Shown: piece by piece, positions 1 through 64,000 of the stretch | Layout: each line of letters begins with the position of its first letter | How positions within the stretch are numbered: the stretch's first letter is position 1 | Source: Candidatus Stammera capleta | GTDB lineage: Bacteria > Pseudomonadota > Gammaproteobacteria > Enterobacterales > Enterobacteriaceae | Assembly: GCA_036689325.1 (NCBI GenBank) | Contig: CP144793.1 | Coordinates: 159,578 to 223,577, forward strand | Reading direction: 5' to 3' | Length of the DNA: 64,000 nt | Position numbers and translations under genes: made by a program | The notes under the pieces: model-generated | The model's database searches: none | Told to the model about the DNA's origin: nothing | The model's input: the letters and a program-made list of their open reading frames with translations, nothing else

Positions 1-203
1 TTAGATAAATTTTGAAAATCAATTTTATCTTGTAATAAATTAACTTCTTCTGGTCTCCAAAAAAAAGATAATTGTCTTACAATAAGTTCTTCAAATATAT
101 AATATTTTTGTTGATCATATCTTACAATATTAACAGGTTTACCAAAAAATAAAGGTTCTTTTAATTGATCATTCTTTTTTTTATAAAAAGTAGTATAAAT
201 CAT
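1..203 (-). CDS. nrdB: ribonucleoside-diphosphate reductase beta subunit, N-terminal part only; the gene runs off the left edge of the window
   Basis: Own translation from the ATG at 203..201 gives [54 protein letters not shown]. This closely matches the E. coli NrdB N-terminus ([44 protein letters not shown]). It lies directly downstream of nrdA. Confidence 0.9.
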
Positions 204-219
204 ATATGTTTACCAAATA

Positions 220-2523
220 TTATAAAACACAAGCATTACATGAATGGTTTTTATACAACAAATGTGACTTTTTTGTGTTCAAATTTTTAATAATATCAAT
301 TTGTGTATCTTCTGCATTATCTCTAGTATTTTGATAATACAATGTTTTTAAACCTAATTTATATGCAGTTAATAAATCTTTTAATAGTTGAGTCATAGAT
401 ATTTTGTTATCATAAAAACTTTTAGGATCATAATTAGTGTTAGCAGATATAGATTGATCAATAAATTTTTGCATAATAGCAATTAATTCTAAATAACCTT
501 TATTATTAGGTATATTCCATAATAATTCATATTTATCTCTTAAATTTATTAAATCAGGAACAACTTGTTTTAAAATTCCATCTTTAGATAATTTTATAGT
601 TATAAAACCTCTAGGTGGTTCTATACCATTAGTAGAATTAGAAACTTGTGAAGAAGTTTCACAAGGCATAATAGCAGATAATGTAGAATTACGTAAACCA
701 TATTTTTTTATATTTTTACGTAACAAGTTCCAATTAAGATGTAAAAGTTCATTACATATAAAATCTACATCTTTTTTATAAGTATCTATAGGCAATAACC
801 CTTTATAATAATTTGTTTCATGAAACAAAACACACATACCTTTTTCTTTTGCTAAAATATTAGAAGCATGTAATAAATAATATTGTATATATTCAAATAT
901 TTTATGAGTTAAATTGTTTGCAGTACCATCAGAGTAACGTACTTTGTTTTTTGCCAAAAAATAAGCAAAATTTGTTACTCCTATACCCAAAGAACGTCTA
1001 TTTAAAGCACTATTTTGTGCTACTATGAATGGATAATCTTGATAATCTAGTAATTCATCCAAAGCTCTAACTATTAAAACAGATAAATATTTTAATTCAC
1101 TTATATCATTTATTTCACCGAGATTAAAAGCTGATAAAGTACACAAACCTATTTCACCCTCATTAGATTCTGGAGAAATTAAAGGTTTAGTAGGCAAAGT
1201 AATTTCTAAACATAAATTAGATTGTTTTATAGGTGCTAAATTTACATTAAAAGCACTATGCAAATTACAATTATCTACATTTTGTATATATATTCTTCCA
1301 GTAGAAGTTCTTTCCTGCATCATTAATGTAAATAAATCTAATGCTTTTACTACTTTTTTTCTTAAAGTAACATCTTTTTCATAAATAATATATAAATGTT
1401 CAAATTTTTCTTGATCTGAAAAAAAACTATTATATAAATCAGGAACATCAACAGGATTAAATAAAGTAATATTACCTTTATTAATTAACCTATTATACAT
1501 CAATTTATTAATTTGTACTGCATAATCCATGTGTCTAACTCTGTTATCTTCAATACCTCTATTATTTTTTAAAATTAATAATTGTTCTACCTCTAAATGC
1601 CAAATAGGAAAAAATATTGTAGCAGCACCATTTCTTATACCACCTTGTGAACAACATTTAACTGCGCTCTGAAATAATTTGTAAAAAGGAATACATCCGG
1701 TATGACGAGCATCACCTAAACGAACAGGACTACCTAAAGCTCTTAATCTACCCGCATTAATACCTATTCCTGCTCTTTGAGAAATATATTTTGTTATAGC
1801 ATTTGTGGTAGCATTTATAGAATCTAAACTATCACCACATTCTATTAATATACAAGAACTAAATTGTTTCATATTAGTTCTAACACCTGCTAAAATTGGT
1901 GTAGAAAGAGAAATTTTTAAAAGAGAGATAGCATTATAGAAATCTTTAATATATTTCATTCTAATATTTTTATTATATTTAGAAAATAAACATAAAGATA
2001 TTAAAATATAAACAAATTGTATACTTTCATAAATTTGACCACTAACTCTATCTTGAATTAAATATTTTTTTTTAAATTGTTTTACAGAAACATAAGATAA
2101 ACACATATCTCTATCATGTTTAATAAAACTATTTATTATATCAAATTCTTTTTTACTATATAAAACTAACAGATTTTTATCATATTTACCTAAACGTACT
2201 AAATTACAAATATGTGTGTATAATGAAGGTGGATAAAATTGACCAAAAACTTTTTTTCTAATATAAAATATTAGTAATCTAGCAGCCATATATTGATAAT
2301 CAGGAAAATCTTCCGAAATTAAATCAGCTGTAATTTTAATTAAAATTTTATGTATATAAGAAGTTTTTATTTTGTTATAAAATTGTATATTAAATAAAGA
2401 TCTAATCTTAGATACACAAACATATTTTAAATTTCTAGAAGAAAGAAATAAAATTCTATTAATTTTTTTGTATTCAAATAACTCTTTTTTACCATTTCTT
2501 TTAATAACAAACAAATTATGCAT
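220..2523 (-). CDS. nrdA: ribonucleoside-diphosphate reductase alpha subunit (class Ia)
   Basis: 767 aa, collinear with E. coli NrdA. Shared segments include FSSCILIECGDSLDSINAT, SQRAGIGINAG, CSQGG, NLCLEI and the C-terminal Cys pair (CNACVL). Confidence 0.97.
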   Translation of the reverse strand: MHNLFVIKRNGKKELFEYKKINRILFLSSRNLKYVCVSKIRSLFNIQFYNKIKTSYIHKILIKITADLISEDFPDYQYMAARLLIFYIRKKVFGQFYPPSLYTHICNLVRLGKYDKNLLVLYSKKEFDIINSFIKHDRDMCLSYVSVKQFKKKYLIQDRVSGQIYESIQFVYILISLCLFSKYNKNIRMKYIKDFYNAISLLKISLSTPILAGVRTNMKQFSSCILIECGDSLDSINATTNAITKYISQRAGIGINAGRLRALGSPVRLGDARHTGCIPFYKLFQSAVKCCSQGGIRNGAATIFFPIWHLEVEQLLILKNNRGIEDNRVRHMDYAVQINKLMYNRLINKGNITLFNPVDVPDLYNSFFSDQEKFEHLYIIYEKDVTLRKKVVKALDLFTLMMQERTSTGRIYIQNVDNCNLHSAFNVNLAPIKQSNLCLEITLPTKPLISPESNEGEIGLCTLSAFNLGEINDISELKYLSVLIVRALDELLDYQDYPFIVAQNSALNRRSLGIGVTNFAYFLAKNKVRYSDGTANNLTHKIFEYIQYYLLHASNILAKEKGMCVLFHETNYYKGLLPIDTYKKDVDFICNELLHLNWNLLRKNIKKYGLRNSTLSAIMPCETSSQVSNSTNGIEPPRGFITIKLSKDGILKQVVPDLINLRDKYELLWNIPNNKGYLELIAIMQKFIDQSISANTNYDPKSFYDNKISMTQLLKDLLTAYKLGLKTLYYQNTRDNAEDTQIDIIKNLNTKKSHLLYKNHSCNACVL

Positions 2524-2740
2524 AATATAATCCCATATAAAGAAATCAACTTTAATTAAAAAAAAACAAAAATAAAAATTTAAAAATTTTACAAATAAAT
2601 TATGAATAAATTATTGTAATGCAAAATTATTCATTTAAATTTTTAAAATTTTTAGAATAAATGAAAAATACAATTGTATTACGTTTATAATATTATTAAT
2701 ATTAACACAAAATATTTTAAATAAAAAAATTAAAACATAA

Positions 2741-5224
2741 ATGATTACAAGTACAAATCAAAAAAAAATAATACATATAGAAAAAGAAATTAAAAAATCA
2801 TATTTAAATTACGCTATGTCTGTAATTATTGGAAGAGCATTACCAGATATCAGAGATGGATTAAAACCTGTACACAGACGAATTTTATATGCTATGTTTA
2901 AACTAAACAATACTTATAATAAACCATATAAAAAGTCTGCTAGAATAGTAGGAGATGTTATAGGTAAATACCATCCTCACGGAGATAATGCAGTTTATGA
3001 AAGTATAGTCAGAATGGCTCAAAATTTTTCTTTACGCTATCCTTTAATAGATGGACAAGGAAATTTTGGTTCTATTGATGGAGATTCTGCAGCAGCAATG
3101 AGATACACAGAAATAAGAATGTCTAAAATAACACAAGAATTTTTAAAAGATATAAAAAAAGATACTGTATATTTTTCCTATAATTATGATGCTACTAAAA
3201 AAATACCAGAAATATTACCTACTAAAATACCAAATATTTTAATAAATGGATCTACAGGTATAGCTGTAGGAATGGCTACAAATATACCTCCACATAACAT
3301 TACTGAAGTAATGAATGCATTAATAGCTTGTTTAGAAACTAAAAACATTAAAACATCAACTTTACTAAAATATATAAAAGGACCTGATTTTCCAACAGGA
3401 GGAATAATTGAAAAAAACGATGAAATATACAAAGCATATAAAACAGGTAAAGGTACTTTGCAAGTAAAAGCTAAAATTAAAATAGAAAAAAAAAACAAAC
3501 AAAATAATATCGTTATTACTGAAATTCCATACCAAATAAACAAAAAAAAACTAATAGAAAAAATATTGATGTTCATTAAAGAAAAAAAAATAGAAGGTAT
3601 TAAAAATATTAGTGATGAATCTAATAAAGAAGGTATGAGAATAGTTATTCAACTAAAAAAAAATACTAATATTAATTTAACTATAAATAAATTATTTTTA
3701 TTAACAAACTTAAAAATATCTTACGGAATAAATATTGTTGCTTTATATAAAAAAAAACCTAAAATATTTAATTTAAAACAGATATTAAAAATATTTATTA
3801 AATACAGAAAAAGAATAATTATAAAAAAAACTATATATAATATATATCAATTAAAAAAAAAAATTCATATTTTTGAAGGATTTTTAATTACTATATATAA
3901 TATAGATAAAATTTTAAAAATTATAAAAACATCTTCTACAAAATTAACAGCTAAAAAAATATTATTAAAAAAAAAATGGATATTAAATAAAAATTTTAAC
4001 TATTTTATTAAAAAAACTCACAAATATAAATTAAGTGAAAAACAAACAAAATCTATATTAAATTTAAGTTTAAGTAAATTAACTAAAATAGAACAAAACA
4101 AAATAATTATAAAATATAAAAAATACATAAAAAAAATTACTAAATTACAAAAAATAATAAAAGAAAAAAAAACTTTAAAAAAAATATTAAAAGAAGAATT
4201 TGAAAATACAAGAAAAATTTTTGGTGATAAAAGACATACAAAGATAATTAAAGTATCAAAACCAAATATCATCACTAATCTAATTAAAAAAGAAAAAGTA
4301 CTTATAATTCTAACTAAAAATAATTATATACATACTCAATTAATATCAGAATATGATATACAACATAAAGGAGGAAAAGGCAAATTAGCTATAAAAATGC
4401 AAAGTAACGATGTAGTTAAAAAGATACTTATAACCAACACCCATAGTGATATACTTCTTTTTAGCAATATAGGAAGATTATTTTTTATAACTACATATAA
4501 ATTACCACTACAAAAAAGAACCACAAAAGGTAAACCTTTAATTAATTATATCAACCTAAACAAAAAAGAAACTATATCTATTATAATAGCTACTAAAAAG
4601 GAAAAAATAAAAAACAAAAAAATATTAATAATTACTAAAAAGGGTATAATTAAAAAAATTAAAGGTAAAGAAATCAACATAAAAAGAAATGTTGGATTAA
4701 ATTTAATACATTTAAAAAAACACGATGTATTAAAAGATGTTCAAATAATTGATAAACAAAAAGAAATTATGTTATTTACAAAATTAGGAAAAACAACAAG
4801 ATTCTTAATTAAAGATATTAGAAATACTAAAAGAACTTCTTTAGGAATTACAGGAATAAAACTATCTAATCATGACAAAGTAATATCATTAATAACTTTT
4901 AAAAACATTAAAGATCATATAATTATAGTAACAAAAAATGGATATGGCAAAATAACACCTTTAAAAGAATTTCCTAGAAAATCAAGAGCAACAAAAGGTC
5001 TAATATTTATTAAAATTAATAAAAAAAATGGTTCAGTAGTAAAAATAAACAAATTAAACTTTAACAAAAAAAATCAACAAATAATATTAATTACTAATTT
5101 AGGTAATCTTATGCGTATATTAATTAAAGAGATTAATATTTTAAAAAGAAACACCCAAGGTATAATTTTAATTAGAATGAACAATACTGTAGAAGAAAAA
5201 ATTGCTGATATTCAAAATATTTAA
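2741..5224 (+). CDS. gyrA: DNA gyrase subunit A
   Basis: 827 aa. Matches include [29 protein letters not shown], the [18 protein letters not shown] quinolone-resistance region, and AAMRYTE containing the active-site Tyr. Confidence 0.97.
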
Positions 5225-5235
5225 AAAAAACCATC

Positions 5236-6660
5236 CTAAAGAATATGAATAGAAATTGTATTACTAATACCCGGAAAAACCAAAGCACCAGAAACCATTA
5301 CAACAATATCGTTTTTTTTGCCATATTTACGTGAAATAGCTATATCTTTACCTAAATTATAAAAATCATCAATAGAAAATATAGAATTATTTTTAAGCAA
5401 CAAAGGTATTACTCCTTTAACTAAAAGTAATTGTTTAGAAATAATTTTATTTTCAGTCAAAGCTAAAATTAAAGAATAAGGAAAATACTTTCTAATAAAT
5501 AAAGCAGATTTACCTCTTTTTGTATAAACTATAATTAAAGAACATTTTAATTTTGTAGCAATATCAACAGAACTTTTACAAATAACTTCACTAATAGAAA
5601 TGATATCTTTCTTGTTATATAAAGGTTTATAATTTTGCATAGACATATCTGTCCTTTTACAAATATTAGACATAATTTGCACTGTTTCTACGGGATAGCT
5701 ACCTTTTGCACTTTCAGCGGATAACATCACAGCATCTGTGCCATCAAGTACAGCATTGGCTACATCTCCAGCCTCAGCCCTAGTAGGTCTAGGATTATTA
5801 ATCATGGATTCCAACATTTGAGTAGCTGTTATGACAACTTTGCAAAAATAATTACACTTACTAATCATCATTTTTTGAGCAAAAATTACTTCTTCAACAG
5901 GAATTTCCACTCCTAAATCACCTCTAGCAACCATAATTCCGTCTGAAACATTTAAAATATCATCAAAATTACGTAATCCTTCTTTAGTTTCTATTTTAGA
6001 TATAATCTGTATATTATCTCCTTTATAATATTTTAATAAATTTCTTATTTCTAAAACATCACTGCTTTGTCTAATAAAAGAAGCAGCTACAAAATCAATT
6101 TTATTTTTACATGCAAAAACAAGATCTTTTTTATCCTGATCAGTTAAAGAAGGTAAAGTTATAGAACTACCAGGTAGATTAATACCTTTATTTATACCTA
6201 AAATACCACTATTTAAAACTTTACAAACTATTTTTTTATAATCTTTTAATACTTCTATAACTTTCATAGAAATTAAGCCATCATCTACCAAAATAAGATT
6301 ACCTACGTTAACCTCATATACCAAATTTTCATAAGATATACCCACACTTTTACTATCTCCAATATATTGTTTATCACACACAAAAGTAAATAATTGATTA
6401 ATTTGTAAAAATATATTTTGAGAATCTTTAAAACTTAGAGTGCGTATTTCAGGTCCTTTTGTGTCTAATAAAATAGCTATTTTTTTTTTAGTTAATTTCA
6501 TAGCACATTTTAAATTATTAATACATTTCTGATGTTCAAAGATATTACCATGAGAAAAATTTAATCTTGCTACATCCATTCCAGAATTTAATAATTTCAT
6601 TAAAACTTTTATTTTATTAGTAGATGGTCCTATAGTACATACTATTTTAGTTTTTTTCAT
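5236..6660 (-). CDS. pykF: pyruvate kinase (type I, PykF-like)
   Basis: 474 aa. [42 protein letters not shown] and [26 protein letters not shown] fit E. coli PykF better than PykA. Confidence 0.94.
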
Positions 6661-6695
6661 TTAAAAATCACAATTTAAATTAAATTTTTAATAAA

Positions 6696-6767
6696 TGCGT
6701 TCTAGTGGATTTGAACCACTGACTTCCATTACGTCAAAATGGCACTCTACCTCTGAGTTAAGAACGC
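6696..6767 (-). tRNA. tRNA-Val (anticodon GAC), no encoded CCA
   Basis: Hand-folded cloverleaf: GCGTTCT-TA-ACTC-AGAGGTA-GAGT-G-CCATT-TTGACGT-AATGG-AAGTC-AGTGG-TTCAAAT-CCACT-AGAACGC-A. It resembles E. coli tRNA-Val(GAC). Confidence 0.92.
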
Positions 6768-6878
6768 AATAATATATTTAAAAATATTATAAAATACAGT
6801 ACTTATTATTGCAAATAATATTAAATATGTCTATATATATATTATGAGACATGTTTAAACTATAAAAAAAATAAAATT

Positions 6879-8129
6879 ATGAAAAAAAATATTATTCAAA
6901 TACTTAATGAAAGAATGTTAATTTCACAAATATCTAATAAAAATAAATTAGATAAAATATTGCAAAAAAAAATTAACATATATTGTGGTTTTGATCCTAC
7001 CTATAAAAGTCTTCACCTAGGACACCTTATACCTCTTATAACAATGAAAAGATTTAAAAAACTTGGACATAATATATATATCTTAATAGGTGAAACTACA
7101 GCTATAATAGGTGACCCTAGTTACAAAAAAAAAGAAAGAATATCTCTTTCTAATAAAAAAATAATATTTTATGTTAAAAAAATAAAAAAACAAATAAAAA
7201 AAATATTAAAAATAAAAGATAATTCTATATTAAATAATAAAAAATGGCTTAACAAAATAAATATAATTTTTTTTTTAAAAAATATAGGTATTCACTTCAC
7301 AATTAATCAGATAATGAATAAAGAAGCAATAAAAAAAAGAATTAAAAAAAATCAAAAACACGTCACTTTTAGTGAAATATCATATAACATATTACAAAGT
7401 TATGATTTTTTATATTTATATAAAAAATATAACATTAAACTCCAAATAGGAGGTTCAGATCAATGGGGAAATATTACTTCTGGTATAAATTTAATCAATA
7501 AAAAAATAAAAAAAGAAACATTCGGTATAACTTTACCTTTAATGGTAAAAAATAACGGTGAAAAGTTTGGCAAAACAGAAAATAAAACTTTATGGTTAGA
7601 TAAAAATTTAACCTCACCATATAAATTTTATCAATTTTGGTTAAATATTCCTGACAATCAAGTAGAAATTTTTTTAAAACAATTAACCTTTATAAAAATA
7701 AAAAAAATAAAATATATTATAAAAAATAACAATTTTATCAAAAGCAAACAAATATTAGCTCAAAAAATAACAAAAATAGTACATGGTGAAAAAGAATACA
7801 AAAAAGCGTTACATATTACTAATATATTTTTTTTAAATATAAAAAAAAACAAAAATATAACACAAAAAAATTTAAAATTTTTATCTAAGCAAAATATTTC
7901 AAAAATAAAAACAAAAAAAAATATTTCTTTAAAAAACGCACTAGTTTTACTAAAAATAACTAAAACAAAAACACAATCTTTTAATTTAATTGTTAACAAC
8001 GCAATTTCTGTAAATAATAAAATAATTAATAATCCAAATTATAAATTTAAAAAACAAGATAAATTATATTTTAAATATACTATTATTAAAAAAAGTAAAA
8101 AAACATTTTCATTGATAATATGGGTTTAA
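6879..8129 (+). CDS. tyrS: tyrosine--tRNA ligase
   Basis: 416 aa. Contains the HIGH motif (SLHLGHLIPL), QIGGSDQWGNITSG, a KMSKS-like KFGKTE, and SPYKFYQFW. Confidence 0.96.
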   Translation: MKKNIIQILNERMLISQISNKNKLDKILQKKINIYCGFDPTYKSLHLGHLIPLITMKRFKKLGHNIYILIGETTAIIGDPSYKKKERISLSNKKIIFYVKKIKKQIKKILKIKDNSILNNKKWLNKINIIFFLKNIGIHFTINQIMNKEAIKKRIKKNQKHVTFSEISYNILQSYDFLYLYKKYNIKLQIGGSDQWGNITSGINLINKKIKKETFGITLPLMVKNNGEKFGKTENKTLWLDKNLTSPYKFYQFWLNIPDNQVEIFLKQLTFIKIKKIKYIIKNNNFIKSKQILAQKITKIVHGEKEYKKALHITNIFFLNIKKNKNITQKNLKFLSKQNISKIKTKKNISLKNALVLLKITKTKTQSFNLIVNNAISVNNKIINNPNYKFKKQDKLYFKYTIIKKSKKTFSLIIWV

Positions 8130-8150
8130 TATAAATATTTATAATAATAT

Positions 8151-8907
8151 TTAATATCCTTCCACAAAAATATGTTGCCCTCTAATTAAATTAAACTTAT
8201 TCTTTAATAGTAAACAAATATTATCAATCATAACTATATTGCCACATATCATAAAATAATTGCTTTTATTATTAATTTGAACATTAATTAAATTTTCTAA
8301 ATATCCATTAAGAAGTAAACTATAAATTCTTCCACTTATAATAAAAAAATCATAATTATGATATTCTATATGTTCTCGACTAACAATATTTATACAAATA
8401 AAAAAATTTTTAGGATATAAATTTTTAATATAAAAAATACGATTTTTATAATTTAAATCACTATAATACCTTACTAAATTAACTAAAATTATTTTTTTAA
8501 ACTTAAAAAGTATTAATTTCCTATTACTAGTTAATATAGATAAAAATGGTGCTATAGCAGTTCCAGCACCAATCATCCATAATATATTATTTTTAGGTAT
8601 ATTATCTATTAGAAAATCACCATAGGCATTACATGAATTATAAATTATATCATTTACATTTAAATGAAAAAGTAAATTACTTAAACCTTGTTTCCTATTA
8701 TATATATAAAATTCTAATAATTTATCTTTATTAGAACTTACAATAGAATACTCTTTAAATAAAATCACTCCTTTATTATTTTTAATCCCTAATTTTAGAT
8801 ATTGTCCAGGATAAAAAGGAGTTTTTTTTTTTAATAAAAATAGTAAATAAATTATTTCTCCACCTAATAATTTTTTGTACTTTATTTAACACCCAATGAA
8901 ACAACAT
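8151..8907 (-). pseudogene. fpr: ferredoxin/flavodoxin-NADP+ reductase (Fpr). The gene is full length but split by a 1-nt frameshift inside an A11 tract, and may be rescued by slippage.
   Basis: The ORF track calls only 8151..8768 (GTG start; GAGTAIAPFLSIL NADP domain). Own translation from the ATG at 8907 gives MLFHWVLNKVQKIIRWRNNLFTIFIKKK, matching the E. coli Fpr N-terminus MADWVTGKVTKVQNWTDALFSLTV. After the A-run the conserved continuation TPFYPGQYLKLGIKNNKGVILFKEYS is in the next frame. Removing one A gives a 251-aa protein (E. coli Fpr is 248 aa). Confidence 0.85.
8822..8832 (-). repeat. homopolymer A11 in mRNA sense (T11 on the plus strand); this is the fpr frameshift site
   Basis: Counted directly: g at 8821, then 11 t at 8822..8832. 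The two conserved fpr reading frames meet here. Confidence 0.9.
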
Positions 8908-8921
8908 TATAAGCAAAACAT

Positions 8922-10241
8922 TTATTTTATAAAAGATTTAAAAATATTAAATCCACCATACAAACATTTATTACCTAATTCTTCTTCAATGCGAATTAAT
9001 CTATTATATTTTGATACTCTTTCAGATCTACTTAAAGAACCAGTCTTTATTTGCCCAGAATTAACTCCTACAGATAAATCAGCTATAGTGGTATCTTCAG
9101 TTTCTCCAGATCTATGAGAAACTATGACATTATAATTATTTTTTTTTGCTACACTTATAGTATTTAAAGTTTCTGTTAACGTTCCAACTTGATTTAATTT
9201 TATTAAAATAGAATTAGCAACTTTTGCATTTATACCTTTTTTTAAAAGAGATACATTAGTAACAAATAAATCATCACCAACAATTTGAATGTCTTTGTTT
9301 AATTTTTTAGTCAAGAAACAAAAACCTTCCCAATCATATTCACTTAAAGGATCCTCAACAGATAAAATAGGATAATCATTTACTAATTTAAATAAATATT
9401 CTATAAAATCATTAGAAGAATATTTTTTATTTTCTCCACTTAAGAAATAAGTTTTTTCTTTTAAAGAATAAAACTCAGAAGCAGCACAATCTAATGCTAA
9501 AAAAACATCTTTACCTACTATATAACCAGCTTTTTCTATAGCTTTTATAATTAACATAATAGCTTCTTCGTTAGAAGATAAATCTGGAGCATAACCACCC
9601 TCATCTCCTATAGAAATTTTTTTATTTGTGGATTTTAATAAATTTCCTAAAACATGAAATATTTCAGCACCTATTCTAATAGCATGACGAAAACTCTTAG
9701 CATTAACAGGTTGAATCATAAATTCTTGAATATCAATATTATTATCTGCGTGACACCCACCATTAATAATATTTATCATAGGTACAGGCATAATAAAATC
9801 ACATTTATTTTTATTATTATTATTACTAAATAAATTAAATATATATTTATATAAAGGTAATTTTAAAGAACATGCAGAAGCTTTTGCTACCGCTAAAGAA
9901 ACAGCTAGAATTGAATTGGCACCTAATTTTGATTTGTTTTCTGTACCATCAAAATCAATCATAATTTGATCTATTACAGATTGATCAAAAGAATGTAAAC
10001 CAATTATTTCTTTAGCAATGATATTATTGATAATAAAAACAGATTTCATAACACCTTTACCTAAAAATCTACTTGAATCATTATCACGTAACTCTAAAGC
10101 TTCAAAGGAACCAGTCGACGCGCCAGAAGGCACAATAGCTCTACCTACAGAACCATCACTTAAAGTAATTTCCGATTCTACAGTTGGAAAACCTCTTGAA
10201 TCTATTACTTCTCTACCTAAAACTTTTACTATTTTAATCAT
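8922..10241 (-). CDS. eno: enolase
   Basis: [22 protein letters not shown] aligns with the E. coli [22 protein letters not shown]. Also PSGASTGS and [15 protein letters not shown]. The ORF track extends to a TTG at 10253 (MGFNM); the ATG at 10241 fits homologs better. Confidence 0.96.
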
Positions 10242-10419
10242 ATTAAAACCCAATCAATTAATTATTTACAATTATGTAAAAATATTAAACATAAAATATT
10301 AATTATAATTATAAATTAAAAAAAAATTTTTGTATATAACGGTTAAAATCTTTAAATAAATAAAAGATTAAAAAATAAATATTATTGATTTTTATAAAAA
10401 ATTATATTACCATATTATT

Positions 10420-10491
10420 AGCGGAGTGGAGCAGAGGTAGCTCATCGGGCTCATAACCCGAAGGTCGTTGGTTCAAATCCAACCTCCGCAA
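10420..10491 (+). tRNA. initiator tRNA-fMet (anticodon CAT), no encoded CCA
   Basis: A-GCGGAG-TG-GAGC-AGAGGTA-GCTC-A-TCGGG-CTCATAA-CCCGA-AGGTC-GTTGG-TTCAAAT-CCAAC-CTCCGC-A-A. It has three G:C pairs closing the anticodon stem and a 1x72 mismatch (A.A), both initiator hallmarks. It is close to E. coli tRNA-fMet. Confidence 0.92.
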
Positions 10492-10885
10492 TTCAATTTA
10501 GTAAAATAAATAAAAAATTACAATACCTTTTTACAATAAAAAAATATTTTTTTTAAAACATAAAAAAGTATAAAAATTTTAAAAAAAAAAAAAAGGAACG
10601 CAAAAAAATAATAAAATATTTTAAAATAAAATTTAATAAAAAAACAAAAAGAAAATAAATTAAATAATAAATTAGACATTAGTATTTTTTTATACATTTT
10701 TAAAGTAACCTATTAATAAGAAATATTGAATATTATTATATTGTATAATAGAATAATTTTTAAAATAAAATTATGTTAAAATATTTAAATCATGTAAATA
10801 AAAATATACATTAAATAATTTAAAATTTTTAATTTAATTTAAAAATATTTTAACTTTATATATATAATTTATAAAAGATAATATT

Positions 10886-11638
10886 TTATTTATAAAACAC
10901 AGAATATAAATATAATCCAGAAGCATCAATTAAATTAACATTTAATTTTGTTTTTAACAATAAAACATCTGTTATATAATGCAAAGAATATTTGCCTCGT
11001 GCTACTAATAATAACACTGAAATTATATTACGAATCATATGATATAAAAAAGAGTTGCCTTTAATATCAAAAAAAATATATGAATTTTTTTTATAAATAT
11101 TAAAATAAAAAATATTTCTGATATAACTAAAAGTTTTATTTTTTGAAGAAGTAAAAAAACGAAAATTATGTTGACCACAAAATAATTTAGAAGCTTTAAT
11201 TATTAGTGGAAAATCAATATTATAAGGATAATAAGCAACTTGTTTATGTAGTAAACTACAACGAATTTTAGAATTACAAAGAATATATATATATCTCCTA
11301 GCAATAGCACTAAAACGAGCGTGAAAATTATTATCAATATATTTTATATATTTAAAAGAAATATCTTTAGGTAATATTGCATTACTACCGTATAACCATT
11401 CATTTTTTTTTCTACAAGCAAATGTATCAAAATGAAAAATCTGATTTACACCGTGTACTCCAGAATCAGTTCTACTAGCACAATATATATATATTGTATG
11501 ATTAGCAATTTTAGATAAACATTTTTCTATTACACTTTGCACAGTTATTCTATTAGGTTGTTTTTGCCAACCATAATAATTAGAACCATTATATTCTACA
11601 CAAACCAATATTCTTTGAATATTTTTTAAAATAAACAT
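10886..11638 (-). CDS. truA: tRNA pseudouridine(38-40) synthase
   Basis: VEYNGSNYYGWQKQ, CASRTDSGVHG (catalytic Asp), FHARFSAIARRY and FLYHMIRNI. The ORF track starts at a TTG at 11665, which overlaps rplS; the first ATG is at 11638. Confidence 0.92.
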   Translation of the reverse strand: MFILKNIQRILVCVEYNGSNYYGWQKQPNRITVQSVIEKCLSKIANHTIYIYCASRTDSGVHGVNQIFHFDTFACRKKNEWLYGSNAILPKDISFKYIKYIDNNFHARFSAIARRYIYILCNSKIRCSLLHKQVAYYPYNIDFPLIIKASKLFCGQHNFRFFTSSKNKTFSYIRNIFYFNIYKKNSYIFFDIKGNSFLYHMIRNIISVLLLVARGKYSLHYITDVLLLKTKLNVNLIDASGLYLYSVFYK

Positions 11639-11654
11639 AATCAAAAATATTTTA

Positions 11655-12005
11655 TTAATAACCAATTTTTTTTAATTTCATAGATTTTTTTGAAATTTTA
11701 CGAAGATAATATAATTTAGATTTTGAAAAAAAATTTCTCTTGATTATTATAAATTTTTTAATAATAGGAGAATAAATAAAAAATAATTTTTCAATTCCTT
11801 CATTATAAGATACTTTTCTAACCAATATAGAAGAATTAATACCTCTTTTTTTATAAGAAATAATAATACCCTTAAAAAACTGTATTCTTTTTTTTAATCC
11901 TTCTAAAATATAAAATTTAATTTGTATTAAATTGCCAGATTGAAATGAAGGAAGGTTTTTTTTACAAAATCTAGATTCTATCATAGATAATAATTTATTT
12001 TTCAT
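11655..12005 (-). CDS. rplS: 50S ribosomal protein L19
   Basis: 116 aa. LPSFQSGNLIQIKFYILEG.KKRIQFFKG and LVRK.S..EGIEK align with E. coli L19. Operon context with trmD. Confidence 0.96.
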   Translation of the reverse strand: MKNKLLSMIESRFCKKNLPSFQSGNLIQIKFYILEGLKKRIQFFKGIIISYKKRGINSSILVRKVSYNEGIEKLFFIYSPIIKKFIIIKRNFFSKSKLYYLRKISKKSMKLKKIGY

Positions 12006-12031
12006 TTAAATCACACCATTATATATTATAA

Positions 12032-12790
12032 TTATAAATTTAATATTTTATCTATTAATAAAAAAAATTCTCTTTTTTTATTTAAAAACATCTTTTTTAA
12101 TAAACAAAATTTTTTTAATAAAGTTTTTTTAAAAGAATTTCTTAATCTCCATAAATAAATTTCTTTATGATTACCTGACAAAAGTATTTTCGGTACTTTA
12201 ACATTAAATAAAGAGATAGGCTGCGTATAATTAGAAAAACCTAGTAAACCACCTGAATTACAAAATGAATCATAATAAATAGATTCTTGATTATTTAAAA
12301 CACCAGGTATATTTCTTGCTATAGCATCTATAACTACAATAGATGCAATTTCACCACAACTTATTATATAATTACCTATAGATAACTCAAAATCAACATA
12401 CTTATCTATTATACGCTGATCTATTCCACTATATCTACCACATATAAATATAATATTTTTAAATAAAAGATTTTGAATGATGTCATTATTTAAAATTTTA
12501 CCTTCAGGAGATAAATATATTAATACACAATTATTTTTATAAAAATTTTTTACTTTACAAATTACAGCACATAAAGGTTTATTTTTTAATATAACACCAG
12601 GTCCTCCTCCATATATTTTACCATCCATATTTTTATTTCTTTTATTAATAAAATCTCTAGGATTCCAGAAATTAACTTTTAAAAATTTCTTTTTTAATGC
12701 TTTATAAATAATACCATGTGAAAATACAGAATCAAAAAACTTTATATCTAAAGTTATCAAACTAATACTAGTACTTTTTAAACTATTCAT
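12032..12790 (-). CDS. trmD: tRNA (guanine37-N1)-methyltransferase
   Basis: 252 aa. YGGGPG, YLSPEGK, CGRYSGIDQR, SIGNYIISCGE and LLSGNHKEI..WR match the E. coli TrmD motifs. Confidence 0.95.
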   Translation of the reverse strand: MNSLKSTSISLITLDIKFFDSVFSHGIIYKALKKKFLKVNFWNPRDFINKRNKNMDGKIYGGGPGVILKNKPLCAVICKVKNFYKNNCVLIYLSPEGKILNNDIIQNLLFKNIIFICGRYSGIDQRIIDKYVDFELSIGNYIISCGEIASIVVIDAIARNIPGVLNNQESIYYDSFCNSGGLLGFSNYTQPISLFNVKVPKILLSGNHKEIYLWRLRNSFKKTLLKKFCLLKKMFLNKKREFFLLIDKILNL

Positions 12791-12850
12791 TAATCATTGA
12801 ATTAAAATTATAAACTTTTAAAATAATAAAAATCTTTATTGTTTTAATTA

Positions 12851-13102
12851 CTAAATTTCTAAAAATTTTTTATATAAATAAACCACTCTCTTAGATACTT
12901 GTGCACCTTTACTTAACCAATATTTATAATAATCTTTATTAAAAAATAAACTACTTTTTTTATTAATACAAAAATTAACACAATCAAAATAACCTATTTT
13001 TTGAATAAATTGTCCTTTACAAGATTTTCTATTATCAGTAACTATTATTTTATAAAAAGGTTGTTTTTTCTTGCCACAACGAGATAAACGTATTATCACC
13101 AT
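12851..13102 (-). CDS. rpsP: 30S ribosomal protein S16
   Basis: MVIIRLSRCGKKKQPFYKIIVTDNR compares with E. coli [25 protein letters not shown]. Confidence 0.96.
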   Translation of the reverse strand: MVIIRLSRCGKKKQPFYKIIVTDNRKSCKGQFIQKIGYFDCVNFCINKKSSLFFNKDYYKYWLSKGAQVSKRVVYLYKKFLEI

Positions 13103-13123
13103 AAATATAATAACTCCTTGATT

Positions 13124-14476
13124 TTATAAATTAAAATAATTAAAAATGTTATTAATATTTAAAAAATTATTATTTTGTTTAAAATAACATAAAAATTTTG
13201 TTAAATTTTTAAAAATTTTTATTAAAAACAAAACATCTTCAGTCTTTACACCAGCTCCTTTGGTAATACGAAAAATACGAGAACCTTTAATAATATTAGG
13301 ATTAAGACGTTCAAATTTAGTCATAGAATTCAATATAATTTCTATTTTTAAAATTTGTTTTTTATTTAAAAAATTTTCTCTATTTTTTAAAAAATCCAAA
13401 TTATTTAAATAACCAAATTTTGTAAAATCTTGAAATTTTTTTAAAAAAAACAAAAAATCATTTAAATTAATCACATTATTATTATCAAGAGACTGAGTGC
13501 TAAAATTATTTTGTTGAAAAAATTTCTTATCAAAATTATTATCACTCTTTATAAAAGTATAAATTTCTTCTAAATTCAAAAAATCTTTAACTATTTTACA
13601 TGGTTTATAAATATATAAATCCTTCAATTTTTCTCCCATACCTATAAAATTAATTGGTTTATTAATAATATATTTAATAGATAAAAAAATACCCCCTATA
13701 ACATCACTATCTAATTTTGTAACTATTACATTATCTATTTTAATATACTGAGAAAAATTTTTATAAACATTTTTAATATCTTGCCCACACATAGAATCTA
13801 TAACAAAAAAAGTCTTTATATTATCAAAACTATGTTGTATGATAGATATTTGTTTTAATATTTTAACATTTCTATAAAATATTCCAGGAGTATCAATAAA
13901 TAAACCCTGAGCTTGACTGTTTTTAAACTCATTAAATAAAAATAATATTATATCTTTATAATTTTTAACGTTTATATAATCTAACTCTGTAAATTTTATA
14001 CCAGCTTGAATAGATAAATATTTTAATCGATCTATTGCTGAAAGACAACGTATATCAAAAGTACCACTAATAATATTAATATTATTATTATTTTTAGTTA
14101 AAAAATAAGCTAATTTAGCTAAAGTTAAAGTTTTTCCAACACCGGGTAATCCAACAAATAAATAAACAAACTTATTCTTTTTGTTTTTTAAAAAAAAATC
14201 ATTTTGTTGTTTAAAAGTTAGAAAATTAATTAGTTCTTTTTTAAATATATATAGAATTTCTCTTTCAAAAAATAAACTAGATACTACATTATTTTTAATA
14301 ATTTCTTTTCTTAAAGAAGAAACAAAATATTTTGTAGCATCTAAACATACATCTACATCTATAAATAAATTATAGATTAACAACAAAAATTCTTCCACTT
14401 TATTCTGATGTATTTGATTAATACCTTTAATTTTTAAAAAAATATCTTTTAATTTATTTTTAAAATTATAAAACAT
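13124..14476 (-). CDS. ffh: signal recognition particle protein Ffh
   Basis: 450 aa. GTPase motifs GLPGVGKT, DTPG and TKLDSD..GG, and the M-domain core ILNSMTKFERLNPNIIKGSRIFRITKGAG. Confidence 0.95.
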   Translation of the reverse strand: MFYNFKNKLKDIFLKIKGINQIHQNKVEEFLLLIYNLFIDVDVCLDATKYFVSSLRKEIIKNNVVSSLFFEREILYIFKKELINFLTFKQQNDFFLKNKKNKFVYLFVGLPGVGKTLTLAKLAYFLTKNNNNINIISGTFDIRCLSAIDRLKYLSIQAGIKFTELDYINVKNYKDIILFLFNEFKNSQAQGLFIDTPGIFYRNVKILKQISIIQHSFDNIKTFFVIDSMCGQDIKNVYKNFSQYIKIDNVIVTKLDSDVIGGIFLSIKYIINKPINFIGMGEKLKDLYIYKPCKIVKDFLNLEEIYTFIKSDNNFDKKFFQQNNFSTQSLDNNNVINLNDFLFFLKKFQDFTKFGYLNNLDFLKNRENFLNKKQILKIEIILNSMTKFERLNPNIIKGSRIFRITKGAGVKTEDVLFLIKIFKNLTKFLCYFKQNNNFLNINNIFNYFNL

Positions 14477-14500
14477 ATTAGTATAAACACTTGATTAATA

Positions 14501-14585
14501 CAGTGGGAAAGGGATTCGAACCCTTGATACAAAAATGTATACACGTGTTCCAGACGTGTTCTTTCAACCACTCAGACATCCCACT
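14501..14585 (-). tRNA. tRNA-Ser (anticodon GGA), long variable arm, no encoded CCA
   Basis: AGTGGGA-TG-TCT-GAGTGGTTGAA-AGA-A-CACGT-CTGGAAC-ACGTG-TATACATTTTTGTATC-AAGGG-TTCGAAT-CCCTT-TCCCACT-G. It parallels E. coli tRNA-Ser(GGA). Confidence 0.92.
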
Positions 14586-14673
14586 TTTAATATTATTAAT
14601 TTATATATTTTATTATTATATAATTAAAATTAACCTTTGACAAAATATATATCTCTATTATAATAAATAATAT

Positions 14674-14746
14674 TCCTCTGTAGTTCAGTTGGTAGAACAA
14701 CGGACTGTTAATCCGTATGTCACTGGTTCGAATCCAGTCGGAGGAG
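14674..14746 (+). tRNA. tRNA-Asn (anticodon GTT), no encoded CCA
   Basis: TCCTCTGTAGTTCAGTTGGTAGAACAACGGACTGTTAATCCGTATGTCACTGGTTCGAATCCAGTCGGAGGAG is nearly identical to E. coli tRNA-Asn. Confidence 0.95.
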
Positions 14747-14765
14747 TTAATTTTTAAAACATATA

Positions 14766-17171
14766 TTAAATATCAATATTTACTACATCAAGAGCATACT
14801 TTTGAATAAATGTTTTTCTAGGTACAACTTCATCACCCATTAAAATCTTAAACAAAGAGTTAGCTTTTTTAACATCATCTATCAAAACTTTAAGTAAAAC
14901 TCTGTTTTTGGGATTCATTGTAGTATCCCATAATTGAATAGGATTCATTTCTCCCAAACCTTTATATCTTTGTATAAAAATATATTTTTTAGAAAACTCT
15001 AAAACAAAATTGATAAATATATAAAAATTATTAAAATAATACTTTTTATTTTTTAAATAGATATAAAATTTTTTAAATTTATTTAAAAAAAACAATGCAT
15101 TAGATAAAGACAGTAATTTATTATAATAAGAACTTAAAAAAAATTTTTTACTCAAAAATATTTTTTTCTTTAAAAAATTTTTTAAAAATAAAAACTTAAA
15201 ACCATAAAAAATACTGTTTTTTTTATAACACACTACACCAGTTATTTTATGTTTTAAACAATTTTTATTTAATAAATATATAAAATCTTTTAACCACTTA
15301 CTAACATTTGACAAATCTAATTTTTTAAAAAACATTAATTTATTTAAAATAAAATCAGTTAAAACACTTTGAGTTTTAAAAATAAAATTACTAACGGATA
15401 AATATACATATATATTATGTATCAATTTCTTGTTATTTAAAATAATTAATCTTTTATGGTATAAATCAATATCTTTAAAAGCAAAAGATAATTTATATTT
15501 AAGTAAATCGTTTTCATTTCTAACATAAAATTCTTTTTTACCTCTTTTAATTTTATATAAAGGAGGTTGAGCAATATACAAATTACCATTAGAAATTAAA
15601 TCTGTCATATATCTATAAAAAAAAGTTAATAATAATGTCCTAATATGTGCACCATCTATATCTGCATCTGTCATAATAATAATTTTATTATATTTTAACT
15701 TAGATAATTTTAATTGGTTTACATCTATTTCACTTTTTATCCCACAACCTAAAGAAGATATTAAAGTAATAATTTCTTGTGAAGATAAAACTTTATCTAA
15801 ACCAGATTTTTCAACATTAATTATTTTACCTTTTAAAGGTAAAACAGCTTGATTTTTTCTGTTTCTACCTTGTTTAGCAGAACCACCTGCAGAATCTCCT
15901 TCTACCAAAAATATTTCAGCATACTTAGGATTTTTTTCCTGACAATCAGCTAATTTACCTGAAATAACAGAACAATCTAACATATTTTTTTTACGAGATA
16001 TTTCTCTAGTTTTTTTTATAGCTTCTCTAATCTTGGAAGAATCAATAATTTTATTTATAATTAATTTACTATCAACAGGATGTTCCAAAAAAAAATCATA
16101 TAAATATTCAATTACTAAAGATTCTACTAAAGATCTCACCTCAGAAGAAATTAATTTATTTTTAGTTTGTGATAAAAATTTAGGATCAAACATTCTTAAA
16201 GAAATTACTGCTAATAATCCAATCCTTACATCTTCTCCAATAATATGAAATTTATTTTTAATACTTTTTAACTCTTGAGTAATAAAATTATTTATTGTTC
16301 TGGTTACTCCAGATTTAAAACCTGATAAATGAGTACCACCATCAATTTGTGGAATATTATTAGTAAAACAATATATCTCTTGCTTAAAAGAATGTAACCA
16401 TCTACATCCTATTTCTAAATAAAAATCTAATTTTTTATATTTAAAATAAAAAATATTTTCATGTATATGTCTTTTGTTTTTAGACAAAAAAATTAAAAAA
16501 GATTTAATACCATGTTTGTTTATATAAATTTCATTTTTATTTTTAATTTTATCTAATATACTTAAACATAATCCAGGATTTAAAAAAGATAATTGTTGTA
16601 ATCTACGTGCTAAAAAACAATAATTAAAACATAATATACCAGAAAAAATCTTTTTATCTGGCCAAAATCTAATATAAGTACCATTTTTATTAGTCTGTCC
16701 AATTACAGATAATGTTGTGTTAGGAACACCATGACAGTAAATTTGATAATATATTTTACCATCACGATATATTTTTAATTCTAATTTTTTAGATAACGCA
16801 TTAACAACAGACACACCAACCCCATGTAAACCACCTGAAACTTTATAAGAATAATTATCAAATTTACCACCAGAATGTAAAACTGTCATGATTAATTCAA
16901 CAGCTGGTATACCTTCTTCTTGATGAATATCTACTGGTATTCCTCTACCATCATCTTGAACAGAAATAGAACCATCTTGATATAAAATAACATTTATATT
17001 TTTACAAAAACCAGCTAAAGATTCATCAATAGAATTATCTAATAATTCAAAAACCATATGATGTAACCCAGTACCATCATCAGTGTTACCTATATACATA
17101 CCTGGTCTTTTACGTACCGCTTCTAAACCTTTTAATACTTTTATATTAGAAGCATTATAAGAATTTAACAA
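14766..17171 (-). CDS. gyrB: DNA gyrase subunit B
   Basis: 801 aa. LNSYNASNIKVLKGLEAVRKRPGMYIG, HHMVFELLDNSIDE, EGDSAGGSAKQGR and PLKGKIINVE. The start is TTG, aligned with the E. coli Met1 and preceded by GAGGT (17176..17180). Confidence 0.97.
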   Translation of the reverse strand: MLNSYNASNIKVLKGLEAVRKRPGMYIGNTDDGTGLHHMVFELLDNSIDESLAGFCKNINVILYQDGSISVQDDGRGIPVDIHQEEGIPAVELIMTVLHSGGKFDNYSYKVSGGLHGVGVSVVNALSKKLELKIYRDGKIYYQIYCHGVPNTTLSVIGQTNKNGTYIRFWPDKKIFSGILCFNYCFLARRLQQLSFLNPGLCLSILDKIKNKNEIYINKHGIKSFLIFLSKNKRHIHENIFYFKYKKLDFYLEIGCRWLHSFKQEIYCFTNNIPQIDGGTHLSGFKSGVTRTINNFITQELKSIKNKFHIIGEDVRIGLLAVISLRMFDPKFLSQTKNKLISSEVRSLVESLVIEYLYDFFLEHPVDSKLIINKIIDSSKIREAIKKTREISRKKNMLDCSVISGKLADCQEKNPKYAEIFLVEGDSAGGSAKQGRNRKNQAVLPLKGKIINVEKSGLDKVLSSQEIITLISSLGCGIKSEIDVNQLKLSKLKYNKIIIMTDADIDGAHIRTLLLTFFYRYMTDLISNGNLYIAQPPLYKIKRGKKEFYVRNENDLLKYKLSFAFKDIDLYHKRLIILNNKKLIHNIYVYLSVSNFIFKTQSVLTDFILNKLMFFKKLDLSNVSKWLKDFIYLLNKNCLKHKITGVVCYKKNSIFYGFKFLFLKNFLKKKIFLSKKFFLSSYYNKLLSLSNALFFLNKFKKFYIYLKNKKYYFNNFYIFINFVLEFSKKYIFIQRYKGLGEMNPIQLWDTTMNPKNRVLLKVLIDDVKKANSLFKILMGDEVVPRKTFIQKYALDVVNIDI

Positions 17172-17211
17172 AATAACCTCACTTAAAAAAAATTAAAATT
17201 AAAAACAAAAA

Positions 17212-18336
17212 TTATATTTTTATTGGCATAACCATATGATTAATATATATATTTTTTAGATCAACAAATTTTACTATACTAAATTTATCCTTAAAATAAA
17301 AACGTATAAATGAAGACTCTTTTATTAAATTAATAATATCTAATATATATCTAATATTAAAGGTAATTTTTAAGTTTATATTGTTATTAATAATTATTTT
17401 CTCTACAGATTCATCATTATTAAAATTATTAGTTAATATTTTTAATATATTCTTTTTTAGAACGAATGTTACATAATTAAAAGTATCATCAACTATAATT
17501 GATGATCTGATTATAGCATTTTTAAAAATCAAACCATCAAAATCAACAAAATAATAATCTTTTATATTAATGATCACATTAAAATTAGGAAAAGTACCAT
17601 TTATTAAATTAGAATATATAATATATTTATTTATACATATTTGTATTTTATTAACACTAATCTTAAACAAAATTTGTTCATCATGTTTTATAAAAAGACA
17701 AAATTTAAACAACTCAAAAACTAATTTTTTAGGTAAAATAAAACAAAAATTATGTTTTTTTTTTATTATAAAATATTTAGGTTTTAATTGATAAACAGAC
17801 ATCCTATAACTATCCGTAGTTACAAAAAAACAAAATTTATTATTTTCTATTAACATACCATTTAAAAAATGATGTATATTTTGATTACTCATAGCAAAAC
17901 AAACAGAACTAATAATTTTTTTTAACAAAAAAGAAGAAATAATTAACTTATTTTTAACTTTAAAATTTTTATCAAAAAATGGAAAATTTGAAGGAGTAAT
18001 AGTAGATAAATAAAAAACACTACTTAAATAAGAAATCTTTAATCTTTTATTATATAAAAAAAATAATAAATCACTATTTTTAGGAAAAGTTTTACATAAT
18101 GTATATAATTTACGAATATTTACAGTTATTACTCCACAAGATATTATATTTTGTTTTAAGACACTAGTGGTAAAACTAATTTCTACATTTAAATCAGTAA
18201 TAACAAATAATAAAACATCTTTTTTTAAAGATATTAAAACATTAGAAAATATAGGATTTTGTGTGCTAAAAGGTAAATAATTACTTAATTTACTTAAAGG
18301 TTTTAATATTACTTCTTTTTTAATAAAAAATTTCAT
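17212..18336 (-). CDS. dnaN: DNA polymerase III beta sliding clamp
   Basis: 374 aa. MKFFIKKEVILKPL, YLNGMLIE, TDSYRMS, GTFPNF and the C-terminal MVMPIKI are collinear with E. coli DnaN. Confidence 0.93.
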   Translation of the reverse strand: MKFFIKKEVILKPLSKLSNYLPFSTQNPIFSNVLISLKKDVLLFVITDLNVEISFTTSVLKQNIISCGVITVNIRKLYTLCKTFPKNSDLLFFLYNKRLKISYLSSVFYLSTITPSNFPFFDKNFKVKNKLIISSFLLKKIISSVCFAMSNQNIHHFLNGMLIENNKFCFFVTTDSYRMSVYQLKPKYFIIKKKHNFCFILPKKLVFELFKFCLFIKHDEQILFKISVNKIQICINKYIIYSNLINGTFPNFNVIINIKDYYFVDFDGLIFKNAIIRSSIIVDDTFNYVTFVLKKNILKILTNNFNNDESVEKIIINNNINLKITFNIRYILDIINLIKESSFIRFYFKDKFSIVKFVDLKNIYINHMVMPIKI

Positions 18337-18810
18337 CTTTACAAATAAACATAAAATAATTAAATAATATAATATAATTAAAATTTTAAAATTATTTTTA
18401 AAATAATTTTAATCAATAAAAATTTTTAAAAATTTTGAAATAAAATTAAGAGTATTAAATTAAATATCGTTATATAATATTAAACTTAGTCTTTCTAAAG
18501 ATACATTATATAAATAAATAAAATATATAAATATATAATTATATATGATATATAATAGAAAATAAACACAAATATATTGATTTAATATATTTAAAAAATA
18601 CATATTTAAACACAAAATATCATCAAATTTAACTTTAAATAAAAACTTTAAAATTTTTGCAAAAATATATTTCTAAACATAAAAAAATATATATTTGATT
18701 TTATTAAAACACTTAACAATGTTTACATAAAAAAACAATAAAAAACTATTTATATAATAAAATCTATATATAATATTTATTATAAATAAAAATTTAAAAA
18801 AACATAAAAA

Positions 18811-18936
18811 ATGAAAAGAACATTTCAACCATCAAATATAAAAAAAAAAAGAACCCACGGTTTTAGATTAAGAATGTCCACAAAAAATGGTAGAAAAATA
18901 CTTAATAACAAAAGAAAAAAAAATAAAAAAAAATAA
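18811..18936 (+). CDS. rpmH: 50S ribosomal protein L34
   Basis: Not in the ORF track (41 aa). Own translation: [41 protein letters not shown], compared with E. coli [31 protein letters not shown]. Confidence 0.9.
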
Positions 18937-19294
18937 ATTAAAAAAACTTTCATTTCCCAAACAAATGAGGATAAAAAAATATCAAAAAATAAAATTTAAA
19001 TTTTACAAAAATCTATTTTGGATAAACATAAAAATTCATAAAAATAATTTATTATATCCTAGGATTAAAATTTTAATTAATAAAAAAAACATAAAGTATT
19101 CATTTTTAAGAAATAAATTTAAAAGAATTATTAGAGAAAATTTTAGAATTAATCAAATTTATATTAAGAATATAGATTATTTAATAATTATAAAAAAAAA
19201 CATTTTAAATTTATCTATAAAAAAAATTAGTAGAAAAATGAAAAATTTATGGATCAACAAAAAACACCATATTGATAATAATAAGTTTTTATAA
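18887..19294 (+). CDS. rnpA: RNase P protein component
   Basis: Very basic protein directly after rpm[11 protein letters not shown] aligns with E. coli VKLAFPRELRL, and [15 protein letters not shown] with RNRIKRLTRESFR. The start is uncertain: the ATG at 18887 overlaps rpmH by 50 nt, and the next ATG at 18965 would remove the conserved KLSFP. Confidence 0.8.
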
Positions 19295-19304
19295 AAACTA
19301 TATA

Positions 19305-20729
19305 ATGTCTCTAAAAAAAAAGCAACTATCAGCTTTACTAATATTTATAATATTTATAATAAATATTTTTTATAAAAAAACTATTGTGGCTAATAATATA
19401 ACTCCTAAAAAAACACACAATATTAACATTATAAAAAAAAACAATTTTATTTATTATGAAATAAAAAATAATCTATTAAAAGTAAAATTAATAAAAAAAA
19501 TTAACTTTTTAAAAAAAAATTTTTTCATTTCTTTAAATAAAAAAATATTAATGCATTTAAACAACTTCGAAAATATAAAAAAATTCTTATTAAAAACAAA
19601 AAAAAAATATGTTTTTTTAAAAACAAACAAAAAAGTATATATTTTTACACTAATAAAAAATAAAAATATCGAATATATAAAACAAATTATTATTTATAAC
19701 CACTCTTATTGTATTAATATAAATTTTTATATAAAAAATATATCACCTAAAAATATAAATTTTATTTTAAAAAATAATGTTTTTTTAAAACAAAATAATA
19801 AATTTATTTTAATTACAAATAATAAACAAATAAATAAAAAAATTAATTATATAAAAAAAAATTTTTTTTTATTAAAAAATCCATGGATAGCATTAAAAGA
19901 AAAATATTTTATACATATATGGATGATTAAAAAAAATAAAAATATTACTTATTTTAAAATAAATTTAAAAAAGAAAAATAACTTTGTTAATATCAATGTA
20001 CAATCAAATTTAATTAAATTAAATAGTGGTCAAATTAAAAAAATAAAATACAAATATTATATAGGTCCAAAAATATACAACACAATATATCATATAAATA
20101 AAACAATAAACAACTATATTACTGATTATGGTTGGTTCACATTTATATTAAAACCAATATTTTATTTATTTAATTTTATTAACAACTATACAAATAGTTG
20201 GGGATATACAATTATTATCGGTAGTTTAATAATTAAATTACTTCTTTTACCTATAGAAAAATTTCAAAAAAATATTTTTTATAAAATACAAAAAATACAA
20301 AACAAAATACAACAAATAAAAAATTCTAAAATTTCTCAAAAAAAAATAAACAAAAAAATTATAAATTTATATAGTAAAAATAATATCAAACCTATTTATT
20401 TGTTTTTACCAATAATAGTTCAATTATTTATATTTATTACAATATATAAATTATTATATACATTAGCAGAATTAAAAGGTAAAAGTTTTTTATTTTGGAT
20501 AAAAGATTTATCCTCATATGATCCTTACTATGTATTACCAATAATTATGGGTATTACTTCATATATATCTCAGACATCAAAAACAAATTTATCTATTAAA
20601 CACACACAAATAAATATATTTGTATCATTAATATTTACACTTTTTTCTTTAAAAATACACAGCGGAATTATATTATTTTATATTATAAATAATATTTTAA
20701 ACACAATAATAAAAAAACATAATGGTTAA
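19305..20729 (+). CDS. yidC: membrane protein insertase YidC
   Basis: DYGWFTFILKPIF, NSWGYTIII, FLFWIKDLSSYDPYYVLPIIMG and SGIILFYIINN. The ORF track starts at a TTG at 19272; the first ATG at 19305 gives MSLKKKQLSALLIF, a typical N-terminal transmembrane segment. Confidence 0.93.
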   Translation: MSLKKKQLSALLIFIIFIINIFYKKTIVANNITPKKTHNINIIKKNNFIYYEIKNNLLKVKLIKKINFLKKNFFISLNKKILMHLNNFENIKKFLLKTKKKYVFLKTNKKVYIFTLIKNKNIEYIKQIIIYNHSYCININFYIKNISPKNINFILKNNVFLKQNNKFILITNNKQINKKINYIKKNFFLLKNPWIALKEKYFIHIWMIKKNKNITYFKINLKKKNNFVNINVQSNLIKLNSGQIKKIKYKYYIGPKIYNTIYHINKTINNYITDYGWFTFILKPIFYLFNFINNYTNSWGYTIIIGSLIIKLLLLPIEKFQKNIFYKIQKIQNKIQQIKNSKISQKKINKKIINLYSKNNIKPIYLFLPIIVQLFIFITIYKLLYTLAELKGKSFLFWIKDLSSYDPYYVLPIIMGITSYISQTSKTNLSIKHTQINIFVSLIFTLFSLKIHSGIILFYIINNILNTIIKKHNG

Positions 20730-22089
20730 CAAAGAAACAATATTTGCTCAATCTACTCCAATTGGAAATGGAGGTATAGGAATAATTAAAATATCAGGCA
20801 AAAAATCTAAACAAATAGCAATTAAAATATTAGGTAAAATACCTAAAACAAGATATGCTGAATACCTTAAATTTAAAAATATTAAAGGAAAAATAATAGA
20901 TTTCGGTATAGCTATTTATTATAAAAAACCAAATTCTTATACTGGTGAAGATATATTAGAATTACATACTCATGGAGGTCAAAAAATAATAGAAACTATT
21001 ATAGAAAATATAATCAAATTAAAAATTAAAAACACAAGAATCGCAAAACCAGGAGAATTTACAGAAAGAGCTTTTTTAAATAAAAAAATTAATCTAATAC
21101 AAGCTGAATCTATTCATAATATGATTTATGCTAATTCTAAATATGAACTATATTCAGCAATAAAATCATTTCAAGGAAAATCATCTAAAAAAATAAAATT
21201 TTTAATAAAAAAAATAAAAAAAGTTAATATTTTATTAGAAAAAGAAATAAATTTTACAGAACAAGACAACCAAGAATTACATAAAAAAATAAAATTAGAT
21301 ATTAAATCTATATATAAACATTTTAAATTAACATACAAAATTTTCAAAAAAAATAAAAATATAAATAATAATAATTTTAAAATTATAATTGTAGGACAAC
21401 CCAATGTAGGTAAATCAAGTTTAATGAATAAAATAACAAATAAAAAAACATCTATAGTTACTAATATACCAGGTACAACAAGAGATATTATTAAAGAATA
21501 TTTTTATATAAAAAATATCCCTATACAAATTACAGATACTGCTGGTATACACAAAACTAATAATAAAATAGAAATATTAGGTATAAAAAAAATATGGAAA
21601 CAAATTAAACAAACTCAAATTATATTATTTTTAACTGATGCTAGAAATATAAACGAACAAAATATTATACAAGAATATAACAATATAATTAATATAAAAA
21701 AAAATAAAATTATATTTTTAATAAGAAATAAAATTGATTTAACACAAGAAAAATTTAAAATTAAAAAAAAAAAAAAATATATTATTATAAATATATCTAT
21801 TAAAAACAATATAGGAATAAAAAAAATATTAAATATAATAAAAAAAAAAATAAAAAAAATAAATAATACTGAAAATAATTTTATTGTTCACAAAAGACAA
21901 ATAATATTAATGAAAAAATCTCTTAAATATATTCAATTTATATACAATAATAATCATATTAGTTTAGATATTATTTTAGAATATTTATTATTAAGTCAAC
22001 AAAAATTAGAAGAATTATTAGGTAAAAACATTACAAATTCAAATAAAATCCTAAAAAATATATTCTCTAAATTTTGCGTAGGTAAATAA
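20722..22089 (+). CDS. mnmE: tRNA modification GTPase MnmE
   Basis: 455 aa. ETIFAQSTPIGNGGIGIIKISG, GQPNVGKSSLMN, DTAG and the C-terminal FCVGK. Confidence 0.95.
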   Translation: MVNKETIFAQSTPIGNGGIGIIKISGKKSKQIAIKILGKIPKTRYAEYLKFKNIKGKIIDFGIAIYYKKPNSYTGEDILELHTHGGQKIIETIIENIIKLKIKNTRIAKPGEFTERAFLNKKINLIQAESIHNMIYANSKYELYSAIKSFQGKSSKKIKFLIKKIKKVNILLEKEINFTEQDNQELHKKIKLDIKSIYKHFKLTYKIFKKNKNINNNNFKIIIVGQPNVGKSSLMNKITNKKTSIVTNIPGTTRDIIKEYFYIKNIPIQITDTAGIHKTNNKIEILGIKKIWKQIKQTQIILFLTDARNINEQNIIQEYNNIINIKKNKIIFLIRNKIDLTQEKFKIKKKKKYIIINISIKNNIGIKKILNIIKKKIKKINNTENNFIVHKRQIILMKKSLKYIQFIYNNNHISLDIILEYLLLSQQKLEELLGKNITNSNKILKNIFSKFCVGK

Positions 22090-22105
22090 TAAACATTATC
22101 TTATA

Positions 22106-23059
22106 ATGAAAAATAAATTATATATAAAAAAAAAAATAATTATTCAAAAAAATTTTAAAAATAATAGACTTGATTTAATTTTAAAATTATTTCTAAAAAG
22201 TTTTTCTAGAAATAAAATTAAAAATTTTATAAAAAATAAAAAAGTAACAGTTAATAACAATATATGTGAAAAACCTAGTAAAAAAATAAAAAAAAAAGAT
22301 TTAATTAATATTAGAATAAAAATTCCTACCAAAAACATTCTATTTAAAAGCAAAATACCTTTAAATAAAGTATACGAAGATAATTTTTTATTAATAATAA
22401 ATAAAGAAAAAAATAAAGTAGTTCATCCAGGAGCAGGTAATAATAAAAATACATTATTAAATTCTATTATTTTTTATTACCCTGAAATGCAACACCTTTA
22501 TAGAGGTGGTATTATTCATAGACTAGATAAAGATACAACAGGTTTATTAATTATAGCTAAAAATTTATATATATATAAATTATTAAAAAAACAAATGAAA
22601 AAAAGAAAAATTATAAGAATTTATAAAACCATAGTTTTCGGAAAAATAATATCTGACGGATTAATAGATAAACCTATTTGTAGACATAAATATAAACGTA
22701 AAACTATGACAGTAAATAAAAAAAAAGGAAGAAAAGCAGTTACCTATTTTAAAGTAATAGAAAATTTTTCCTTTTGTACTTTATTAAAAGTTCAGTTACA
22801 TACAGGCAGAACACATCAAATAAGAGTACATATGCATTATATAAAACATCCTATTATAGGAGAAAAAACATATATTAATAAAAACATTAAAAAAAATATA
22901 CCTAAAATATTTAAAAAACAAATTGAAATTTTAAATAGACAAGCTTTACATGCATCTACTTTAATATTTAAACATCCTTATTATAAAAAAAAAATTATAA
23001 TAAATTCACCTTTACCTAAAGATATATATAATCTTATTTTTACTCTTAGAAATACATAG
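22106..23059 (+). CDS. rluD: 23S rRNA pseudouridine synthase D (RluA family)
   Basis: 317 aa. VYEDNFLLIINKEKNKVVHPGAGN, HRLDKDTTGLLIIAKN, TGRTHQIRVHM and RQALHA are collinear with E. coli RluD. Confidence 0.88.
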   Translation: MKNKLYIKKKIIIQKNFKNNRLDLILKLFLKSFSRNKIKNFIKNKKVTVNNNICEKPSKKIKKKDLINIRIKIPTKNILFKSKIPLNKVYEDNFLLIINKEKNKVVHPGAGNNKNTLLNSIIFYYPEMQHLYRGGIIHRLDKDTTGLLIIAKNLYIYKLLKKQMKKRKIIRIYKTIVFGKIISDGLIDKPICRHKYKRKTMTVNKKKGRKAVTYFKVIENFSFCTLLKVQLHTGRTHQIRVHMHYIKHPIIGEKTYINKNIKKNIPKIFKKQIEILNRQALHASTLIFKHPYYKKKIIINSPLPKDIYNLIFTLRNT

Positions 23060-23073
23060 AATATAATATTTAT

Positions 23074-23487
23074 TTATATTATACTTTCAAACCATCTTTC
23101 TAAAATAAGCACTGCAGAAACACTATGTATATTATATACACTATTTCTGAATAAATTTTTACCTCTTTTTATAATATAATAAGATTCATAAGAAGTATAA
23201 CTTTCATCAACCAATATAATCTTTAAAAAAAATTTTTTATTTAAATTATTTACAAAAATATCAGTATAATTACAAATTTTTTTAGATTGATGTTTTTTTT
23301 TTAAAAAAGAGTAACCAACAATAACTTTTTTAATTAACCAAATATTTATTAAATTTTTTATTTCATCCCAATTAGGTACACCATTTTTAGCTTTAATACA
23401 TCCTATAGGGTTAGCTGTTTTTGTGATAAACTGACCAATAGCTACCCCAATATTATTTACTCCAAAATCAAAACTCATTATAAACAT
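23074..23487 (-). CDS. ruvX: YqgF/RuvX family putative pre-16S rRNA nuclease
   Basis: 137 aa. SFDFGVNNIGVAIGQ.IT.TANP and the C-terminal SAVLILERWFE compare with E. coli AFDFGTKSIGVAVGQ and SASAVIILESYFE. Confidence 0.9.
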   Translation of the reverse strand: MFIMSFDFGVNNIGVAIGQFITKTANPIGCIKAKNGVPNWDEIKNLINIWLIKKVIVGYSFLKKKHQSKKICNYTDIFVNNLNKKFFLKIILVDESYTSYESYYIIKRGKNLFRNSVYNIHSVSAVLILERWFESII

Positions 23488-23565
23488 AATTTTTATTATT
23501 TATTTATTAATACCAAATATTTATTAACTTTATTAAAATTTCCTATTAAACTATAATTAATTACA

Positions 23566-24984
23566 TTATTGCTCTAATATTTTTTGAAATAATTTAGTCA
23601 AATTATATTTCGCATCTCCTAATAATATTCTAGAATTTTTATTAGAAAATAATGGATTATAAATATTAGTATAACCAGTATTTAAATTTACACTTCTTTT
23701 TAAAATAATTAGTTTTTTACTTTCCCATACTTTTAAAACAGGCATAGTATATAAAGAACATTTTTTATCATAACAAGCTCTAGGATTAACTATATCACTA
23801 GCGCCAATAATTATAACTAAATCGGTATTTTTAAAATAACTATTTATATCATGTAAATTATAGATAGTGTTACTATCTATACGAGCTTCAGATAATAAAA
23901 TATTCATATGTCCAGGTAATCTTCCAGCTACTGGGTGTATAGCAAATCTTATTTTTTTTACTGAAAACTTTTTTCTTAAAATATTTATAATATCACTAAC
24001 TATAAAATGAGCTTGAGATATTGCCATGCCATAACCAGGAACAATAATAATAGATTGAGCAGACATTGTTTCTCTTACTACTTCATTAATATTAATAAAA
24101 TTAAAGACTGTATTTCTTTTTAAATTTAACTTCTTTTTATATAATTTTATTCCTTTAAAACAAAAAAAACCACTAAAAATAACTTTTAACACTGATTGTT
24201 TCATGGATTTACACATTTCATGTGCTAAAAAAAACCCAGAAAACCCGACAATAGATCCTATAACAATTAGTAAATTATTTTTTAATAAAAAACCAGAAAA
24301 CATTGCAGACCAACCTGAACAGGAATTTAAGATAGATATAAAAATAGGAATATTAGAAGATTTAACATTACTTATTAAGTTAATACCTAAAATTAAACTA
24401 CACATAAATATAATGAAAAAACACAATATTATATTTTTAAAAGTAGATAAACTTAAAAAAATCAAACATAATATTAATAATATAATAATATTTATATATT
24501 TTATATTTTTGTTGTTAATATAAAAATTTTTCAAAAAATAACTATTATTAGTTAATATAAAATATGAAAAAGCAGAACAAATAAAAGTTATACTACTAGT
24601 GACATTATTTAAATAAAGTTCAAACAAATAAAATTTAGTTAAATAATTTTTCAAAATATATAATGTATATATATCATTTATACTTATTAAAAATGATGAT
24701 AAACCAACAAAACTATGTAAAATTGCTATTAGTTCTGGAATATTAATAATAGTAATATTTCTACAAAAATAAAAACTTAAAAATATTCCTATTAATAAAA
24801 TTAACACAGTAAATAAAAATGTAAAAATTTTACATATTAGCAATAAATTTATTATTAATGAAATTAAAATACCTATAACACCTAAAATAAAACTAAAAAA
24901 AATACTTTTTTTAGAAAAATAATAAAAACAAAAAACACAAAATAAAATAGAAAAAACATCAAATATATAAAAATATTTGGTCAT
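23566..24984 (-). CDS. pntB: NAD(P) transhydrogenase subunit beta
   Basis: 472 aa. PELIAILHSFVGLS, PGYGMAISQAH, HPVAGRLPGHMNILLSEA and GDAK. Confidence 0.95.
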   Translation of the reverse strand: MTKYFYIFDVFSILFCVFCFYYFSKKSIFFSFILGVIGILISLIINLLLICKIFTFLFTVLILLIGIFLSFYFCRNITIINIPELIAILHSFVGLSSFLISINDIYTLYILKNYLTKFYLFELYLNNVTSSITFICSAFSYFILTNNSYFLKNFYINNKNIKYINIIILLILCLIFLSLSTFKNIILCFFIIFMCSLILGINLISNVKSSNIPIFISILNSCSGWSAMFSGFLLKNNLLIVIGSIVGFSGFFLAHEMCKSMKQSVLKVIFSGFFCFKGIKLYKKKLNLKRNTVFNFININEVVRETMSAQSIIIVPGYGMAISQAHFIVSDIINILRKKFSVKKIRFAIHPVAGRLPGHMNILLSEARIDSNTIYNLHDINSYFKNTDLVIIIGASDIVNPRACYDKKCSLYTMPVLKVWESKKLIILKRSVNLNTGYTNIYNPLFSNKNSRILLGDAKYNLTKLFQKILEQ

Positions 24985-25002
24985 ATAAATACCATCTATA
25001 AA

Positions 25003-26472
25003 TCATTGTTTATAATTAATAATTTTTATCATTTTGTATGTAATAAAAAAACCTGAAAATATACTTATACTAGATAATAAAAGAGACATTAAAGATATTA
25101 AATTAACATAACAATTATCAAACATACTAAGTTGTATTAAAGAACCCACAGCTATTATCCCTGAAATAGCATTAGTAAATGATATTAAAGGTGTATGTAG
25201 AAAAAAATCTATTTTACTAATAGTAATATATCCTATAATAAAAGAAAATAACAATATCACAAAATAATATAATATATTTAAATTATTAAAACCATATAAA
25301 GGAGGTATAAATAATAGAAATATAAAAATAAACATAACTAAAGGAAAGATACTAATTTTCTTTAAACAATATTTTACAAAATCATTTTGTTTTTTATATT
25401 TTAAATTTTTTATACTTTGAATATTTTTTCTGTATGTACCTTGTGTTGTTAACAAAATATTACTTTCTCCTAATTTTTTTAACAACGCAAATATATTATT
25501 AATATCATTACTATATAATAATTTAATAAAATTTATTATATTATTACTGTATAATTCAGAAGTTAAACTTGGCATTAAATTAGAAAAATCTAAATATCCT
25601 AAAATATGAACTTTATTTTTATAAAAATAACATTTATTCAAAACAGATAATTCACAATTACCTCCATTTCTCATAGCAAGATCTACTATTACACTATTTT
25701 TTTTCATAAGTTTAATTATATTTAAAGTTATTAAATTAGGACATTTAAATGTTTTTTTAAAACTAGAAACACAACAAATAATTATATCAAAATTATGTAT
25801 TTCCTTTAATAAATACATATTTAAATCATTTAAAAATAAAAATTTTGCACCTAAACTCTTTGCAGATTTACTACTATTTTTATTTATATCATAACAAAAA
25901 ACTTCAGCACCTAAAGATTTGGCAACACTGACAGCCGATAAACCTGCAATACTCATTCCTAAAATTAACACTTTAGCACAAGGTGTCTCTCCTGCAGCAG
26001 TTATTTGTCTAGAAAAAAATCTTTTATATATATATATAGCTTCAATTACCGCTCTATAACCAGCAACATTAGAAATAGAACTTAATACATCAAAAGATTG
26101 ACTACTAGATGTTCGAGAAAGATTATCTAAACTAATTAAAGTTATCTGTTTTTTGATAAATATATTTTTATAATTTTCATAATTATCTTCAAAAGACAAA
26201 CAAATAACAATACTATTATGAAGCAAATATTTAAAAAAAAAATTATAAAAATATATTCCAATAATAATATTGCTTTTTAAAACAGTAACATAATCGGTAA
26301 CTATAGCACCATACTTTTTATATTCTTCGTTACTAAAACCAGCTAATAAACCAGCATTTTTTTGTATATTAACTAAAAAACCTAATTTACATAAAATTTG
26401 CACAGATTTAGGTATTAATGAAACACGATTTTCTCCCAAACATTTTTCTTTAATAACTCCTAAAGTTATCAT
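25003..26472 (-). CDS. pntA: NAD(P) transhydrogenase subunit alpha
   Basis: 489 aa. SSQSFDVLSSISNVAGYRAVIEA, QITAAG, VDLAMRNGGNCE and HTPLISFTNAISGIIAVG. Confidence 0.95.
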   Translation of the reverse strand: MITLGVIKEKCLGENRVSLIPKSVQILCKLGFLVNIQKNAGLLAGFSNEEYKKYGAIVTDYVTVLKSNIIIGIYFYNFFFKYLLHNSIVICLSFEDNYENYKNIFIKKQITLISLDNLSRTSSSQSFDVLSSISNVAGYRAVIEAIYIYKRFFSRQITAAGETPCAKVLILGMSIAGLSAVSVAKSLGAEVFCYDINKNSSKSAKSLGAKFLFLNDLNMYLLKEIHNFDIIICCVSSFKKTFKCPNLITLNIIKLMKKNSVIVDLAMRNGGNCELSVLNKCYFYKNKVHILGYLDFSNLMPSLTSELYSNNIINFIKLLYSNDINNIFALLKKLGESNILLTTQGTYRKNIQSIKNLKYKKQNDFVKYCLKKISIFPLVMFIFIFLLFIPPLYGFNNLNILYYFVILLFSFIIGYITISKIDFFLHTPLISFTNAISGIIAVGSLIQLSMFDNCYVNLISLMSLLLSSISIFSGFFITYKMIKIINYKQ

Positions 26473-26592
26473 ATAAAATCCTTTATAAAATTAAAAATTT
26501 TTCATTTAATCAAAACAGTTATATAATAACATAAAATATGTTATTTATTTTAATAAAAAAATTTTTAAAAAAAATTAATATAGGTAATAAAT

Positions 26593-27588
26593 ATGGAAAA
26601 AATAATATTTTTTAGTAGTGCAAAATATGAAAGAAAATACTTTTTAAAAACAAATAAAAAATATAATTTTTCATTAAAATTTACAACAAAACAATTAAAC
26701 AAAAAAAATATGAAATTAGCTAAAGGTTTTAATCATATTTGTATATTTGTTAATGACAATGCTTATGATAAAAAAATTATACAATACTTAAAAAAAATTA
26801 ACATTAAATCTATTAATTTAAGATGTACAGGATTTAATAATGTTAATTTAACATTAACAAATAAACACAATATTAAAATAACCCATGTTAAATCATATTC
26901 ACCTCAATCTATAGCAGAATTTACTATTGGTTTAATTTTAAATTTAACAAGAAAAATACATCATGCTTATCAACACACAATAAGTAAAAACTTTACATTA
27001 GACTATCTTGTTGGAACTAATATAAACAAAAAAACCATTGGAATTATAGGTACTGGTACAATAGGTAAAAGAGTAATAAAAATATTAAAAGGATTTGAAG
27101 CTAAAATAATAGCTTTTGATATAATAAAATCCCCAGAAGTAGAAAAAATTGGAGTTAAATATGTCAGTTTAAAAACTATATATAAAAAATCTAATATCAT
27201 TAGTTTACATTGCCCATACAATAAAGAAAATTATCATATGATAAATAAAAAAACTTTAAAATTATGTAAGAAAAATTTAATTCTTATAAACACAAGTAGA
27301 GGAGAATTAATAGACACAAAAGCAGTAATTAAATATATAAAAAACAAAAAAATTCAATCTCTAGGTTTAGATGTATATGAATATGAAAAAAAAGTTTTTT
27401 TTCAAAATAAGTTTAATAAAATCATACAAGATGATAATTTAAACTTATTATTATCATTTAATAATGTTTTATTAACAAGTCATCAAGCTTTTTTAACTAA
27501 AGAATCATTGATAAATATATCTAAAATTACACTCAACAATATATATAAAATATCTTCTAACAAAAAATGTTTAAATATTATAAAATAA
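26593..27588 (+). CDS. ldhA: D-lactate dehydrogenase / D-isomer-specific 2-hydroxyacid dehydrogenase
   Basis: 331 aa, collinear with E. coli LdhA. Shared segments: ICIFVNDN, LRCTGFNNV, GIIGTGTIGK, ISLHCP, NTSRGELID, LGLDVYE and TSHQAFLT. Confidence 0.9.
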   Translation: MEKIIFFSSAKYERKYFLKTNKKYNFSLKFTTKQLNKKNMKLAKGFNHICIFVNDNAYDKKIIQYLKKINIKSINLRCTGFNNVNLTLTNKHNIKITHVKSYSPQSIAEFTIGLILNLTRKIHHAYQHTISKNFTLDYLVGTNINKKTIGIIGTGTIGKRVIKILKGFEAKIIAFDIIKSPEVEKIGVKYVSLKTIYKKSNIISLHCPYNKENYHMINKKTLKLCKKNLILINTSRGELIDTKAVIKYIKNKKIQSLGLDVYEYEKKVFFQNKFNKIIQDDNLNLLLSFNNVLLTSHQAFLTKESLINISKITLNNIYKISSNKKCLNIIK

Positions 27589-27601
27589 TTAACTTATTCT
27601 A

Positions 27602-28972
27602 ATGAATAAACATACCTATAAAGAAGGATTTTACACCAAAATCAAATCCAATACTTTTAAACAAGGAATAAACAAAAAAATTATAAAAAAAATTTCCCAA
27701 ATAAGAAATGAACCATCATGGTTACTTTGTTTTAGATTAAAAGCATATAAAATATGGAAAAAAATGAAAGAACCTCATTGGTTAAATGGAAAATATAAAA
27801 AAATAAATTATCAAAAATATATATATTATTCAGCTCCTAAAAAAAAACAATCTCACAAAATTAAAAAAACATTTCAAAAATTAGGAATAAATTTAACAAA
27901 AAAATCAAACACTGCAGTTGATGCAATATTTGATTCTATATCTGTTATAACTACATATCAAAAAAAATTATCTAAATTAGGTATTATTTTTTGTTCATTA
28001 AAAGAAGCTATAATAAAATATAGTAAAATAGTAAAAAAATACTTATGTAGTGTGGTACCTATTAACGATAATTTTTATGCTGCATTAAACGCAGCAGTAT
28101 TTTCTGACGGAACATTTATTTTAATTCCTAAAAATGTTAAATGTCCTATAGATTTATCCACATATTTTAGAATAAATACATCTAAATCAGGACAATTTGA
28201 AAGAACTATTATTATAGTACAAAGTAATAGTAGTCTAAAATATATAGAAGGATGTTCTGCTCCAATTAAAAAACAACATCAATTACATGCTGCTGTTATA
28301 GAAATTATTTTATATAAAAATGCAAAATTACAATATGTAACAATACAAAATTGGTTTCCTGGTAAAAACTTAAAAAAAAATGGTATATTAAATTTCGTTA
28401 CAAAAAGAGCTATATGTAAAAAAAAAAATAGTCAAATGTCATGGATACAGATAGAATTAGGTTCTGCAATTAATTGGAAATATCCTAGTATCATCTTAAA
28501 AGGTAATAATTCTATAGGTAATTTTTTCTCAATATCTATTACTAAATTACAACAACAATATGATACTGGAACAAAAATTATACATATAGGAAAAAAAACA
28601 AAATCATTAATTTTAACAAAAAGTATATCTACTGAGAAAAGTAAAAATACATATAGAAGCCTTGTAAAAATAAAAAAAAACGCTGATAAATCAAAAAATT
28701 TCACACAATGTGATTCTTTAATTATAGGTAATCAAGCAAAAGCTTATACTTTTCCTTGTATTAAAATTAATAATACTAATAGTATTATAGAACATGAAGC
28801 AAGTTCGTGTTACATTAAGAAAGAACAAATATTTTACCTTTTAACTAGAGGTATTAACAAAAAAAAAGCCATTTCAATGATTTTATATGGTTTTTGTGAA
28901 GACATAATGAATATGTTACCAACAGATTATAAATTAGAAATAAAAGATTTAATTTCTAAAAAAAATATTTGA
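27602..28972 (+). CDS. sufB: Fe-S cluster assembly scaffold SufB
   Basis: 456 aa. YIEGCSAP and IEHEAS...KEQIFYLLTRGI, in operon context with sufCDSE. Confidence 0.93.
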   Translation: MNKHTYKEGFYTKIKSNTFKQGINKKIIKKISQIRNEPSWLLCFRLKAYKIWKKMKEPHWLNGKYKKINYQKYIYYSAPKKKQSHKIKKTFQKLGINLTKKSNTAVDAIFDSISVITTYQKKLSKLGIIFCSLKEAIIKYSKIVKKYLCSVVPINDNFYAALNAAVFSDGTFILIPKNVKCPIDLSTYFRINTSKSGQFERTIIIVQSNSSLKYIEGCSAPIKKQHQLHAAVIEIILYKNAKLQYVTIQNWFPGKNLKKNGILNFVTKRAICKKKNSQMSWIQIELGSAINWKYPSIILKGNNSIGNFFSISITKLQQQYDTGTKIIHIGKKTKSLILTKSISTEKSKNTYRSLVKIKKNADKSKNFTQCDSLIIGNQAKAYTFPCIKINNTNSIIEHEASSCYIKKEQIFYLLTRGINKKKAISMILYGFCEDIMNMLPTDYKLEIKDLISKKNI

Positions 28973-28989
28973 AAATAATTTAAAAAAAT

Positions 28990-29742
28990 ATGAATATATT
29001 AGATATCAAAAATTTATATGTCAAAATTAAAGATAATACTATTATTAATAATTTAAACTTAAAAATACCTTACGGACAAACCCATGTTATAATGGGACCA
29101 AACGGATCAGGTAAAAGTACTTTATCTTTAGTAATCACTGGAGATAATAAATACAAAATAATAAAAGGGTCAATAAAATTTAAAAACAAAGATATAAAAA
29201 AATATTCTCCAGATAAAAGAAGTAAAAAAGGTATATTCACAATCTTGCAAAAACATATAGAAATACCAGGATTAAATAATAGATATTTTTTATATAAGTC
29301 TTTAAATACTATTAGAGAATATAACAAAAAAAAAAAATTAAATTCTTTACAATTTACTAAAAAATTAAAAAAAAATATAAAACTATTGAATTTTCCTTTA
29401 AAACTGTTAAGTAGATCTGTTAATAAAGGTTTTTCAGGTGGAGAAAGAAAAAAAAATGATATTTTACAAATGTTGTTAATAAAACCAAAACTAATTATTT
29501 TAGATGAAATAGATTCTGGATTAGATATAGATACATTTAAAAATATATGTAATTTACTAAATAAATTTCAAAATAAAAAAAGATCTTTTTTAATTATTAC
29601 TCATTCTCATAAAATGTTTAAATATTTAAATATCGATTTAGTACATATTTTATACAATGGAAAAATCATCAAATCCGATTACAAAGAAATCATTAGTATG
29701 ATAGAAAACAAAGGTTATGATTGCTTTATATCAAAAAAATAA
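28990..29742 (+). CDS. sufC: Fe-S cluster assembly ATPase SufC
   Basis: 250 aa. Walker A GPNGSGKST, ABC signature FSGGERKK and Walker B LIILDEIDSGLD. Confidence 0.95.
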   Translation: MNILDIKNLYVKIKDNTIINNLNLKIPYGQTHVIMGPNGSGKSTLSLVITGDNKYKIIKGSIKFKNKDIKKYSPDKRSKKGIFTILQKHIEIPGLNNRYFLYKSLNTIREYNKKKKLNSLQFTKKLKKNIKLLNFPLKLLSRSVNKGFSGGERKKNDILQMLLIKPKLIILDEIDSGLDIDTFKNICNLLNKFQNKKRSFLIITHSHKMFKYLNIDLVHILYNGKIIKSDYKEIISMIENKGYDCFISKK

Positions 29743-30694
29743 AAATATTTTATACATATATAGAAAATATATTTTAAAAATTAAATCTAATAAAATAATT
29801 ATCAAAAATAATAAAATAATTTACATAGATAAAAATATTCATTATGACGTTATAAAAAATACAAAAAAAACAATACATTTTTTAAATATAAAAAAAAATC
29901 ATAATCCATTATATATAATAAATGTTATAAATAGTAAAAAAAAAGACTTCTTTTTTAAAATAAATATAAACAAAAATATAAATACATTCATATTAGAGCA
30001 TAATTTATGTTTAAAAAAAACAAATAAAATAAATTTTTTTAATTTCAAAAACAATATAAAAATAAAAAAACATTCTCATATTACTTATATAAGAATAATT
30101 TACTTAAACAAATCTACTTCCTATAGATTAAAAGAAAATATAAAAATAAATAAATCTTCTTTTAAACAATATAATTTTGCTCTAAAATATAAAAAAATAC
30201 ATATTAAAATTAAATATTTTTTAAACAAATCTAATTTAGACATACAAAATTTTACTCTTTTACAAACTAAAAACAAATACAAATATATAAATAAAATATT
30301 ACAAACACAATCTATTAGCAAACAAAAACATAAAAACATATTTTCGGGAAAAAAAAATTATTATACATTTACAGGATTAACTTCAATAAAAAAAAAATCT
30401 ATAGCAAAAACAATTATTAAAAATTTATGTTTTAATAATAAAAAACCATCAATTAAAATATCTCCAAAATTTTCTATATATAATCAATATAGTAATTGTA
30501 AACATAAAGTAACAACAATTAAAATTAAAAAAGAACATATTTTTTATTTATTAAGTAGAGGTTTAAGTTTTGACATTAGTATTAAGATACTTTTACTCTG
30601 TTTTATAAAAAAAGATATAAAAAAAATCCAAAAATATAATAAAATACATAAATATATAGATAACATAATAACAAAACACATAAATATAAAATGA
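29717..30694 (+). CDS. sufD: Fe-S cluster assembly protein SufD (shortened)
   Basis: 325 aa (E. coli SufD is 423 aa). It sits between sufC and sufS and has the conserved C-terminal EHIFYLLSRGL. Confidence 0.8.
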   Translation: MIALYQKNKNILYIYRKYILKIKSNKIIIKNNKIIYIDKNIHYDVIKNTKKTIHFLNIKKNHNPLYIINVINSKKKDFFFKININKNINTFILEHNLCLKKTNKINFFNFKNNIKIKKHSHITYIRIIYLNKSTSYRLKENIKINKSSFKQYNFALKYKKIHIKIKYFLNKSNLDIQNFTLLQTKNKYKYINKILQTQSISKQKHKNIFSGKKNYYTFTGLTSIKKKSIAKTIIKNLCFNNKKPSIKISPKFSIYNQYSNCKHKVTTIKIKKEHIFYLLSRGLSFDISIKILLLCFIKKDIKKIQKYNKIHKYIDNIITKHINIK

Positions 30695-31941
30695 TTGGTT
30701 TAAATATAAAAAAAATAAGATTAGATTTTCCTATATTAAAAAAAAGAATTAATGGCAAAAGATTAATATATCTAGATAATGCTGCTACTTCACATAAACC
30801 TAAATGTGTAATAAAAAAACAAACATATCTATATAAAAATAATTATGCATCTATACATAGAGGGGTTTATACGTTAAGTAATATTATTACTAATAAAATA
30901 GAAGACATAAGAATAGAAATATCTAAATTTATAAATGCATCTACTCCAGAGGAAATAATTTTTGTTAGAGGAGCTACAGAAGGTATTAATTTAATTGCTA
31001 ATACTTGGGCAATAACAAATTTATCTAAACAAGATAATATTATTATTTCTATTATAGAACACCACGCAAATATAGTACCTTGGTATTTAATATCCCAAAA
31101 AATCGGATTTCAAATAAAACTATTAAAAATTAAAAAAAACGGCAATTTTGATTTAAAACAACTTAAAAATTTAATTGATAAAAATACAAAAATAGTTTCT
31201 CTTACTCATATATCAAATGTTTTAGGATTAATAAATCCTATAAAAAAAATTATTAAAATAATTCATCGATATAATAATAACATAATAACTGTTATAGATG
31301 GTTCACAAGCTATAGCACATCAAAAAATAAATGTAAAAAAAATTAATTGTGATTTTTATGTTTTCTCAAGTCATAAAATATATGGTCCTACAGGTGCTGG
31401 TATAGTTTATAATAAAAATAATATCTTAAAAGATATAATTCCATGGCAAGGTGGAGGAGGTATAGTAGCAAATATTAATTTAAATAATACTAAAAAAACT
31501 ATTAAAGATATTAAATTTATAAATGCACCATGGAAATTTGAAACTGGTTCTTTAAATATAGAATCTATAATAGGTTTAAGTGAAGCTATAAAATATATAC
31601 AAAAAATAGGTATAAATAATATCATCAATTATCAAAAAAAAATAATATCCTTTACATTAAATAAACTAAAATTATACAATAATGTTAAAATTTTAGGTGA
31701 AGGTAAAAGAATAAATATTATTTCCTTTAATATAAATAATCAAAATAGTTACGATATAGGTTGTTTGTTAGACCAACATGGTATAGCTATTAGAACAGGA
31801 CATCAATGTGCTATACCATTAATGAAATACTATAATATTAGTGGAATATGTAGACTATCTACTGCTATATATACTTCAAAAAAAGATATAAATCTATTCT
31901 TTTATTCATTAAAGAAAATTTTAAAAAAAATACAAATTTAG
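30691..31941 (+). CDS. sufS: cysteine desulfurase SufS
   Basis: 416 aa. YLDNAATS, FSSHKIYGPTGAGI (PLP-binding Lys) and RTGHQCAIPL (catalytic Cys). Confidence 0.95.
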   Translation: MIGLNIKKIRLDFPILKKRINGKRLIYLDNAATSHKPKCVIKKQTYLYKNNYASIHRGVYTLSNIITNKIEDIRIEISKFINASTPEEIIFVRGATEGINLIANTWAITNLSKQDNIIISIIEHHANIVPWYLISQKIGFQIKLLKIKKNGNFDLKQLKNLIDKNTKIVSLTHISNVLGLINPIKKIIKIIHRYNNNIITVIDGSQAIAHQKINVKKINCDFYVFSSHKIYGPTGAGIVYNKNNILKDIIPWQGGGGIVANINLNNTKKTIKDIKFINAPWKFETGSLNIESIIGLSEAIKYIQKIGINNIINYQKKIISFTLNKLKLYNNVKILGEGKRINIISFNINNQNSYDIGCLLDQHGIAIRTGHQCAIPLMKYYNISGICRLSTAIYTSKKDINLFFYSLKKILKKIQI

Positions 31942-31955
31942 TTTTTTTATAAAAA

Positions 31956-32366
31956 ATGAAGAAATTAAACAAAAAAAAAATAATTAAAGATTTTTTATTT
32001 TGTAAAAATAAAGAGGAAAAATTACTCTATCTAATAAAAATAGGTAAAAATATACCATTAAAAAAAACAGATATTAGACAAAAAGATAATATTATACATG
32101 GTTGTCAAAGCAACGTATGGCTCAAAATAAATATCACGAAAAACTTAGTAAATATTAATGCAGATAGTAACTCACGTATTATTAAAGGAATATTATTATT
32201 AATAATAATATTATTAAATAAAAAAAATATAAAAAAAGCTAAAAAAACAAATATAAATAAATTTTTTAAAAAAATTAAGATTTTACATTATTTGAGTTTT
32301 ACAAGAACAATAGGTATAAAAATAATATTAAAAATAATAAAATCAAAACTTTCAAAAAACATATAA
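31956..32366 (+). CDS. sufE: sulfur acceptor SufE
   Basis: 136 aa. IHGCQSNVWL compares with E. coli IQGCQSQVW. It lies downstream of sufS. Confidence 0.85.
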   Translation: MKKLNKKKIIKDFLFCKNKEEKLLYLIKIGKNIPLKKTDIRQKDNIIHGCQSNVWLKINITKNLVNINADSNSRIIKGILLLIIILLNKKNIKKAKKTNINKFFKKIKILHYLSFTRTIGIKIILKIIKSKLSKNI

Positions 32367-32560
32367 AAATTATATCTTTTTATTAAAAATTTCTAACTAA
32401 ATTTTTATTTATATAAATTTAAAATATTAATTAAACTAAATTAAACACCTACAAAATTTTTCAAATATATTATTTAACATATAATTATTAAACACTTAAA
32501 ACCAGAAAATTATTTTTATTTTTTCACAATAAATTCATTTTAATCACAAATAATAAAAAT

Positions 32561-34069
32561 ATGTATTTTATTTTAAAAATAATCAAAATATTTTTTTTAA
32601 CTTTTACTTCCAAAATATTAGGTTTTATTAGAGATATCACAATAGCAGCTATATTCGGTATGAATCATGAAACAGATGCTTTTTTTATATCTTTTAAGTT
32701 ATCAAATATCTTAAGAAAATTTTTTGCGGAAGGAGCATTCTCATATGTATTCATTCCGATGTTGAGTAAATATAAAAATAATAAAAATAAAATAAATGAA
32801 TTTATATCTTCTATTTATATTATATTATTAATATGTATGGTAATTATTTCATCTACAGGAATAATTTTTACGAAACAAATAATATGTATTACATCTCCTG
32901 GTTTTTTAAAACAACCAGAAAAATTATTACTAACTATAAAAATATTAAAAATAACTTTTTCTTATATTTGTTTAATTTGTTTAACATCATTTATATCTTC
33001 CATATTAAACACATGGAATAAATTTACACCCTCTTTTACTCATCCCATAATATTAAATATAACTATAATATTATTTACATTATATAATTATAAAAATACA
33101 CATCCAAATATTTTTATGTTACCTTGGGCAGTTATAATAGGGGGGATATTACAACTAATCTTTCAAAAAACATATCTTAATAAAATTCCAGTAAAATTAC
33201 ATTTTTCCCAAATAAATATAAAAAATAAAAAAATATACAAAACAATAAAAAACATGTTTTTAGCTATGTTAAATATTAGTGTAAACCAAATAAACCAAAT
33301 TATTAATATAGCAATATCATCTTATTTTATAAAAGGTTCAATATCTTGGATTTATTATGCTGATAAATTAACAGAACTACCAGTAAATATTTTAGGTACA
33401 ACTATTAGTACAATAATTTTACCTAATTTATCACAAAAATATCATCAAAAAGATAAAAAAGGTTTTTCTATATTAATTAATAAAATCATTAAAATAATAT
33501 TAATTATTAGCATACCTATATCTTTGGGAATAATAATTTTATCTAAAAATATAACTTTTATATTACTTAAACATGGAAATTTCTGTATTTTTGATATAAT
33601 TATGATTACAAAGATTTTGATTAATTATACACTGGGACTAACAGGTTTTATACTTTTAAAAATTTTTACCGCATGCTATTATTCCCAATTTAATAATAAA
33701 ACTCCAACAAACATATCAATAATAAATTTAATTATTAATCAAATTATAAATTTTTTTACTTTAAAAATATTTAAACATACAGGTCTAGCATTATCTACTA
33801 CCATTACAACATATATTACAGTTTATTTTATGTATAAAAATTTAAAAAATAAACATACATATAAACCAACTAAATTTAAAAAATTTATATCAAAAATATT
33901 ATTTGCTAATACATTCATGTTATTAACATTTTATAAATTAACACAATATGTTAATTTAACAAATAACTCTTATTATGTTTTTATTTTTTTCAAAGTAATA
34001 ATAGTGTTTATATTAGGATTAATATCTTATATATTTAGTTTAATCATTATTAATTTAGTCATCAAATAA
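32561..34069 (+). CDS. murJ: lipid II flippase MurJ (MviN)
   Basis: 502 aa. LGFIRDITIAAIFG..ETDAFFISFKLSNILRKFFAEGAFS, ILNTWNKF and WIYYADKL are collinear with E. coli MurJ. Confidence 0.92.
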   Translation: MYFILKIIKIFFLTFTSKILGFIRDITIAAIFGMNHETDAFFISFKLSNILRKFFAEGAFSYVFIPMLSKYKNNKNKINEFISSIYIILLICMVIISSTGIIFTKQIICITSPGFLKQPEKLLLTIKILKITFSYICLICLTSFISSILNTWNKFTPSFTHPIILNITIILFTLYNYKNTHPNIFMLPWAVIIGGILQLIFQKTYLNKIPVKLHFSQINIKNKKIYKTIKNMFLAMLNISVNQINQIINIAISSYFIKGSISWIYYADKLTELPVNILGTTISTIILPNLSQKYHQKDKKGFSILINKIIKIILIISIPISLGIIILSKNITFILLKHGNFCIFDIIMITKILINYTLGLTGFILLKIFTACYYSQFNNKTPTNISIINLIINQIINFFTLKIFKHTGLALSTTITTYITVYFMYKNLKNKHTYKPTKFKKFISKILFANTFMLLTFYKLTQYVNLTNNSYYVFIFFKVIIVFILGLISYIFSLIIINLVIK

Positions 34070-34109
34070 ATAATAGTTATTTAACAAATAAACATGTATA
34101 CCTTAAACA

Positions 34110-34370
34110 TTATTTATTATTTTTTCTTAAAGAAAAAATATAATCTACAATTAATTTAATTGAATCTAATTTTTCTATTTTTTCATCAGGTATTTCTATT
34201 TTAAATTCTTCCTCTAAAGACATAATTAACTCCATTAAATCTAATGAGGTTAATCCTAAATCTTTAGAAAAAGACTTTTTTTCTTGAATATTTTTAAAAT
34301 TAACATCAAATTGATTACTTACAATATTCTTTACACGCCTTGCTATTTCTTCTAAATTCATATTAGACAT
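34110..34370 (-). CDS. acpP: acyl carrier protein
   Basis: 86 aa. DLGLTSLDLMELIMSLEEEFKIEIPDE compares with E. coli [27 protein letters not shown]. The phosphopantetheine-attachment Ser is retained. Confidence 0.9.
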   Translation of the reverse strand: MSNMNLEEIARRVKNIVSNQFDVNFKNIQEKKSFSKDLGLTSLDLMELIMSLEEEFKIEIPDEKIEKLDSIKLIVDYIFSLRKNNK

Positions 34371-34462
34371 TATTCTGTTAAATAAAAATTAAAAATATTA
34401 AATATTTATTATAATAAATTAACTTATTTGTAAATATATTATCATAACTTTTAAAAATTAAT

Positions 34463-34630
34463 TTAATTTTTTATTTTTTTACCTCTATAAAAACCATTAT
34501 CATCCATATGATGATATAAACTAATCAATTTATTGCATTTATTAATATATAAATTAGGTAATTTTAAATAATCATGTGATCTACGACAACCTCTTCTATT
34601 TCTACTACATTTTTTTTTCTGTACTGCCAT
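34463..34630 (-). CDS. rpmF: 50S ribosomal protein L32
   Basis: Not in the ORF track (55 aa). Own translation: MAVQKKKCSRNRRGCRRSHDYLKLPNLYINKCNKLISLYHHMDDNGFYRGKKIKN, compared with E. coli [20 protein letters not shown]...GYYRGRKV. Confidence 0.9.
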   Translation of the reverse strand: MAVQKKKCSRNRRGCRRSHDYLKLPNLYINKCNKLISLYHHMDDNGFYRGKKIKN

Positions 34631-34640
34631 AATTAAACCT

Positions 34641-35570
34641 TTATATTATTTTATTAAAATTTAAATATTTTATTTTTTTTAAAATAAAAGAAAAATTTTT
34701 ATCTTTTTTAGCAAAAAAAGTTTGTTCAATTTTAGTAAAAGGATGTACAAAATGTATATAATAAGCATGTAAACACATTCTTTTTATTTTTAATAAGCTA
34801 TATATATATTTATTTAGTTTATAATTACCATAAATGTGGTCAAAAACTATAGGATAACCTTTTAAACTAGTATGTTTTCTGATTTGATGTTTATGACCTG
34901 TTATAGGATATATATATAAAAGAGTAAAATTATTAATATAATTTTTCACCTTAAATAAAGTTTTAGAATACTTTTTATTTTCTATACAACTATTTTTTTT
35001 TTCAGTAATTACAAATTTTATATTTTTAGGCCATAATCCATAAACTAAAGCAATATATTTTTTTTTTATTTTTTTATTAACAAAAAAATAATGAAATGTA
35101 CATAATGCATATCTACTTTTAGCTAACATTAAAACACCAGAAGTATTTCTATCCAATCTATGAATTAATTCAATATATAAATTATTAAATAAATATTTAT
35201 ATATATCTATTATATTATAATAAATATTTTTACCTCCATGTACTGACATACCATATGGTTTGTTTATTACTAAAATATATTTATCTTCGTAAATAATTAA
35301 TTTTTTAAATAAATTTAAAATATTTTTACTTAAATGAAATTTTTTCTGTTTATTTAATTTTATTAATGGCAAACGTATCATATCATTTAATAATAATTTA
35401 TATTTATACACCACACGCTTACCATTAATTCTAATATTTCCTTTACGTAATAAAGAATAAATTTTACATTTAGGTAAATTTTTTATTTTTTTTATCAAAA
35501 AATTATCAATACGTTGACCAACTTCATTAATATCAACTTTTATAAAATTTATAAAAAACTTTTTATACAT
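34641..35570 (-). CDS. rluC: 23S rRNA pseudouridine synthase C (RluA family)
   Basis: 309 aa. GQRIDNFL...LRKGNIRINGKR, HRLDRNTSGVLMLAK and TGHKHQIRKH. It is divergent from rne, as in E. coli. Confidence 0.88.
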   Translation of the reverse strand: MYKKFFINFIKVDINEVGQRIDNFLIKKIKNLPKCKIYSLLRKGNIRINGKRVVYKYKLLLNDMIRLPLIKLNKQKKFHLSKNILNLFKKLIIYEDKYILVINKPYGMSVHGGKNIYYNIIDIYKYLFNNLYIELIHRLDRNTSGVLMLAKSRYALCTFHYFFVNKKIKKKYIALVYGLWPKNIKFVITEKKNSCIENKKYSKTLFKVKNYINNFTLLYIYPITGHKHQIRKHTSLKGYPIVFDHIYGNYKLNKYIYSLLKIKRMCLHAYYIHFVHPFTKIEQTFFAKKDKNFSFILKKIKYLNFNKII

Positions 35571-35716
35571 ATATACAATATTAATAATATTCTTATTAAA
35601 TTAAAAAATTTTTCACATAAAAAAATTATTTATACTATAAATAAATATTTTGATTTTTTCAATAATTAATTACATTTTACATGTATATTATTCAAACAAT
35701 AAAATAAGGCGTAAAT

Positions 35717-37174
35717 ATGAAAAGGATGTTAATAAATGCTAATCAAAAAGAAGAATTACGAATAGCTTTAGTAGATGGACAAAAATTGTATGATTTAAAT
35801 ATAGAAAATACAGTAAATAAAAAAAAAAAACTAAATATATACAAAGGTATAATAACAAAAATTGAACCAAGTTTAGAAGCTGTATTTGTAGATTATGGTT
35901 CAAAAAAACATGGTTTTTTACCATTTAAAGAAATATCAGAAGAATATATTATAAATAAAAATAACAAAAACATAAATAATTTATATGTAGGACAAAAAAT
36001 AGTTGTTCAAATAAACAAAGAACAAAGAAAAAATAAAGGTGCTTTTTTAACTACGTTTGTGAGTTTAGTAGGAAATTACCTAATATTAATGCCAAATAAT
36101 TTTAATTTAGAAGGTATATCTAGAAAAATAGAAGGTCATAATAGATTAAAAATAAAAAAAATTTTACCTCATTTAAAAATACCTAAAAATATGGGAGTAA
36201 TTATTAGAACATCAGGTATAGGTAAATCTATTAAAATATTTAAATGGGATTTAGCGATAAGATTAAAGTATTGGAAATATATACAAAAAAAAGTAAAAAA
36301 TAAAAATGCTCCATGTTTAATACATCAAGAAAACAATATTTTAACACGCATATTTAAAGATTATTTATATTATGATATAAAACAAATAATAATAGATAAT
36401 AAAAAAATTTATACACTTTCTAAGAATTATTTAAATAAATTAGGCAAAAAAAATTTTTATAAAGAAATAAAATATTACGACAAAAAAATACCTTTATTTA
36501 ATTACTATCAAATAGAATCACAAATATTATCTGCATATAAAAAAGAAATAAGATTACCTTCAGGTGGATCTATTATTATAGAAACAACAGAAGCTTTAAC
36601 AACAATAGATATTAATTCATCAAAATATACAAAAGAAACAGATATAGAAAAAACAGCATTAAACACTAATTTAGAAGCAATAGAAGAAATAACAAAACAA
36701 TTACGTCTAAGAAATATAAGTGGTTTAATAGTAATAGATTGTATCGATATGTCAAGCACAAAAAACAAAAAAATTGTTAAAAAAAAAATCCAAAAAAAAA
36801 CCAAAAAAGACAAAGCAAAAATAAAAATTGGCTCTATATCTAAATTTGGTTTATTAGAAATGTCTAGACAAAGATTACATTATTCATTGCAAGAGTCATG
36901 TTATCATAAATGTTTAAAATGTCAAGGAATAGGAATAATAAGAAATATTGAATCATTATCTTTGTCAATACTTAGAAAACTAGAAAATATATTATTAAAA
37001 AAAAATATTAAAGAAATAGATTTAAATACTTCCCTTAAAGTTACTTTATATTTACTTAATAAAAAAAGAAAATATCTATATCAAATAGAAAAAAATTTTA
37101 AAACAAAAATAAACATTAATTATAGCAAAAAAATAAAAGATTCTAATTTTTTAATTAAAATTAAAAAATGTTAA
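35717..37174 (+). CDS. rne: ribonuclease E, catalytic N-terminal half only
   Basis: 485 aa (E. coli RNase E is 1061 aa). MKRMLINANQKEELRIALVDGQKLYDLNIE is nearly identical to the E. coli N-terminus. Also IYKGIITKIEPSLEAVFVDYG, TEALTTIDINS, FGLLEMSRQR and the CLKCQGIG zinc link. Confidence 0.93.
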   Translation: MKRMLINANQKEELRIALVDGQKLYDLNIENTVNKKKKLNIYKGIITKIEPSLEAVFVDYGSKKHGFLPFKEISEEYIINKNNKNINNLYVGQKIVVQINKEQRKNKGAFLTTFVSLVGNYLILMPNNFNLEGISRKIEGHNRLKIKKILPHLKIPKNMGVIIRTSGIGKSIKIFKWDLAIRLKYWKYIQKKVKNKNAPCLIHQENNILTRIFKDYLYYDIKQIIIDNKKIYTLSKNYLNKLGKKNFYKEIKYYDKKIPLFNYYQIESQILSAYKKEIRLPSGGSIIIETTEALTTIDINSSKYTKETDIEKTALNTNLEAIEEITKQLRLRNISGLIVIDCIDMSSTKNKKIVKKKIQKKTKKDKAKIKIGSISKFGLLEMSRQRLHYSLQESCYHKCLKCQGIGIIRNIESLSLSILRKLENILLKKNIKEIDLNTSLKVTLYLLNKKRKYLYQIEKNFKTKININYSKKIKDSNFLIKIKKC

Positions 37175-37248
37175 AATATAATATATTAAAAGTAAAATAA
37201 AATTTTAATATTTAACCACAAAGAGTATAATTTAAAATTATAAAAAAT

Positions 37249-39684
37249 ATGTATAATCATAAAAAAATAGAAAAAAAAATTCAACAACAACACACACAAA
37301 ACAAAAAATTTATAAAAAAAAAAAAATATTATTGTTTATGTATGTTACCTTATCCTTCAGGAAATTTACATATGGGACATGTGAGAAATTATGTTATAGG
37401 AGATATAATAACTAGATATCAAATATTAAAAAATAAAAATGTATTACATCCTATAGGATGGGATGCTTTTGGTTTGCCAGCAGAAAACGCAGCAATCAAA
37501 AAAAATATTTCACCATATAAATGGGTGATAAATAATATTTATAAAATGAAAAAACAACTTAAAAAATTAGGAATAAAATTTAATTGGGAAAAAGAAATTA
37601 CAACATGTGATAGTAAATATTACAAATGGGAACAATGGCTATTTATAACTTTATTTAATCAAAAATTAATATACAAAAAAAAAGCTTTAGTTAATTGGTG
37701 TAATCAAGATAAAACTGTATTAGCTAATGAACAAGTAATAAATGGCAAGTGTTGGAGATGTTATTCAACAGTATATTATAAATATATATCACAATGGTTC
37801 ATAAAAACCAAAAAATATGCTAATAAATTATTAAAAGGAATAAAAAAACTAAAAAATTGGCCTAAAAAAGTTAAAGAAATGCAAAAAAATTGGATAGGAA
37901 AATCTAAAGGACTAGAAATATTATTTTATATACCTAATTTTAAATATAAATTATATATTTATACTTCTAACAAAAAACTAATTAATAATCCTCGATGTAT
38001 ATCGATATCACAATATCACGATTTTATACAAAATAATATAAATAAAAAAACATTAAATAAAATTAATAATCAAAAATTTTTAACCCAAAAAAACAATTAT
38101 ATTGGTTTTGATACTCATATAAAAGCAATAAATCCTATTAATAATAAAATTATACCTATATGGATAACTAATTTTACTGAACAATTATATAATACTCAAG
38201 TTATTTTAATATTTTCTAATGTTTATAAAAAACATGATTATTTTTTAAAAAAATATCATTTATTAAATAAAACTTATAAAGAATTTAATTGTTTTAAAAA
38301 TATTAAAACATCTAAATATATAAAAAAAAAAACTCATTTTAAATTAAAAGATTGGGTAATATCTAGACAAAGATACTGGGGTGTACCAATTCCTATTATA
38401 AAAAAAAACAATAAATCATTTCCTGTAAAAATAAAAAAATTACCTATTAAATTACCTTTGAATTTAAAAATTAAAAATTCCAATTTAAACCCCCTTAGAA
38501 ATAATAAAAAATGGAGAAATATTTTTATAAGCAAAAATATAAAAATAAAAAGAGAAACTGATACTTTTGATACTTTTATAGAGTCATCATGGTACTATGT
38601 TAGATATACTTCACCTAATTATAATAATGGTATTTTTGATGTTAAAAAAGCAAATTATTGGTTACCAATAGATGTATATATAGGTGGAATAGAACATGCA
38701 ACAATGCATCTTATATATTTTAGATTAATGCACAAAATATTTAATGATTTAAAATTAATAAAATGTAAAGAACCAGCAAAAAAAATTATATGTCAAGGTA
38801 TGATACTTTCAAACACGTTTTTTTATTTTAAAAAAAATAAAAAAATATGGGTTAATTATAAAAATATTAAAAAACATAAAGATAAAAATGAATTTTATTT
38901 AAAAAAAAATAAAAAAATTAAAGTATATAGTGCCGGAATAAGTAAAATGTCAAAATCTAAAAAAAACGGAATTAATCCAAACCAAATAATTAAAAAATAT
39001 GGTGCAGATACTTTAAGGTTATACATTATTTTTTTAGCACCAGTAGAAAAAAATGTAGTTTGGGAAGATAAAGGAATAAAAGGATGTCATAGATTTTTAC
39101 ATCGTTTATTTAAATTAGTTATAAAATATAAAAACAAAAATTTTAAAAAAAATATTATATTAAAAAAAAATATAAACAGTGAATACCTAATTATAAAAGA
39201 GAAAATACTTTATATAATAAAAAATATGCAATTACAAAAAAATTTTAATGTTATTATTGCAAAAATTATGGAAATTAATAATTTTTTAATTAAAAATATT
39301 AACTATGAAAATAACAAAAAAAGATTAAAACAAAATATTAATAAATTACTAATAATGATTAATCCTTTCACACCACATATAAGTATTTACTTATGGAATA
39401 AAATAAATAAAAACAAAAAAATGTTATGGTCTGATTTACATAAAAATAATCTTAAAACAAAACATAAAAGCTATATTATTATTGTACAAGTAAATGGAAT
39501 AAAACGAGGTTTAATAAAACTAAAAAAACAATATGAACAAAAAAAAATAGAATCTAAAATAAAAAAAAAACAAATCTTAGATAAATATTTAGCAAATAAA
39601 AAACATACAATAATTAAAATAATATATATAAAAAATAAAGTGATTAATTTTGTAATAAATTTTCATGATAATAATAAAATATAA
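37249..39684 (+). CDS. leuS: leucine--tRNA ligase
   Basis: 811 aa. PYPSGNLHMGHVRNY (HIGH), GWDAFGLPAENAA, DWVISRQRYWG and KMSKSKKNG. Confidence 0.97.
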   Translation: MYNHKKIEKKIQQQHTQNKKFIKKKKYYCLCMLPYPSGNLHMGHVRNYVIGDIITRYQILKNKNVLHPIGWDAFGLPAENAAIKKNISPYKWVINNIYKMKKQLKKLGIKFNWEKEITTCDSKYYKWEQWLFITLFNQKLIYKKKALVNWCNQDKTVLANEQVINGKCWRCYSTVYYKYISQWFIKTKKYANKLLKGIKKLKNWPKKVKEMQKNWIGKSKGLEILFYIPNFKYKLYIYTSNKKLINNPRCISISQYHDFIQNNINKKTLNKINNQKFLTQKNNYIGFDTHIKAINPINNKIIPIWITNFTEQLYNTQVILIFSNVYKKHDYFLKKYHLLNKTYKEFNCFKNIKTSKYIKKKTHFKLKDWVISRQRYWGVPIPIIKKNNKSFPVKIKKLPIKLPLNLKIKNSNLNPLRNNKKWRNIFISKNIKIKRETDTFDTFIESSWYYVRYTSPNYNNGIFDVKKANYWLPIDVYIGGIEHATMHLIYFRLMHKIFNDLKLIKCKEPAKKIICQGMILSNTFFYFKKNKKIWVNYKNIKKHKDKNEFYLKKNKKIKVYSAGISKMSKSKKNGINPNQIIKKYGADTLRLYIIFLAPVEKNVVWEDKGIKGCHRFLHRLFKLVIKYKNKNFKKNIILKKNINSEYLIIKEKILYIIKNMQLQKNFNVIIAKIMEINNFLIKNINYENNKKRLKQNINKLLIMINPFTPHISIYLWNKINKNKKMLWSDLHKNNLKTKHKSYIIIVQVNGIKRGLIKLKKQYEQKKIESKIKKKQILDKYLANKKHTIIKIIYIKNKVINFVINFHDNNKI

Positions 39685-40372
39685 AAATTTTTTTAATAAA
39701 AATAATATAAACAAAAAATATAAATATTATTTTCTTGTAGGTAATAATAATTATTGTAAAAATATATGTAAAATCAAGATAATAAAAAAATATTTTACAA
39801 CAGAAAATGTAAAAAAATACTATTTTATAATAGATAAAAAATTTAAATGGAATAAAATCAACAAAAACATTAATAATATAAGTTTATTATATAAGTATAA
39901 ATTATTCGTGTTAAATTTTATTGAAAAAATAAATAAACTAAAAGATATCTTGAATATTTATATAAATAATCAACATAATAATAATATATTTTTTATATTT
40001 AATTTGGAATTTTCAATATATATTAATAAAATATCTTTTAATAACAATAATATAATATATATTAATTGTTCTAATCATAAAGAAAGTAAAAATTATATTA
40101 CATATAATAATAAATATAACAATATGTTTAAATTTGTAAAATTTTTAAAAAAAAAAAATATTAAATTTATAAAATACTTAAGAAAATTACAAAAAGATAA
40201 TACTCCCAAAATAATGTTCATTACTATGATATATAATTTTTTAAAAAAAATAAAAACAAAAAAAAATTTTTTTAACACTTTACAAAAATATGAAATAAAA
40301 ATAAAAAAAAATTTAAATCCCTCATGGAAGGAATTAGAAATTATTATCTTAAAAATTATTAACTATATTTAA
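39665..40372 (+). CDS. holA: DNA polymerase III delta subunit (shortened, divergent)
   Basis: 235 aa (E. coli HolA is 343 aa). It lies just after leuS as in E. coli (leuS-lptE-holA). The N-terminus MIIIKY......YYFLVGNNNY compares with MIRLYP......AYLLLGNDPLL, and SWKELEIIILKI near the C-terminus with VWAELEGLSLLL. Similarity is low, so the call rests partly on synteny. Confidence 0.6.
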   Translation: MIIIKYKNFFNKNNINKKYKYYFLVGNNNYCKNICKIKIIKKYFTTENVKKYYFIIDKKFKWNKINKNINNISLLYKYKLFVLNFIEKINKLKDILNIYINNQHNNNIFFIFNLEFSIYINKISFNNNNIIYINCSNHKESKNYITYNNKYNNMFKFVKFLKKKNIKFIKYLRKLQKDNTPKIMFITMIYNFLKKIKTKKNFFNTLQKYEIKIKKNLNPSWKELEIIILKIINYI

Positions 40373-42229
40373 ATTATTTGTAATATTGCTATAGTATTGA
40401 TTAAATTTGCTTATTGTAAATAATAATATTTCTTTTTTAGCATAAATAATTACTTTTTGTTTAGACCTAGTTATAGCTGTATAAATTAATTTACTATTTA
40501 AAATAGGTACATAAATATCAGGTAAAATTAACAATACTGTATTAAATTCTGAACCTTGAGATTTATGAACCGTTATAGCCCATGAATTTTCCCAATAAAG
40601 TAAACTATTAGGATGTATAAATAAATTAGATAAATTAGATTTAGGAAACAACACCTTTAATTTATCTTCTTTATCCAACACAAAAAAACCTAAATCTCCA
40701 TTAAATAAATTTAAATCAATATTGTTTTTCAATATAATAATTGGTTCTCCTAAAAAATGATAACAACTATGAAAATAATAATAATGAATTATTTTTATAA
40801 AATTAGATTTTAAAAAATAACTTTTAATTAACCTATTAAAACAATTAACACCAAACATAGTATCACGTAATACACAAATTAACTGAAATTTAGCGTAAAA
40901 ATCACCAATTTTAGAAAAATCACTTTTTAAATTCATAACATAAAGAATATATCTTTGGTAATATTTAAGACATTTTTTTAATACAAAATCATAATTAAAT
41001 TTATTAGCATCATAAAAATTTAAATTATTAGAGAAATTATGTTCTTTTAAAAATAAATCTATTTTTTTAACATTACCTATATTAATCATACTAGATAATT
41101 TAAATAAAAAAGATTTTTTTAAAAAACGATAATTATATTTTAAAAAACAAATATTATAATTTTTTAATATTTTTATAATACTTATATAAGCAAAATTTTT
41201 CTTACTTTGATTATTATAAATTATTTTAAAGAAATTACAGATTTTACTTTTTCCACAAATTTCATTAAATAAAGAACCAGCTTCAATAGAACCAATTTGG
41301 TTATGATCACCAACTAAAATAATTTTTGCTTTATTATTTAAAGCAGATAATATATAATAAAAAGTTGTTAAATCCACCATAGAACATTCATCTATTATAA
41401 AAACATCACAATTTAATTGATAATCTCTATTATATTTAATGGTATTGTTATAAAAATTAAACCCTAATACTTTATGTATAGTATATGCTTGTTGAGGTAA
41501 TATTTCTCTTAAAGAACAATTAATATCTAAAGTATTATAAAAATTATTTAAATACTTAGTTAAATAAGAAGCAGATTTACCTGTAGGTGTAACAACACAA
41601 ATAGAATCTTTACTTTTAAGATGTAAGAATTTATATAAAATTAAAATTAATTTAGATATTAAAGTGGTTTTTCCAGTACCTGGTCCACCTGAAATAACAC
41701 AAAACTTATTAAATAAACATAAATAAATACAAAATTTTTGAAAAACATCAAAATTAAAATTATTTAAATATTTATTTAAAATTAAAAAATTTTTTTTTGT
41801 AAAAAAATATTTTTTATAAATATTTTTATTAATATATGAAACAACATTTTGTTCATAAATATAAAATTTATATAAATAAATACAATTTTTATACAATATA
41901 AGAGGTGTTTTATTTTTTAAATAAGAAGAACTAATTATATTTAGTTGAAACAAAATATTAATACACTTAGGTATACTTAAAATAGAAAAAAAATAATTCA
42001 GAAAAGACAAAATATAAGCGTTATATATATTTTTTCCTAAAATTTCACAAACAGGTAAACATACATGTCCTAACCTATTTGACAAACTAACTATAGAAGT
42101 AAATAACACTCCTACATAAGAATATTTTTCTGATGATTTAAATAACTGTCCAAAATATACATCTATTAAACTCATTTCATTTTGTTTTAAACAATTAAAC
42201 AAAAATATATTAATTTTTTTATTAATCAT
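40349..42229 (-). CDS. recD: exodeoxyribonuclease V alpha subunit RecD
   Basis: 626 aa. GGPGTGKTT, DECSMVD, LVGDHNQ and AITVHKSQGSEF. There is an ATGA start/stop overlap with recB. Confidence 0.92.
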   Translation of the reverse strand: MINKKINIFLFNCLKQNEMSLIDVYFGQLFKSSEKYSYVGVLFTSIVSLSNRLGHVCLPVCEILGKNIYNAYILSFLNYFFSILSIPKCINILFQLNIISSSYLKNKTPLILYKNCIYLYKFYIYEQNVVSYINKNIYKKYFFTKKNFLILNKYLNNFNFDVFQKFCIYLCLFNKFCVISGGPGTGKTTLISKLILILYKFLHLKSKDSICVVTPTGKSASYLTKYLNNFYNTLDINCSLREILPQQAYTIHKVLGFNFYNNTIKYNRDYQLNCDVFIIDECSMVDLTTFYYILSALNNKAKIILVGDHNQIGSIEAGSLFNEICGKSKICNFFKIIYNNQSKKNFAYISIIKILKNYNICFLKYNYRFLKKSFLFKLSSMINIGNVKKIDLFLKEHNFSNNLNFYDANKFNYDFVLKKCLKYYQRYILYVMNLKSDFSKIGDFYAKFQLICVLRDTMFGVNCFNRLIKSYFLKSNFIKIIHYYYFHSCYHFLGEPIIILKNNIDLNLFNGDLGFFVLDKEDKLKVLFPKSNLSNLFIHPNSLLYWENSWAITVHKSQGSEFNTVLLILPDIYVPILNSKLIYTAITRSKQKVIIYAKKEILLFTISKFNQYYSNITNNLNIVNNF

Positions 42230-45200
42230 ATATATCTATCTTTTTGAAATATAGAACTCAATTTATTAATTAATGATTTTTCTATTTTTTTAAAGAAAAC
42301 ACCATTTTTACTATAAAAATATTTGTTTAATTTTAAACCTCTAAAAAATATATAAAATATACCACCAAAATGGTAATTATAATCATAATTATTAATTTTA
42401 AGTTTTAAATAATTATTTAATGCTAATGAATAAAATAAATACTGTATATTATAACCATAACTATGAATAACTTTGTGCAAATTATTTCGTGAATAATGTG
42501 AATAAGTATTACCTAAAAAGTTAGATTTATAATCTACTAAATAATATTTATTCTTATAAATAAACACCAAATCTATTACACCATTTAAATAACCATATAA
42601 AAAACTATTATTATTATTTAATAAATTAAAAGATAAAAATTGATGTTTTTTCAATATATTTAAAAATTTAACATAACTAATAGATTTATTTATAGGTAAT
42701 ATAAATTCAAATTCCTTAAAAAGTAAAATTATATTTTTATGACATAAATTAACATCTAAATTAAATAAATTAACTTTCAAAATATTAAATATTATTTTTT
42801 TAACAATAGGTAGCCAACAAATACTAATATGAAATTGATATAAATTTTTAATTAAATATTCTTCATTTAAAATATTTAGTTGAAAATCCATATTTTCTAA
42901 AAGAGTATGAAAAAAAATTCCAATTTCTTTACCTCTTGGAAAATTATGTATATTTAATTTTTTATCAAATTGCATATTATCTTCTAATACATTATGATAT
43001 TTTAGTTTACTTTGTATTTTGTTTGTATTATTTAAATAACTTGATATATTAGAATAATTAAACATACCCTTTCTTAAACAAGTATTAACATAAGGTAATA
43101 TTTTACATTTATCAAAATTAATCTTATTTGATATAGAAGACAAATACTGTTTTTTATTATTGTGATAAAAATTATAATCATTACAACTAATATTATATAT
43201 TGTAATATAATTAGTATATATTTTGTTTGAAAAAAATTTTTTTAATTCTTTATAAGAAATAACATTCTTTATTTTTATTAAATAATTAATATAGTAATAA
43301 TTATAATTATTCAAATAATCTTTAAAACTATATAAAAATATATTACACTGATATACAGATCTAGTTATAGCAACATAAAACAATCTAATTTCTTCCGAAA
43401 GTAATTCTTCAAAAAACAAAATTTTATTTTTTGTCTGTTTATATAAATCTATTTTTAATTTAAAATTATTTCTATTATGATAATAATAATATTGTTTATT
43501 TATAGGAATTTTCAATAAAAAAGGTAAAAACACAATATTATATTGTAATCCTTTAGATTTATGAATAGTAGAAACCTTTATTTTATCAACATTATTCTCT
43601 AAAGATCTAATAATATATTCATCTTTCATTTGTCTGTCAGAAGATACAATTTTATTATTTAACCAAGTTAATAAAGAAAATTTATTTTGTAAAGAAAAAT
43701 TTTTTTTTTGTAATAATTCACTAATATGAATAAAATTAACTACATATTGTTTATTCTTTAAAAAAGCAAAATTTTTAGTGATTAACTTTTTAACATTAAC
43801 AATATGACGTAACATAGTAAATATATCAAATTTATTCCATATTTCATAATATGAATAAAATTCATTAATTAAAATAACAAATTTACTTTCATTATTTAAA
43901 TAATAATTTATTTTTAATAAAGGAATATCAAAAACATATGTGGATAAAGTATTTCCCATATTTACTTTAGATTCTGGAAATAAAACAGATTTTAAAATAA
44001 AATATATTTCCCTAGCTGCTAAAGTAGAAAAAACATTTTTTTTTACAAAAGAAACACAAGAAACAGGTAACTGATATTTACAAAATACATCGTATATAAT
44101 TTCAATATCTTTATTAGAATAAGTAAGAACAGCAATATCAGAAGAAATAACATTTCTTTTTTGTTTGTTTTTATTGAAGATAAAGAATTTATTTTTTACA
44201 TTTAATAAATCTAATATATTATGAGCACAATAATGAGCTAAAAAATTTTTATATTTATTTTTAGGTAAGTATTTATCAAAAAATAAAAAATTCACAGATG
44301 ATTGCTCTATTTCTTTTTTTTTAAAAGATAAAAATTTATTTTCTTGTGCTTGAATTAAAGGAATATATTTTATGTCATTAAACACAAAAGGATTAACTAC
44401 TTTCTTAAAAAGTAAATTAATACTCTTTACCATACATAATGAAGAACGCCAATTAATGTTAAAGGTATAAATATACTCTATATATTTTTTAATCTTAAAA
44501 TAATTAAAAATATTAGCTCCTCTAAAAGTATAAATAGATTGTTTAGGATCACCAATCAATATAATTTTAGTGGGTAAAAATTTATGTTTGATATATAAAT
44601 GATAAAATATATTATATTGTATATAATCGGTATCCTGAAATTCATCCATTAAAACTACTGGAAAATTATTTAATATAATAGAATTAATATTTCCTTTTCT
44701 ATTTAGACATATTTGTTTTTCTAAAGTAAATATTAAATCATTAAAACTTAAGTAAGATTTTTTATCTTTTTCTATTTTTAAATATTTTTGAACAAATTTT
44801 ACACAACTAATAATTATATAATTATATAAATCATTTTTTTTTTTTAAAAAAATATCTATTTTAGAGAAAAAAACCTTATTTTGTTCATGAAAAATATTAT
44901 TTTTTTTTAATAAAAAATCATAACCAATTTTACTTAAATGTTTAGGATGACTAAAATTTGTAGTTTTACTTTTACACCAATTATCTATTTCTAAAAATAA
45001 TTTTTTATAATTAAAACAAAAAACATTTTTATTTTTAACTGTTATTTTTTGTAAAAAATTAATAATTTTATTAGAATGTAATAACCATATATTTTTTATA
45101 TTATTAATACATTTAATAATTTTCGAATAACAATTATCAATAGAATAATATTCTAATTTACAAACAAAATCAAACTTAATAAAATTTAAACAAGATTTAA

Positions 45201-45768
45201 CTAAAAAAAATAATTTTCTAGGAGTATTCCAATAAGTATAAATAATTTTTAATATATCAGATGATAGGAAACATATTCTTTTATTCCAAAAATGTAAAAC
45301 TAATTCATGTATTAAATTATATTCTGAACTTAAAATTTTAGTGTTAAATTTTATACCAGAGTCAAAAAAATTAGAAAAAATTATTTTTTTACAAAAACCA
45401 TGTATAGTAAAAATAGACATAATATCTATTTGTTTTTCATATTTATCTAACAAATAAATAATTTCTTTATTATTTTTTACATAATTATATATTAATTTAA
45501 TTTTGTCATTAACAACATATTTTTTAATTAAAGAAACACGTAAATCCTTTATAAAATTTTTAATTCTATGCTTTATTTCTAAAACTGCTAAATCTGTAAA
45601 AGTAACTATTAAAATTTTATCTATGTCTAGATTTGAAAATTCTTTTTCAATATTTATATTTAATAAAAAACGTAAATATAGTAAACTAATTATATGAGTT
45701 TTTCCAGTTCCAGCTGAAGATTCTATTAAATTACTTCTGTATAATTTTATCTTTAATGGATCAAACAT
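42226..45768 (-). CDS. recB: exodeoxyribonuclease V beta subunit RecB
   Basis: 1180 aa. Helicase motif I SAGTGKTH, MDEFQDTD, GDPKQSIYTFRGA, and the C-terminal nuclease motif GVIDLVFIYKNKYYLVDYKSN. Confidence 0.93.
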   Translation of the reverse strand: MFDPLKIKLYRSNLIESSAGTGKTHIISLLYLRFLLNINIEKEFSNLDIDKILIVTFTDLAVLEIKHRIKNFIKDLRVSLIKKYVVNDKIKLIYNYVKNNKEIIYLLDKYEKQIDIMSIFTIHGFCKKIIFSNFFDSGIKFNTKILSSEYNLIHELVLHFWNKRICFLSSDILKIIYTYWNTPRKLFFLVKSCLNFIKFDFVCKLEYYSIDNCYSKIIKCINNIKNIWLLHSNKIINFLQKITVKNKNVFCFNYKKLFLEIDNWCKSKTTNFSHPKHLSKIGYDFLLKKNNIFHEQNKVFFSKIDIFLKKKNDLYNYIIISCVKFVQKYLKIEKDKKSYLSFNDLIFTLEKQICLNRKGNINSIILNNFPVVLMDEFQDTDYIQYNIFYHLYIKHKFLPTKIILIGDPKQSIYTFRGANIFNYFKIKKYIEYIYTFNINWRSSLCMVKSINLLFKKVVNPFVFNDIKYIPLIQAQENKFLSFKKKEIEQSSVNFLFFDKYLPKNKYKNFLAHYCAHNILDLLNVKNKFFIFNKNKQKRNVISSDIAVLTYSNKDIEIIYDVFCKYQLPVSCVSFVKKNVFSTLAAREIYFILKSVLFPESKVNMGNTLSTYVFDIPLLKINYYLNNESKFVILINEFYSYYEIWNKFDIFTMLRHIVNVKKLITKNFAFLKNKQYVVNFIHISELLQKKNFSLQNKFSLLTWLNNKIVSSDRQMKDEYIIRSLENNVDKIKVSTIHKSKGLQYNIVFLPFLLKIPINKQYYYYHNRNNFKLKIDLYKQTKNKILFFEELLSEEIRLFYVAITRSVYQCNIFLYSFKDYLNNYNYYYINYLIKIKNVISYKELKKFFSNKIYTNYITIYNISCNDYNFYHNNKKQYLSSISNKINFDKCKILPYVNTCLRKGMFNYSNISSYLNNTNKIQSKLKYHNVLEDNMQFDKKLNIHNFPRGKEIGIFFHTLLENMDFQLNILNEEYLIKNLYQFHISICWLPIVKKIIFNILKVNLFNLDVNLCHKNIILLFKEFEFILPINKSISYVKFLNILKKHQFLSFNLLNNNNSFLYGYLNGVIDLVFIYKNKYYLVDYKSNFLGNTYSHYSRNNLHKVIHSYGYNIQYLFYSLALNNYLKLKINNYDYNYHFGGIFYIFFRGLKLNKYFYSKNGVFFKKIEKSLINKLSSIFQKDRYI

Positions 45769-45771
45769 AAT

Positions 45772-48700
45772 TTACTTTAAATTTAATATTTTAAAAATAG
45801 GTAATAACCACTTTTCACAACAAATAATAATATTATTAATATTAATTTTTTCACCATCTCTCATTAAACGTGAAATATATATATTATTTAATTCATGCAA
45901 TAAATAATTATTTTTTCCATATAAAATTTCTCTTATTTTTCTTCTCGCAAAATTTAATATATAATTATTATTATAATTATTAATATTTCTTAAACTAAAA
46001 ATTGAGTAAAACCATAAATTACATATCTTAGGAAAAAAAAATAAAGGAACATCTAAGTTATATAAATATCCTAAAATATATTTTTCTAAATAAAACTTAG
46101 ATTTTTCTCTGCTTAAAGACGATAAATACCAAACACCATTATAACCACATAAATAACTATTATTTTTATTACCTAAATAACAATATATCAAATGATCAAT
46201 AAATAAAAGTAATATATCAATAAAATTAATATTTTTGGGAATCCATTTTACAATCATTTTATGATATAAAGTAATATTACCACATAAAATAAATTGTTTA
46301 AATTTTAAATTAAATTTTAAATCAATTTTATTGTTTAAGAAAAACTTATTAATATCTTTAAGTAAAAAAGAAATTTTTTCTTTTTCTTTTTCCCAAATCA
46401 TTTTTCCCAAACAACCATAAGGTAATAAATTAAAATATTGTAAATAAATATATATATCATCTGTGAAATATATATTTTTTTTTAAAATATTAAAAATAAT
46501 TTTTTGTCTAATAAAGAAAAATTTTTTAAAATTTAAATCATATAAAATATCTTTATCTAGATAATTTTTACTAATATAAAAATTAACACCTAATCTTTTA
46601 ATAAAAAAATATTTAATAGGATTAGACCAAAAATAATGAATATCATTTAAATATAATTCATTATTATAGTTTGTTTTAAAACTACATAAATTTAAAGGAT
46701 GTTTTGCTTTTTTTTTTTTAGTATTTACAAACCATTCATACAAAAAACTAAAATAATACTTTTCGTTTATCAAAAAATTATTTATATCAAAAACATTTTG
46801 TGTATGTTTACGATAAATAAAATTAAGACTTTTATTAATCTTTATATCATCATAAAAATTTTTTTTATTTATAAAATAACATTTTATATAATTAAACAAA
46901 ATATCTATCAAAATAGATGGATATTTTTTTTGGTTTTTTTCTAAACAGAAATTGATAAAACTTATATATAATTTTTCTCTAGCAGCAATAATACATTCTA
47001 AAAATAAATACTTATCATTATCTCTTTTATTTCTATCTCCTATTTCAGGGTTAGCAATCATTAAATCAAAACTATTATTATCAACAATGTTTCTAGGAAA
47101 AACATCCTCATTTATTCCTATTAAACATATTATTTTAAAAGACATAGAACGTAAAGATATAAAGGAACAAAAATTAATACAACCAACTTTATACATATTA
47201 TAAAAATTTTTTTTATCTAAAAATTGTAAAATAATCTTCTCAAAAAATACACAATTTATTTTTCTGGAAAAAGAACTAATTTTTAATGAATTATATAAAT
47301 TTAACCAAAATTTTTCATTTAAGAAAAAATCATTACTGGAATAAATATCTAATGATAGATAACTTAATATATTTGTACACAACACAATACATTTACTAAA
47401 ATTATATTCTTTTTTAATTTTTTTTTTCCAATACATAATTTTATATACTAAGGAAGATAATTTACCAATAATATTATTTATAAAAGAATTACCTATAGTC
47501 GAAAATGGAATTAAATTATTCCATACACAAAAATTATCATTTATAGCATAGCCTAACAAGATACTATTAATTTTGTTTATTAATAATTTATCATGTTCTT
47601 CACTACACAAAGATTCTATATTTGATAATTCATGATATAAACCAATATTATTAATAATATTATTTATAATTTCCAATTCATCGTAATTAAAATCAAATTT
47701 TTTTAAAATGATATCTTTTTGTAAAAAGTATGATAACATATTAGCAGAAAAATCTATACTAACTATATTTAGTATATACATAAATATATCTAATAACTCA
47801 TTATAAATAACATTTTGTTTACCCATTATATGAAACGGTAAATATTTACTATATAAAGAATTACTAAACACTCCTTTAATAAATGGACAATAAATATCTA
47901 TGTCACTTACCATTACAATAATATCTTCTGGTTGATAGTTATGATAAATTATTAAATTTAATATATAGTCATATAAAACTTCTATTTCTCGTAAATAACC
48001 ATAACAGGAATTAATTAAAATAGAATCATCTTTAGGTAAATTATTTATATCATTAAAAAAATATAAATCCTGAAAATACAAAATATTATTTTTTAATTTA
48101 TTTAAAATAGTATTATCATGTAATTTTAAATACACATCTATTTTATAGATATCTAATTCTAATATTATATTTAAATAATCAGCTAAAGATTTACCATAAT
48201 ATAAAACAAAAGAATTCATATTATTATGAAAATTTTTATATTTAGAAAAAAAATATGTTCTCTTAAATGTATTATTTAAATTTAAGTAATCTTTGTTATC
48301 TAAATAATTATCATACCAATAACTAAAAGAAGGATTTATAATAAAATAATTAATATTTATATATTTAGATAAAATATAAAAAGATTGTAAATAAATATTA
48401 GGTATTAAAGTAACATTAAATACATATATTTCTTGAGGTATAATATTTTTAAAAATATATTTATTTTTTTTTTTAATTGAATTTAAAAATTCGTAATAAA
48501 TATGAGCTCTATGCCAACAATAATTTATATTATTAGAATAATAATGAACTATTTTGCGCCAAAGAATAGCTTGCCACACTTGATTGCCATTGTCTTTGAT
48601 ATTATTAATTAAATTAAATTTCTCCCATTCTAATAACCAATTTATTCTATAAATTAAATATTTATCATACACATCAGCAATTTTCATAGATAAATAAAAT

Positions 48701-49077
48701 AATTTTTCCAACAAAATATTAGAACCTAAATATTTTTTTAGATAAGCAAATTCTTTTTTGTTTAATAAAGACGGTAATAATTCCATTATTATAAATGTTA
48801 AATTATTTTTATTAAAAATATTTTCAGATAACACATTAGGTATTAATAATCTATAAATATTCCATATAAATTTTGCGGGTAAAATAAATTTATAGTTAGC
48901 ACAAACGCCTAAATATTTTGCAAAAAACAATTTTAATATAAAAGATATATTATGATTAGGAATTATTATCAACTCACTAATATGAGAATTATTATGATTA
49001 TTATTTTTTTTTTGTAAAAGTTCTAATAATATAAATTTTAAACTTTCAATATCATTAGATTGATATAATTTAAGCAT
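45772..49077 (-). CDS. recC: exodeoxyribonuclease V gamma subunit RecC
   Basis: 1101 aa. N-terminus MLKLYQSN and LPAKFIWNIYRLLIP, ADVYDKYLIYR and WHRAHIY are collinear with E. coli RecC. Confidence 0.9.
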   Translation of the reverse strand: MLKLYQSNDIESLKFILLELLQKKNNNHNNSHISELIIIPNHNISFILKLFFAKYLGVCANYKFILPAKFIWNIYRLLIPNVLSENIFNKNNLTFIIMELLPSLLNKKEFAYLKKYLGSNILLEKLFYLSMKIADVYDKYLIYRINWLLEWEKFNLINNIKDNGNQVWQAILWRKIVHYYSNNINYCWHRAHIYYEFLNSIKKKNKYIFKNIIPQEIYVFNVTLIPNIYLQSFYILSKYININYFIINPSFSYWYDNYLDNKDYLNLNNTFKRTYFFSKYKNFHNNMNSFVLYYGKSLADYLNIILELDIYKIDVYLKLHDNTILNKLKNNILYFQDLYFFNDINNLPKDDSILINSCYGYLREIEVLYDYILNLIIYHNYQPEDIIVMVSDIDIYCPFIKGVFSNSLYSKYLPFHIMGKQNVIYNELLDIFMYILNIVSIDFSANMLSYFLQKDIILKKFDFNYDELEIINNIINNIGLYHELSNIESLCSEEHDKLLINKINSILLGYAINDNFCVWNNLIPFSTIGNSFINNIIGKLSSLVYKIMYWKKKIKKEYNFSKCIVLCTNILSYLSLDIYSSNDFFLNEKFWLNLYNSLKISSFSRKINCVFFEKIILQFLDKKNFYNMYKVGCINFCSFISLRSMSFKIICLIGINEDVFPRNIVDNNSFDLMIANPEIGDRNKRDNDKYLFLECIIAAREKLYISFINFCLEKNQKKYPSILIDILFNYIKCYFINKKNFYDDIKINKSLNFIYRKHTQNVFDINNFLINEKYYFSFLYEWFVNTKKKKAKHPLNLCSFKTNYNNELYLNDIHYFWSNPIKYFFIKRLGVNFYISKNYLDKDILYDLNFKKFFFIRQKIIFNILKKNIYFTDDIYIYLQYFNLLPYGCLGKMIWEKEKEKISFLLKDINKFFLNNKIDLKFNLKFKQFILCGNITLYHKMIVKWIPKNINFIDILLLFIDHLIYCYLGNKNNSYLCGYNGVWYLSSLSREKSKFYLEKYILGYLYNLDVPLFFFPKICNLWFYSIFSLRNINNYNNNYILNFARRKIREILYGKNNYLLHELNNIYISRLMRDGEKININNIIICCEKWLLPIFKILNLK

Positions 49078-49561
49078 ATAAATGCATTATAGATTTACAT
49101 ATAATTAAAAAATATAAAAAAAAAACAAAAACGTTATATATAATAACAAAAGATAGTTTAATTCTCAAATTTAAAGGCCAAAAAAATATAACACCATTAA
49201 AAGTGCTAATATCTAACAATATATGATTTATATAACCAATAATCATTCCTTTAATAATATTAATATTTAATTTATAATTAAAAATTAAATCTAAATTAAC
49301 TATAAAAAAAGATAATAACATTATACATAACAAACTATGAGTAAAATGTCTATGTTTAAAACAATGATTTATTATACAACTAAGCCAAATTAGTTTACTT
49401 CCTAAAAAAGATTTTTTATGATCTATATCAGGTAATAAACAAGTTAAAATACTAGATATCAAAAGATAAAAATAATTGATATTTACAAAATAATTATTTA
49501 ACAAAGAAATTATTAATAATAATAATATACAGTTATAATAAATATGTTTTTTAAAACACAC
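49070..49561 (-). CDS. ydjM: YdjM-family (DUF457) inner-membrane metal-dependent hydrolase-like protein
   Basis: 163 aa. SSILTCLLPDIDHKKSFLG....HRHFTHSL compares with E. coli YdjM SAILTCLLPDIDHPKSFLG....HRGFTHSL. GTG start, with an 8-nt overlap onto the recC start. Confidence 0.75.
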   Translation of the reverse strand: MCFKKHIYYNCILLLLIISLLNNYFVNINYFYLLISSILTCLLPDIDHKKSFLGSKLIWLSCIINHCFKHRHFTHSLLCIMLLSFFIVNLDLIFNYKLNINIIKGMIIGYINHILLDISTFNGVIFFWPLNLRIKLSFVIIYNVFVFFLYFLIICKSIMHLYA

Positions 49562-49693
49562 AATAATAAAATAATATTAATTAATATAATTAAATTAAAT
49601 ATTTAATTATATTATAAAATTAATTAATAATTTTAATAAATTTAAAATTTTTAAAAAAGTTTAATATAATATTTTAAAATAATAATATTTAGC

Positions 49694-50908
49694 ATGAAAA
49701 AGAAAAATTATCTACAACATAAAGACCATAGAATTATAAATAAACAATTAAAACTATTTTATATAACTAAAGACAATCCTGGTATAATATTTTGGAACAT
49801 AAATGGTTATAAAATAATTCTTAATATTCAAAATTTTTTAAGAAAAAAATTTATAGAAAATAATTATTTAGAAATTAACACTCCTATATTAATGAATAAA
49901 AAAATATGGGAAAAAAGTGGTCATTGGAAAAATTATAAAAACTCAATATTTTCTACAAATAATAAAAAGAATAAATTATGTATAAAACCTATGAGTTGTC
50001 CAGGACATATATATATATATAAACAAAACATAATCTCTTATAAAATGATGCCGATACGATTCTCTGAATTTGGAATATGTCATAGAAATGAAAGTTCAGG
50101 TGCGTTATGTGGTTTACTAAGAACTAAATCATTTATACAAGATGATGCTCACATATTTTGTACTAATGAACAAATAGAAAAAGAAGTATTAAAATGTATA
50201 GATATGACATACAAAATATATAATATATTTAACTTTAAAAATATTACAATATATTTTTCTACTAGACCTAAAAAATATATAGGTAATAAAAAAAAATGGA
50301 AAACCTCAGAAAATATATTACTTAATATACTAAAAAAAAAAAATATAAACTTTAAAATTAAAAAGGGAGAAGGGGCTTTTTATGGTCCTAAAATAGAATT
50401 TATTTTAAAAGACTCATTTTTAAGAAAATGGCAATGCGGAACAATACAATTAGATTTTTATCTATCTAAAAAATTAAGTGCATATTATATTGATAAAGAT
50501 AATAAAAAGTGTTATCCAATTATTATTCATAGAGCAATATTAGGTTCTTTAGAAAGATTTATAGGTATACTAATAGAAGAAAACAATGGCTGGCTACCTT
50601 TATGGTTGACACCTATACAAATAGTAGTATTAAATGTTTCAGAAAAACATATCAAATATGCTAAAAAAATTTTACATAAAATAAAATCTTACGATATAAG
50701 AGTTATAGAAGATTTTAGAAATAAAAAAATAAATTACAAAATACGTGAACATACTTTACAAAAGATTCCTTATATGATAATATGCGGCGATAAAGAAATT
50801 TTATCAAAAAATATTAATATTAGAGAATCTTTAACAAAAAAAACAAAAATTACAAGTATTAAATATTTTATAAGAAAAATAATAACAAAAATAAAAAATT
50901 TTATTTAA
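49694..50908 (+). CDS. thrS: threonine--tRNA ligase, catalytic and anticodon-binding domains only (N-terminal TGS and editing domains absent)
   Basis: 404 aa (E. coli ThrRS is 642 aa). The alignment begins at about E. coli residue 240 (KDHRIINKQLKLF vs RDHRKIGKQLDLY). Zn-site contexts are retained: MSCPGH, QDDAHIFC, IIHRAILGS. Only 132 bp of AT-rich spacer lies upstream. Confidence 0.95.
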   Translation: MKKKNYLQHKDHRIINKQLKLFYITKDNPGIIFWNINGYKIILNIQNFLRKKFIENNYLEINTPILMNKKIWEKSGHWKNYKNSIFSTNNKKNKLCIKPMSCPGHIYIYKQNIISYKMMPIRFSEFGICHRNESSGALCGLLRTKSFIQDDAHIFCTNEQIEKEVLKCIDMTYKIYNIFNFKNITIYFSTRPKKYIGNKKKWKTSENILLNILKKKNINFKIKKGEGAFYGPKIEFILKDSFLRKWQCGTIQLDFYLSKKLSAYYIDKDNKKCYPIIIHRAILGSLERFIGILIEENNGWLPLWLTPIQIVVLNVSEKHIKYAKKILHKIKSYDIRVIEDFRNKKINYKIREHTLQKIPYMIICGDKEILSKNINIRESLTKKTKITSIKYFIRKIITKIKNFI

Positions 50909-50913
50909 GAGGT
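50907..50913 (+). promoter_or_regulatory. Shine-Dalgarno-like AAGAGGT upstream of infC
   Basis: A G-rich heptamer overlapping the thrS stop in otherwise AT-only DNA. It lies 4 nt upstream of an in-frame ATA (50918) and 13 nt upstream of the TTG (50927). Confidence 0.4.
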
Positions 50914-50926
50914 AAACATAAAAGTT

Positions 50927-51436
50927 TTGAATAAAAAAATCAAAATAAATAACGAAATCAAATCTCAAAAAATAAGAGTAACCAATGATAATAGAGAAAA
51001 TTTAGGTATTCTTAATATTAAAGAAGCATTAAAATTAGCAAAAAAAAAAAAATTAGATCTAGTAGAAATAGTGCCACAAGCTAATCCTCCTGTATGCAAA
51101 ATTACTAATTATGGTAAATACATATATAAAAAAAACAAAATTTTAAAAAAAAATAAAAAAAAAAAAGTAAGTTTAAAAGAAGTTAAATTTAGATTAAACA
51201 CTAATAAAAATGATTTTTTAATTAAACTTAAAAATATAATACGTTTTATACTTAAAGGAAATAAAGTTAAAATTATTATTATATTTAGAGGTAGAGAAAT
51301 AATACATCAAAACATAGCCAACAAAATACTAGATGAGATAAAAGATAAAACAAAAAATATATCTAATATAGAATTAAATCCTAATAAAATAGAAAACAGA
51401 CAAATGATTATGATTTTATCTAGTAGAACAAAATAA
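50927..51436 (+). CDS. infC: translation initiation factor IF-3 (non-ATG start)
   Basis: 169 aa. LDLVEIVPQANPPVCKITNYGKY, KEVKFR, FRGREI.H and IENRQMIMIL match E. coli IF3. There is no ATG between the thrS stop and the conserved N-terminus. Confidence 0.93.
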   Translation: MNKKIKINNEIKSQKIRVTNDNRENLGILNIKEALKLAKKKKLDLVEIVPQANPPVCKITNYGKYIYKKNKILKKNKKKKVSLKEVKFRLNTNKNDFLIKLKNIIRFILKGNKVKIIIIFRGREIIHQNIANKILDEIKDKTKNISNIELNPNKIENRQMIMILSSRTK

Positions 51437-51450
51437 ATTTTAAAATAATA

Positions 51451-51642
51451 ATGATAAAAACAAAAACAATTAATGCAATACGTAAAAGAATAAAAAAAAC
51501 TTCTTTAGGTAAAATTAAATTTAAACAAGGTAATTTAAGACATATACTCACCAAAAAAAACAAAAAAAGAAAAAGACAACTTAAAAAAAAAAAAATAGCT
51601 AATAAATCATTAAAAAAAATAATAAAAAAGTATTTTAGATAA
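51451..51642 (+). CDS. rpmI: 50S ribosomal protein L35
   Basis: 63 aa. NLRHILTKKNKKRKRQL compares with E. coli NLRHILTKKATKRKRHL. Confidence 0.93.
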   Translation: MIKTKTINAIRKRIKKTSLGKIKFKQGNLRHILTKKNKKRKRQLKKKKIANKSLKKIIKKYFR

Positions 51643-51657
51643 ATTTTAAAAAATAAA

Positions 51658-52005
51658 ATGATTAGAGTAAAAAGAAGTAAAACAACTCATAACAAACACA
51701 AAAAAATATTACAACTTGCTAAAGGTTACTATGGAGCAAGATCAAGATCTTACAGATCAGCTAAACAAGCAGTTATAAAAGCACAACAATATGCTTATAG
51801 GGATAGAAAAAAAAAAAAAATTAATATGAGAAAATTATGGATCATCCAAATAAATGCTAAAGTTAGAAATTATGGAATTACATATAATCAATTTGTATAC
51901 AAACTTAGACAAAAAAAAATAAATATAAACAAAAAAATATTAATATCTTTAATACAAGAAAATTGTCCATCTTTTGATAAAATTATAAAACTTATTAATA
52001 AATGA
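51658..52005 (+). CDS. rplT: 50S ribosomal protein L20
   Basis: MIRVKR....HKKILQLAKGYYGARSRSYRSAKQAVIKAQQYAYRDRK is nearly collinear with E. coli L20. Confidence 0.96.
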   Translation: MIRVKRSKTTHNKHKKILQLAKGYYGARSRSYRSAKQAVIKAQQYAYRDRKKKKINMRKLWIIQINAKVRNYGITYNQFVYKLRQKKININKKILISLIQENCPSFDKIIKLINK

Positions 52006-52006
52006 T

Positions 52007-52984
52007 ATGCTTAATAAAAAAAAAATCATTAAAATTTTTAAAAAAGATATTCAACATATTAATAATATTCAAGATATTAATAAAATAAAAATTAAATATT
52101 TAGGTAAAACAGGATTTATTAATGAAATAAAAAAAATACTACAAAAAAGTCCTAAAAATTTAAAACCTAAAATAGGAAAAACTTTTAATTATATAAAAAA
52201 ATACTTTCAAAACAAAATTTTATATTTAAAAAAAAAAATATACAAAAAAAACTTAAATAGTATTCATAACACTATAATAGAAGATATATCACTTCCATGT
52301 AATAATTATCTATCTTATGGTAATCTACACCCTATCACAATTACCTTAAATAAAATAGAAAAATTTTTTAAGAATTTAGGATTTACTTATTTTTATAGTT
52401 CAGAAATAGAAAATACTTATTTTAATTTTGAAGCTTTAAATATTAACAAAAAACATCCATCTTACACTAAAAAAGATACTTTTTGGATAAATAAAAAACT
52501 TTTATTAAGAACACAAACTTCTCCTGCACAAATAAGATATATGTTAAAAAAAAAACCTCCATTAAAAATAATTACATCAGGTTGTGTATTTAGAAAAGAT
52601 GATGACACAACACACACACCAATGTTTCACCAACTAGAAGGTTTTTTAGTAGATAAAAATATTAGTTTTGCAAATCTTAAATATTTAATAACACAATTTA
52701 TATATTTTTTATTAAATAAAAAAAAAATAGAATTTATACCTTCATACTTTCCTTTTACAGAACCATCTGCTGAAGTAGTAATAAAAAACAATCATAAATG
52801 GTTGGAAGTGTTAGGTTGTGGTATGATACATCCTAAAATTTTTGAAAATGTTAATATTAATTCAAAAAAATATTCAGGTTTTGCTTTTGGTTTAGGTATA
52901 GAAAGATTAACAATGTTAAAATATAATATAAAAAATATAAAATTTTTATACAAAAATAATATTAGATTTTTAAATCAATTTTAA
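52007..52984 (+). CDS. pheS: phenylalanine--tRNA ligase alpha subunit
   Basis: 325 aa. LLRTQTSPAQIRYM, THTPMFHQLEGF, FPFTEPSAEV and GFAFGLGIERL. Confidence 0.96.
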   Translation: MLNKKKIIKIFKKDIQHINNIQDINKIKIKYLGKTGFINEIKKILQKSPKNLKPKIGKTFNYIKKYFQNKILYLKKKIYKKNLNSIHNTIIEDISLPCNNYLSYGNLHPITITLNKIEKFFKNLGFTYFYSSEIENTYFNFEALNINKKHPSYTKKDTFWINKKLLLRTQTSPAQIRYMLKKKPPLKIITSGCVFRKDDDTTHTPMFHQLEGFLVDKNISFANLKYLITQFIYFLLNKKKIEFIPSYFPFTEPSAEVVIKNNHKWLEVLGCGMIHPKIFENVNINSKKYSGFAFGLGIERLTMLKYNIKNIKFLYKNNIRFLNQF

Positions 52985-52998
52985 TTTTCAAAAAATAT

Positions 52999-55236
52999 AT
53001 GAAATTTCCCGAAATTTGGATAAAAAAATTTTTTAAAAAAAAAACAAACAGTAAAAGTATAAAAGACATTTTAAATAAAAATGGTTTTGAAACTAAAAAT
53101 TATTGGCATTTTTCTGTTAAAAAGAAATTCTTTCATTTAAAAATAAAGCAAATATTTAATAAAACATATAAATATATTGTTTATTATAATAATAAAAAAA
53201 AAGAAATAAATATATATAATAATAACAAATATATTCATAAGATACTAAATAATAATAATTTATATTGTACTAAACAATGTATTAAAAAAAATGTTATCTT
53301 TAATATCTTAAAAAAAACATCTAATAAAGAAAATCTTTATTTTTTATATCAAAATAAACAAGATATTTATTATATAAATCAAATATTACAAACACATAAT
53401 ATTTTTCAAATAAAACCACCAAATAATAGAATTGATTGTCATAATATTTTAGGTATAGCTAGAGAACTATGTTGTTTAACTAATACAAAATTACATATTA
53501 AAAAAATTTCCATTAATAAAACAAAAAAAAGTGATAATTATTTTAGTTTAGAAGGTAAAAATTATAAAAACTATAAATATATTATTGTGGAAATTAAAAA
53601 TCTTAATAAGAAAATATCTAAAAATATTAAATATAAATTAGATTATCTTAATTTAATAAATAATGATATATTATTAAATATAATTAATTATATTATAATA
53701 GAATATGGCCAATATATATACATACATCATTTAGAACTACCTTTTTTAAAAAATAAAATCAGTAAAACATATTTACACACAAAAATACATAAAATACTGA
53801 AAAAAAAATTAAGTAAATTTCAAATTATTGATAAACACTTTGCTTATCAAAAAACAACAAAATTATTACTAATAGCTCCATTATTAAAAACAAAATTTAT
53901 TAAAAAAATAAACAAAAAAAGCAAATTATTTAGTTATATAAGTAATACATATAATAAAATACAAATATTATCCCTTAAAAAAATAATAAAAATCTTAAAA
54001 AAACATTTCTCTATACAAAAAATAAGTTCTTTTTTAAAAGAACCTAAAAAGAAAAATAATACTATAAATTTATATTTCGACGATGTATGTCATATATTAG
54101 GTTTTAAAATTAAAAAATCAATAATCATAAATATATTAAAAAATATTGGATGTGTTTTTCACAAAACCAATCCAACATATTTAAAAATAATACCTCCAAA
54201 ATGGAGAAAAGATTTAAATATCAAAGAAGATTTAGTGGAAGAAATAATAAGAATATATGGATATAACAATATACCTAATATTTCTCCAAAAACTAATATT
54301 ATTATAACAAAAAAAATAACATGGGATGAAAAAATTTATAATATCAAAAGATTATTAATTGATCAACAATATAAAGAAATTATTAACTTTCATTTTTCTA
54401 ACGAAAAAAAAGAAATATTAGTAAACAAAAAAAAATTATTTATTTACATTAATAATCCTTTGTCAAACGATATATCAATACTTAGATCATCTTTAATTCC
54501 TAATATGTTATATACTTTAAAATACAACTTACAGAGACAAAATAATAGAATTAAAATATTTGAAATAGGTACATGTTATTTAAAAACAAATATTAATAAA
54601 ATAAAAAAAATACATAATATATGTGCTATGGTTTGCGGATATAAAAATATAAAACATTGGAATATAAAAAATAATAGATTATTTAATTTTTATGATCTAA
54701 AACATGATTTAGAATATCTTATATATAAAAATAATAATATAAAAACATTAGATACAGAAATAGCTTTATTACCATTTTTAGAAGAAAAAAAAAATTTAAA
54801 TATCAAAATTAACAATCAGAATATTGGATATTTAGGACAAATTAGTAAAAAAATACAAAAGAAATTAGATATAAAATACCCTATTTTTTTATTTGAAATT
54901 AATATTAAAAAATGCTTATCATATAAAACAAAAAAAAACAAATTTTTGTTTTATAAATACCCACTTAATAAAAGAGACATCACATTAATAATTAATAAAA
55001 ATATATTAATAAACAAAATCATTCAAAAATGTTTATCATTAAATAAATTAATAACTGATATTTATGTTATAAACACTTTTAATAATGAATATTTAAACAT
55101 AAAAAATAAAAAAAATATTACATTAAGATTAATCATACAACATAACAAAAAAACTCTTACAGATAAAAATATTAATACAATTATTATTAATTGTAAAAAA
55201 AAACTTAAAAAAATATTTCATGCAGAAATAACCTAA
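52999..55236 (+). CDS. pheT: phenylalanine--tRNA ligase beta subunit
   Basis: 745 aa. MKFPEIWIKKF, PPKWRKDLNIKEDLVEEIIRIYGYNNIP, LRSSLIPNML and RIKIFEIG are collinear with E. coli PheT. Confidence 0.93.
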   Translation: MKFPEIWIKKFFKKKTNSKSIKDILNKNGFETKNYWHFSVKKKFFHLKIKQIFNKTYKYIVYYNNKKKEINIYNNNKYIHKILNNNNLYCTKQCIKKNVIFNILKKTSNKENLYFLYQNKQDIYYINQILQTHNIFQIKPPNNRIDCHNILGIARELCCLTNTKLHIKKISINKTKKSDNYFSLEGKNYKNYKYIIVEIKNLNKKISKNIKYKLDYLNLINNDILLNIINYIIIEYGQYIYIHHLELPFLKNKISKTYLHTKIHKILKKKLSKFQIIDKHFAYQKTTKLLLIAPLLKTKFIKKINKKSKLFSYISNTYNKIQILSLKKIIKILKKHFSIQKISSFLKEPKKKNNTINLYFDDVCHILGFKIKKSIIINILKNIGCVFHKTNPTYLKIIPPKWRKDLNIKEDLVEEIIRIYGYNNIPNISPKTNIIITKKITWDEKIYNIKRLLIDQQYKEIINFHFSNEKKEILVNKKKLFIYINNPLSNDISILRSSLIPNMLYTLKYNLQRQNNRIKIFEIGTCYLKTNINKIKKIHNICAMVCGYKNIKHWNIKNNRLFNFYDLKHDLEYLIYKNNNIKTLDTEIALLPFLEEKKNLNIKINNQNIGYLGQISKKIQKKLDIKYPIFLFEINIKKCLSYKTKKNKFLFYKYPLNKRDITLIINKNILINKIIQKCLSLNKLITDIYVINTFNNEYLNIKNKKNITLRLIIQHNKKTLTDKNINTIIINCKKKLKKIFHAEIT

Positions 55237-55260
55237 AATAATTCTATTTTATATAGCAAA

Positions 55261-55331
55261 ATGCTGATATTCAGATTCGAACTGAAATCTTACCTATACC
55301 AAAGGTATATTTTACCCTTAAAATATATCAG
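55261..55331 (-). tRNA. tRNA-Thr (anticodon GGT), no encoded CCA
   Basis: GCTGATA-TA-TTTT-AAGGGTA-AAAT-A-TACCT-TTGGTAT-AGGTA-AGAT-TTCAG-TTCGAAT-CTGAA-TATCAGC-A. The D stem is weak (one T.T pair). Confidence 0.88.
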
Positions 55332-55913
55332 CTTATGTATGTAACATATATAATAAAATTATATTTATATTAAATTACAAAAATACTATATAAATTACAT
55401 AAATAACGAATAAATCAATAATATTTATAAAACAAAGAAATGAAAAATAATTTTATTTAAAATATAAAATATTTAAATTTAAAAAAATATAATATAAACT
55501 AGAAATAATATTTAAGAATAAAAATTTTTTATTTAAACTAATTAGAAATATTACAAAATATAAAAATATATTCTAAAATATTAATACAAAATTATTATTA
55601 ATTAAATAAACATAATAACTTAATAATATCTTTGTAATTATAACATATAAAATTATAAATATTTAATATGATAAAATTAATAATATAAATAATAACAAAT
55701 AATATTTAAATATAAAATTATTATGTATATAACAAATTAAACAATAATTATACAAATATCACTTTATCAACCAAAAAAAACATAAAAAACTAATAATGTT
55801 AAATATATTATTTACAATATAAAAATTTAAAGATATTTTCTTTAATTACTAAAATACAAAATCATAACAAACCAAAAATATACAAATTAATAAAAATATT
55901 AAAATTATTTATT

Positions 55914-56627
55914 ATGTATTATAAAAAAAAACAACCTTATTATATAAAAAAAATTAATATATATATACAAAATATATATGTATGGATAATATGTGGTTTC
56001 TCTATAACATCAATAACATCTTGGTTCTTAAGTAAGAATTATAAAATATTAAAGTTTATTTTTTTAAATAAAAAAATATTATTTTTAATTACTTTAAGTG
56101 AAATATTAATTTCACTGATATTAGCTAATATGATAAACAAACTCAAAAATAACACTATTATTAGCTTATTTTTAATGTATACAATGTTAAATGGAGTTAT
56201 ATTATCAAGTATATTTTTAATATATACATTAAAATCTATAATAATACTTATTCTATTTATAATAATAAATTTTATTTTAATGAATATAATAGGATTAAAA
56301 TACAAAAATGATCTTACTAATTTAGGAGAAATATCATCAATGTTATTAATTAACATTGTTATTTCTAATATATTAAATTCCTGGACACAAAATATATATA
56401 TATCACATTTTATATCATATATAAATGCAATATTGTTTTCATTAATTATGATATGGGATATCCAAAAAATTACAAAATTTAGCAAAAATATTATTTTAAC
56501 AGAATATAGCTCTTCTTTTATAAAGAACTCTATTCTTTCATCTTTTTCAATATATTTAAATTTATTTAATTTATTTTTAATATTTTTAGAAATATTTGGT
56601 AAAAAATTTACATATTTTTTTTATTAA
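55914..56627 (+). CDS. BAX inhibitor-1 / YccA family inner-membrane protein (YbhL/YccA-like)
   Basis: 237 aa, about 7 predicted transmembrane segments. The C-terminal SIYLNLFNLFLIFLEIFG compares with the enterobacterial YLDFINLFLMLLRIFG. Confidence 0.8.
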   Translation: MYYKKKQPYYIKKINIYIQNIYVWIICGFSITSITSWFLSKNYKILKFIFLNKKILFLITLSEILISLILANMINKLKNNTIISLFLMYTMLNGVILSSIFLIYTLKSIIILILFIIINFILMNIIGLKYKNDLTNLGEISSMLLINIVISNILNSWTQNIYISHFISYINAILFSLIMIWDIQKITKFSKNIILTEYSSSFIKNSILSSFSIYLNLFNLFLIFLEIFGKKFTYFFY

Positions 56628-56631
56628 AAAA

Positions 56632-57177
56632 TTAAATAATATTATTTATTTTTTTAAATAAAGAAAAACCTTTTAAAATAACTTTTTTTGCTTCAATTAC
56701 ATTACCCCAACCTTTTATTGTGACTGATTTATTTTTATCTAATAGTTTATAATTTTGAAAAAAAAATAATATTTTATCTAAAATAGAATTATTTACATCA
56801 CATATATCGTTAATATCATTAAAATCATCAGAAACATTATAATTAGGAACAGTAATTATTTTGTTATCTTCCCCATCCTCATCAAACATTTTAAATATCC
56901 CTACAGGTCTAGTATTTACTACAGAAGCAGATAATAAAGAAAAATTTGATATAACTAAGGCATCAATAGCATCTTTATGATTAACATCTAAAGTATTACT
57001 GATATAACCATAATCATAAGGATAATAAATACTAGATTTTAAAAATCTATCTACAAATAAAACATTATAAATATTATGCATCTCATATTTTACAAAAGAT
57101 GAACGAGAAGATATCTCAATAATTACATTAACATCATTAGGAATGTTATTTCCACATGGTACTTTATTAAAATTCAT
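56632..57177 (-). CDS. ppa: inorganic pyrophosphatase
   Basis: 181 aa. VIIEIS......KYE, FVDRF, YPYDYGYI, DALV and RPVGIFKM.DE.GED.K are collinear with E. coli Ppa. Confidence 0.95.
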   Translation of the reverse strand: MNFNKVPCGNNIPNDVNVIIEISSRSSFVKYEMHNIYNVLFVDRFLKSSIYYPYDYGYISNTLDVNHKDAIDALVISNFSLLSASVVNTRPVGIFKMFDEDGEDNKIITVPNYNVSDDFNDINDICDVNNSILDKILFFFQNYKLLDKNKSVTIKGWGNVIEAKKVILKGFSLFKKINNII

Positions 57178-57255
57178 ATTTAACTCATATAAAGTTATAA
57201 AATTTGTATATAATACAAGTATATCATTATAAAAACATAATTAATTAATTAAAAA

Positions 57256-58623
57256 ATGAATTTATATAAAAAAATAAAAATAAAAAAAAGAACATATATG
57301 AAAAATATATGTAAAATTTATTATGAAATACAAAAGAAAATAATATGTGATGTAAAAATACATATTAAATATAATTTAGGTAAAATATTTAAAATTAAAA
57401 ATAATCAAACAGAAAGCATAGAATATTTAGATCAAGAAATTATTAAAATTATAATATATAAAAACCATCAAATTAGCACTATATATTTAAATAATTTTAA
57501 TAAAGATACTATTCATAAAAGTATTAATTTTATGATAAATAATATCACATTTTCTAAATATGATAAATATTACATTTTGGGTTTATATAAAAATAATAAA
57601 AATAAAAAATCAACGGATCTAGGTTTAATATTTTATAATGAGAACATTTCAAATGATGATTTAATTGAAGTAATGAAAAATATTGAACAAAATAGTTTAA
57701 ATGTAAATAAAAAATTATTAATTAATGAAAATGTAATATTCAAAAAAACATTAACTGGTAATATTTTATCAATAAACAATAATATATTTAAAGATTATTA
57801 TTCAAATAAATTTAGTTTAGTAAATAATGTTATCGCACAAGACAAAAAAAAAAAAAATATGGAATATTATTGCGAATATATTAACACTCATAAATTATTT
57901 GACTTAATAACAAAATCATATTTTTTAGGAAAAAAAACCGCACAAAAAGCAATATCAAAATTATATTCCAAAAAAATAAAAACTAAAAAATATTTAGTAC
58001 TATTTAATCAAACAACTTCAGCAAAAATATTTTCCTATTTAGCTAAATCATTAAATGGTTATTATATATATAATAATATTTCTTTCATGAAAAAAAAATT
58101 AAATAAACAAATATTACCAAAATGGTTTAATATTATAGAAGATCCTTTTATCTATAAAGGAATAGGTTCTAAACCTTTTGATAATGATGGTTTTGATACC
58201 AAAAAATATACTATTATTAAAAAAGGAATATTAAAAACTTGGATAACAGATTTTTATTATGCAAAAAAATTACATATTAATAATACAGTAAATTCTGGTG
58301 GAATACATAATTGGATATTTTTAACAAAAAAAAAAAAAATTAATTTAAAAGTAGCTATTAACAAAATTAAACACGGTTTAATAATAGAAGAAATCATAGG
58401 TGAAGGATTTAATATAGAAACAGGATACTATTCACTAGGTGTAACAGGATATAAAATTAAAAACAAAAAAATATCCCATTCAATAAACAATATTACTATA
58501 TCAGGTAATCTTAAATTTTTATTAAAAAATATCATATTTATGTGTGATAATATTAATATTAATTCTAAAATTAGAACAGGATCTATATGTGTACCTAATA
58601 TTCAAATAGCAAGTGAAATTTAA
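57256..58623 (+). CDS. pmbA: metalloprotease PmbA (TldE)
   Basis: 455 aa. KPFDNDGF, GGIHNW, GYYSLGVTGY, ITISGNL and the C-terminal RTGSICVPNIQIASE compare with E. coli PmbA QCGSVLLPEMKIAGQ. Confidence 0.88.
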   Translation: MNLYKKIKIKKRTYMKNICKIYYEIQKKIICDVKIHIKYNLGKIFKIKNNQTESIEYLDQEIIKIIIYKNHQISTIYLNNFNKDTIHKSINFMINNITFSKYDKYYILGLYKNNKNKKSTDLGLIFYNENISNDDLIEVMKNIEQNSLNVNKKLLINENVIFKKTLTGNILSINNNIFKDYYSNKFSLVNNVIAQDKKKKNMEYYCEYINTHKLFDLITKSYFLGKKTAQKAISKLYSKKIKTKKYLVLFNQTTSAKIFSYLAKSLNGYYIYNNISFMKKKLNKQILPKWFNIIEDPFIYKGIGSKPFDNDGFDTKKYTIIKKGILKTWITDFYYAKKLHINNTVNSGGIHNWIFLTKKKKINLKVAINKIKHGLIIEEIIGEGFNIETGYYSLGVTGYKIKNKKISHSINNITISGNLKFLLKNIIFMCDNININSKIRTGSICVPNIQIASEI

Positions 58624-58644
58624 TTAATATTAAAACTTTTAAAA

Positions 58645-59730
58645 TTAAAACTTATTAAGTAAATTATAACAATTTAAGATTTTAAACATATATTTTAAAT
58701 GTTTAACAATAGATTTTTGACTTTTTCTAATCCATACTCTAGGATCATAAAATTTTTTATTTGGTTTGTCTAAACCTGTTGGATTTCCTAATTGAGATTT
58801 TAAATAATTTTTATGCTTTACATAATAATTATGTATACCTTTCCATGATGACCATTGTATATCAGTATCTAAATTAACTTTAATAACACCATAACTTATA
58901 CATTCTTGAATAATTTCTTTAGGAGTTCCTGATCCACCATGAAACACAAAATTTAAAGGTTTATTTATAGATATAATTTTCCCTAATTTTTTTTGTGAAT
59001 TATATAATATTTTAGGAACTAATTTTACATTTCCAGATTTATATACTCCATGAGTATTTCCAAAAGAAGCAGCAATATTAAAATACTTACTTATTTTAAT
59101 TAATTTTCTATAAGTATATATAACATCATTAGGTGTTGTATACAATTTTTTATGAGAAATATTAGTATTATCTAATATATCTTCTTCACCACCAGTACAA
59201 CCTAATTCTAATTCTAAATTAATATTCAAATTAGACATTTTTTTTAAATATTTTTTACAAATATGTAAATTTTTATTTATATCATAACGAGATATATCTA
59301 TCATATGTGAACTAAATAAAGATTGTCCATAAGAATTATAATAATCCTTATTTATTTTTAATAAACCATCTATCCATGGTAAAAACTCTTTTGAACAATG
59401 ATCAGTATGCAATACTACTGGTAATTTATAATATTTGGCTATTTCATGCACATACTTAGCTCCTAAAATAGATCCAGAAATAGCTGATTTTATTTTATTA
59501 GTCAAAGAAGAATAATAATTACCCGAAAAAAACATAGATCCAGAAAAAGAAAACTGAATAATAACAATTGTATTATATCTTTTAGCAGCTTCCAAAACAG
59601 CATTGATAGAATTAGTATCAATACAATTAATAGCTGCTAAAGCAAAGTTGTGTTTTTTAGCAAAATCAAATATTTTATATAACTCTTTACCCGAAACAAC
59701 ACCTGAATCAAGACCTAAACGTTTAAACAT
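58645..59730 (-). CDS. fbaA: fructose-bisphosphate aldolase class II
   Basis: FALAAINC, HTDHC, LFSSHMID, ELGCTGGEED, NFVFHGGSG and PNKKFYDPRVW. The ORF track extends to 59847; the ATG at 59730 (MFKRLGLDSGVVSG) matches the E. coli N-terminus and removes the overlap with pgk. Confidence 0.95.
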   Translation of the reverse strand: MFKRLGLDSGVVSGKELYKIFDFAKKHNFALAAINCIDTNSINAVLEAAKRYNTIVIIQFSFSGSMFFSGNYYSSLTNKIKSAISGSILGAKYVHEIAKYYKLPVVLHTDHCSKEFLPWIDGLLKINKDYYNSYGQSLFSSHMIDISRYDINKNLHICKKYLKKMSNLNINLELELGCTGGEEDILDNTNISHKKLYTTPNDVIYTYRKLIKISKYFNIAASFGNTHGVYKSGNVKLVPKILYNSQKKLGKIISINKPLNFVFHGGSGTPKEIIQECISYGVIKVNLDTDIQWSSWKGIHNYYVKHKNYLKSQLGNPTGLDKPNKKFYDPRVWIRKSQKSIVKHLKYMFKILNCYNLLNKF

Positions 59731-59776
59731 AATTATTAACCAATTATTAAATATTAACAAATTGTTAGTAAAAAAA

Positions 59777-60940
59777 TTATCTATTTTCAAGAAGAGATAA
59801 AATTGGAAAAATTTTACCTTCAATAAATTCCATAAAAGCTCCACCACCTGTAGAAATATAAGATATTTTATCAGCTATATCAAATAAATCTATAGCAGCT
59901 ACCGTATCACCTCCTCCAGCTAATGAAAAGGCACCACTTTTAATAATTGCTTTAGCAATACATTCTGTTCCCCTACGAAAATTAGGAAATTCAAAAACAC
60001 CTACAGGACCATTCCACAATATAGTTTTAGCTTTTAATAAAATATTTCTAGCTAATTCTATTGTTCTTTCACCAAAATCCATAATTTCTTCGTTATAAGC
60101 AATATTATTAATGTCTTTGTTATAAGATAAAGCATTTTTACAAAAACTTAATCCTACTTTACAATCTACTGGTATTAAAATATTTTTATATTTATTAGAT
60201 AAATATTTTGCTTGTTCTATAAAATTTGGTTCATATAAAGATTTTCCTATATTATTATTAATTGCTATAAAAGTATTAGAAATACCTCCACCTACAATAA
60301 CATTATCAGCCTTTTTAGCAAAAAATTTTAAAATATTAAACTTAGTGGAAATTTTTGCACCTCCTATAACTACAACCATAGGTTTTAAAGGTTTTTTCAT
60401 AACAGTGTACAGAGATTTTATTTCAGAATATAATAAAGGACCAATACAAGAAGTAACATAATTAGCTATTCCATAAGTAGAAGCATGTGCACGATGAGCG
60501 GTTGCAAATGCATCCATAACAAAAATATCACACATACTAGCATATGTTTTTGAAAGTTTGACACTATTATTGGTTTCACCTTTATTAAAACGCACATTTT
60601 CCAATAACACCATTTTTATAGATGTGTCACTTAAAACTGTAGCTATTTTAGAATAATCTGAAAGAAAAACAAAATATGAAGGAGAAAAATATTTTTTCAA
60701 ATAATTAAATACCGGCAACAAAGATAGTTTAGCATCATAACACCCCTCCTTAGGTCTTCCTAAATGAGAAGCTAAAATAACTTTTGCACCTGCTTTTAAT
60801 GCATATTCAATAGTAGGTAAACATGCTGTGATTCTATTACATGAAGTAATTACATTATCTTGAATGGGTACATTTAAATCTAATCTAATAAATACTCTTT
60901 TATTAAATAAATTTAAATCTTTCATTTTTAATATAGACAT
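59777..60940 (-). CDS. pgk: phosphoglycerate kinase
   Basis: 387 aa. MSILKMKDLNLFNKRVFIRLDLNVP, SHLGRP, ENVRFNKGE, MDAFATAHRAHAST and ISTGGGAFMEF. Confidence 0.97.
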   Translation of the reverse strand: MSILKMKDLNLFNKRVFIRLDLNVPIQDNVITSCNRITACLPTIEYALKAGAKVILASHLGRPKEGCYDAKLSLLPVFNYLKKYFSPSYFVFLSDYSKIATVLSDTSIKMVLLENVRFNKGETNNSVKLSKTYASMCDIFVMDAFATAHRAHASTYGIANYVTSCIGPLLYSEIKSLYTVMKKPLKPMVVVIGGAKISTKFNILKFFAKKADNVIVGGGISNTFIAINNNIGKSLYEPNFIEQAKYLSNKYKNILIPVDCKVGLSFCKNALSYNKDINNIAYNEEIMDFGERTIELARNILLKAKTILWNGPVGVFEFPNFRRGTECIAKAIIKSGAFSLAGGGDTVAAIDLFDIADKISYISTGGGAFMEFIEGKIFPILSLLENR

Positions 60941-61059
60941 ACATTTATACCTTTAATTTTCTAAAATAAAAATTTTTATCAATAATTAACCTAATAATAA
61001 CATTTTAAAATAAAAACTCAAAAATTATCTATTTAATTATTTAAAATAAAATTTTTTAT

Positions 61060-61608
61060 TTAAATACTTTTATTCCATATATTACTAAATTCTAATTTAT
61101 ATTTATTAACTATTTTAGGAGCAAAATTTAAAAATATAGCATTTTCAGCATTATATTTTTGTGCAGATAATGTATAATTATAAGAACCAGTTTCTAAAAA
61201 ATTATCATCAATGATAATAAACTTATTATGCATAATTTTATATGAAAAATTTCTTTTTAAAGACAAATATATATTATTTCTTTTACGAAAATAATTAAAA
61301 ATTTTAATAATTTTTGTATTACTATGACATTTACCATCTAGCAAAATATTAACATGTATTTGTTTTTTAACAGCTTTTAATAAAGCGTTTATTATATCAA
61401 TATCAGTTAAATTATAAGCAGCTAACAATATATTTTTCTTCGCATGAGTTATTTTATAAATTAATATATCTTTAATTTTATTATGAGGAGAAAAAACTAC
61501 TAAAATTTTTGTACTAAATTTAAAAGAATAACCGTAACTATTTGAGGTAAATACAAAAATTAATAACCATAACCATAACATCTTTAAATAATTAAATTTA
61601 CTTTGCAT
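61060..61608 (-). CDS. single-HKD phospholipase D superfamily endonuclease (Nuc-like) with an N-terminal signal peptide
   Basis: 182 aa. The hydrophobic N-terminus MLWLWLLIFVFTSNSYG is followed by FSPHN...ILLAAYNLTD..I.NALL.A....I.V.ILLD. It carries an HxKxxxxD...GSxN motif (IMHNKFIIIDDNFLETGSYNYT) and AENAIF. By recollection it is collinear with the periplasmic Nuc of IncN plasmids. Confidence 0.75.
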   Translation of the reverse strand: MQSKFNYLKMLWLWLLIFVFTSNSYGYSFKFSTKILVVFSPHNKIKDILIYKITHAKKNILLAAYNLTDIDIINALLKAVKKQIHVNILLDGKCHSNTKIIKIFNYFRKRNNIYLSLKRNFSYKIMHNKFIIIDDNFLETGSYNYTLSAQKYNAENAIFLNFAPKIVNKYKLEFSNIWNKSI

Positions 61609-61619
61609 AATAATCTTTT

Positions 61620-62141
61620 TTAAACAAATTTAATCTCTGAAAATAATTGTTTGATCCATAAATTAACCCTTTTATTAGTATATTCAGATTGATTATCTTC
61701 ATCTATTAATAATCCTACACACTTTTTACTATTTATTAAAATATTAGAAGATATAAATTTATATCCCAAATTTGCCCAATAACCTATAATTTTAACTTTT
61801 TTTTGAATCAATACATTATGAAGTATACTAATACCATTACAAAAATATTTACTATAATTTAATTGATTTCCACACCCAAATAAACTTACTACTTTATTTT
61901 GAAAACTAATGTTTTTTATTTTAGGTAAAAATTTATTCCAATGATATTGTAATTCACCTTTATACCAAGTAGATGTACCTAAAATTAAAAAATTAAATTT
62001 CAAAAAATCATTCGTTCCAGCATCTTTTATATTATATATTTTTACATAATAATTACGTTTTACAATATTTTTATGTATAATATGTGCAACTCTTTCTGTA
62101 TTTCCTGTACTACTTCCAAAAAAAATACCTATTTTAAACAT
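61620..62141 (-). CDS. fldA: flavodoxin I
   Basis: 173 aa. IGIFFGSSTGNTE, GTSTWY.GE, LFGCGNQ..Y...FC and GLLIDEDNQ are collinear with E. coli FldA. Confidence 0.93.
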   Translation of the reverse strand: MFKIGIFFGSSTGNTERVAHIIHKNIVKRNYYVKIYNIKDAGTNDFLKFNFLILGTSTWYKGELQYHWNKFLPKIKNISFQNKVVSLFGCGNQLNYSKYFCNGISILHNVLIQKKVKIIGYWANLGYKFISSNILINSKKCVGLLIDEDNQSEYTNKRVNLWIKQLFSEIKFV

Positions 62142-62333
62142 ATATTGATCCTATTATTTACCTCTATTTTAAAATCTAAAAAATATTAGACACATATATT
62201 ATGATTATATAATAAAAATATATTAAAAAGCTAAAAATACATAAATTATATTTATTTACCTTCTATGAATACTATTAAATATCATACATTATGATGTTTA
62301 AATTAATTAAAATTATTATTAACAGAAAAAATT

Positions 62334-63014
62334 ATGCAAATAAATTACCCAAAATTAATTATAAATTTAACAAAAAATTTTATATTTATTTTGTTATGCA
62401 AAATAATAGAATGTAAATATATATTACTTAACACAAAAAATTCTGCTATATGGCATATATTACATAATTTATTCATGATAAATCAATTAATAGAGTATCC
62501 TTTAATTATTATCACACATATAGTATTTATTTTATATATAATAGATAAAAAAAAAAATAAAATTAAAAATCTTTTGTTTTTGATAAGTGTTCCTTTAATA
62601 TTATTAAGTATTAAACATATAATTAAAAAAAATATCTTTATACTAAGACCATACAATTTTTTATATTCTAACCAAAAAAACATTATTTTTTTTAATACAA
62701 ACAAAACATTAACACATTATTCCTTTAATAACTTACATGTACCTATTTGGTTAAAAAAGTGTTGGAAAGAAAAAAATGATTCCTCATTCCCTTCAGGTCA
62801 TGCTATTTTAATGTTTTTTTGGTTAACAATAATAATAAAACAAAAAAACACTAACTATATATTTTATATAACTAGTATATGTTTATGTATGTTAATAATA
62901 ATTAACAGAATCATATTCTATCTACATCAAAGTAGAGATATATTAACTAGCTATTTAATAAATAAAATTATTATTTATATAATAAAAAAATATTTTAAAA
63001 TATCTAAATTTTAA
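62334..63014 (+). CDS. pgpB: PAP2-family lipid phosphatase (PgpB-like)
   Basis: 226 aa membrane protein with the three PAP2 motifs: KKNIFILRP (Kx6RP), PSGH and NRIIFYLHQSRD (Rx5Hx3D). WLKKCWKEKNDSSFPSGHAILMFFW compares with E. coli PgpB YLRSHWQKETGFAFPSGHTMFAASW. Confidence 0.7.
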   Translation: MQINYPKLIINLTKNFIFILLCKIIECKYILLNTKNSAIWHILHNLFMINQLIEYPLIIITHIVFILYIIDKKKNKIKNLLFLISVPLILLSIKHIIKKNIFILRPYNFLYSNQKNIIFFNTNKTLTHYSFNNLHVPIWLKKCWKEKNDSSFPSGHAILMFFWLTIIIKQKNTNYIFYITSICLCMLIIINRIIFYLHQSRDILTSYLINKIIIYIIKKYFKISKF

Positions 63015-63915
63015 ATTTAGAAAAATCATTTGCTATTTGAGTATTACGAAATATATTACGACATTGTTTTAAAATATCAACTAATTCTTTGTTATTATAT
63101 CTAGCACTAAAATGAGTAATAATTAATTTCTTAACATTAAATTGTTTGGCTATATTAGCAGCTTGTATATTAGTAGAATGACCTCTTTTATTTGCTTTAT
63201 CCATCATGGTTGCATCTAAAGTAGATTCATGAACTAAGACATCAATATTAAGAAAGATATTTTTTGGTACCTTAAAAGGAGCAGTATCTCCTAATATAAT
63301 AATATTTTTACCTTTAATAGGACAACCTAAATATTTATTTCCATTAATATATTTACCATTAACAAAAACTTTTTTTCCCATTTTTAATAATTTATATATC
63401 GGTCCTGGAAAAATATTATCTTTTACTAATTTTTTTACATTTAAATGACCTATTCTATCTAATATTTCAACACGAAAACCATAACATTCAATGTTATGGT
63501 TTAAAAGAAAAGATTTAACTATTATTTTATTATTATTAAAAATTTCACCTTCTTTTATTTCTATAATATTTAAAGGAAAAGAAATAAAAGAATTACTTAT
63601 TTTTAAAGAATGATAAACAAAAGATTTAATACCTTGCCCACCATAAATAGTTAAAGAATTATTAGAAGAATTCATAGATCTAGTAGTTAATAATCCTGGT
63701 AAACCAAAAATATGATCTCCATGCAAATGAGTTATAAATATTTTGCTAATTTTACTTAATTTAATAGAAGTATGTAATATTTGATTTTGAGTAGATTCGC
63801 CGCAATCAAATAACCATACATCATAATTAACTAAATTAAAAATTAAAGCTATTCCAGATACATTTCTATTTAAATTAGGTGACCCAGCACCAGTTCCTAA
63901 AAATTGAATAAACAT
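63004..63915 (-). CDS. rbn: ribonuclease BN / RNase Z (ElaC)
   Basis: 303 aa. FLGTGAGSPN..RNVS, LFDCGE.TQ, ITHLHGDHIFGLPGLL, HESTL, RGHST and ITHFSARY are collinear with E. coli RNase BN. Confidence 0.92.
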   Translation of the reverse strand: MFIQFLGTGAGSPNLNRNVSGIALIFNLVNYDVWLFDCGESTQNQILHTSIKLSKISKIFITHLHGDHIFGLPGLLTTRSMNSSNNSLTIYGGQGIKSFVYHSLKISNSFISFPLNIIEIKEGEIFNNNKIIVKSFLLNHNIECYGFRVEILDRIGHLNVKKLVKDNIFPGPIYKLLKMGKKVFVNGKYINGNKYLGCPIKGKNIIILGDTAPFKVPKNIFLNIDVLVHESTLDATMMDKANKRGHSTNIQAANIAKQFNVKKLIITHFSARYNNKELVDILKQCRNIFRNTQIANDFSKFKI

Positions 63916-64000
63916 TAACTTTGTAATTAATTTTTATAATTTTACATAATTTTATCATAATATAAATTATTTATTTACTAAACAAATAAATTTAGATAAT

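Follow-up and report, generated by a model that had tools for sequence, protein, structure and literature searches.

The question raised by this locus is whether the fpr gene of a Stammera genome is truly split by one extra base in a run of adenines, as a candidate for rescue by slippage, or whether the gene is whole and the break resides in the deposited sequence. Stammera is a pectinolytic, extracellular symbiont of tortoise beetles. The window, that is, the whole stretch of 64,000 nucleotides that was analyzed, contains 50 genes, is 92.7% coding, and has a GC content of 15-22%.

A sequence-only reading had described fpr as complete but broken by a single-nucleotide frameshift within eleven adenines, and the layout that it gave was confirmed in each coordinate and each statement on the sequence (Table 1). 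The list of open reading frames holds nothing of fpr but a fragment of 205 aa that starts with GTG. On the minus strand, the frame opened by the ATG at 8907 begins with MLFHWVLNKVQKIIRWRNNLFTIFIKKK before it enters the eleven adenines (8832..8822), and it runs through them to the premature TAA. Its translation, MLFHWVLNKVQKIIRWRNNLFTIFIKKKNSFLSWTISKIRD followed by the stop, is the N-terminus of Fpr, and this piece aligns with Fpr of E. coli (PDB 1fdr) as had been stated. The adjacent frame is unbroken to the gene end at 8151, reads ...LLKKKTPFYPGQYLKLGIKNNKGVILFKEYS..., with the continuation also written KKKTPFYPGQYLKLGIKNNKGVILFKEYS..., and carries the remainder of Fpr. Between the upstream TAA and the GTG at 8768 this frame contains no ATG, GTG, or TTG, and therefore only the 205-aa fragment appears in the list. 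The fpr gene spans 757 nt if the extra A is counted and 756 nt with A10, the latter corresponding to 251 aa and a stop; FIKKKTPFYPGQYLK had been suggested as a peptide that spans the junction. The three lysines encoded by the tract fall in a variable loop (HAPVLPF in E. coli, xN-NIS in relatives).

Table 1. Coordinates of fpr, of its tract and stop codons, and of neighboring or functionally connected genes (positions within the window).
Feature	Position	Strand	Basis or remark
fpr, flavodoxin/ferredoxin-NADP+ reductase, complete coding region	8151..8907	-	translations, NF008178, PDB 1fdr/3fpk, identical 251-aa product P0003
A11 homopolymer in fpr (T11 on the plus strand)	8822..8832	-	encodes Lys26-Lys28 and the first base of Thr29
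Premature TAA of the ATG-8907 frame in the A11 version, preceded by 41 codons	8782..8784	-	
Upstream TAA in frame with Fpr residues 29-251	8886..8888	-	
GTG-started Fpr fragment of 205 aa	8151..8768	-	equals P0001, a protein of NCBI source
eno, enolase, directly upstream of fpr	8922..10253	-	part of the collinear block
tyrS, convergent with fpr	6879..8129	+	within the collinear block rplS-truA-eno-fpr-tyrS-pyk-gyrA
Flavodoxin gene, 173 aa, intact, redox partner of Fpr	61620..62141	-	PF00258; identical Logan gene L010 8800..9321
pntAB, intact, NADPH-generating	23566..26472		

At 90% identity, the 205-aa fragment clusters with one other protein only, which has 251 aa, comes from the Logan run SRR23946963, and is letter for letter the fusion that had been predicted for a tract of ten adenines. 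The respective Logan contig (L004) reads ATT-A10-CTCC at the tract, and its alignment with window positions 10594 to 1 has no mismatch and a single gap, the extra A. Six more contigs of this run were fetched through other proteins of the window. Together, the seven contigs span 60,463 of the 64,000 window bases without any mismatch and without any indel except for the A in fpr. The window contains 50 A/T tracts of at least 10 bases, 39 of which are spanned by Logan contigs, and the tract lengths in the two assemblies are equal in 38 cases, with the fpr tract as the lone exception. The agreement includes other tracts of 11 bases (A11 at 3853, 18840, 38322, and 52228, and T11 at 48464) as well as A10 tracts (for example, at 3486, 3967, and 19598).

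This comparison of A10 with A11 was made at the level of assemblies. We infer that SRR23946963 is a DNA run, because its contigs of 16-24 kb cross divergent intergenic regions (rluC/rne and ydjM/thrS) and the recBCD genes, which have a low expression; if the run were RNA, A10 could itself be a product of slippage. When the 205-aa fragment and the 41-aa N-terminal product were looked up as exact sequences, no record of the A11 variant turned up outside the NCBI genome. A literature search with the run accession retrieved no paper, and the supplement of the Stammera preprint names neither the run nor fpr. The headline of the sequence-only reading, according to which the gene is split and may be rescued by slippage, is thus unsupported, since the independent assembly has A10 and this is the sole difference. 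An error in homopolymer length, which had been set aside as the trivial alternative, is favored by the same observation. It had also been proposed that A10 in the genome would turn fpr into an ordinary gene and the break into an artefact of assembly. At the level of assemblies this is essentially what was found, though a real mixture of A10 and A11 is a serious alternative.

The protein encoded by the A10 version was compared with family profiles and structures. Its best match in NCBIfam is NF008178 (E = 1.3e-41, residues 4-240 on positions 3-231 of the 248-position profile), which beats the next family by 30 orders of magnitude. The score of 142.6 bits lies under the curated cutoff of 390 bits, as is to be expected of an extremely AT-biased symbiont protein, and the assignment to Fpr is based on best hit, coverage, motifs, and synteny rather than on that cutoff. 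In Pfam, NAD_binding_1 reaches 27.4 bits and is above its gathering score of 22, while FAD_binding_6 stays with 17.1 bits below its threshold of 21.1. Residues 4-237 align with residues 3-228 of E. coli Fpr in the structure 1fdr (E = 3e-30), and an alignment of residues 3-237 with 3fpk and 1fdr (E of about 1e-30) includes the piece upstream of the tract. These matches to solved structures leave no ambiguity. In an alignment with twelve homologues, W5 and F21 (at least 90%) as well as F31, G34, and Q35 are conserved on both sides of the junction.

The likeness to E. coli Fpr (PDB 1FDR; NF008178/PRK10926) comprises a similar length (251 vs. 248 aa), an end-to-end alignment, the two-domain FAD/NAD(P) architecture, the elements GTAIAP, SRE, GR, CGN, and the C-terminal Tyr, and a flavodoxin gene nearby. 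The two proteins differ in that they share only about 35% identity, that the composition is AT-driven here (K, N, I, F), that the Arg of the RxYS motif is replaced by Lys, and that the terminal Trp is absent. When the set of cofactor motifs RxYS/GTxIxP/SRE/GR/CGN/aromatic residue was inspected, GTAIAP, VSRE, SGRI, CGN, and the C-terminal Tyr were found to be kept. The FAD motif RxYS is present as KEYS and thus contains one unusual residue, but other AT-rich homologues, too, have Lys or another residue than Arg there, e.g., KMFS in P0005. Judged from motifs, coverage, and synteny, the predicted protein is an Fpr orthologue, and it looks functional but for the one extra base.

It might be argued that A11 is fixed and that fpr is a very recent pseudogene, caught before any further damage, and the exchange of Arg by Lys in KEYS would fit this idea, as would the report that a frameshift in a poly(A) tract is a typical way for gene erosion to begin in AT-rich symbionts (PMC3017870). 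We regard it as scarcely probable. The independent assembly carries the A10 allele, no second lesion was found in the 756 nt besides the extra A, and residues other than Arg at the RxYS position are seen elsewhere. The arginines that bind NADPH are better preserved here than in the Stammera orthologues. The flavodoxin gene is intact, which argues that fpr is still needed, and the alignments with homologues agree with the earlier view that both halves of the gene are conserved and that it does not have the look of a decaying pseudogene.

Close relatives of this Fpr are rare. A full HMMER search against 1.84 billion representatives yielded none above 44% identity, and a scan for relatives in JGI metagenomes came back empty. 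Apart from its own entry, a word-indexed search with the fragment retrieved a single Stammera protein. A scan of species-representative genomes retrieved only two chromosomes of Ca. Stammera capleta (CP144805.1 and CP043993.1), whose Fpr proteins have 40-42% identity; two other library proteins are marginally closer, with 43-44% identity. With 305,864 and 301,995 bp the two chromosomes have nearly the same size as the genome analyzed here (303,086 bp), and the gene order rplS-truA-eno-fpr-tyrS-pyk-gyrA, which is derived, is common to the window and both of them. Published Stammera genomes have sizes of 0.22-0.34 Mb and GC contents of 13.9-20.4% (PMC13462651), with which the values given here are compatible, and we infer that the window derives from this lineage.

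The two Stammera Fpr proteins are intact, have 244 aa, and contain LENNINSF or LKNNISSF at the loop, without a poly(A) tract in the gene, and a poly(A) tract at the loop is also absent from the other top homologues of Fpr. By the comparison of tract length with relatives, which had been put forward as a check, the tract is therefore no ancient, conserved frameshift site. A programmed ribosomal frameshift of the prfB or dnaX type was rejected because each orthologue is one continuous ORF that lacks the tract. An alternative genetic code was likewise rejected as the cause of the break, because the frame is closed prematurely by a TAA, and TGA serves as a stop in the window.

The code itself differs between the genomes: in the window UGG is Trp and UGA is a stop, whereas the Stammera relatives read UGA as Trp. 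ORFs of at least 150 aa in the window, counted from stop to stop, contain 144 TGG codons, and about 50 genes are intact under table 11. Five window genes end in TGA, including the ATGA overlaps of sufD/sufS (30691..30694) and recB/recD (42226..42229). By comparison, 6.7 kb of CP144805.1 and CP043993.1 contain 17-20 TGA and 2-4 TGG codons. This suggests a genome of the Stammera lineage without UGA reassignment, and such a genome would help to date the recoding.

Rescue of frameshifted genes by slippage is known from other insect symbionts. About 30% corrected transcripts have been reported for frameshifted genes in Buchnera and Blochmannia, and the frameshifts, which lie in poly(A) tracts, can be conserved between populations (Tamas et al., 2008, as summarized in PMC3017870); Blochmannia has 4-8 homopolymer-frameshifted genes per genome (PMC3017870). 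The locus resembles these cases in several respects: the symbiont genome is reduced and AT-rich, a poly(A) tract of at least 10 bases lies in a coding region, the shift amounts to 1 nt, and the gene is otherwise intact. Its A11 tract surpasses the approximately 9-10 bases of a coding A/T homopolymer that characterize the slippage class, the gene has just one lesion, and its two halves can be aligned with homologues. However, the frameshifts of Buchnera and Blochmannia are verified in the genome and several are conserved between populations or species, whereas the one in fpr is contradicted, at the assembly level, by the second assembly, and neither the frameshift nor the tract is shared by the Stammera orthologues or the top homologues. 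Hence, fpr is not a demonstrated slippage-rescued gene, because the genomic frameshift was not reproduced in the independent data.

If A11 were nevertheless fixed, full-length Fpr could stem from a minor share of the transcripts, in which slippage of the RNA polymerase has removed one A or added two, or from ribosomes that slide on the lysine codons. Ribosome sliding on poly(A) lysine runs might also leak. The length of the tract, the otherwise undamaged gene, the presence of the partner flavodoxin, and the precedents in Buchnera and Blochmannia, as recounted in PMC3017870, are in line with such a rescue. The A10 in the second, independent assembly of this strain and the N-N-I-S at the loop of the relatives, all of which lack the tract, speak against it. 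In addition, A11 would require a change of -1 or +2. Among the transcription errors of Buchnera, 151 of 157 insertions but only 16 of the 57 analyzed deletions fell into homopolymeric tracts, and in that study none of the errors was seen to bring a gene back into frame (PMC5574713). This rescue of a fixed A11 gene is very unlikely in our opinion. Even taken together, the two versions with a fixed A11 and a wrong Logan assembly, i.e., a gene that is rescued by slippage or freshly dead, are an unlikely solution. We are similarly skeptical, and slightly more so, about the broader notion that A11 is a real and persisting allele, either fixed or in a stable mixture with A10, from which Fpr is still made by transcriptional slippage or ribosome sliding.

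The other homopolymers of the window allow one to judge how exceptional the fpr tract is. Coding A/T tracts of at least 10 bases occur 47 times in 59 kb, 44 of them as A on the sense strand, and the longest is A15. All but one of the 47 are in frame, the tract in fpr being the only one out of frame. The A15 tract is at 21763..21777, and A14 tracts follow at 51807, 57844, and 58326. The Logan contigs end at tracts of A12-A15 and at one tRNA, and one contig trails into a T25 tail. Such breaks at long tracts are the ordinary behavior of de Bruijn graphs where the homopolymer length varies among the reads. Because the contigs break there, nothing in the sequence is less certain than the lengths of the A12-A15 tracts.

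All A/T tracts of at least 8 bases were also screened for a switch of frame, that is, for cases in which one ORF ends shortly after the tract and a second frame becomes open there. The screen gave seven hits, and only fpr is a real split. The other six were rejected as broken genes, because they represent gene boundaries or antisense noise (rpmH/rnpA, rplS/truA, pntA/pntB, antisense recC, and antisense infC-rpmI). The overlapping ORFs 58645-59847 and 59777-60940 are fbaA and pgk and were discarded as a candidate for a split gene. The assembly is not generally unreliable at homopolymers, and the extra A is an isolated event.

On this basis, the break in fpr is most likely a miscall of the assembly or a length variant that is not fixed. 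More specifically, we think it probable, though well short of certain, that a single base was miscalled in the consensus of the deposited genome and that A10 is the true or predominant state. In this case fpr would be an ordinary intact gene for 251 aa, with a lysine-coding tract of A10 in the organism. The eleventh A would be a miscalled length that entered the deposited 303-kb genome when this was assembled or curated, in a sequence context that is noisy in short reads, and it would at most represent a minor length variant. An fpr gene with A10 would be expressed normally and would not need any rescue. In favor of a miscall, an independent assembly of this strain contains the A10 fusion and deviates at this sole position, the frame is strictly held at the other coding tracts, so that one exception is what a rare miscall would be expected to leave, and the protein aligns end to end with Fpr structures and has kept its motifs, while flavodoxin and PntAB are intact. 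The published Stammera genomes were obtained from PCR-amplified Illumina PE150 libraries, which were assembled with MEGAHIT and manually curated for local errors (10.1101/2023.12.12.571295). Should the genome analyzed here belong to that set, such a workflow would make isolated homopolymer miscalls plausible. A point against a miscall is the agreement at 38 tracts, because two coverage-guided assemblers should have agreed also at fpr if the reads were cleanly A10, and their disagreement may reflect truly mixed reads.

This leads to the possibility that the population, consisting of pooled beetles and many genome copies, is a mixture of intact A10 and frameshifted A11 alleles of comparable frequency. 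Replication slippage at a hypermutable tract would have produced both lengths, each assembler would have taken a different branch, and the intact copies would supply the function. It is easier to understand that two assemblies are identical over 60 kb except for one A10/A11 site if both lengths are well represented, and the Logan breaks at A12-A15 could indicate that reads are heterogeneous in length at long tracts. It has also been reported that homopolymer indels are key events in the inactivation of genes in such symbionts (PMC3017870). Conversely, neither a contig nor a gene call with A11 is on record outside the NCBI genome, and the breaks at the longer tracts may be purely technical. We treat a mixture as a serious alternative, although it is less likely than a miscall. 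The weights that we assign to miscall, mixture, and fixed A11 are a matter of judgment and not of computation; they draw on the fact that nearly all tracts are in frame, on the 4-8 frameshifted genes of Blochmannia, and on the chance with which each state would give rise to the discrepancy.

Several further loci in the window also deviate from what is usual. The thrS gene (49694..50908, plus strand) encodes 404 aa that match positions 168-562 of the 565-position ThrRS model, and the N-terminal part is absent, with just 132 nt left to the upstream gene. By analogy with ThrRS of E. coli, the absent part presumably comprises the TGS and editing domains, and the predicted product appears to be a threonyl-tRNA synthetase that consists of the catalytic core only. 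At 14766..18936, rpmH (18811..18936, plus strand) is followed after a gap of 474 nt by dnaN (17212..18336, minus strand) and gyrB (14766..17171, minus strand). Both dnaA and recF are absent from this locus, and the usual arrangement rpmH/dnaA-dnaN-recF-gyrB is thus reduced. An ORF of 235 aa (39665..40372, plus strand) lies directly after leuS, and its end overlaps recD. It has no match in NCBIfam or Pfam and may be a very diverged remnant of holA or lptE. The RNase E/G gene (35717..37174, plus strand) encodes 485 aa with S1, catalytic, and Thio domains, and at this length the protein presumably lacks the long scaffold region with which RNase E of E. coli ends.

What the locus means for the biology of the symbiont depends on the state of the tract. 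If the A11 allele were real, it would be another case of a phenomenon that is already known, and if Fpr were made from it, the phenomenon of Buchnera and Blochmannia would be extended to the Stammera lineage, with fpr possibly being a length-variable locus whose dosage shifts with the length of the tract. A real mixture of A10 and A11 would illustrate, on a small scale, how slippage keeps mutating a coding tract, a process that has already been well described. With a miscall as the preferred reading, we regard fpr here as an ordinary gene. The locus is then above all a warning: in symbionts with less than 20% GC and about 50 homopolymers of at least 10 bases per 64 kb, the annotation of a gene as intact, truncated, or pseudogene hinges on the call of a single base. 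The protein of NCBI source represents only a 205-aa part of what is, as judged from its sequence, almost certainly a working reductase of 251 aa, and in this way gene contents and pseudogene counts would be distorted.
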